From Eledone cirrhosa (lineage: Eukaryota), in contig OZ024743.1 in NCBI GenBank assembly GCA_964016885.1, positions 359,228,001 through 359,292,000 of the forward strand: DNA of 64,000 bases, read 5' to 3'. This document shows positions 1-64,000 of this stretch, piece after piece. Under the pieces are notes generated by a model. That model ran no database searches and had not been told where the DNA came from. It saw nothing but the letters and a program-made list of their open reading frames with translations. The position numbers and the translations under genes were made by a program. The first letter of the stretch is position 1. Every line of letters begins with the position of its first letter.

Positions 1-239
1 GTGCAAAGACAAAAGGCAGGGTGGACAAGTCAATGTCCTGCCACTAGAAATAGCAGCAGTCCAAACGGCCAAAATTTTATCTCTACTTTAGGTGGAGATC
101 AATAATAATAAAGTATGAATTCCTACGTGTAAACAGACAGAATTATTTCTTTCATCATCCGCTCTCATTTGGGAATAGTCTTGTAGGGCGTCAGTTTGTG
201 ATTTGAACTCGGAAATTTTATATTCTCCGAGGGAGGAGA

Positions 240-320
240 GCCTTCTGAAGATTGCTCCCTTCTCAATGGAATCCGCTTGGATTTTCCGTTTATTTTGGAG
301 CATGAAACCGCGGTAAAGGC
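240..320 (+). ncRNA. Type I hammerhead ribozyme in a PLE pLTR-like end running into (TA)n at ~478
   Basis: Stem I gcctt/aaggc; core CTGAAGA (245-251); stem II tgctcc/ggagca with an inner hairpin; GAAA (304-307); palindromic stem III ACCGCGGT; GUA cleavage triplet. Confidence 0.88.
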
Positions 321-474
321 ACATATAGTAAGCACAGCGAATTTTTTAAAATTTATTTTAAAACTTTTTCTCTATTTGCTAGACCTTGATTTTATATGTT
401 CTGGCTTGTTAATTTATTAACCCGCCATAGAACCACATTGGCATACGGTTGGATAATACTTGTTTCCCTATATG

Positions 475-517
<43 letters not shown>

Positions 518-736
518 GGGGTAACAAATAATAGTTAAATTCAGTCCACTTAGGTAAAGTCCAGTTATGGTATTCCAGGTAGTGGATGATATTAACGCTT
601 GGCTTGGTTTGACTCAACAAGGCGTTTTCATAGTGATGCTGCGGGTATGCCGTAATTCCTATGTTGTAAACACTTGGAGTAATAATAAATCAGGAAAGAA
701 GGTTGACATGGTTTGCTATACAAAAAAGGTTTTTAA

Positions 737-856
737 TCGCATAGCTGACAATTGTTTCTCTGAATTGGTAGGTCTAGAGATCGCTATTCGCTTATTTTCA
801 CGTTACTCGATCGCCAATACAAAATTATAACCAGTCAGATCTTCGGAGCATGCGAG
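737..856 (-). ncRNA. Hammerhead-like ribozyme with variant core CCGAAGA and extended stem II
   Basis: Minus strand reads tcgcatgct-CCGAAGA-tctgactggt...accaattcaga-GAAA-caatt-GTC-agctatgcga; stem I tcgcat-gct/agc-t-atgcga. Confidence 0.7.
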
Positions 857-954
857 AATGAAGAAAATAAACAGGCAAGAAAAGAATATACGGGCTACTA
901 TATGAAGTAGTAATAGCCTGTATATTCTTTTCTTGCCTGTGTATTTTCTTCATT

Positions 955-1074
955 CTCGCATGCTCCGAAGATATGACTGGTTATAATTTTGTATTGGCGA
1001 TCGAGTAACGTGAAAATAAGCGAATAGCGATCTCTAGACCTACCAGTTCAGAGAAACAATTGTCAGCTATGAGA
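955..1074 (+). ncRNA. Hammerhead-like ribozyme with variant core CCGAAGA (inverted copy)
   Basis: CCGAAGA at 965-971, GAAACAATTGTC at 1053-1064, followed by agctatg. Confidence 0.65.
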
Positions 1075-1119
1075 TTAAAACCTTTTTTGTATAGAAAACC
1101 ATGTCAACCTTCTTTCCTG

Positions 1120-2145
<1,026 letters not shown>

Positions 2146-2293
2146 TGTATATATATATATATAGTATACTAGGGAGAGGATCAGGGGTGTATAACACTCC
2201 ACTTATCCAGCAGGCAGTATAAGGTTAGCTCGATGTCTGAGGACAGAGCCGTGATATAATAAATAACAAAGAACGCCTATAGCATATGCATAT

Positions 2294-2351
2294 CTTTACT
2301 TGCTAACATTGTTTCATCCGCACTATAAGTGGGACTCATCAGAGCATAAAG
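2294..2351 (-). ncRNA. Hammerhead ribozyme in the inverted pLTR
   Basis: Reverse complement of 7479-7536. Confidence 0.82.
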
Positions 2352-2734
2352 GTTAATTACATACCATACAAGCAATAACAAATCCAAGACATTGAAGAAT
2401 GAAAAATAATAGAAGATAAAGGATATTAAGGAAGTAAAAGTAAAAATAAGAATAAAAATAAAAATAAAAATAAAAATAAAAATAAAAATAAAAATAAAAA
2501 TAAAAATAAAAATAAAAATAAAAATAAAAATAAAAATAAAAATAAAAATAAAAATAAAAATAAAAATAAAAATAAAAATAAAAATAAAATAATAAAATAA
2601 ACAATGAAAAATATCACGGCTCTGTCCTCAGACATCTAGCTAACCTTATACTGCCTGCTGGATAAGTGTAGTGTTATACACCCCTGATCCTCTCCCTAGT
2701 ATACTATACGGCTCCCACTGGTTGAGCTTAAACT

Positions 2735-5266
2735 TTGATATACGTGGATTTGTGTCCTTGTATATTATCAGGCAGTATGCTAACAAAGACATACTTACCC
2801 ATTTCCTTGAAGAATATTCCCACCCCCCCTAAAATCTCATATGAGAAATCACTGATAACTAGCATAAACTCATTCGTAAAACGTGTTCGGTGGCGTGCGT
2901 TCCATTTTGATAAGAAGTATGATAGCCCTGAAGAGAGGCGTAGTTTTAATAATTATGGATTTAAGACCTATAGGAGCCCCCCGCATAATAGCCTGTTGGA
3001 TAACTTCGAAAGTGAGCTATTATCCCTTGTTAGGAATATTAGATATAAAAAATCTAGATGTACCAATAAATTTCAGAGTAAACTAAGTTCAATCGTTAGG
3101 GACTTTAGGGATAATAAATCCATTCTGGTCCCCTCTGACAAAACTAAAAACTTATATAGTATGGATTATAAAACCTATCGAGGCTTCATTTATAATGAAC
3201 TACATAGGAACTACAAAAAAACAACGCAGAGTAATTTAGATAATATTAATCTGGAGGGGTATAACATAGTGGTAAAACTAGGTCTGGATAAACACACTCA
3301 GCCTTATTACCCCAAGCAGCCTAGATTCACCCTCAAGGACCACAAGGAAGATTTTATTAGCAGACCCTCAGTTAGGCTTATCTGCCCCTCCAAGTCTGAC
3401 CTGGGGATTATTAGTAAGGGAATCTTGGATAGCGTTATTCCCCTGGTTAGGGAAAAAACTTTCCTTGAGCTTTGGGGTAACACTAGTGAGGTCATTAGGT
3501 GGTTCTCTACGGATTGTGGTCGTGACTCACTCAAATTCATCCAATTTGATATTGATGCTTATTATACATCTATATCTCCTATTATCCTCAATAAGGCCCT
3601 TATCCTAGCCATGCAGAGGGGGGCAATTACAAGGCCACAGATAGATATTGTTCTCGCTGCACGTAAAACCATTATCATGTTTGAGGATAATCTATGGACG
3701 AGAAAAAACACACCTGATAATTTTGACATTACTATGGGGTCGAGTGACTCTGCTCAAGTCACCGACTTAGTTGGGCTATACCTCCTCAATGAACTGCATA
3801 GTAACTTCCCTTTCCTTAGGGGCGGGTTGTACCGGGATGACGCCCTACTCTCCATAGATACTAGTAAGTATAATATAGTGCGCATTAGGAAAAAGCTGCA
3901 TAGTTTTTTTAAAACATTTAACCTATCCATTACTATGGATATAAATGATAGAACTGTGAACTTCCTGGATGTTACATTGGACTTGGATAACCATACGTAC
4001 ACACCGTACCATAAGCCTAATGAATTGCTGACTTACGTGAATACTAACTCTAACCACCCTAGGTCGGTCATCAGCGGTATACTGAAGGGCGTATCTAACA
4101 GAATAAGTTCACTCTCACATAGTGAGGAGGCGTTTGACTCGCAGGCTGATTACTATAATGATGCCTTAGCTAGATCCGGCTTTAGGGACAAATTGTATTA
4201 CACCCAGGGAAATAATAGTCCTAATAGTAGCTCTACCAGTGTTGTTATAACACATAATATGTCCATTGGTAATGGAGGTGTCGCGAATGGGAGGGTTCTA
4301 AATGCCGGTGGAATGAAGCAGCAGGGCACCATTAGTCTAAGTAATAGCAATAGAGGTGTCGCGAATGGGAGGTTTCTAAATGCCGGTGGAATGAACCAGC
4401 AGGCCACCATTAGTCTAAATAATAGCAATGGTATGCCTCGCAGCTCCCCGCATAGACTAGGTGAGCATAGTAACCGTAGAAATAATAATGCTAACAATAG
4501 TGATGGAAATAGAAAGAATAAAAAGAATAGAAGAAGATTGAATACATACTTCAACCCCCCTTTTAATTCTGAAGTGGCTATAAATATTCCTAGGGCCTTC
4601 TTCTCTGTGTTAGAAAGGAACTTCCCTCCTGGTAATAGGTACCACTCTATCCTCAATAAGAATGTTGTTAAACTTTCGTATTCTACAACCCAAAATCTGG
4701 CCTCTCATCTGGCCATTACTAATAATAAGAAAATAAAGGAAGGCCTGGACAACCTAAGCCTAGGGGAAAACACGGTAGTGGACAGAGTGGGCAGAAACAC
4801 AAGTGGTGATCATTCTGAGAATAGCATCACCAGAGGTTGTAACTGTAGAAGGGCTTCAGGCTGCCCCCTGAATGGTTTCTGCCTTGTTAGAAACATAGTT
4901 TATGCGTGTGATGTGGTAACTACGGCGTCCACTAAAACCTATATAGGATCAACCTCCACCCCCTTTAAGACCAGGTTTATCTCTCACCAATGCACTTTTA
5001 GACATAATAAACTGAGGAACTCCACCTCCTTGGCAGCGTACGTCCATAATTTAAAAAATGCACGAACACATTACACACTTACTTGGCGGCAGGTTGCTAA
5101 ATCCCATCCATATACTCCTCATAATAGAGTATGTAACCTATGCCTTGCCGAATCCCACTCTATTATATTTGCTAAATGCCCTCTACTAAATAGAAAGTCT
5201 GAAATATTTTCCTCTTGCCCCCACCGAATATTAAGCTCTTTCTTCTACTTTAAACCTGTTAGCTAG
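2735..5266 (+). CDS. PLE polyprotein: reverse transcriptase plus C-terminal GIY-YIG endonuclease (first ATG at 2777); CxCx5C linker resembles the Hydra clade
   Basis: RT motifs IQFDIDAYYTSI, ITMGSSDS, GLYRDDAL, VNFLDVTLDL, YHKPN. Linker CNCRRASGCPLNGFC. Endonuclease motifs NIVY...TYIGST, FKTRFISH, CNLCLAES, LLNRKSE. The frame is uninterrupted for 843 aa. Confidence 0.95.
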   Translation: MIYVDLCPCILSGSMLTKTYLPISLKNIPTPPKISYEKSLITSINSFVKRVRWRAFHFDKKYDSPEERRSFNNYGFKTYRSPPHNSLLDNFESELLSLVRNIRYKKSRCTNKFQSKLSSIVRDFRDNKSILVPSDKTKNLYSMDYKTYRGFIYNELHRNYKKTTQSNLDNINLEGYNIVVKLGLDKHTQPYYPKQPRFTLKDHKEDFISRPSVRLICPSKSDLGIISKGILDSVIPLVREKTFLELWGNTSEVIRWFSTDCGRDSLKFIQFDIDAYYTSISPIILNKALILAMQRGAITRPQIDIVLAARKTIIMFEDNLWTRKNTPDNFDITMGSSDSAQVTDLVGLYLLNELHSNFPFLRGGLYRDDALLSIDTSKYNIVRIRKKLHSFFKTFNLSITMDINDRTVNFLDVTLDLDNHTYTPYHKPNELLTYVNTNSNHPRSVISGILKGVSNRISSLSHSEEAFDSQADYYNDALARSGFRDKLYYTQGNNSPNSSSTSVVITHNMSIGNGGVANGRVLNAGGMKQQGTISLSNSNRGVANGRFLNAGGMNQQATISLNNSNGMPRSSPHRLGEHSNRRNNNANNSDGNRKNKKNRRRLNTYFNPPFNSEVAINIPRAFFSVLERNFPPGNRYHSILNKNVVKLSYSTTQNLASHLAITNNKKIKEGLDNLSLGENTVVDRVGRNTSGDHSENSITRGCNCRRASGCPLNGFCLVRNIVYACDVVTTASTKTYIGSTSTPFKTRFISHQCTFRHNKLRNSTSLAAYVHNLKNARTHYTLTWRQVAKSHPYTPHNRVCNLCLAESHSIIFAKCPLLNRKSEIFSSCPHRILSSFFYFKPVS

Positions 5267-6521
5267 CACTTCCTTATTTCTCCAGTTGGGCTATCTTGTG
5301 TAACTGTCTCTGATTGTGTGTAACTGTCTCCTATTGTTGGTCTTCTATGTATATGAGTCGGTGAGTGTATACGTATGCCTGCGGGAGGATATTGATCTGG
5401 ATATTGGGGTGTACAGGTGAGTGGGTGTGTATGTTAATAAGCACCCCTGTTTGGCACAGCGGATGTAACCCATCCACGCTCGCCTACCCACCATTGGTGC
5501 ATTGGTGGGTCTATCCTGACGTATATCTTGTGGATCTGTACCTCTGTATGCGCATGAGTTGTGATGTAATGTATCTATGTAGAGCGTGTACTGTGATATA
5601 GGCTGCACTAATAGAAATTTAGCCTGTAACTGTGGGCGGACCTGTGCCATCCCGCCGTAAGCAGTAGATACGTGGCGCATGTACGTGTTGCCCTCATATT
5701 CTGTGGTTTAAGATCTACAGGCTGACTTCTGGGAGCTCTTGCCCGGGGTTGTAGTCTTTCTAGCACGATCGGCCTTCCATATATTGACGGTCGTTGTTAT
5801 GATCCCGAAAGTAACGTTTTGGCCCCGATAGCCCTCCGTAGTTACTAACGGTCTGTGTACACTTGAATCGGGCAATGGCACGTGCGGACATGATTATCTC
5901 CGTAGGAATTCAACTTTATTTTACTACATCTCATCGTATGTATTTATTTTGAATGTATTATCCGTGGTGGTGGGTCTTGCCTAATGTGGTATTTCGGTGT
6001 TTAATATCAGCTTTGACCCGGGTGTCCTACGCTGTGTGTGTGTGCGTGTGTGTCTGTGTATACATTTATATGTGTATGGGTATAGGTGGTTGTATATGTC
6101 TGTATATAAAAAAATATATATATATATATGTATACCGTCTCTGCTTATGCATGTGGTGTGTATATGTGCATATACGTGCTGAACATATTGATGTGTACAA
6201 TCTTGTGATGTCCCAATGCGGTGACTTCATGGCTCTTGAAGCTATTTTTTATATATTTTTTATATATCTTTTGTCTTTTTATATATCTTTTGTATGCGCT
6301 CCAACTGTGTCTGCTTGCTTTGGCTAACCCGCCTGCACCTCGCTTGCTACTGCACGTGAATTCTCCTACCTTCCTTCGATGCACCTCTGTTTGACCATTG
6401 GACTCCTGCCCGGGTGTGAACCGGTTTGTGATTACCCCACCGCTCAACTGTGTGAATGCACACCCGTGACTTTCGAGTGAACTTTTGAGACTGCCCAACC
6501 TGGGACGCCTCCATTGCCTTG

Positions 6522-6685
6522 CAATGGTCAAGTGATACTGCTGACTGTGACACTTAGTGCCTCCGTGGGCCCCTGATATTTTCAAGAAATATATTTTAAA
6601 AAAATGGTCAAGTGATACAGATAACTGTGACACTTAGTGCCTTCGTGGGCCCCTGATATATTCAAGAGATATATTCTAAAAAAAT
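6522..6685 (+). repeat. ~80-bp tandem duplication in the PLE 3' region
   Basis: aatggtcaagtgatac...ctgtgacacttagtgcc..cgtgggcccctgatat.ttcaaga occurs twice in succession. Confidence 0.85.
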
Positions 6686-6816
6686 ATATATCTTATCTCA
6701 ATTTACTTTATTTCATTTTATTTTATTTTATTTCATTTCATTTTATCTAATTTTATTTATTTACTTATTTAATTTCACTTAATTTCATTTATTTATTTAT
6801 TTATTTATTTATTTAC

Positions 6817-6856
<40 letters not shown>

Positions 6857-7478
6857 ATTTAATTTTAATTTTAATTTTATATATTTATTTGATTTTATTT
6901 ATTTATTTATTTATTTATTTAATTACATTTAATTATATCTTATATTATATTATTTTACTTTAGTCTATTTTATTTTATTTTAGTTTACCTTATTTTATCT
7001 TATTTTATGATTATATTATATTATGTTCTATTTTATATAATTTTAATTTTAATTTTATATTATTTTATTTCATTCCTTACCCTGTATCACTATTATCTGT
7101 ATATTTTATATTTTATATGTAAGTTTGTTATATATTTCTTTATATTTTCTTATATATATTATAAGTCTGTTTTTCACCTATTTTTTACCTACTCTTACCT
7201 AATCCTATCTATCATATCTACTCTTGTCTGTTCTCTTATCCATGTGTATGCTTGTATGTAACTATATGTTGACAGCACCCCGCCCAACTGTGACTGATAG
7301 CAACCCTTTATTTTTCATTATTTTTCATTGTTTATTTTATTATTTTATTTTTATTTTTATTTTTATTTTTATTTTTATTCTTATTTTTACTTTTACTTCC
7401 TTAATATCCTTTATCTTCTATTATTTTTCATTCTTCAATGTCTTGGATTTGTTATTGCTTGTATGGTATGTAATTAAC

Positions 7479-7536
7479 CTTTATGCTCTGATGAGTCCCA
7501 CTTATAGTGCGGATGAAACAATGTTAGCAAGTAAAG
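7479..7536 (+). ncRNA. Hammerhead ribozyme in the 3' pLTR
   Basis: cttta-tgct-CTGATGA-gtcc-cacttatagtgc-ggat-GAAA-caat-GTT-agca-ag-taaag. Confidence 0.82.
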
Positions 7537-7571
7537 ATATGCATATGCTATAGGCGTTCTTTGTTATTTAT

Positions 7572-7628
<57 letters not shown>

Positions 7629-7700
7629 CACACACATATATATATACACACATATATATATACACACATATATGTATGTATGTATGTATATATATATATG

Positions 7701-7826
<126 letters not shown>

Positions 7827-7842
7827 TACATATATATGTATA

Positions 7843-7915
<73 letters not shown>

Positions 7916-8065
7916 ATATATATTTAAAGGTTAAACAAGGTTCAATGAATAAATCAATGAATAAAGTTTTACAATAGATTAGAAGCACTCCAAAGATTTT
8001 GTTTTCCGGAGTTATTAATATTAATTCAAAATATTAACAAAAATAGAGATTCGTGTGATCAAGTA

Positions 8066-8132
8066 TATTTTATTATACATATTTCAGAGGTACTGAGTTA
8101 ACTTCAACAGTACGTCCTCATCAGATAAAATA
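8066..8132 (-). ncRNA. Hammerhead ribozyme
   Basis: tattttat-CTGATGA-ggacgtactg...cagtacctct-GAAA-tatgt-ATA-ataaaata. Confidence 0.8.
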
Positions 8133-8662
8133 AGATGATGCATAACATACCTTGACTAAGTAGATGGTTAAAATTCAGTCATGTCAGTGAATAAGATATG
8201 ACAAAACTCAATATTTATATACCTTAAGATTGAGACATGAAAAAATTACATATAATAATACAATACAAATCTCCCTCCCTATATTTTATACTATAAACAT
8301 TATTTTCTCCTCCTATCCTCTCTATTCTTAATCCATTGTCTTTTGCTTTCGTGCATAAGATATTTCTATACTTCTAGTAACTCTCTTTTTCCTCATCTGT
8401 TTTTCTCTCTGTCTTTCACTTCTTCTTTCTTCAATAATTTAAATTATTTGAATCTCTAACAGTTATGTAAGTTTGTATTATATTAGTAGTTGTTTATTAT
8501 TATGTATCTTTATAAGCTTTATCACACGCACCCTCTGTATTATATGTAATTTTTTCATGTCTCAATCTTAAGGTATATAAATATTGAGTTTTGTCATATC
8601 TTATTCACTGCCATGACTGAATTTGAACCATCTACTTAGTCAGGGTATGTCATGCATCATCT

Positions 8663-8729
8663 TATTTTATCTGATGAGAACGTACTGTTGAAGATAGCTC
8701 AGTACCTCTGAAATTTGTGTAATGAAATA
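8663..8729 (+). ncRNA. Hammerhead ribozyme (diverged inverted copy)
   Basis: CTGATGA at 8671-8677, GAAA at 8710-8713, stem I tattttat/atgaaata. Confidence 0.7.
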
Positions 8730-8852
8730 TACTTGATCACACGAATGTCTATTTTTGTTAATATTTTGAATTAATATAAATATATATATATACACATATA
8801 TATGTGTGTATATATATATATATATATACATATATATGTATGTATATATATA

Positions 8853-8917
<65 letters not shown>

Positions 8918-8958
8918 GTGTATATATATATGTATATATATATATATATGTGTATATA

Positions 8959-9038
<80 letters not shown>

Positions 9039-9117
9039 TATATACATATATATACATATATATATAAATATATATATACATATATATATTTACATATATG
9101 TATACATATATATACAC

Positions 9118-9148
<31 letters not shown>

Positions 9149-9167
9149 CATATATATAAATATATAC

Positions 9168-9201
<34 letters not shown>

Positions 9202-9230
9202 ATACATATATATACATACATATATATATA

Positions 9231-11636
9231 GATAATTTAATATATCAACTAACATAAGCGCACAGATGCACGCCCATGCCAGCAAATACACAGGTTATGT
9301 CATAGTACCTAGGTGGTTCAATGCAGGAGAATGCAGAACAATAATATAAAGGACGTAAAATAAGAAAATATCTTTTTAAAAAAATTTAAAAAAAATTTTT
9401 TACTTACTTAAATTTTCACTCCAACTAATTAGTTTCTGCAATGGGATAAAGACAGTTACGTAATCCAACTGTCGAGAATTCATTGCGTCATCAGGGAGTC
9501 TATTCTCAGTTAAGTCTCCAGGCAATGCGCGGACACTGGCGGCTCATATAAAAATAATAATAGTTCGGTAGATCGAACAGCTTGCGAGGACTGGATTCTA
9601 TGTACCGAAATTCTCACTGCTTCAAGTCAAATGGCCGATTCTAAAGAATCAATCACGTGACACAGAGGCTAGTTAGAAGGAATGGGATGGTAAGATGACT
9701 GACGCCTACTAACACCCCAAAAAAAAATTTTTTTAGAAGTGGTTTTGACAAGTTTGCTCGACAAATCAGTGATTTGGAGATAAATATAGATAATTTAATA
9801 TATCAACTAACATAAGCGCACAGATGCACGCCCATGCCAGCAAATACACAGGTTATGTCATAGTACCTAGGTGGTTCAATGCAGGAGAATGCAGAACAAT
9901 AATATAAAGGACGTAAAATAAGAAAATATCTTTTTAAAAAAATTAAAAAAAAATTTTTTACTTACTTAAATTTACACTCCAACTAATTAGTTTCTGCAAT
10001 GGGATAAAGACAGTTACGTAATCCAACTGTCGAGAATTCATTGCGTCATCAGGGAGTCTATTCTCAGTTAAGTCTCCAGGCAATGCGCGGACACTGGCGG
10101 CTCATATAAAAATAATAATAGTTCGGTAGATCGAACAGCTTGCGAGGACTGGATTCTATGTACCGAAATTCTCACTGCTTCAAGTCAAATGGCCGATTCT
10201 AAAGAATCAATCACGTGACACAGAGGCTAGTTAGAAGGAATGGGATGGTAAGATGACTGACGCCTACTAACACCCCAAAAAAAAATTTTTTTAGAAGTGG
10301 TTTTGACAAGTTTGCTCGACAAATCAGTGATTTGGAGATAAATATAGATAATTTAATATATCAACTAACATAAGCGCACAGATGCACGCCCATGCCAGCA
10401 AATACACAGGTTATGTCATAGTACCTAGGTGGTTCAATGCAGGAGAATGCAGAACAATAATATAAAGGACGTAAAATAAGAAAATATCTTTTAAAAAAAA
10501 TTAAAAAAAAATTTTTTACTTACTTAAATTTACACTCCAACTAATTAGTTTCTGCAATGGGATAAAGACAGTTACGTAATCCAACTGTCGAGAATTCATT
10601 GCGTCATCAGGGAGTCTATTCTCAGTTAAGTCTCCAGGCAATGCGCGGACACTGGCGGCTCATATAAAAATAATAATAGTTCGGTAGATCGAACAGCTTG
10701 CGAGGACTGGATTCTATGTACCGAAATTCTCACTGCTTCAAGTCAAATGGCCGATTCTAAAGAATCAATCACGTGACACAGAGGCTAGTTAGAAGGAATG
10801 GGATGGTAAGATGACTGACGCCTACTAACACCCCAAAAAAAAATTTTTTTAGAAGTGGTTTTGACAAGTTTGCTCGACAAATCAGTGATTTGGAGATAAA
10901 TATAGATAATTTAATATATCAACTAACATAAGCGCACAGATGCACGCCCATGCCAGCAAATACACATGTTATGTCATAGTACCTAGGTGGTTCAATGCAG
11001 GAGAATGCAGAACAATAATATAAAGGACGTAAAATAAGAAAATATCTTTTTAAAAAAATTTAAAAAAAATTTTTTACTTACTTAAATTTTCACTCCAACT
11101 AATTAGTTTCTGCAATGGGATAAAGACAGTTACGTAATCCAACTGTCGAGAATTCATTGCGTCATCAGGGAGTCTATTCTCAGTTAAGTCTCCAGGCAAT
11201 GCGCGGACACTGGCGGCTCATATAAAAATAATAATAGTTCGGTAGATCGAACAGCTTGCGAGGACTGGATTCTATGTACCGAAATTCTCACTGCTTCAAG
11301 TCAAATGGCCGATTCTAAAGAATCAATCACGTGACACAGAGGCTAGTTAGAAGGAATGGGATGGTAAGATGACTGACGCCTACTAACACCCCAAAAAAAA
11401 ATTTTTTTAGAAGTGGTTTTGACAAGTTTGCTCGACAAATCAGTGATTTGGAGATAAATATAGATAATTTAATATATCAACTAACATAAGCGCACAGATG
11501 CACGCCCATGCCAGCAAATACACAGGTTATGTCATAGTACCTAGGTGGTTCAATGCAGGAGAATGCAGAACAATAATATAAAGGACGTAAAATAAGAAAA
11601 TATCTTTTTAAAAAAATTAAAAAAAATTTTTTTACT
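9231..11636 (-). mobile_element. Tandem array of ~4.3 near-identical 558-bp non-coding units with one HHR each (non-LTR retrozyme-like)
   Basis: Units start (gataatttaatatatc) at 9231, 9789, 10347, 10905 and 11463. No ORF. Minus-strand HHRs at 9418, 9976, 10534 and 11092. Confidence 0.88.
9418..9499 (-). ncRNA. Hammerhead ribozyme of the 558-bp unit (further copies at 9976-10057, 10534-10615, 11092-11173)
   Basis: actcc-CTGATGA-c-gcaatg...[gacagtt/aactgtc hairpin]...cattgc-a-GAAA-ctaatta-GTT-ggagt; palindromic stem III ACTAATTAGT. Confidence 0.88.
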
Positions 11637-12941
11637 CCTAAACAAGAAAGATGAACTGGTTACTGCATGTAAACATAGATTGCGTAGGACTTACCTCGCC
11701 CTCAAACCCCATAATGACCCGGGGGGGTAGACTAGGGCTATAACACCCCACTTGCCGATTTTGCAATGGGTAACCCCTGCTTGCCAAGGGAGATGTAAGA
11801 TCTTCTTTGTATTCTTTTATCGCTTCCTTTATTTCCTTCCCCCCTCTCTCCTTAGTCCTTCTACCCCAGCTCTTCTCCTTTGTCGGCGTCTTTTCTCGCC
11901 CACCCGAGGCTGCCCTTTGGCCCCTTGTAGCCTTAGTACCCCCACCCCTCCCCTAGTCTATGATAGATTTGGCGGACTCCGCCCTTTATAGCAGTTGGTT
12001 TAGACCCCGGATACTTGTCCCCTTTTTCCGACCGCTCCCACTATTCTCTGTGCCCTCGATATTTCTTAGTGGCACTTATGCCTTATTTTTTCGTTTCAGT
12101 ATTTCTTTCTTCGCTTTTCTTTTGGGCGGGGTGGATTCTGAATTTATTTTTCCGTATTCTACCTTTACTTCGTACGAACTTTCATGTAGCTTGTTTCAGA
12201 TCTTTTAGAGTTAGCATTAGTATATATTTTTCTCGGGACTCAGAATTATTATCTCGTACTAGTTCACTTTGCTGCACTGGGTGGTTGCTGGCATTGTGCC
12301 CAGGATGGAAACCTTTATTGTTTATTTCGTGGTAGTCTCTTTAGTATTTTGGCCCCTTTTGTTGACCCGTCACCGTATCATTTACGTACTTATACCTCTT
12401 AAAAGGGTCCTTGCCTATTTCGTCCCACCTAGTTCTTTTACTTATTTCGTTATTTCTTTATTTCTTTCTTTACTTCTTTCTTTCTTTCTTTATTTATTTA
12501 TTCTAGCCTAACAATAGCTAGAGACCTAGGTCGTAGAATTTACTTTACTTTTTTCTTTACACTTATTTGCTTTTCTTCACTCTCAGTATTTTTTCTTTCC
12601 TATATATTTCTACCCCCCATTGTTCTACCTACCGTTCCGACTTCCTCCCCCTCCCCCTCCCCTGTATCTTCTTTGACCTCATGCCCAGCTGTAGCTGGCA
12701 CTACCAACGCTTGATTGGGTCTACTCCACCCCCCCCTCTTTCTCCTACTGGCAGGTTTAGCCACCATCTCCCCTACTAATTTGCAACCACAGAATTACTA
12801 CTGATTTTTGACAATCACTTTGAACATATATGGAATTACCCCTTCAGAAGATCGGCTATTTAAATACCAGGATAAATTTTCATTTAGTCCAGAATTAGCC
12901 GTCGAAACGGCTTGAGCTCAGCTGTCGGGGTCTTACTGGTT

Positions 12942-12945
<4 letters not shown>
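11637..12945 (+). mobile_element. Heavily 5'-truncated PLE: last ~30 codons plus 3' UTR/pLTR
   Basis: 11638-11730 translates to LNKKDELVTACKHRLRRTYLALKPHNDPGG*, which is similar to LNRKSEIFSSCPHR in the 843-aa ORF. Ends in an HHR-like motif and then (TA)n. Confidence 0.8.
12838..12931 (+). ncRNA. Hammerhead-like motif with variant core CAGAAGA
   Basis: acccc-tt-CAGAAGA-tcggcta...tagccgtc-GAAA-cggcttgagctcagct-GTC-ggggt. Confidence 0.65.
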
Positions 12946-13007
<62 letters not shown>

Positions 13008-13072
13008 CATATATATACACACACATATATATATATATGAATATATATATACACATATATATATATATATAT

Positions 13073-13153
<81 letters not shown>

Positions 13154-13159
13154 AATATA

Positions 13160-13193
<34 letters not shown>

Positions 13194-13235
13194 CATATAT
13201 ATACATACATATATATACATATATATATACATACA

Positions 13236-13294
<59 letters not shown>

Positions 13295-13295
<1 letters not shown>

Positions 13296-13466
13296 GGACC
13301 GAGTAAATAAGGTTACCGATATAAAAGACACAGAAGCGAAAAGCGAAAACCAACCAAACAGTGAGTGTGTTCTGTTATTAATTCTGGCAATATTACACAA
13401 ATATGACCCTCCCCAAGTATAACAATATTTGTTTCGACACACGATTTCATATAAAAAACCTCGCAA

Positions 13467-13470
<4 letters not shown>
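13295..13470 (+). mobile_element. Solo pLTR-end fragment related to the PLE at 16258-17668
   Basis: atgaccctccccaagtataacaa..gtttcgacacacgatttca matches 17585-17632. Flanked by TA tracts. Confidence 0.6.
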
Positions 13471-13512
<42 letters not shown>

Positions 13513-13716
13513 GTATATACATATATACACATATATACACACATACATATATATACATATATACATGTATACACATATACACACGCATATATATACACAG
13601 TGTGTACATATATATATGTGTGTATGTATATGTGTATATATCTATATATGTACATATATATATGTATATATATATATATATGTACATATATACACATATA
13701 CACACACATATATACA

Positions 13717-13739
13717 CAAGGCGCGGGTAATTCGGCTAG

Positions 13740-13770
<31 letters not shown>

Positions 13771-13800
13771 TTACTAGCCGAATTACCCGCGCCTTGCTGC
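13717..13800. mobile_element. Two Helitron-like 3' termini (GC-rich motif plus CTAG|T) facing each other across a TA tract
   Basis: caaggcgcgggtaattcggCTAGt at 13717-13740, with its reverse complement at 13773-13796. Confidence 0.5.
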
Positions 13801-13813
13801 GTTTCACACATTT

Positions 13814-13871
<58 letters not shown>

Positions 13872-13928
13872 TGTGTATATATATATATTTATAGATATAC
13901 GCACACACATCTATATATATAAAGTTGT

Positions 13929-14046
<118 letters not shown>

Positions 14047-14719
14047 AGAGATATATGCCTTTCTCATGTGGGTGTGGTGTGTTTGTATTTGAGTGTATAT
14101 ACATATGTATATTTATATAAACGGAGTATCAATTCAGATACTGAGTAAGTATGCCTGTCTTGTGTCTGTTTGAATGTATATATGTGTGTATAATTTACTG
14201 TTGCAAAATGTAAAAAACAAAAACAAAACAAAAATATAAACAAAAATAAACAAATATGTATGTGTGTCTATATGGATGCACAATATATTACGGTAGGAAA
14301 ACGTGAAGTAGGATGCATGTGTGTAGGTGTGTAAGAGAACTTAAAAATCGAAACTCATCAAAAATGTTTGAGAAAATCAATTTTTATTATGTGAGTAGGG
14401 CGGGTCTAAATGTATTTATCTTCGCCTTTTAGTTTTACTGCCATACTCGCGCACGCACATACACAGACACAGATGCACACCCATATATATACGTGTCAAT
14501 ACGTGCAAATGTGAATACCCCACCCCTTTTATGGTTTTATGTATTATTGGGTCGTCAAGTATGAAATTTGTAGAAAAAAACATAACAAATTTCAAATTTC
14601 ATACGTGTCAACCCAATATATATAGAATTAGCGTGACACAATCTTTGGATTATAGATATAATCCATCCAAAACACAACCACACAGTTTTCATCTATTCAA
14701 TTTAACTAAAAAAAAGCCT

Positions 14720-14820
14720 TGGGTCGTCCCGAAGTGAGGGTGAAGAGAATTCTCCAAGTTGCTAAGAAGTGGGATCGAACCTGAGATCTCATGATTGGGA
14801 AGGGAATTTTCAAACCAATC
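14720..14820 (-). mobile_element. tRNA-derived SINE head (octopus-type)
   Basis: Minus-strand B-box GGTTCGATCCC with a layout like the SINE at 58795. Confidence 0.55.
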
Positions 14821-14991
14821 TTATATTGATGGAGGTGAATTTATGTATAAACTTACATAGAATGAGTCAAACTGTACAAGTGTACAGTGTATATATTTTA
14901 TTTTTTTGAGAAAAAAAGTGACAGTGACATCGATGTTTTGATATACTACAGCCTAAACATTTAAGTCACCACCACCTTTTTCTATGAAAAA

Positions 14992-15029
<38 letters not shown>

Positions 15030-15032
<3 letters not shown>

Positions 15033-15778
15033 CAAATAACGAAACGAAATTAAATTTCGTTTCGTTTGTAACTCACTTTTGTATGACTGACGCTTAAACA
15101 ATTAAGTTAAAAATGTACATCCACATATGTATACTGAAATACTAGTATGCATATGAATACACACACGTGTACATATGTAGATGTACCGAGTTTTTCACTG
15201 GACACTTTACTGTGAGTGTCCAGCTATTCTGTATGTAAACACACAGACAAACCGGTTTTTAGAGTCATACTGGTTTTCGAGGAAACACCTTTCCTCTATT
15301 CTCCAGAAAGCCAGACAAGGAATATTGGACTAGTTTCGATGTTTTTACATATCATCAGCAATATTTACCTATCTTCCGGCCTTTGTAGAGAATCGTAAAA
15401 GCACATATCGTTATATGCTTTTTCTATGAAAATTAGTAGTGGGCAGACTAATTTTCATAGAAAAAGCATATAACGATATGTGCTTTTACGATTCTCTAGA
15501 AAGGCCGGAAGATAGGTAAATATTGCTGATGAGATGTAACAACATCGAAACTAGTCCAATATTCCTTGTCTGGCTTTCTGAAGAATAGAGGAAAGGTGTT
15601 TCCTCGAAAACCAGTATGACTCTAAAAACCGGTTTGTCTGTGTGTTTACATACAGAATAGCTGGACACTCACAGTAAAGTGTCCAGTGAAAAACTCGGTA
15701 CATCTACATATGTACACGTGTGTGTATTCATATGCATACTAGTATTTCAGTATACATATGTGGATGTACATTTTTAAC

Positions 15779-15785
<7 letters not shown>
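15030..15785. mobile_element. Head-to-head insertion with ~340-bp arms and two minimal HHRs
   Basis: 15100-15437 is the reverse complement of 15447-15784. Flanked by TA. A third terminal copy lies at 15845-15943. Confidence 0.85.
15519..15563 (+). ncRNA. Minimal type I hammerhead ribozyme (inverted copy at 15321-15365)
   Basis: aatattg-CTGATGA-gatgt-aaca-acatc-GAAA-cta-GTC-caatatt; all stems pair perfectly. Confidence 0.93.
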
Positions 15786-15850
<65 letters not shown>

Positions 15851-16213
15851 GTTAAAAATGTACATCCACATATGTATACTGAAATACTAGTATGCATATG
15901 AATACACACACGTGTACATATGTAGATGTACCGAGTTTTTCATTGACTTGATTTTCTCATTTTTTCCTCTCTTGACGTTGCCTCACCATTCGTGTTTGTT
16001 TACCTGTCTCTCTTTCTCCACCCAATTTTTTTTATCCTAATAACTTATTTTAGTTATTGTTCGCGCTAGCCTGAGGTATATGGTCTTTAATGCGAAGAAA
16101 TACCTATGATGGCTAGTAGACCACTGATGATGGATAGTCCTGGCTTCTATTTCTAACTCTTCATTTTAATTTGTATATCACAAATGCAACAACACAGCAC
16201 GCCATTTTTCATT

Positions 16214-16250
<37 letters not shown>

Positions 16251-16360
16251 ATATATATATTGTTATACTTTGGGAGGGTCATGCTGCCAATAAGAAACAC
16301 ACGCACCAGTTGCTTTCACTTCAATTTATTATATATTTATAAATTTATAAATTTACAAAT

Positions 16361-17195
16361 CAACATACTGATTGCGGATTTGGTACGGGTGATGAGAAAT
16401 GTGTCCCGCATGTGCAACACCGAAGAACTAGAGAGACACATACAACACTTCATCCACCGTATGCAGTTCTCTGGCTACAATCAGAGAGATAGAATCAGAG
16501 TGTATAGAGGAGCCAGAACCAAATGGGAAAAAATGGTAAATAATGACATAAATGGGACCTGCCCCTTGTATAGGAGCAAATTTTGGAATAGAATAGAAAG
16601 AACTAGGAACAAGGCCAATAGAATAAATTCATGGTATGATAGCAATAAATACCAGAGCGTAATGTTCATCAATACAACCCCTAGAGGTGAACAAGCCTAC
16701 AAATTTAGAAGGGCCCTAAATAAACATAAACTCAATATTAAGATAGTAGAAAGACCTTGTACCTCCGTAAAAACACTTATTAGCAAGACATACCCGTTCC
16801 AAAGACCCTCATGTATAGATAAGAAATGTATAACCTGTAAAATAAGCCCCCATATTAACTGTAAAACTAGAAATGTAGTGTATAGCATAAGATGTACTGA
16901 AGGACAATGTAGAAACAAAAATATAGTGTACATAGGTGAGACAGCTCGTAGTATAGGGGAACGGATAAATGAACACTGGCGAGACCTTCAAGATAATAAA
17001 GAATCATCTGTACTCTACCAACATGCTAAGATAGAACACAAGGGTAAATTAGAGAACATAGAAATAAAAATAGAATCCACACACAGAAAAGATGCAATGT
17101 TAAGGCAAATTACAGAGGCAGTAAGCATAAAAGAATTACAACCAAAATTAAATAGAAAATATGAGTGGAACAGCAACATCACAACTTACAATTAA
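16361..17195 (+). pseudogene. Truncated PLE ORF: RT thumb, Cys linker and GIY-YIG
   Basis: CIDKKCITC, CKTRNVVYSIRC, VYIGETARSIGERINEH, RQITEAVSI, PKLNRKYE. The N-terminus of the listed 316-aa ORF comes from the inverted pLTR. Confidence 0.88.
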
Positions 17196-17399
17196 GGACA
17201 AAATGAAAACACACACACACATAGAACAAACAACCAACCAACAACATGTAAATAAATAAACAAATAGATAAATGAACACAAACACACACAGACACCCGGA
17301 TGTGGCGCATGCGCAAACTGAGCACACAACACACACACAGAAACAAAATGGCGTAGGACAGAAGAAAGGAAAGGCACAGAAACAAAGAAAGGAATCCCC

Positions 17400-17444
17400 A
17401 GTCACTGAAGAGGTCACAGAGTGTGTGACGAAAGGACTATGACT
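17400..17444 (+). ncRNA. Hammerhead ribozyme
   Basis: agtca-CTGAAGA-g-gtcaca-gagtg-tgtgac-GAAA-gga-CTA-tgact. Confidence 0.8.
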
Positions 17445-17666
17445 ATATATAAACAACTATCTGGTTGTGGAACCAACCAACCAACCAGAAATTTATAAGT
17501 TTGTAGATTTGTAAATTTATAAATATATAAATATATAATAAATTGAAGTGAAAGCAACTGGTGCGTGTGTTTCTTATTGGCAGCATGACCCTCCCAAAGT
17601 ATAACAACATCGGTTTCAACACACGATTTCAGATAAAGAATCTTGCTAAACAAATTCAGCAACGAA

Positions 17667-17756
<90 letters not shown>

Positions 17757-17891
17757 GTGTATATATATATATATATTTATATATATGTGTATATATATAT
17801 ATATGTACATATATGTGTATATATATATATATATATGTACATATATGTGTATATATATATGTATATATATATGTATATATGTATATATATG

Positions 17892-17959
<68 letters not shown>

Positions 17960-17968
17960 CATATATAT

Positions 17969-18054
<86 letters not shown>

Positions 18055-18058
<4 letters not shown>

Positions 18059-18409
18059 AAAAAGAGATGAAATCGAAAATGCAACTGGAGACTTATTTTT
18101 TTTTTAAATATATATATTTATTTGGTTCCTTTACCGGTTTCGCAGTTCTTCTGCTTTTCAAAAGTAGAGTTGAGATGGAGGGTCTGTGGTTTTTCTCACA
18201 TCAGATGTGAGAAAAACCACAGACCCTCCATCTCAACTCTACTTTTGAAAAGCAGAAGAACTGCGAAACCGGTAAAGGAACCAAATAAATATATATATTT
18301 AAAAAAAAAATAAGTCTCCAGTTGCATTTTCGATTTCATCTCTTTTTCTTTATACTTTCACTCGTGTAGGACACCTCGGTTATTTTTCAATTTGTAAAAA
18401 AAACCTCAC

Positions 18410-18415
<6 letters not shown>
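18055..18415. repeat. Perfect palindrome with ~148-bp arms of a pLTR end (3' half of an HHR) plus a ~63-nt tail
   Basis: Centre at about 18203 (cacatc-a-gatgtg). The right arm carries GAAACCGGTA. Flanked by TA. Confidence 0.85.
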
Positions 18416-18449
<34 letters not shown>

Positions 18450-18477
18450 ATGTATGTATATATATATATACATATAT

Positions 18478-18695
18478 AGTAATAATAATAAATTTGAAGA
18501 CTAAAATCAAAAGAGGGCTCGATAAGGATAAATATATATCAAATATATAAGAACCCTAGAGCAAATATTTATTAAAATAACAGATTAAAAATCGCTGCTT
18601 TCACCCTTAACCTGATATTTTTAGTTCCAGAAGATCCGGTTAATGGTGAAAGCAGCGATTCTTTGCTTAAACTTTAATCTGTTATTTTATTAAAT
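18478..18695. mobile_element. Miniature head-to-head insertion of the pLTR of the PLE family at 33953-36750
   Basis: Shares gaagactaaaatc..agagggctcgataagg and aatcgctgctttcacccttaac with 33970-34100. CAGAAGA-core HHR-like motif at 18623-18673. Confidence 0.75.
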
Positions 18696-18719
18696 ATATG
18701 CATACACACACACACACAG

Positions 18720-18752
<33 letters not shown>

Positions 18753-18755
18753 CAT

Positions 18756-18808
<53 letters not shown>

Positions 18809-18811
<3 letters not shown>

Positions 18812-21134
18812 AAACAAAATGAAAACGAAATTTCATTTCTCACTCTTAGTATGGCACTTACTTAAATGTAAGTATGCATGTATACGTACATACATATATG
18901 TATACAGACGTACAGTAGCATGCACATATATATATATATATACATATATACATACATATGCATACAGGTACACATACATATATGCACGTATCAGTTTAGC
19001 GGCGCTAACGTCGCTTTGTTCGTTTGTAAACAAACTGAACAGCCTGAATTTATGCCATACGGTGTTAAGGCAACCACGTCACCTTTTTGTTCAACACTGA
19101 CACAGGAACGATGTACTAGTTTCAAGCTTGTTAGCTATCATCAGCACCGTTTACCCATCTGCCAGATAGTTGAACGTTCGAAAGTATATACTTTCCTTAT
19201 GAAAATTAACGGCTGAGCAGCCTAATTTGCATATTGAGTGAGTTAAATCGGTCAGGCATACCGAAAACGATAAATTGAAACAAAATGAAAACGAAATTTC
19301 ATTTCTCACTTTTAGTATGGCACTTACTTAAATGTAAGTATGCATGTATACGTACATACATATATGTATACAGACGTACAGTAGCATGCACATATATATA
19401 TATATATATACATATATACATACATATGCATACAGGTACACATACATATATGCACGTATCAGTTTAGCGGCGCTAACGTCGCTTTGTTCGTTTGTAAACA
19501 AACTGAACAGCCTGAATTTATGCCATACGGTGTTAAGGCAACCACGTCACCTTTTTGTTCAACACTGACACAGGAACGATGTACTAGTTTCAAGCTTGTT
19601 AGCTATCATCAGCACCGTTTACCCATCTGCCAGATAGTTGAACGTTCGAAAGTATATACTTTCCTTATGAAAATTAACGGCTGAGCAGCCTAATTTGCAT
19701 ATTGAGTGAGTTAAATCGGTCAGGGATACCGAAAACGATAAATTGAAACAAAATGAAAACGAAATTTCATTTCTCACTATTAGTATGGCACTTACTTAAA
19801 TGTAAGTATGCATGTATAGTACATACATATATGTATACAGACGTACAGTAGCATGCACACATATATATATATATACATATATACATACATATGCATACAG
19901 GTACACATACATATATGCACGTATCAGTTTAGCGGCGCTAACGTCGCTTTGTTCGTTTGTAAACAAACATCGTTCCTGTGTCAGTGTTGAACAAAAAGGT
20001 GACGTGGTTGCCTTAACACCGTATGGCATAAATTCAGGCTGTTCAGTTTGTTTACAAACGAACAAAGCGACGTTAGCGCCGCTAAACTGATACGTGCATA
20101 TATGTATGTGTACCTGTATGCATATGTATGTATATATGTATATATATATATATGTGCATGCTACTGTACGTCTGTATACATATATGTATGTACGTATACA
20201 TGCATACTTACATTTAAGTAAGTGCCATACTAAGAGTGAGAAATGAAATTTCGTTTTCATTTTGTTTCAATTTATCGTTTTCGGTATGCCTGACCGATTT
20301 AACTCACTCAATATGCAAATTAGGCTGCTCAGCCGTTAATTTTCATAAGGAAAGTATATACTTTCGAACGTTCAACTATCTGGCAGATGGGTAAACGGTG
20401 CTGATGATAGCTAACAAGCTTGAAACTAGTACATCGTTCCTGTGTCAGTGTTGAACAAAAAGGTGACGTGGTTGCCTTAACACCGTATGGCATAAATTCA
20501 GGCTGTTCAGTTTGTTTACAAACGAACAAAGCGACGTTAGCGCCGCTAAACTGATACGTGCATATATGTATGTGTACCTGTATGCATATGTATGTATATA
20601 TGTATATATATATATATATGTGCATGCTACTGTACGTCTGTATACATATATGTATGTACGTATACATGCATACTTACATTTAAGTAAGTGCCATACTAAG
20701 AGTGAGAAATGAAATTTCGTTTTCATTTTGTTTCAATTTATCGTTTTCGGTATGCCTGACCGATTTAACTCACTCAATATGCAAATTAGGCTGCTCAGCC
20801 GTTAATTTTCATAAGGAAAGTATATACTTTCGAACGTTCAACTATCTGGCAGATGGGTAAACGGTGCTGATGATAGCTAACAAGCTTGAAACTAGTACAT
20901 CGTTCCTGTGTCAGTGTTGAACAAAAAGGTGACGTGGTTGCCTTAACACCGTATGGCATAAATTCAGGCTGTTCAGTTTGTTTACAAACGAACAAAGCGA
21001 CGTTAGCGCCGCTAAACTGATACGTGCATATATGTATGTGTACCTGTATGCATATGTATGTATATATGTATATATATATATGTGCATGCTACTGTACGTC
21101 TGTATACATATATGTATGTACGTATACATGCATA

Positions 21135-21137
<3 letters not shown>
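18809..21137. mobile_element. Two head-to-head tandem arrays (~2.5 units each) of a 466-468-bp HHR-bearing unit (non-LTR retrozyme-like)
   Basis: Orientation flips at about 19968. HHRs at 19107-19151(-), 19575-19619(-), 20394-20438(+) and 20860-20904(+). Both outer ends lie in (TA)n. Confidence 0.9.
20394..20438 (+). ncRNA. Minimal type I hammerhead ribozyme of the 466-bp unit
   Basis: aacggtg-CTGATGA-tagctaacaagctt-GAAA-cta-GTA-catcgtt, identical in all five copies. Confidence 0.9.
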
Positions 21138-21218
<81 letters not shown>

Positions 21219-21254
21219 CATACATATATACATATATACATATATATTTATATA

Positions 21255-21848
21255 TATTTAATTTTGGATATAGATATATAAATACGGCTCCTTAATTGTA
21301 AAGCCAACTCTGTTGAAAGGAATCGACTGCTGTTTCTAGTTGTTGAATACCCGAATACCTATTGACGCCACTGAAACGAAGTTGCGGTGATGTGTAAAAG
21401 CAACACGTGGTAGCGGCCAGTTGAAGATTTGAACTCGCTGTGTAAGCATGGATTGCTGGACAATTGTTCTTCCTTGTTGATAATCCAATAATATCCACTT
21501 TCTGTGACTTACCATCTGATTAATTGGTGAAATATATTTCTTTAATGGAATATATACAGGGAAGATTAATCATATTATAAGGTATCTATTTTTGAAGTTC
21601 TAGTTAACTTTATTTATTTGTTACCAACTAGCTTGTTTATTTGTTACCTACACGCTTGTAAAAATTATCTCCTGTGATTATTCAATGTTTATATTTATTT
21701 ATATATATGTTAATCATTTCTAGTTATTATAAAATGCTCGGACCTACAAAATCTTTGAGCTTATTTTCCGGGCGATATGGCGCACGCCGTTATGGCATGA
21801 CACCCACAATTTCGATTTGGATTAAATTTATTTAATTTATCTTAATTT

Positions 21849-21850
<2 letters not shown>
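21255..21850 (-). repeat. Diverged, circularly permuted monomer of the 567-bp unit at 41701-42620
   Basis: Shares reverse-complement blocks such as accatctgattaattggtgaaatatatttc and gagcttattttccgg. Flanked by TA. Confidence 0.75.
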
Positions 21851-21930
<80 letters not shown>

Positions 21931-21972
21931 TATGTATATATATATATATATACACACACACATATATATATA

Positions 21973-22009
<37 letters not shown>

Positions 22010-22345
22010 TGACGCGAATCTTTAATTCCGTTTTTTCAATATATAAATATACATAATAGATATATATACACTTACACACATTCACTTATATAAAACGTAA
22101 GTCGTACATTGTTTAATAAATGTATACACATATATATATGTATGATTTATATGAAAATTCATGCTTTCTTACACGCTCAAACCACACACACATATATATG
22201 TATATATATATGTATATATATACACACACACACACACATATATATATATAAATATATATACACATATATATATACATATGTATATATATAATATATATAC
22301 ATATATATACATATATATATATACACATATGCACATATACATACT

Positions 22346-22376
<31 letters not shown>

Positions 22377-22427
22377 TAGATGTCTATATTCAGACACACG
22401 CGTGCCCCCACACATACACACACGCAC

Positions 22428-22572
<145 letters not shown>

Positions 22573-23519
22573 CTTACAATGATTTACTGCTTTCCGAATT
22601 TCCGGTTTAATTAAAACTATTCAGCAAGTTAGCTAGAATGAATAGCTTCAAATATGGAACATCAGGCCATGCATATCACGCGAAAGTAAGATATAATCAA
22701 TAAATACATGCTGAAATAACGAAATTCAAGAAAAAAAATTATTAGTACAATTATTCTATATTCTTGATAACTTATTAGATATTGATTTATTTTTGGTCAG
22801 GCATAAAAGCCCTGCATTTCAAATAAGTACAAATGGAAAATGTGATTTTCACACATTTCCCAAATGTATTAGCAGCCATCGTAAGTGGAATATTTCTGTT
22901 TGGGACTAAAACCACATATCGTATTTTATTTAAACCAGAAACATATCTCGTAATGTGCGGGAGTCGCTTCTAGCGTATTTTATGAACGAAACATATATTT
23001 CTTAATTAAATATATTATGCATAACACACCATATATTGTACAATCTTAATTTGTACAATCTTAATGAAAATTTTAATGTAGGTATAGCTATTACTTTTAA
23101 ATTAAAAGCTTCACTACAAAATGCAAACACATTCTTCATCTCTTCCGGCAGGCAAATATTGTGATTACTAGTTTCATTTCTAGTCATAAAACAATTAATT
23201 AATCAACCCCATTGCCAACGAATACACAGTTATGCAAATTAGATTAGCATTTTCGGCTCAATCTTGATTTATATTGAATATTAATTGTATAAGCTATCAA
23301 TCTCTCTGTGGACAGAAAAGGTATTTAGGTTTTGATGACTTTCCAACTGAAACTGAAACTAGTAAGAACAACCTCATATTTCCCTGTCTACATAGAGGTA
23401 AAACAAATGTGTTTACATTTGTTTACTTTTCGTAGCGTGGCTTATAATTTCAAAAACTGTAGATATGCCTATGTTAAACAATTTAGATGGCAGTATCAGT
23501 AGAGCATTTCCAGCATAGG

Positions 23520-23590
23520 GCCATAACTTCCCTTTACGTTCTGAGTTCAAATCCTGCCGATATTAACTTTGCCTTTCATCCTTTCAGTAG
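23520..23590 (+). mobile_element. SINE fragment (octopus-type)
   Basis: ttctgagttcaaatcc...actttgcctttcatcctttc, shared with 62095-62142 and with 58445-58492 on the minus strand. Confidence 0.6.
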
Positions 23591-23759
23591 AAACAATTAT
23601 TACATATATTTGTATTTGTTTTATTCTACTTTTCATGCACATACAATTGCATTCATACTGACATAAATAAACACACAAAATACATATTTCAAACAATAGA
23701 ATATATTTTACGCTACAGCGTTAAGGTGCAATCCATTTTTAGATCAACAAATAAAGTAT

Positions 23760-25080
23760 TTTGGCAGACCATCCACAGACTTCGTAATAAGAAGTCCCAT
23801 TCCACGCCGGCCATCAGGAATTTGTCAGGAGTTCATTTCTCTGAAGAGAGGTTCACCGCCGTAAGGTAGAGAGCATACTTTGCTGATTTTCTAAATCCGG
23901 TCAACATTTTCTGATGTACATGAGGTGCATCTAGTGGAGAAGACTGACTAACATCTCATATGCTGAGATTTCCAGAGCAATTAAAGCGCTTGGGTATGGC
24001 GCGTCCTCTGGGGATGAAATTTGACCCGTATTGTTAAAATTCTCTGGTTGACTCACATGTGTCGGGTGTTCTAAATCTCTGGAAAGACACCAATGCAATA
24101 GCAATCTGGAGTGATGATCCCAATTTTCAAAAAGGATAACGTCCCCGGTAAAGTTTATGCTAAGTGCCTGGCAAGATGTAGGTTTATTGTCGGGTCCAAG
24201 CTAGCTGATGAACAGCGTGGCTTTCGTTCCTGACGTAGCACAACCGATAAAATATTCATTCCACGGCAGGAAATCGTCGGGGTATTGCCAATAGATGTAT
24301 ACTTGCTCTTTTTGCACACCGAAAAGGCATACGTCTGCATTACACGTTACTTGCTATGGAAGCTTCTGTAGGAGTATGGAACCGATGGATAGCTTTTTAT
24401 TGCTTTTAAGTCGCAATACAAATACCCTAGGTTTTTGATCGGATAAATGGTGCTAATTCGACACCACTAATGATGCATATTGTCTCCTCTCCTCTTCATA
24501 ATCCTCATAAACAGAACTGACATACGTAACCATCTGGAATTGTTATAAAAATATGTGGGTATAGGATTAGTCGACTGCAATTTGATCTTCGATATACACT
24601 GGATAGGCTTGTTACCTGACAGGAATGAAAATAAGTCCTACGAAGATTGAGAAACTTGCACTATCAAGAAAATCATCGCAGAGCACTCTGCATGTGAGTG
24701 GAGTTCCACTGAAGCTGACTCAGAAGTTTATCTATGGTAATAAATACAATCACGAATACAAGCAGAACAACTTGTTTCTTTTTCGATGGATCTTTGTTAC
24801 ACGATAGGGTATGTAGCTCATATATAAGGGAATAATTCCAAGTAGAACCGCCAATTCTTCGAATAGAGAGTAGAGAGATCACAGCTCCGGTACTACGGAC
24901 ATGTGGTTAGTATGTCTGAGGAAATAATCACTGAACAGATTTGTTGCGTAAAGCCAACAGGAGACCAGATTGATCTCGCTTGGGAATCCAGCCAAATCAT
25001 TTGGAGATAATTGCTTCAGATAGGAGCCTCTGGAAGACGTGTCTGAGGGCTCTGCCTCAACGAACCTACCAGGAATAAAT
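23760..25080 (+). pseudogene. Highly degraded RTE-clade LINE reverse transcriptase remnant
   Basis: Broken frames give YFADFLNP, GVMIPIFKKD, LADEQRGFRS*RSTTDKIF, LLWKLL*EYG and RYYGHVVSM. Confidence 0.7.
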
Positions 25081-25087
25081 GGGCGAA

Positions 25088-25106
25088 GAAGCAGCAGCAG
25101 CAGCAA

Positions 25107-25154
<48 letters not shown>

Positions 25155-25266
25155 TAGTAGTTTTAGTATTAGTAGTAGTAGTAGTAGTAGTAGCAGCTGA
25201 AGTAGTAGTAGAAGCAGCAGCAGCACTAATTGTAGTGGTAGTACTAGAAGAAGAAGAAGAAGAAGA
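25088..25266. repeat. Compound (CAG)n/(TAG)n/(GAA)n microsatellite
   Basis: Directly visible. Confidence 0.95.
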
Positions 25267-25544
25267 CATACATAATACATAAATGCATACATACGTACAT
25301 ATATACACAGTTATATAAATATATACGCACGAGTTTTATCTCCTTTGCAAAACTCGTATATCGACGTGTATACCGTTTTATATATTTATGGTATGTAGGC
25401 GTGTGATTATGTGTATATATATATATATACAAATCAGGAAAGAAGAGTGATTATCCCAATTTAGTGTTTGGGGTGCTAACTAATCAATATTTCGTGGATA
25501 ATTGGTTGTATTATTTTATATGAGACATTATTAAATAAATATCT

Positions 25545-25678
25545 CTTTCCTTCCAGACGGCCGTTTCGTTATAAGATTTCTACAATTTGGGATAAATAAT
25601 TTCCAGGTTATGTAGAAACTTGTATATAATCCATAGTTTTATACACAAGCGGGCTCTTATAAACTCATCAGTTGATGC
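25545..25678 (-). ncRNA. Hammerhead ribozyme with a branched ~100-nt stem II, in a solo pLTR-like insert (25430-25898)
   Basis: tcaa-CTGATGA-gtttataaga-[two hairpins]-tcttataac-GAAA-cggcc-GTC-tgga. Stem I has one mismatch. Confidence 0.72.
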
Positions 25679-25896
25679 CCAGTCAATAACGATATAAGAA
25701 TTATATCGACATTAACAGAATGGTGATGGTCTCCCTCAGCGCTAAGAAGAGACTGGTAGATTAGAATCTAGCAGTCCTCCCAAAGAAAAAATACACGCTG
25801 TCCCCAAAAGGGTAAAGGGAGGTCATCTTAAAATAAAACAATATACACGCTGGTCAATTAAACCTGTTAGGTATTAACCACGTGTATAAGAACTCA

Positions 25897-25928
<32 letters not shown>

Positions 25929-26747
25929 TAAAGATGTTCACCGCGAAATTTGCCTTCGGATGAAATGTATAAGAACCCATTCGGAAATAAAACTGTCCGA
26001 TGTAGGGATATTCTCCAGAGGAAGAATGTCCACAAGATCTTACATGCTGAAGCTATTGTAAATGATTATAATAAATTGCCGTTTGAAAATTCCCTTGTTT
26101 TGTTTATTAATTACACAGACACTGACACAAAAGCACTCACATATTCATATGTCTGTACGTGTAATGTGCGTACGTGTGAGTATTTGTGTGTATATATGCA
26201 TATATAGCAAATAGCAATATGTACATAAATCACATACACGTACACACACACACACATAGTCACACTCATACGTGCTGTGTCACTTAACTATACCAACTAA
26301 TAAGTGTGAAGAAAACTACTAAACCAAACTAACAACAGCTACCAGTGCTAATTGTATTTATTGTATGCTAATTAACACAAGCCTTGTATTATGTCTTCAA
26401 TTTATCTTTCAGCAACTATTCCCCTGTCATTAATTATTCTGACTGGATGATAACAGCGATAAACGAAGAATCAAAATGAAAATCATATATAAATCTCTCT
26501 GTGGATGTAGATGTAGCCAATGTTTTCAGTAATACAACATATTTGACTTCAATTTTTCACGATAAATCACTACTTGAATATATTTGAATAGTTGCAGGTT
26601 CTGTCACACTGAACGATACCTTTAGCCTCGGGTTACTCAGGTTATAGTAGAAATTTGTATCTGAAATTTGATAGACGTGAACTCTGAGGGGGCTTCACTC
26701 ACGCACACACACGCACGCGCACACCACACACACACACACACACACAC

Positions 26748-26866
<119 letters not shown>

Positions 26867-27003
26867 CGTATCAGGAATTAGATAACACGAACAGACAAAT
26901 GCATCGTTACCTTCGCCAGCCACCTTGTTGGCAGTGCGGTTTCGTTTTTTCTATATATATACATACATATATGTGTGTGTATCTCTCTTCTCTCTCTCTC
27001 TCA

Positions 27004-27107
<104 letters not shown>

Positions 27108-28532
27108 TGTATTCGTGGGGGAATAACTATAGTATTATAATTGTTTCTACTTTAGGCACAAGGCCTAGCAATTATCCAGTGCATTACTGGTACTTTATTT
27201 TATACTATAGTATTATAATGATATAATATTATTAATATTTGGTTTGTTTACAAGTAAACAGCCTAATAAAATACTACGTGGTAGATGACATGACAACATC
27301 ACTCTTTTGTTCCAGCGGTAGCTGAGAGAAAACAATCTACAATTGTTTCGGAGTGTTTTTGCTTCTTGCTATTGATATTTTATGAGTCTATTTACTTGTA
27401 AACAAACCGAATATTAATACAGAAATAAGGAAGGTGTGGGCATGGTATGTGTAATGATGATTATGATAGAAGTTAGTAAATGGGGAAAAGTTTCGGGTGA
27501 TGATGATGAATAGGGTAAATGAGATGAATGGAAAATAACTTGGGTATGTAATTAGATATATATCAATTGGTGGGGGTGAATAAAATATTTATTGAAAAGT
27601 ATTTACTGAAAGACATAATTACTTGAGAAAACACGAATTCTGTCTACATAAACATATTCTGTCAACTATATTTTACAAACAGATATTATACAATAAAAAA
27701 GATAAAAACAAAATCAATTAATGAAAAAAATGAGATGGGGTTATAGAAGGGTAGATCTGGGTGTATAGGAAAGTAAAGAAAAAGGACTATAAATGTCATA
27801 AATGAGAAGGAAAGGGGGAAAGAGCAAGGGATATTAGGTGCGTGTAAAAGTATTTAGCGGAAAGTGGATTTACTTATGTAGACAGTGTATGATGATGATA
27901 ATGAGAGTAGAAGTAAATATAATAATAAGAAAAGAACAAAGGAAGTTAGAAAAAGTGAAAGAAGAAAAGAAAAAAATGAAAGAAAAGAAAAAGAAAAGAA
28001 ATAGAAATGGACAGAGTATATATGGGGGTGATGATGATTAAGTGAAATTTGTTAAATTAACGAAAAGGGAAGTTTTGGGTTATATATGTATATATCCTAA
28101 AAATAAACGGTAACAACAAAACAAACAACACAGTACAATGAAGTGATATATTAGTTTAACGCTTGATATAGTATAAAAAGAGTCTTTACATTTCGGACAC
28201 TAGTCCTTCATAAGAGATGGAATAAAAAATAAAAGATGAAATAGAAAGATAGGAGCAAGAAGAAAAGGAACGGGAAAAACGGCGGAAAAGCACGTTTGTT
28301 TGCATCAGATATTAGAGAGTTTTGGAAGGGAGATATTTCTTGTATATTTGAGTGGGCATGTGTGTCTGTGTGCGTGTTTGTGTATGTGTGTGCGTTGGTT
28401 TGTTCTTTGTGCAAAGCTGTGAACAGATATACGTTAGAGGGTAACCTTGCTGGCTGCTGTGAGAGTGTAGAGGAGTCTGGGAGTGCGCTGATCAACACAG
28501 GGAGGTATATCTATATATTTGAAATTCTGCGT

Positions 28533-28571
<39 letters not shown>

Positions 28572-28760
28572 AGCAGTCGCAAGGGCTTGTAGCCTTGGCT
28601 CATTTCGTGGTATGGCCGTAAGAGAAACTACTTGGCTTTGGGTACGGCTATATAACGATATAACTGCAACGGCTGAACTACGAAGCGCGGAGTGACGAGA
28701 GGTGTAGAGGGGAATAGCACCGGGAAGTGGTCGTTGAGTGCTGGACACAGACACAAAAAT

Positions 28761-28819
<59 letters not shown>

Positions 28820-28822
<3 letters not shown>

Positions 28823-29050
28823 AGAACAAAAGATGGTTAAAAGAGTTCCATGTATTTTATTATGCGCATTTCAAAAACAAATATCATCATGATATTTGTT
28901 TTTGAAATGCGCATAATAAAATATATTGAACTCCTTTAACCATCTTTTGATCTTATATTATGCATACTCCAGTCCCACAAACTGTAGAGTGCTTCTTATC
29001 CGATATCTGCATTGCTTTATTGTACTACAATAAAACTCACCTCCTACATA

Positions 29051-29055
<5 letters not shown>
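28820..29055. mobile_element. Miniature head-to-head insertion of the pLTR end of the element at 29103-33928
   Basis: About 28818-28887 is the reverse complement of about 28892-28960. The right arm continues with the ~87-nt tail also seen at 29105-29190. Confidence 0.8.
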
Positions 29056-29108
<53 letters not shown>

Positions 29109-31429
29109 GGAGGTGAGTTTTATTGTAGTACAATAAAGCAATGCAGATATCGGATAAGAAGCACTCTACAGTTTGTGGGACTGGAGTATGCATAATATAA
29201 GATCAAAAGATGGTTAAAGGAGTTCAATATATTTTATTATGCGCATTTCAAAAACAAACATCATCAAACAATAATATTTGTGTTTTCATCAGATAAAACA
29301 GGAGAACATGATATGAAGGCTAAAAAAAACACTTGTTGATAGTGCAGTTTTAAATCAACATATGAAAAGTGGTTTTAGATTGATGTGTGATATTGGGAAA
29401 AATATTTTATTTAGAGAGGGGGGGAGAGAAAAGGATGAAAAGGGAAGGAGATGAGAGGGAGAGATGGGTGATAGAGAGAAAGAGATAGTTTTTATAACAG
29501 AGAGGAGATATATTTTATATAGAGGGGTTGAAAACCGTTGGAAGATACTGTATAAATTAAAAATTTTGAAAATTAACGAAGGGAGGATATGTGCGAGGAA
29601 AAAATATATTATATTTAGGGAGGGGTGGGGGTGGAAAGGATGAAAAAAAGGGGAGGAGATGAGAGTGAAGGTGGAAAGGGAGAGATGGGTGATAGAGAGA
29701 AAGAGATAGTTTTTATAACAGAGAGGAGATATATTTTATATAGAGGGGTTGAAAACCGTTGGAAGATACTGTATAAATTAAAAATTTTGAAAATTAACGA
29801 AGGGAGGATATGTGCGAGGAAAAAATATATTATATTTAGGGAGGGGTGGGGGTGGAAAGGATGAAAAAAAGGGGAGGAGATGAGAGTGAAGGTGGAAAGG
29901 GAGAGATGGGTGATAGAGAGAAAGAGATAGTTTTTATAACTGAGAAAAAGATATAATGTTTTAATATAGAGAGGTTGGGAACCGTTGGAAGATAATGTAT
30001 AAATTAAAGGAATTTGAAAATTAACGAAGGGAAATTATGTATGGAGATAGAGAGAAAAAAATAACGAAGGGAGATTATGTATGGAGATAGAGAGAAAAAA
30101 AAAAAAAATAATTGTGGGTGAATATTCAAAAGGAGAAATGTAGGAATTTTAAAATTAGCAAAGAGAAAAAGTTTATGTATAGGATTTGAGAAAAATAATG
30201 TGAAGTTAGAGTTTTTATATTGAATTCATATGTATTAATAATGAGTTCGTTGATGGGGAGAAAAAAATAATAATAAATTAAGGATGAAATTGAGATTAAA
30301 AAGATTTATGATAGAGAGAAAAAATAATAATGATTGCGGATGAATACTCAAAATGTCAAAAACAAATGTTATTGTTTTACGAGGAGATATAATGAGGGTG
30401 ATGAGTAAACGGGTATTATAGAGTGTATAATGCCCTTTAAAGTAAGGTAGATGGGTATATTTTAAAGAATATATGAGTATATATTAAAAAAAAATATATA
30501 ATAATAAATTAAGGATGAAATTGAGATTAAAAAGATTTATGATAGAGGGAAAAAAAAAAAAAATAATAATGATTGCGGATGAATATTCAAAATGTCAAAA
30601 ACAAATGTTATTGTTTTACGAGAAGATAGGATGAGGTAAATGAGTAAACGAGTACTATAGAGTGTATAATGCCCTTTAAAGTAAGGTAGATGGGTATGTT
30701 TTAAAGAGGTGTATGTATATGTGCCTTTGAGAAAAGATTCTAAATTGATAAAGAATTGAATATTAACTGTATACTTTGTGAAAAGTTCTATGGAATTTAT
30801 GCAGGCAGATGGAAAACAAATCCGAGCGTCTATTTATTATGGATTCTAGGTTAGAGATAATGGTAAATTTTTCATTTAGGCAGAGATTACAGATTTTAGA
30901 TAGAGAACTGTTCAAGTACGAGGATGCAGAAGAAATCTTTTTCCAAAAGATGTTATATTTAATGTTTTTGTCTTTTAAGGACCATATGAGTTCTGAGAGA
31001 GCAGTGTTAGTTCTTTTAAGTTTGTATTTGAAAGATGAATGATGATTATAGAGACGAGCTTTAAAAGAGGTGGAAGTGGAGCCAAAATAGGTGAAGGAGT
31101 TGGTGCTAGTTATAATTTTACATTCATAAATTAAGTTTTTATCGAGGCAATGGTTGTTGAGAGGACATTTATTTTTAATGCGGCAGTTGCAATTAGAGAG
31201 ATTATTAATGAGTGATCTAGTGTTATCTATAGAAGGAATTGGATTGGAGAAGTTGTTTGCGATAGGAATAATAGGAATAATAGTTTCTTGATTTAGAGTT
31301 GGATTATGAACATTTAGCGAAGTTGTGTTTGACGTTGCATTTGGGTTTACAGAAGTTAGCCTAGGGTTTACAATGACGTCAGGAGTACTATTATTGTTAT
31401 TATGAGAATCTTAATTATGTTAACTTTAA

Positions 31430-32571
31430 ATGAGAATCTTAATTATGTTAACTTTAAATCTAACCATCCTACCAATATCAAGAATGCTATAGTTAATAAT
31501 ATTGGAAATAGAATATCTAACATATCTTCTAATAAAAACATCTTTGATGCTAACGCCAATTACTATAATAACGCACTTTCTAAAGCCGGCTATCCAGATA
31601 AAATCAAATATAATAAAGAAACAAATTCTAGGAAAACTTACAGTAGAATATTTAATCATAACCATTCCAATAATTTTAATAAAAGACCTAGATACAAAAA
31701 CATAATCTGGTATAATGCTCCTTTCTCCATCTCTATTAATAACAATATTCCTAAATTATTTTTTAGTGCCTTAAATAAATGCTTCCCTCCCTCACATATC
31801 TATAGTAAAATATTTAACAAACACACCATTAAATTTTCGTATTCTACATCCTCCAATATTTCCAACATCATTTCTAAACACAACAACAAAATATTAAATA
31901 CTAAATCTCTTCCTTCCAATATTGAATCTCATAATAACAATAATAGTACTCCTGACGTCATTGTAAACCCTAGGCTAACTTCTGTAAACCCAAATGCAAC
32001 GTCAAACACAACTTCGCTAAATGTTCATAATCCAACTCTAAATCAAGAAACTATTATTCCTATTATTCCTATCGCAAACAACTTCTCCAATCCAATTCCT
32101 TCTATAGATAACACTAGATCACTCATTAATAATCTCTCTAATTGCAACTGCCGCATTAAAAATAAATGTCCTCTCAACAACCATTGCCTCGATAAAAACT
32201 TAATTTATGAATGTAAAATTATAACTAGCACCAACTCCTTCACCTATTTTGGCTCCACTTCCACCTCTTTTAAAGCTCGTCTCTATAATCATCATTCATC
32301 TTTCAAATACAAACTTAAAAGAACTAACACTGCTCTCTCAGAACTCATATGGTCCTTAAAAGACAAAAACATTAAATATAACATCTTTTGGAAAAAGATT
32401 TCTTCTGCATCCTCGTACTTGAACAGTTCTCTATCTAAAATCTGTAATCTCTGCCTAAATGAAAAATTTACCATTATCTCTAACCTAGAATCCATAATAA
32501 ATAGACGCTCGGATTTGTTTTCCATCTGCCTGCATAAATTCCATAGAACTTTTCACAAAGTATACAGTTAA
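31430..32571 (+). pseudogene. 5'-truncated PLE ORF (thumb, CxCx5C linker, GIY-YIG); a shorter antisense copy lies at ~30763-31407
   Basis: LNYVNFKSNHP, IIWYNAPFS, CNCRIKNKCPLNNHC, NLIY...TYFGST, CNLCLNEK, IINRRSD; clearly homologous to the 843-aa ORF. Confidence 0.9.
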
Positions 32572-33820
32572 TATTCAATTCTTTATCAATTTAGAATCTT
32601 TTCTCAAAGGCACATATACATACACCTCTTTAAAATATACCCATCTACCTTACTTTAAAGGGCATTATACACTCTATAGTACTCGTTTACTCATTTACCT
32701 CATCCTATCTTCTCGTAAAACAATAACATTTGTTTTTGACATTTTGAATATTCATCCGCAATCATTATTATTTTTTTTTTTTCCCTCTATCATAAATCTT
32801 TTTAATCTCAATTTCATCCTTAATTTATTATTATATATTTTTTTTTTTTTTTTTTTAATATATACTCATATATTCTTTAAAATATACCCATCTACCTTAC
32901 TTTAAAGGGCATTATACACTCTATAATACCCGTTTACTCATCACCCTCATTATATCTCCTCGTAAAACAATAACATTTGTTTTTGACATTTTGAGTATTC
33001 ATCCGCAATCATTATTATTTTTTCTCTCTATCATAAATCTTTTTAATCTCAATTTCATCCTTAATTTATTATTATTTTTTTCTCCCCATCAACGAACTCA
33101 TTATTAATACATATGAATTCAATATAAAAACTCTAACTTCACATTATTTTTCTCAAATCCTATACATAAACTTTTTCTCTTTGCTAATTTTAAAATTCCT
33201 ACATTTCTCCTTTTGAATATTCACCCACAATTATTATTTTTTTTTTCTCTCTATCTCCATACATAATCTCCCTTCGTTATTTTTTTCTCTCTATCTCCAT
33301 ACATAATTTCCCTTCGTTAATTTTCAAATTCCTTTAATTTATACATTATCTTCCAACGGTTCCCAACCTCTCTATATTAAAACATTATATCTTTTTCTCA
33401 GTTATAAAAACTATCTCTTTCTCTCTATCACCCATCTCTCCCTTTCCACCTTCACTCTCATCTCCTCCCCTTTTTTTCATCCTTTCCACCCCCACCCCTC
33501 CCTAAATATAATATATTTTTTCCTCGCACATATCCTCCCTTCGTTAATTTTCAAAATTTTTAATTTATACAGTATCTTCCAACGGTTTTCAACCCCTCTA
33601 TATAAAATATATCTCCTCTCTGTTATAAAAACTATCTCTTTCTCTCTATCACCCATCTCTCCCTCTCATCTCCTTCCCTTTTCATCCTTTTCTCTCCCCC
33701 CCTCTCTAAATAAAATATTTTTCCCAATATCACACATCAATCTAAAACCACTTTTCATATGTTGATTTAAAACTGCACTATCAACAAGTGTTTTTTTTAG
33801 CCTTCATATCATGTTCTCCT

Positions 33821-33889
33821 GTTTTATCTGATGAAAACACAAATATTATTGTTTGATGATGTTTGTTTTTGAAATGCGCATAATAAAAT
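33821..33889 (+). ncRNA. Hammerhead ribozyme (inverted copy at 29231-29299)
   Basis: gttttat-CTGATGA-aaacacaaatattatt-gttt-gatgatgtttgttttt-GAAA-tgcgc-ATA-ataaaat; palindromic stem III ATGCGCAT. Confidence 0.85.
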
Positions 33890-33920
33890 ATATTGAACTC
33901 CTTTAACCATCTTTTGATCT

Positions 33921-33952
<32 letters not shown>

Positions 33953-33956
<4 letters not shown>

Positions 33957-36386
33957 ATAATAATAAATGTAAAGACTAAAATCCAAAGAGGGCTCGATAA
34001 GGATAAATATATATCAAATTTATAAGAACCCTAGAGCAAATATTTATTAAAATAACACATTAAAGTTTAAGCAAAGAATCGCTGCTTTCACCCTTAACGG
34101 GATCTTCTGAAACTAAAAAAATCAATCTGTGAACGCAGAAGTAAATATTTCGAAAAACGTTGCAACCGAAGGAAAACAGGAAGACGATATTTTGATTCGT
34201 GAAGACCTTCCCTGGAAATGAACGGAAAAAAGCGAAGATAATACGTCGTTATGTGGAGACAAAACCAGGTTTATGGTACAAATACACATAAAACAAATAT
34301 GTGTGTGTGTATAGATATAATTATATAAACGTATATAAATATACTCACATAAATACGTATATAACGCACCCACACGTATACCTACAGGTAAATACACATA
34401 TGTTCACCAAACTACGTAAACCAAAACACAAAGTACACATATACACTCCTTACATACGTGCAAACACGCATACGCGCATACACACACAAACACAAAATAC
34501 ACATATTCACATATACCACTATATATAATATAATATATACACCTAAAACAAATACAAGCATATATACGTGCGAGAAGGTATACGTATCTTCACAAAACAT
34601 ACGGGTAAGGTATACTTACCTATACAAATAAGTAATGGTATAAACAAAATATACTTTGCTACCACATGAAGACGTAAATTATCCGCGTATTGTTCTTACT
34701 ATCCGTTAGGTTATAATGTGGGCTCTAATACAGGAAAGTTTTATGCAATTTGTGTTTACAAGCCGAAATTGCCTCAGATTTTTTGTTTAATATGTGATCA
34801 TTGGCGCAGAGTATTTCCAGCGGCGCAAAGATCGCAAGGTATTTTATTTCCATTATACGATCTAGATTTAGCTAGGATCTCCCAGTGTAACCTATATTGG
34901 GTGTGGTTGTCTTTTAGACTCCAGATATAAGCTGAAAGTGACGTCATATTCCTTCTTAAAGGGTTAAGAAAAGAATGGGTGTGCATGTAAAGACGCTGTT
35001 TGAATCTATTGGCGGTTAACACTATGTAGGCCCTACTAAACGTGGGTGTTTCGACCTTACATTTGTAGACAATGTTACTGGAGAGGCATTTCCCGGATAG
35101 AGGGCAGTCAACCCGATTTATACAATTACAGTTAGTACTAGCTACCGGGTCGCACATGTTCGCACGGCTAGGTAATTTAGCTAAATTTGAAGCAGTGATG
35201 TTATGTGCAAGGTTAGGAGTCGTAGAGTAAGAAATTTTAATGGTATTTCTATTAAAAAATTTATTATATTTATGTGCTGAGGGGAAATGCTTCTTAATAA
35301 GGGAGAGAAAGATCTTAGCTAATGGTGTTTTCACCTCCATGCGTCGGGATCTATTTTCCCTTGGTTTATGCTCTTAATTAATATATGCTACCTTATCGAC
35401 AAATCCACTTCGATCAAGAGCTTCATTGTAATATGTGGAATGGTCGGTGAAAATATGCTCGTTTGTAGATAGACGGGAAAGCCTCAAAGAAACGTTTTTA
35501 CCAGGTTCTTGGTTATGCTGGCAGGATGGTTAGGATGCTTACTTAAGTAATCAAGCGTATCATTCGGCTTTCTATACGGGTAGTGCAAGCCATTCGACAA
35601 ATTGAGGATAACGTCGAGGTAATTAACGACTGAGAGGTTGGCTTCAACCTGTATGGAGAGGTTGAAGCCTTTAAAGAAGGCTGTGAGTTCTTTTCTAAAC
35701 ATGTCGCATGAGCGTGGGCCGCACTTTGTCATGGTCAAAAGGCCGTCATCGCAGTACAAACCACCGCCCACAGTGGGGAATTCTTCTTTGACAGAGAAAA
35801 GAAGGAAAAGGCCGATAAGATCTGTAACCTCCGCCGAATCGCTGGCACCCATACTCACGTCGAATGATTAGATTTTTTAATCCAAATAGAGTCGTCGAAA
35901 TTAGTCACCGACTTACGGGCATTGAGGATGACATCAACTTCGAAATCCTTAACCACTGTGAGCATTTAGCGAAATTGATAGCTCTAAGAAGAAGTGGTAA
36001 AGTGATGGAGGAGTAGTAGTTATTGATGTCGAATTGGATAAAACGGCAATGTTCCTTGGTGCATATGCCATTGAACCAATCAATCACCGCGAAAGAATTA
36101 TTCCACAGTGCGAGAGAGGCCAAGCTTCTAATTTCAGGTATAATTCTATCTAAATTCGTTTTACTAAGTCTACCTAAATCAGACTTCGCAGGGTTAATTA
36201 GCCGAATTGGCAAAATTGGGTTTGTCATATTTCAAGGTAAAGTGGGGAGAACCCAGCATCGTGTACATTGTGTTTTGGTTTACGTACGTTTGGTAAACAT
36301 ATGTGTATTTACCTGCAGGTATGTGTGTGCGTGCGTTATATACGTTACTTATGTGTGTATATTTATATACGTTTATATAATTATAT

Positions 36387-36474
<88 letters not shown>

Positions 36475-36740
36475 CTTTTTTATGTGTATTTGTACCATAA
36501 ACGTGGTTTTGTTTTTGCGTGTAATTGTTCTCTCGCACCACATAACGACGTATTATCTTCGCTTTTTTCCGTTCATTGCCAGGGAAGGTCTTCACGAACC
36601 AAAGTATCGTCTTCCTGTTTTCCTTCGGTTGCAAAGTTTTCGAAATATTTACTTCTGCGTTCACAGATTGATTTTTTCAGTTTCAGAATATCCCGTTAAG
36701 CTTGAAAGCAGCTATTCTTTGCTTACACTTTAATCTGTTA

Positions 36741-36750
<10 letters not shown>
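33953..36750 (-). mobile_element. Degraded, 5'-truncated PLE with an inverted pLTR at 36260-36750
   Basis: Frameshifted RT and GIY-YIG on the minus strand. 36260-36745 is approximately the reverse complement of 34045-34440. Flanked by TA. Confidence 0.88.
34700..36255 (-). pseudogene. Frameshifted PLE RT plus GIY-YIG
   Basis: PIRLINPAKSDLG, FIQFDINNYYSSI, SMGASDSAEVTDLIG, GLYCDDGL, VNYLDVILNL, CNCINRVDCPLSGKC, LNKKSEAISACKH. Confidence 0.9.
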
Positions 36751-36790
<40 letters not shown>

Positions 36791-36792
<2 letters not shown>

Positions 36793-36990
36793 AAAATGTG
36801 TTCAAGACCCTGACGGCAGAGCTCAAGCCATTTCGACGGCTATTTCTGGACTCAGAAATAGCCGTCGAAACGGCTTGAGCTCTGCCGTCGGGATCTTGAA
36901 CATTTTCCTATTACCCACTCTACTACCCTAAGTATTGAGTACTCTGGTGCGTTATGGTCCACCTGGTTCCTTACCACACTTCCTTCGTTA
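36791..36990. repeat. Small palindrome of an HHR 3' half plus a ~80-nt tail; same family as the 11637-12945 end
   Basis: tagccgtcgaaacggcttgagctc..c.gtcggg is shared with 12896-12930. The arms meet at about 36850. Confidence 0.78.
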
Positions 36991-37009
36991 TATATATATT
37001 TAATTTCCT

Positions 37010-37935
37010 ACTCATACTATGCTAAACCAATGGCCTCCAAATACCTGATACTCAAAAACTCAGCAATGTCCAATAGTGGTAAGTTTAATATTCTAATCGC
37101 AGACTTGGTAAGAGTGATGAAGAATGTGTCCCCAATACCTTAGATAGAACTGAACATAAGATAGAGAAAGCCACTTCATGGTACGACAACCAGAAATACC
37201 AGAGTATCATGTTCGTGGATGCTACCCCTGATGAGAAATTACCTAACCAATGTAGAAAAGTCCTAAGAAAGACCCATTTAAAGATTAAAGTGGTAGAAAA
37301 GCCATGAATTACCATCAAATCCCTGATCAGCAAGACACACCCCTTTAAGAAAACCCACTGTACAAATAAGAAATGTGTTATATGTTAAATGAACCCCAGA
37401 TAAACTGCAAAACTAGAAATGTAGTCTAAGGCATAAGATGTACAGAGGGTACTTGCAGAAACATGACAACGACATACATAGGTGAGACAGCTTGAAGCAT
37501 AGGAGAAATAATAGACCGACACTGGGGGGGGGGGGGACTAAAAGGACACAAACAAAACGGTTCAGTACAATACGAACACGCCAGACAAAGATATGAAGGT
37601 AATATAGACAACATAGCAATTAAAATAATAGTTAAGCATAGAAATGACTGAAGCGGTAGGCAAGTCAGAGAAGCAACTGAGACAGAACTAAGAAGACCGA
37701 AGTTAAACAGAAAAAAACGAATGAAATAACGACAACAACCATACCCAAACAAACAATACTGACTTAAGGGAAAAAAATATATAAATAAATAAATAAACAA
37801 ATAAATAAATATGTACACAAGTACAATAACAACACACACATATAAACACACACTATTGAACAAAGATAGAATACATAAGCAAAAATACGTACACTCAAAC
37901 GCGAACACACACGCCAAGCATTATACACACACGCA
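37010..37935 (+). pseudogene. Degraded PLE fragment related to 16361-17195
   Basis: YYAKPMASKYLI, NILIADLVRVMKNV, SWYDNQKYQSIMFV, CTNKKCVIC, CKTRNVV, YIGETA. Confidence 0.8.
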
Positions 37936-41690
<3,755 letters not shown>

Positions 41691-41700
41691 ATATATATAT

Positions 41701-42620
41701 AATAACTAGGAATTGATCAACATATATATCAATAAATATAAACATGAAAAATCACAGGAGATAATTTTTACAAGCGTGTAACCACGCATGGCTAGTAGGT
41801 AACAAATAAATAAAGTTAGCTAGAACTTCAAAAATATATACCTTCTAATGATTAATCTTCCCTCTATATATTTCATTAAAGAAATATATTTCACCAATTA
41901 ATCAGATGGTAAGTCACGGAAAGTGGATATTATTGGATTATCGACAAGGAAGAATAATATCAAGCGATCAATGTTTACACTTCGAGTCAAAATCTTAAAC
42001 TGGCCGATACCACGTGTTGATATTACACATGACAGCGGCTTCGTTTCAGTGGCGTGAATAGGTATTCGACAACTAGAAATAGCAGTCAATTCCCTTCAAC
42101 AGAGTTAGCTCTACAATTAAGGAGCAGTATTTATATATCTATATCCAAAATTAAGATAGATTAAAAGAATTCAATCAGAATCGAAATTGTGGGTATCATT
42201 CCTTAACGGAATGCGCCATATCGTCCGGAAAATAAGCTCTAGGACTTTGTAGGTACGAGCATTTTATAATAACTAGGAATTGATCAACATATATATAAAT
42301 AAATATAAACATGAAAAATCACAGGAGATAATTTTTACAAGCGTGTAACCACGCATGGCTAGTAGGTAACAAATAAATAAAGTTAACTAGAACTTCAAAA
42401 ATATATACCTTTTAATGATTAATCTTCCCTCTATATATTTCATTAAAGAAATATATTTCACCAATTAATCAGATGGTAAGTCACGGAAAGTGGATATTAT
42501 TGGATTATCGACAAGGAAGAATAATATCAAGCGATCCATGTTTACACTTCGAGTCAAAATCATAAACTGGCCGATACCACGTGTTGATATTACACATCAC
42601 AGCGGCTTCGTTTCAGTGGC
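41701..42620 (+). repeat. ~1.6 tandem copies of a 567-bp non-coding unit
   Basis: aataactaggaattgatcaac occurs at 41701 and 42268. The array abuts the RTE at 42621. Confidence 0.88.
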
Positions 42621-55551: not shown

Positions 55552-58344
55552 TGTCATTAAAATAATATTTTCAGGAATATTTCTATCATACACAGGTTTT
55601 TTAAATTAATCTTTCTTTGGCGCTATCAATCCACTACTTCCTAAGTCGGCCACTGGCCTTAGGGGTCAGATATCCTCGTGTTATATCACATATCAATGGG
55701 CTTGCTTGCTGGTAGGTTCGTATTCTCGTGACATGTCAGAACAACCGCACTCATTGTTGTTTATATTGATGGATTGGGCTTGTCTTTACAATTTTCTTGA
55801 TTTCCTCATTCCTGATATCATTTCGTCTGGAAATTTCTTCACATTATATCGATAATGTATTGAAATTAGTCATTGAATAAAATCACGTGACTGCTTTTAT
55901 GAACGACGAGGAGAAACTACCATGTAAGAAGATAAGTAAATTTCTCAATGACTTGAGAGTAGATACGACTTTTTAACTAAAGAAGTGTTTGGTCATTGGG
56001 AATACCAAACAATGAAATGACTCCATGTCACATATGTAAACCGTAAAAGAGAATCTTAAGAGAACCTCCTGTAGTCAATAAAAAGAGTGCTATCGTCAGA
56101 AAATGTCAAAATATCTATGATACATAATATGCAACCGACTGCAATGTTATGTACAATAAAATATATTCATATTATCAAAACCTTAATTTAAACAATGCAA
56201 ATTAAATTGAAATCGACAATCAAATGTTTAAATAACAATGGAGACTCTATATGGCCATTAGATTTGCTCGAAATAGCAATCAAACTTCATTCAATTCATA
56301 ACATACTATCTTTTAAATGGAAGGACGCAATAAATAATGTCCTTTATATACAGGTTTCTTTGGTCAAGGCTGAATTTAAGCTAAATAACAATAGCAATAT
56401 GAAAACTAGCTTTCTTTAATGCAGGTTTGCTTAAATATTAGTTTGTTTTACTATTTTCATATTCCTATGTTCTCTGTTTTGCATAAAAGCCATCCATTAT
56501 TTCTTGCTAATTAAAATCATGACTACTAATATATTACAATTTTCAGGGTCGCAAATAGTTTCATTTTGTTTCGAAGCAGCGTTTTTTAATGATAGTTTTA
56601 TTACTGTTTTCACACACAAATGACAGTATTCATTCTTCTATTCGTTAGTAATTTGACTGCACCCATGCTGGAGCACCGCATTGAAGAGTATAGCCGGTCA
56701 TATTGACACCGTATTTTCCAGTAAATTGAGTCACCAATGATGACAGAAATGTATTTGTTTGCAGTCCAACTCCAAACAACATATTGAATCTTAGAATATA
56801 ATAATTATAAAAACTAGATTCTTTCATGGCAGTTAAATATGTAAAAAAAAGTTGGCAACATTGTCGTCGAATTTCAAAAGCAATGGAAGTAGATAAAGAT
56901 CAATATGGATAAGTTTAAATATCGATCAGATAATCTTCAAACATAATTTTTTGTAAATCTTGAATTATTTCAGTTAAGCTATTTATATTTTCTTAAGATT
57001 TGTTATTCAATATTGATTGTAAAGCTACACTGTTTTCGTATAAGCATACTGACTGATTTAATAGCATTTGTCTCGTTACTCAACAACATCGCGTGTGATT
57101 CGCCGATTAATTTATAAGTAATCTGCAACTCTATAGGATACACGTGACCTTTTCTATACCAAAGAGAAGAACTGGCAAGTTCTAAAAATGAGAAAAAAAC
57201 TTGAAACTCTACAAAGAAAGGTAGAATCATTATAGCCACAATTTTGATGCCACTATGTAAATAAACACATATTGCAATCAATAAAGAGAACTTTCAATTG
57301 GAATAATAATGAAACAGAAAATAAAATATAACATGAAATAGCGAATAAATAATCAATGTAACTGGAAAGGGAAACAATTATAATATAAAAGAAGTAAATA
57401 GAAGAAAATAGTTTAGATTGCAAAATAAACAATTTTTGAAAAAAATCTAAACACTGTTCAAATTCAGCTAAATCAATAAAGGTTATATGGAACAAGAAAC
57501 GAAATAACAGAGTGAAAAAATATTAAAAACTTAAAATGTTTTTTTCTTTTTGAAAGTCGACGATGAATTGTAAAATAATAGAGGAAAATCTTCCTCATAA
57601 TAGCAATTCCTTTCAATATCATGAGACACACACATTTGTCGTCTAGAGATGGTTGTAGGGGGATATGCTTGGTAAACGTTGACCTCATATATTTCATACA
57701 CATGCTTCCACTCCGAGCATGATGATGTATAATAAAGCCCTGGTAGTATTTAAACATAAAGCTAAAATTCGACGCCCTACCGTTTCAACTATATTACCGT
57801 ATCGAGCTCAGTAATAAGATACAGTTTATCTTGAGATATGATTTTAAATGCCGACAACTAAATTTTGGGGGATTGTGCAATTTTTACTGATTACACTACA
57901 TCACTGTTATTTATTTTCATTACCTCAAATAGTATGAAAAACTCAATCCACCACAATAGGATTTAGTGCATCCTACAACCAAAGCAACGAATCTAAATAT
58001 TGCAAGAAATTTCATTAGGCGTTCAGACAATTTTTCCAACAGTCATCCTCCTTAAATAGTAATGTTGATTTAAAGGGTTCAAATAGAAATGAGCTAGCAT
58101 AACTCATGTAATCGACACCAGTACGGATTTTATCAGTGCCAAAAAGATAATAGGCAAATTCATACCAAGTACTAATTGAACTCATAAGGTAACGAGACAT
58201 ACTAAAATACAGAGAAGTATATTATTTGACACTAACGGTTTTGTTGACGCACCAGCTTTCTATTATTATTTCTGACTTCAAATCCCGGGATCTGAATTTT
58301 ATTCAACTCTAGCGATTCCACTATCCAACTAATATCGTTAGATA

Positions 58345-58505
58345 ATAGTTTCTAATTTAGGCACAAAGCCGCCAATTTGTGGGTTGAGCAAAGTCGATTG
58401 CATCAACACGAGTGCTTCAATGTTACTTTATTTTACGGACATAGGAAGGATGAAAGACAAAATTGACATCGGTGAGATTTGAACTCAGAATGTAAAGAGT
58501 CAGAA
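58345..58505 (-). mobile_element. SINE (octopus-type)
   Basis: aaggatgaaagacaaaattgac..gatttgaactcagaa is the reverse complement of the core at 62095-62142. Confidence 0.62.
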
Positions 58506-58784
58506 CACTATTAGATAATATTACAACATTAATTACGACACACGTCTTACTATGAGACAATCTAATATATATATCAGAAAGCAATTTGAAAACATAATTA
58601 TGACCCTTTCCATTTTAAGTTCATAAGGTCAACCTTGCTTTCTTATCTTTACGCAGTTGATAAAATAAAATACCAGTCGGATTGATGTAACGCATGCTTT
58701 AAATTTATGGAATCCTGCCAAATTTAGAAATCATATTACACAATTAAGGCTTTCAACAATAATATACAGCCCTATTGCATGCAG

Positions 58785-59110
58785 CTCGGCTGAATGGTTA
58801 AAAGCTCATTTTGCAATTATAAAGTTCTGGTTTCGATCTCACTGCGTGGCATTTTGGGCAGCTGTCATTTACCATGGCCTCGGATTGACTCAAGCCATAT
58901 GAGTAAAATTGGGTAGACGTAAGCCTTTTGGAAACTCGTCGTCGGATGAACTGCATCTGTAAACAACAGGGCTAACTTGGTTACACATTGCGTTACAATG
59001 ACACTTCTAGGGAACTGCGTTAAGTGTTCACGTGTCTATGGAATGCTCAGCCACACGCTTGTTAATTCCGTTAGTCAAACAACGGGAAAACTCATCATCA
59101 AAACCGAGGG
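58785..59110 (+). mobile_element. tRNA-derived SINE (octopus-type)
   Basis: An A-box-like tggttaaaag and a B-box-like gtttcgatctc, followed by cactgcgtggcattttgggca...tgagtaaaattgggtagacg. Confidence 0.62.
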
Positions 59111-59722
59111 AGGTCCATTCTATAGTTCTAATAATCTGTTACTGTAGTTATAGACACGATCATACGTTGAGAACCTATACATATTAGAATACAATACAAA
59201 GTAAATTAATAATAATAATAACCCGAATAAAAATGTAAATCACCATAACGTTATATAGTAAACATCACTATATAAAAGTCATATTAAATTCTAAATTGAC
59301 ACGGTCTGGTAGACATATTTTCATTTTCGAAAATATTTATATTAAGTAAAACAAATATAGTAATATAATCATTAAAACCATTGAATAAGACAAGAGCTAT
59401 AATAAAATTCATTCAATTCTTTATCATTAAACTGTTTATCACAAAATAAATATAATTAATTTTGTATGAAATTGTTTCTATTTGTATCAAATAGTTCATC
59501 CACAATCTTCTGTTTTTTTTAAGAAAAATACCAAAATGAAAACAGAAAATCAAGAGCATTTGTCTTTTGAATGTGTTTCTGTATATCATAAAAACTCAAT
59601 AAGCGTGGGCGAGTGCGTTGTTTCTTATGATATATCTATACATGGATTATAGATATTAAGATCCACGTATTTTCGCGTTCAATTCCACTGCGTATGTGCC
59701 GTCTACCTATACAAATAAATGG

Positions 59723-59781
<59 letters not shown>

Positions 59782-62029
59782 AGTGTGTGTGTGTGTGCGC
59801 GCGCCTGTGTTTGTTTTTACCATATTTTGAAACGCGTATTACTCGTTTTTTAATTTATTCTATATCTTGTCCGAATACATAACATAGACTAGTTTCCTTT
59901 CTTCTGTATCATGTAAGCAGGGAAAGCAATTCTTGTTTATGAAATATTTCGGACACTTAAACTGATCATTAATGAGGAAACAAATCTTGAGATTTATACC
60001 TGCATAATGTACCGATCGGCTTGACCTACAATCGTTATCATGTCTCTTGTTCCTGAATATGTACGTACGTTTGAGAGAACAAATGGGAACTCTCTTGTCC
60101 ATAACAACAATATAAAGAAATGTAACACATGCTAATAAAAAAATATATATGATAGGAGAATACTGAGCAACGCATTTAACTGGTATGTTAAAATACAGAA
60201 TATGATAAATATTTTAGAAATGTGGACGTCATAGAGTTAGTTGAGAGATTAAGAAAAATAAATCTAAAAAAACACACAAAATGTATTATAAAATTTGAAA
60301 AATGTAAATGCCTTTTTTAAACATGCTGAACTATTCGAATGAAACCTTTTAAGATTTATGGAATATTAAATACATAGATAAACCAATCATTCACAAAATC
60401 AGATATAGAGAAATATAGTGGAAAGAAGGCAGTTACAAAACTATATCAGCATTGGATTACAAAAATATTACAAAAATATTAAGATATGACGATTAATGAA
60501 ATATATTGCTCGAATAAATGTCTTTAGCATCTACAAAAACAGAAATATGAAAATACCCGTAGAGCCGGTTGAAATATATCATAAGTATACTCAAGTCTCT
60601 TGTGGAGCAGATGAAAATAATAATCAAGTTAGTGTTCACGTATTTAAAGCTAAGGAAGATTAAAAAAATAGTCACTAGAATCATTATGCAGTAAGGTGAA
60701 AAATCCTAAAACGAAAAGCCAATATATATTTCCACAAAATTACGAGAAAAACATTGGACATGTTTTGGTCTTATTAGAACCTCATTAGCGAAACATAGCC
60801 TTTAACATATTTCTCTAAGTATTGACAAAATAATCACCCAGTAAATAATAGGCAGTTGTACATTTGTTGGCTTTGCATTGGAAAATAGAATGTTTCAATG
60901 ACTAGATTTCTGAATCATCGTTAATACATTTAATGCAGAGAGCATTAAAATCGAACTAAAGATAATTATACGTTACGAAATAACCCATGTTAATCAGAAG
61001 TTAATATAATTTCCAATAGTATTCTGCTTGTCACAAAATGTGCTCCAGTTTTACGCTTTTAGCAACCTTAACTATAAAACGAAATGGAAGACAATAGCGA
61101 AATATTTAACGCAACAAAACAGTTGTTATGGAGTTCTCTAAATCTATGCATCAAAATAAGAAACATAAGATTTGGAACTTCCACAGGTTCTGCTGCTGGT
61201 TACCATAATTGTGTTATGTACAGGAGAGAACTTCTGACATGTTTCTATCTTATTATGACATCATCAGCGAAACACAGTTATGCCAAATTGCCGAAAGATG
61301 TTTTATTTGTGAAGCAATTCTATTGTTAAACATCAACTAGTGTGTGTTTTTTGTGTGTTTACATTGAAAGTATTCCATCATTAATTCGGTAAGTTCAGCG
61401 AAATATAACTGAAAATAAGCTAACCAATATACAACGTTTCCAAAGGCAGAAGAAAAAATAATTGACTTAATTAGAAACAGAATTAAAATATAAACAACTT
61501 AATGATTAATACATCAGATATCTAGCATTTAAATGTAATGTATAGGAAATTGAATCAGGTATAAACATAAACATAAAAACAGGATGCATATAAATGTATT
61601 TAGAACCCACTAACCTAAATATTATGTAGACACAAAGTATTTACCAAAGACACACACAGGGAGAGGATTCACAAAAATAGAGAGAATTATTACTAAATAA
61701 TTATAATAGGATTATAAAGAATAATGTGAAAAAAAAAACGAGAAATTAATTAGCCTACGAGAAAAAGGATTATTTTAAAGATAGTGAAATAACTAGGTTC
61801 TATGTAGAAGTCAAACATATAGATATAGATAACGATAAAGGCGTCACAACAGCTTAAAGACAAATATAATACAGCTGGAAAGTAAGATTAATTCAGTGAC
61901 ATAGAATTTCCTGACATGTTCAATATCTTGAAACGTTGGACAGGACCGGAGTCAATAAAAAAGATATGGTTTACTATTAATGGTTTAAAAGTCGAAATTG
62001 AAAAGATTACTTCACGAAACAGAGAATTG

Positions 62030-62185
62030 AGCGTATTAGTGGAGTCGTTAGAACGTCGGATGGTATGCCTTGCAGTATTCGTTTCGGCTCTGCCTTCTGA
62101 GTTCAACTCCCAAGTAGGTAAACTTTGCCTTTCATCCTTTCGAGATCTATAAATAAAGTACCAATTCAGTACTGAGGTCGATCCT
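62030..62185 (+). mobile_element. SINE (octopus-type)
   Basis: ttctgagttcaactccc..actttgcctttcatcctttcg..ataaataaagtacca..tactgaggtcgat. Confidence 0.65.
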
Positions 62186-62492
62186 TCTCTCTCAGTTTTT
62201 TCTCTTTCTTTGACAGAAATTAGGTGCAGCTAAACGTGGAGAGGGATGAGATTTAACAGGTTCGAAAGGTCCAAGTCACGACGGTACCCCTAAGACTACA
62301 TTAGAGATTATGAAATTAGTGTTCAGTGAATTGATGCATAAGTTCAAAATCAGATATTACTCATAAATAAGAAATTCATTAAATATGTAACCAATTAATA
62401 AGAGTCAGTAGGTGTAGATGATGCATAAGTATTTGGAAAAATTGTCACACACACACAGACACACACACACACACACATACATACATACATAC

Positions 62493-63017
62493 ATGATGGC
62501 TGCAAACTCTGCTAAGAGTATTCCAATCGATTGTCAGATTATAGAGTTTGGTGCAATTTTAGGCTACCGCCAGCCACACAATCCTGTAACATATCCTGAA
62601 CAAGCAACGCCTGTGATTTGAAGGTGTTTTAAGTGGGGAAAGGCCTTGCACTCGACACCAATCCCACTCTCTGAGTATCGAAAACACTACCCGAAAAGGA
62701 GAACTGGTCAACATATCGGATGCTTCCGAAGCCGCGGGTCCTTTTTCAGAGTTTCCCTCTCTTAGAAAGGTGTTGTGACAACAACTGGGGGCCTTTCACT
62801 CCCAGGTGGAAAAGAAGTACTATCTGGATACCCGTTGACTCTGCTGAGTTTCTCCGCCCTCTGCCAGTCTTGTATTTCCTCCCGTAGGGTGTCAAAATAT
62901 CACCCTCCTCACCAAACAAGCTTGGTGGGGTTGCCGGTTTAGTCGCCGACAACCCGACTATGAAACAGGTTGTACTGGGTTACATGTTAATTGTAGCACT
63001 CGAGAACGACATGACAC
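62493..63017 (-). mobile_element. Second short RTE-related non-autonomous element
   Basis: tcaccctcctcacca..cttggtggggttgcc.gtttagtcgcc..caggttgtactggg is shared with 52182-52265. Ends gcagccatcat(gtat)n on the minus strand. Confidence 0.62.
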
Positions 63018-63096
63018 ATACATACATACATACATACATACATACATACATACATACATACATACATACATACATACAAACATACATACATACATC

Positions 63097-64000
63097 CGAG
63101 CAGTGGATGTTGGAACTCGAAAAATACTAAACAACACCGCAAACTTCCACATCAAGTGACATAGACCATCTTTACTTGAAACGTAAGCAGGGAGGTAGAG
63201 GCCTAACATCAGTCCAGACAGCATTTGAATGTCGCATCATATCTCTCCGATAACATCTACGAAGCTCGAAGCTTAGGAGCCCGTCTCTCGAGCAAGTCTA
63301 TCTGCAGATAAGATCATGAGAGTTGGGAAGGAACTCCTCGAGAGATATTCCCTGTGTGATAATCAAAAACTCACACCCAGGGAAGTCGCTCAGCAATATC
63401 GCAGTGAATCTATGGATGAAAAACTGCATGTTTATCAGCAAAAAATCATGCATGGATATGTTGCCAGGAAGCTCCAGAGTGAGAGTAATATAGATAAGGA
63501 AAGTAGTCTATCTTGGACCAACAACCGTTATATTGGCTCCCACTTTGAAGGATACGCTTTTGCAATCCAAGAACAGGAGATTAACACGAAATACCTGATT
63601 CACAAAAGAGATAGGAATGCAGGTACTATGTACCTATGAGGCATGATGTAGTGGCCAAAACACTGTACAATACAGTTCGTAAAAAAGATAGCCCGATAAT
63701 AAACACATTAAAAGCTACAACAATGTGGAAGACATCCTCGTACATAATATGAAAGATTACTGGTGGAATGTTCCAGTAAAAACCCCAATAAAATGCAGGC
63801 ATAACAGACCAGATATTATGATATGGGACAGGGAGAAGAAATCATGCACAGTAGTGGAAATTAGCTGCCCAGTAGATGCCAATATAATATCAAAGATTAG
63901 CGAAAAGGAGAATATTTATGCAGAACTGATGAGAAATCTGCAGATACTCCACCCTGATTACACCTTCAGATTTATGCCTGTGATTATTGGGGCACTGGGA
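63097..64000 (+). pseudogene. R4/Dong-type non-LTR retrotransposon remnant (RT C-terminus plus restriction-like endonuclease); runs off the window
   Basis: LYLKRKQGGRGL, MHGY...IDKESSLSW...FEGYAFAIQEQEINTK, RHDVVAK, HNRPDIMIWD...VVEISCP, FMPVIIGALG. Confidence 0.85.

What the first reader, a model, noticed from the sequence alone, without database searches (positions are those of the whole stretch)
9231..11636. 558-bp tandem HHR repeat: an unusually large non-LTR retrozyme-like unit
Seen: 4.3 nearly identical non-coding units, each with one well-formed minus-strand HHR (branched stem II, GUU site). Known: metazoan non-LTR retrozymes are tandem HHR repeats of a few hundred nt that yield circular RNAs. 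Inference: transcripts self-process to 558-nt monomers or circles, and the array reflects reverse transcription around a circle. The unit is at or above the size range I recall for this class.
Basis: partly seen in the sequence, partly recalled or inferred. Interest (0 to 1): 0.78.

Follow-up and report, generated by a model that had tools for sequence, protein, structure and literature searches.

The report
Tandem hammerhead repeat, Penelope-type retrozyme
A 558-base non-coding unit repeated 4.3 times, each copy carrying a self-cutting hammerhead RNA motif, is most likely an ordinary member of the known animal 'retrozyme' repeats that ride on Penelope-like jumping genes, with a slightly unusual ribozyme fold as its only novelty.

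Summary
Observation confirmed: 9231-11636 is 4 x 558 + 174 bp, units differ at 1-4 positions, no ORF, and each full unit has a minus-strand type I hammerhead (HHR) cutting after GUU to give 5' GGAGUG. The HHR is not textbook: C.A mismatch at the base of stem II, weak palindromic stem III (predicted to work as a dimer), and stem II carries an internal loop, not a branch. That loop can pair with bases upstream of stem I; a diverged relative at window 245 keeps this pseudoknot with compensatory changes. The unit is a multi-copy family with other (AT)n-joined ends, in a window full of Penelope-like elements (PLEs). Two corrections: 558 bp is not unusually large (published families 51-972 bp); and two linked haplotypes alternate along the array, which argues against copying round one monomer circle. 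Verdict: new member of the non-LTR retrozymes, probably PLE-mobilised into a (TA)n tract from a multimeric RNA. Transcription, cleavage and circles are untested.

The parts
9231..11636 (-). Tandem array, 4 x 558 bp + 174 bp; HHR sense is the minus strand, so 9231 is its 3' end
9231..9422 (-). 3' stub, 192 nt downstream of the last HHR cut site; ends at the (AT)n tract with ATATA microhomology (9226-9230)
9423..9980 (-). Predicted 558-nt monomer 1 (cut site to cut site), haplotype A157/A186
9981..10538 (-). Predicted monomer 2, haplotype A157/A186
10539..11096 (-). Predicted monomer 3, haplotype T157/T186 (same as the 3' stub)
11097..11636 (-). 5' partial monomer, 540 nt, stopping 18 nt short of the next cut site
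9418..9499 (-). Type I HHR 1: stem I 5 bp, core 9494-9488, C.A mismatch, stem II 6 bp + internal loop + hairpin, GAAA, palindromic stem III, GUU; cut between 9423 and 9422
9976..10057 (-). Type I HHR 2 (identical core and stems)
10534..10615 (-). Type I HHR 3
11092..11173 (-). Type I HHR 4
9423..9434 (.). 12-nt perfect palindrome spanning stem III (also 9981-9992, 10539-10550, 11097-11108); pairs in trans in the double-hammerhead fold
9473..9508 (-). Candidate stem I-stem II pseudoknot: 9508-9502 (upstream of stem I) pairs with 9479-9473 (5' strand of the stem II internal loop); 6 Watson-Crick pairs + 1 U.G; repeated in every unit
   Evidence: predicted only
8774..9230 (.). Imperfect (AT)n microsatellite, the inferred insertion target
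   Evidence: TRF array 8774-9245
11637..12946 (+). Different non-coding repeat joined directly to the array's 5' end and ending in (TA)n at 12946 (head-to-head, tails out); plus orientation inferred from its terminus family
233..469 (+). Diverged relative of the unit: same HHR build (U.U mismatch, 6-bp stem II, internal loop, palindromic stem III, pseudoknot 233-238 with 259-264), ~65% identity downstream of the cut, ends in (TA)n

Best explanation
A non-autonomous, PLE-dependent tandem hammerhead repeat (non-LTR retrozyme). Shown from sequence: tandem non-coding units, one type I HHR each, multi-copy family, 3' end at (AT)n. Inferred: minus-strand read-through transcripts cut themselves only partly, because the HHR is weak as a monomer (C.A at 10.1-11.1, GUU, 3-bp stem III) and needs two copies pairing through the 12-nt palindrome, helped by a stem I-stem II pseudoknot; this yields 558-nt monomers (possibly ligated to circles) and uncut multimers. 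A PLE RT/GIY-YIG protein nicks a (TA)n tract, primes internally on the RNA at an ATATA patch about 190 nt downstream of a cut site and copies a multimeric, sequence-heterogeneous RNA (or switches between monomers), giving 4.3 units with interleaved haplotypes; the opposite strand was filled from a different PLE-type RNA (11637-12946).
For: Array and HHR. Two copies co-fold into the double-hammerhead topology, -55.2 vs -45.6 kcal/mol for two monomers. Multi-copy, diverged family: on the laid 1,882-bp stretch (one unit plus right flank) run X1 gave 10,947 contigs spread over 99+/95-99/90-95/<90% identity (2592/3287/3781/1287), X22 29,050 reads, with depth in every bin of the unit in all 4 runs. 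Other copies join (AT)n at other unit positions: 9 reads from 6 starts at 11576, also an ATATA patch, more at 11584 (neither is an AATT site). PLE context: 17 HHR hits in the window (4 are this array; ~0.1 expected from the shuffle rate), GIY-YIG hits above cutoff at 49254-50000 and 16779-17192, an 844-aa ORF whose Atlas look-alikes include GIY-YIG/RVT_1 clusters. 12 of 13 terminal HHRs lie <=300 nt upstream of a perfect (TA)8 tract vs 22% of random positions (the 13 are about 8 independent insertions). In the sibling 466-bp HHR array one arm starts exactly at its HHR cut site (19968, 1-nt ambiguity). Literature: tandem type I HHR repeats as retrozymes and PLEs as likely movers (PMC7229834; Li et al. 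2026); PLE (TA)n bias and inverted 5' partners; internal priming, both strands extended, uncleaved RNA as main substrate (PMC11167929).
Against: No RNA evidence of any kind. No autonomous PLE sharing this unit was found: none in the window and no whole genome is held. The one miss in the (TA)8 test is this array itself (392 nt to a perfect tract; 192 nt to the edge of the imperfect tract). No target-site duplication can be read. The array's 5' end is 18 nt short of a cut site. In the monomer the core mispairs (CUGAU with AUUAG; active fold costs 2.5 kcal/mol) and in the dimer fold A14 pairs with U17; Li et al. saw cleavage in only 1 of 9 tested dimers, so this HHR may be inactive. The head-to-tail joint and the 11636/11637 junction fell in a stretch that read laying skipped (11602-11636), so neither was confirmed in independent data.
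Confidence: 0.68

Rival explanations
1. The unit is the pLTR/3' tail of an autonomous PLE that was inserted once here and expanded at the DNA level (unequal crossover) into a small satellite; the HHR is just inherited and no retrozyme RNA cycle exists.
For: HHR has PLE-type traits (long stem II, extra base after A9, 5-bp stem I, palindromic stem III; PMC4209133); period-3 haplotype pattern (u1=u4, u2~u5) fits duplication of a block; Li et al. discuss this route; the relative at 245 is seen only as a single 3' end.
Against: Independent contigs run through the register of the array's 3' end and through the HHR cut site (X5 records 11160-11561 and 11083-11183, X2 record 11426-11582), as expected for a tandem or circularly permuted unit elsewhere; no ORF at the locus; a sibling family shows ready-made tandem arms inserted tails-out in (TA)n.
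Confidence: 0.15
2. One reading: RT went 4.3 times round one 558-nt circular RNA; the differences between units arose later (mutation, gene conversion with other copies) or in assembly.
For: Non-integer unit number, exact 558-bp period, near identity; well-folded circle; this is the published model (PMC7229834). Three of the five variable positions sit at A/T homopolymer boundaries where errors are common.
Against: Positions 157 and 186 co-vary as two haplotypes in the order T,T / A,A / A,A / T,T; one monomer template would need the same double change twice. A trimeric circle remains possible.
Confidence: 0.12
3. The tandem arrangement or unit number is an assembly artefact of a high-copy repeat.
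For: High-copy family next to a 470-bp microsatellite; no independent record spans the array.
Against: Units carry distinct linked variants and an exact period; analogous tandem HHR arms occur at 18804-21144.
Confidence: 0.05

Closest known systems
Metazoan non-LTR retrozymes (Cervera & de la Pena 2020, PMC7229834; Li, Clavereau & Pollet 2026 preprint 10.64898/2026.07.22.740005)
   Same: Head-to-tail non-coding repeats, one type I HHR per unit, GC <50%, weak palindromic stem III favouring dimers, self-paired monomer, co-occurrence with PLEs; most families have at most seven units. Axolotl HHR_Amex2 also has a mismatch (U.U) at the base of stem II.
   Different: 558 bp is above the 150-450 bp of the 2020 paper though inside 51-972 bp of the 2026 preprint; stem II region is 51 nt with an internal loop and a predicted pseudoknot in place of the canonical loop 1-loop 2 contacts; C.A mismatch and GUU site; RNA and circles not shown.
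pLTR hammerheads of Penelope-like elements (Cervera & de la Pena 2014, PMC4209133; Craig et al. 2021; Frangieh et al. 2024, PMC11167929)
   Same: Long helix II, 4-5-bp helix I, extra base after A9, palindromic stem III; 3' ends in (TA)n; inverted partner at the 5' end; the PLE with the ORF at 2732-5263 also has a GUU-site HHR (7488).
   Different: No RT/EN ORF in or next to the array; no autonomous parent identified; stem III is a real 3-bp stem rather than minimal.
Pseudoknotted hammerheads (Perreault et al. 2011, PMC3088659)
   Same: Base-paired stem I-stem II tertiary contact, predicted in about 40% of hammerheads and in all three types, needed for fast cleavage where tested.
   Different: Here the partner is an internal loop of an extended stem II in a repetitive animal type I HHR; the passages I read did not describe that case, but I could not see the figures or supplementary alignments.

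Membership tests
non-LTR retrozyme | Head-to-tail tandem repeat with at least two consecutive units | tested here: met
   4 x 558 + 174 bp
non-LTR retrozyme | Type I HHR in every full unit | tested here: met
   4 of 4 full units; 0 of 20,000 shuffles; not recognised by Rfam
non-LTR retrozyme | No protein coding; GC below 50% | tested here: met
   longest Met-ORF 27 aa; GC 36%
non-LTR retrozyme | Highly self-paired monomer RNA | tested here: met
   circular MFE -131.7, z -4.9 (60 shuffles); linear z -3.7, 0 of 100 shuffles
non-LTR retrozyme | Multi-copy family at several loci | tested here: met
   many diverged contigs and reads; (AT)n joints at other unit positions; runs are of the same or related organisms, not shown to be this individual; whether other copies are tandem was not shown
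non-LTR retrozyme | Unit size in the described range | tested here: met
   inside 51-972 bp; outside the earlier 150-450 bp
non-LTR retrozyme | Target-site duplication longer than 4 bp, when present | tested here: inconclusive
   left end in (AT)n, right end fused to another repeat
non-LTR retrozyme | Expressed; self-cleaves; accumulates as circular RNA | not testable with these tools
   no RNA run could be laid
canonical type I HHR | CUGANGA, GAAA, NUH and three stems | tested here: met
   GUU is listed among active NUH sites (PMC3138052)
canonical type I HHR | Base pair at 10.1-11.1 directly flanking the core | tested here: not met
   C.A mismatch, or G-C pair with one extra base on each side; no majority change at these positions among the 40 best-supported variants shown, 266 not shown
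canonical type I HHR | Stem I-stem II tertiary contact | tested here: inconclusive
   6-7-bp pseudoknot predicted; second family keeps it with one two-sided and one one-sided change; only two sequences
autonomous PLE / its pLTR | RT + GIY-YIG ORF flanked by the repeat | tested here: not met
   no long ORF in the array or in 11637-12946; no tblastn hit of the window's PLE proteins there
autonomous PLE / its pLTR | Unit homologous to the pLTR of a coding PLE | tested here: inconclusive
   none in the window or in 2 PLE loci from metagenomes; genome not held
PLE-mobilised insertion | 3' end in (TA)n and inverted partner at the 5' end | tested here: met
   the partner is a different family and its orientation is inferred
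plant LTR retrozyme | Type III HHR in LTRs around a central region | tested here: not met
   type I HHR, tandem units only

The most novel reading that the evidence does not exclude
A superfamily of PLE-derived retrozymes in this animal uses a distinct hammerhead subtype (mismatched stem II base, extended stem II whose internal loop forms a pseudoknot with the strand upstream of stem I, obligate dimer cleavage), and its arrays record copying of partly cleaved multimeric RNAs rather than monomer circles, with the two DNA strands of one insertion primed on two different RNAs. This would make the template question for animal retrozymes (circle versus linear multimer) directly testable from genome sequence alone.
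Probability: 0.3. Interest if true: 0.55.

Novelty: new member of a known kind. Interest (0 to 1): 0.33.

Why it matters
As a locus it is one more animal retrozyme. What it adds: (1) a predicted pseudoknotted type I hammerhead variant with covariation between two families, which standard Rfam models miss, so such repeats are probably under-counted; (2) interleaved haplotypes here and a sibling array that starts exactly at its cut site bear on the open question of whether retrozyme arrays are copied from circles or from partly cleaved linear multimers, and on whether PLE-type hammerheads cut in vivo.

Tried and rejected
Whole genome: not held, so no genome-wide copy count or parent search. Rfam: 0 matches at gathering score in 64 kb; 5 chance-level matches at E<=10 in 9200-10400, none a hammerhead. 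Sequencing runs: no RNA holder listed; this is no evidence on expression; 18 of 24 rows hold part of the unit, only 4 runs were laid. Rejected as evidence: piles of read ends and heterogeneous loose ends in X22 at 11466/11469 (which coincide with the register of the array's 3' end), 11151, 12882 and 12893 - 11466, 11151 and 12893 are AATT sites (12882 lies near the one at 12875) and read starts at 11666/11669 sit on a GCATG site, i.e. restriction ends of a RAD library (enzymes inferred, names recalled as SphI and MluCI), not element termini. Summed depths were not turned into copy numbers. HHR pattern in metagenome contigs: 0 matches. Relatives of the 844-aa PLE protein in metagenomes: 2 loci, no HHR of this kind and no similarity to the unit. 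No tRNA gene; one B-box-like match on the plus strand without an A box, so no Pol III promoter claimed. The last bases of the array read ACTCC, the complement of the first 5 nt after a cut site, which could be a 5' end at the cut site with a 15-nt skip; only 2 bases support it, so not claimed. No similarity upstream of the core between the unit and the 245 element (score 24 vs shuffle mean 24.3); nhmmer gives the downstream match only E 0.094. Earlier findings by place and by sequence: none. Lunse et al. 2016 on PLE hammerhead variants is not held and the supplement of PMC7229834 could not be read; both may already show such a variant. Three paper searches aimed at the HHR variant listed no paper whose title or abstract start describes it.

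Full report
Observation. The array is as described. Unit starts lie at 9231, 9789, 10347, 10905 and 11463; four units are exactly 558 bp and the fifth matches for 174 bp, to 11636; the six pairwise comparisons of full units show 1-4 differences. It is non-coding (longest stop-free frame 52 codons, longest Met-ORF 27 aa) and 36% GC. My descriptor finds a type I hammerhead on the minus strand of each full unit, cores at 9494, 10052, 10610 and 11168, first base after the cut at 9422, 9980, 10538 and 11096; 0 of 20,000 shuffles of the unit gave a motif this good. Rfam did not recognise it. There are thus three complete cut-to-cut monomers, a 192-nt 3' stub and a 540-nt 5' piece.

The ribozyme. Stems I (5 bp) and II (6 bp) are predicted with probability 0.95-1.0, but stem III only ~0.11, because CUGAU can pair with AUUAG; the active fold costs 2.5 kcal/mol. 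Stem III lies in a perfect 12-nt palindrome, and two copies co-fold without constraints into the double-hammerhead topology (-55.2 vs -45.6 kcal/mol), though with A14 paired to U17. This matches the dimer model for animal and PLE hammerheads (PMC4209133, passages and section 5; PMC6765202, passages). Two departures from the consensus: a C.A mismatch where 10.1-11.1 should pair (U.U is the tolerated natural mismatch, PMC3088659 section 8; axolotl HHR_Amex2 has it) and a GUU site (listed as cleavable, PMC3138052 passages; that it is slower than GUC is recalled, from no call). Stem II is not branched: it continues through a 7x7 internal loop into an 8-bp hairpin. The 5' strand of that loop is complementary over 6 Watson-Crick pairs plus one U.G to the bases 2 nt upstream of stem I (chance about 0.004 for a random window segment, a post hoc figure). 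A second hammerhead at window 245 has the same build, and the same two strands pair over 6 bp with four pairs unchanged, one A-U to G.U and one U-A to G-C (chance about 0.017; a second register with two G.U pairs is also possible there). The two elements are related downstream of the cut (76 of 117 columns, score 64 vs shuffle mean 27.5 and maximum 51 of 300) but not upstream, and nhmmer rates the match only E 0.094. A pattern for this build matches only these 5 places in the window, 0 in 100 shuffles (the pattern was written from these two motifs). Pseudoknots between stems I and II are known in all hammerhead types (PMC3088659 passages), so this is at most a new local variant, resting on two sequences.

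Family status. No genome is held. 18 of 24 listed runs hold part of the unit. I laid 4 runs on one unit plus the right flank (11079-12960). X1 gave 10,947 contigs across all identity classes, X22 29,050 reads, X2 87 and X5 25 contigs (counts for the whole stretch); every bin of the unit is covered in all four, and several positions (11184, 11237, 11583) differ from the window in most of the depth. So the unit is a diverged multi-copy family. Reads join (AT)n to unit position 11576 (9 reads, 6 starts) and 11584, i.e. other copies end at other ATATA-like patches. The large piles of read ends near the register of the array's own 3' end are restriction ends and were discarded. None of the 40 variants shown touches the core, the C.A mismatch or the GUU site, but 266 were not shown. 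The tool skipped 11602-11636, so the head-to-tail joint and the right junction were not checked.

Context. The window is a PLE landscape: 17 hammerhead hits including this array's 4, GIY-YIG domains above cutoff at 49254-50000 and 16779-17192, an 844-aa ORF with no Pfam hit of its own whose Atlas look-alikes (0.95-0.98) include GIY-YIG and RVT_1 clusters, and several inverted, tails-out insertions. 12 of 13 terminal hammerheads have a perfect (TA)8 tract within 300 nt downstream of the cut, against 22% of random positions; the miss is this array (392 nt to a perfect tract, 192 nt to the edge of the imperfect one), and the 13 represent about 8 insertions. The array's 5' end is fused directly to a different non-coding repeat (11637-12946) that ends in (TA)n and whose terminus is abundant and usually continues with a tail; the pair is head-to-head, like the inverted partners described for PLEs (Craig et al. 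preprint, passages). A purified PLE protein nicks AT-rich DNA, extends both strands, primes internally, and uses mainly uncleaved RNA (PMC11167929, parts 1-2 of 4), which fits this anatomy by analogy.

Circle or multimer. Unit positions 157 and 186 read T,T; A,A; A,A; T,T; A,- along the array. One monomeric circle cannot give that without the same double change twice. A heterogeneous multimeric transcript, a trimeric circle, template switching or later recombination can. In the sibling 466-bp family at 18804-21144, the right arm begins exactly at the hammerhead cut site (19968, 1-nt ambiguity) and contains two further uncut hammerheads: a single case, but the signature of a partly cleaved linear template, and the best hint in this window that such hammerheads cut in vivo. 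This array's own 5' end is 18 nt short of its cut site.

Comparison with what is known. It works like, and passes every testable defining feature of, the animal non-LTR retrozymes (PMC7229834, parts 2-4 of 6; supplement unreadable). The size claim fails: a 2026 preprint (parts 1-3 of 5; supplements not seen) reports family consensus lengths of 51-972 bp, ties retrozymes to PLE pLTRs, and found cleavage in only 1 of 9 dimers tested. It is not an autonomous PLE at this locus and no parent was found. Expression, cleavage and circles are untested. PMC10085705, PMC7761336 and PMC6155905 were seen as passages only and added nothing against this reading.

Verdict. New member of a known kind; interest 0.33, carried by the pseudoknotted variant and by the evidence on the template, not by the unit size.

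Noticed in passing
window 18804-21144: Second tandem hammerhead family (466-bp unit) as two inverted arms, both tails in (TA)n; the right arm starts exactly at the hammerhead cut site (19968). A diverged single copy lies at about 1499-2022.
   Followed up: partly
window 233-469: Diverged relative of the 558-bp unit with the same hammerhead build and candidate pseudoknot; ends in (TA)n; upstream part is cut by the window start.
   Followed up: partly
window 2160-7572: PLE-like element with an uninterrupted 844-codon frame (2732-5263), a GUU-site hammerhead at 7488 and an inverted copy of it at 2342.
   Followed up: partly
window 29187-33933: 4.7-kb near-perfect palindromic PLE insertion (3' part of an ORF, hammerheads at 29292 and 33828 facing outwards).
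   Followed up: no
window 15100-15784 and 8050-8770: Short inverted insertions with outward-facing hammerheads, ends in (TA)n.
   Followed up: no
window 46477-50000: Interrupted PLE ORF with a GIY-YIG domain; its 3' part is duplicated at 44833-45234.
   Followed up: no
window 12843-12946 and 36788-36990: Very abundant terminus family with two apparent 3' ends (with and without a tail); has a stem followed by GAAAC but no intact CUGANGA core.
   Followed up: partly
window 685-1125 and 28873-29285: Further 420-440-bp palindromes bordered by or centred on (TA)n tracts.
   Followed up: no
window 42588-43292: Fragment of a LINE-type reverse transcriptase (RVT_1, E 1e-9).
   Followed up: no
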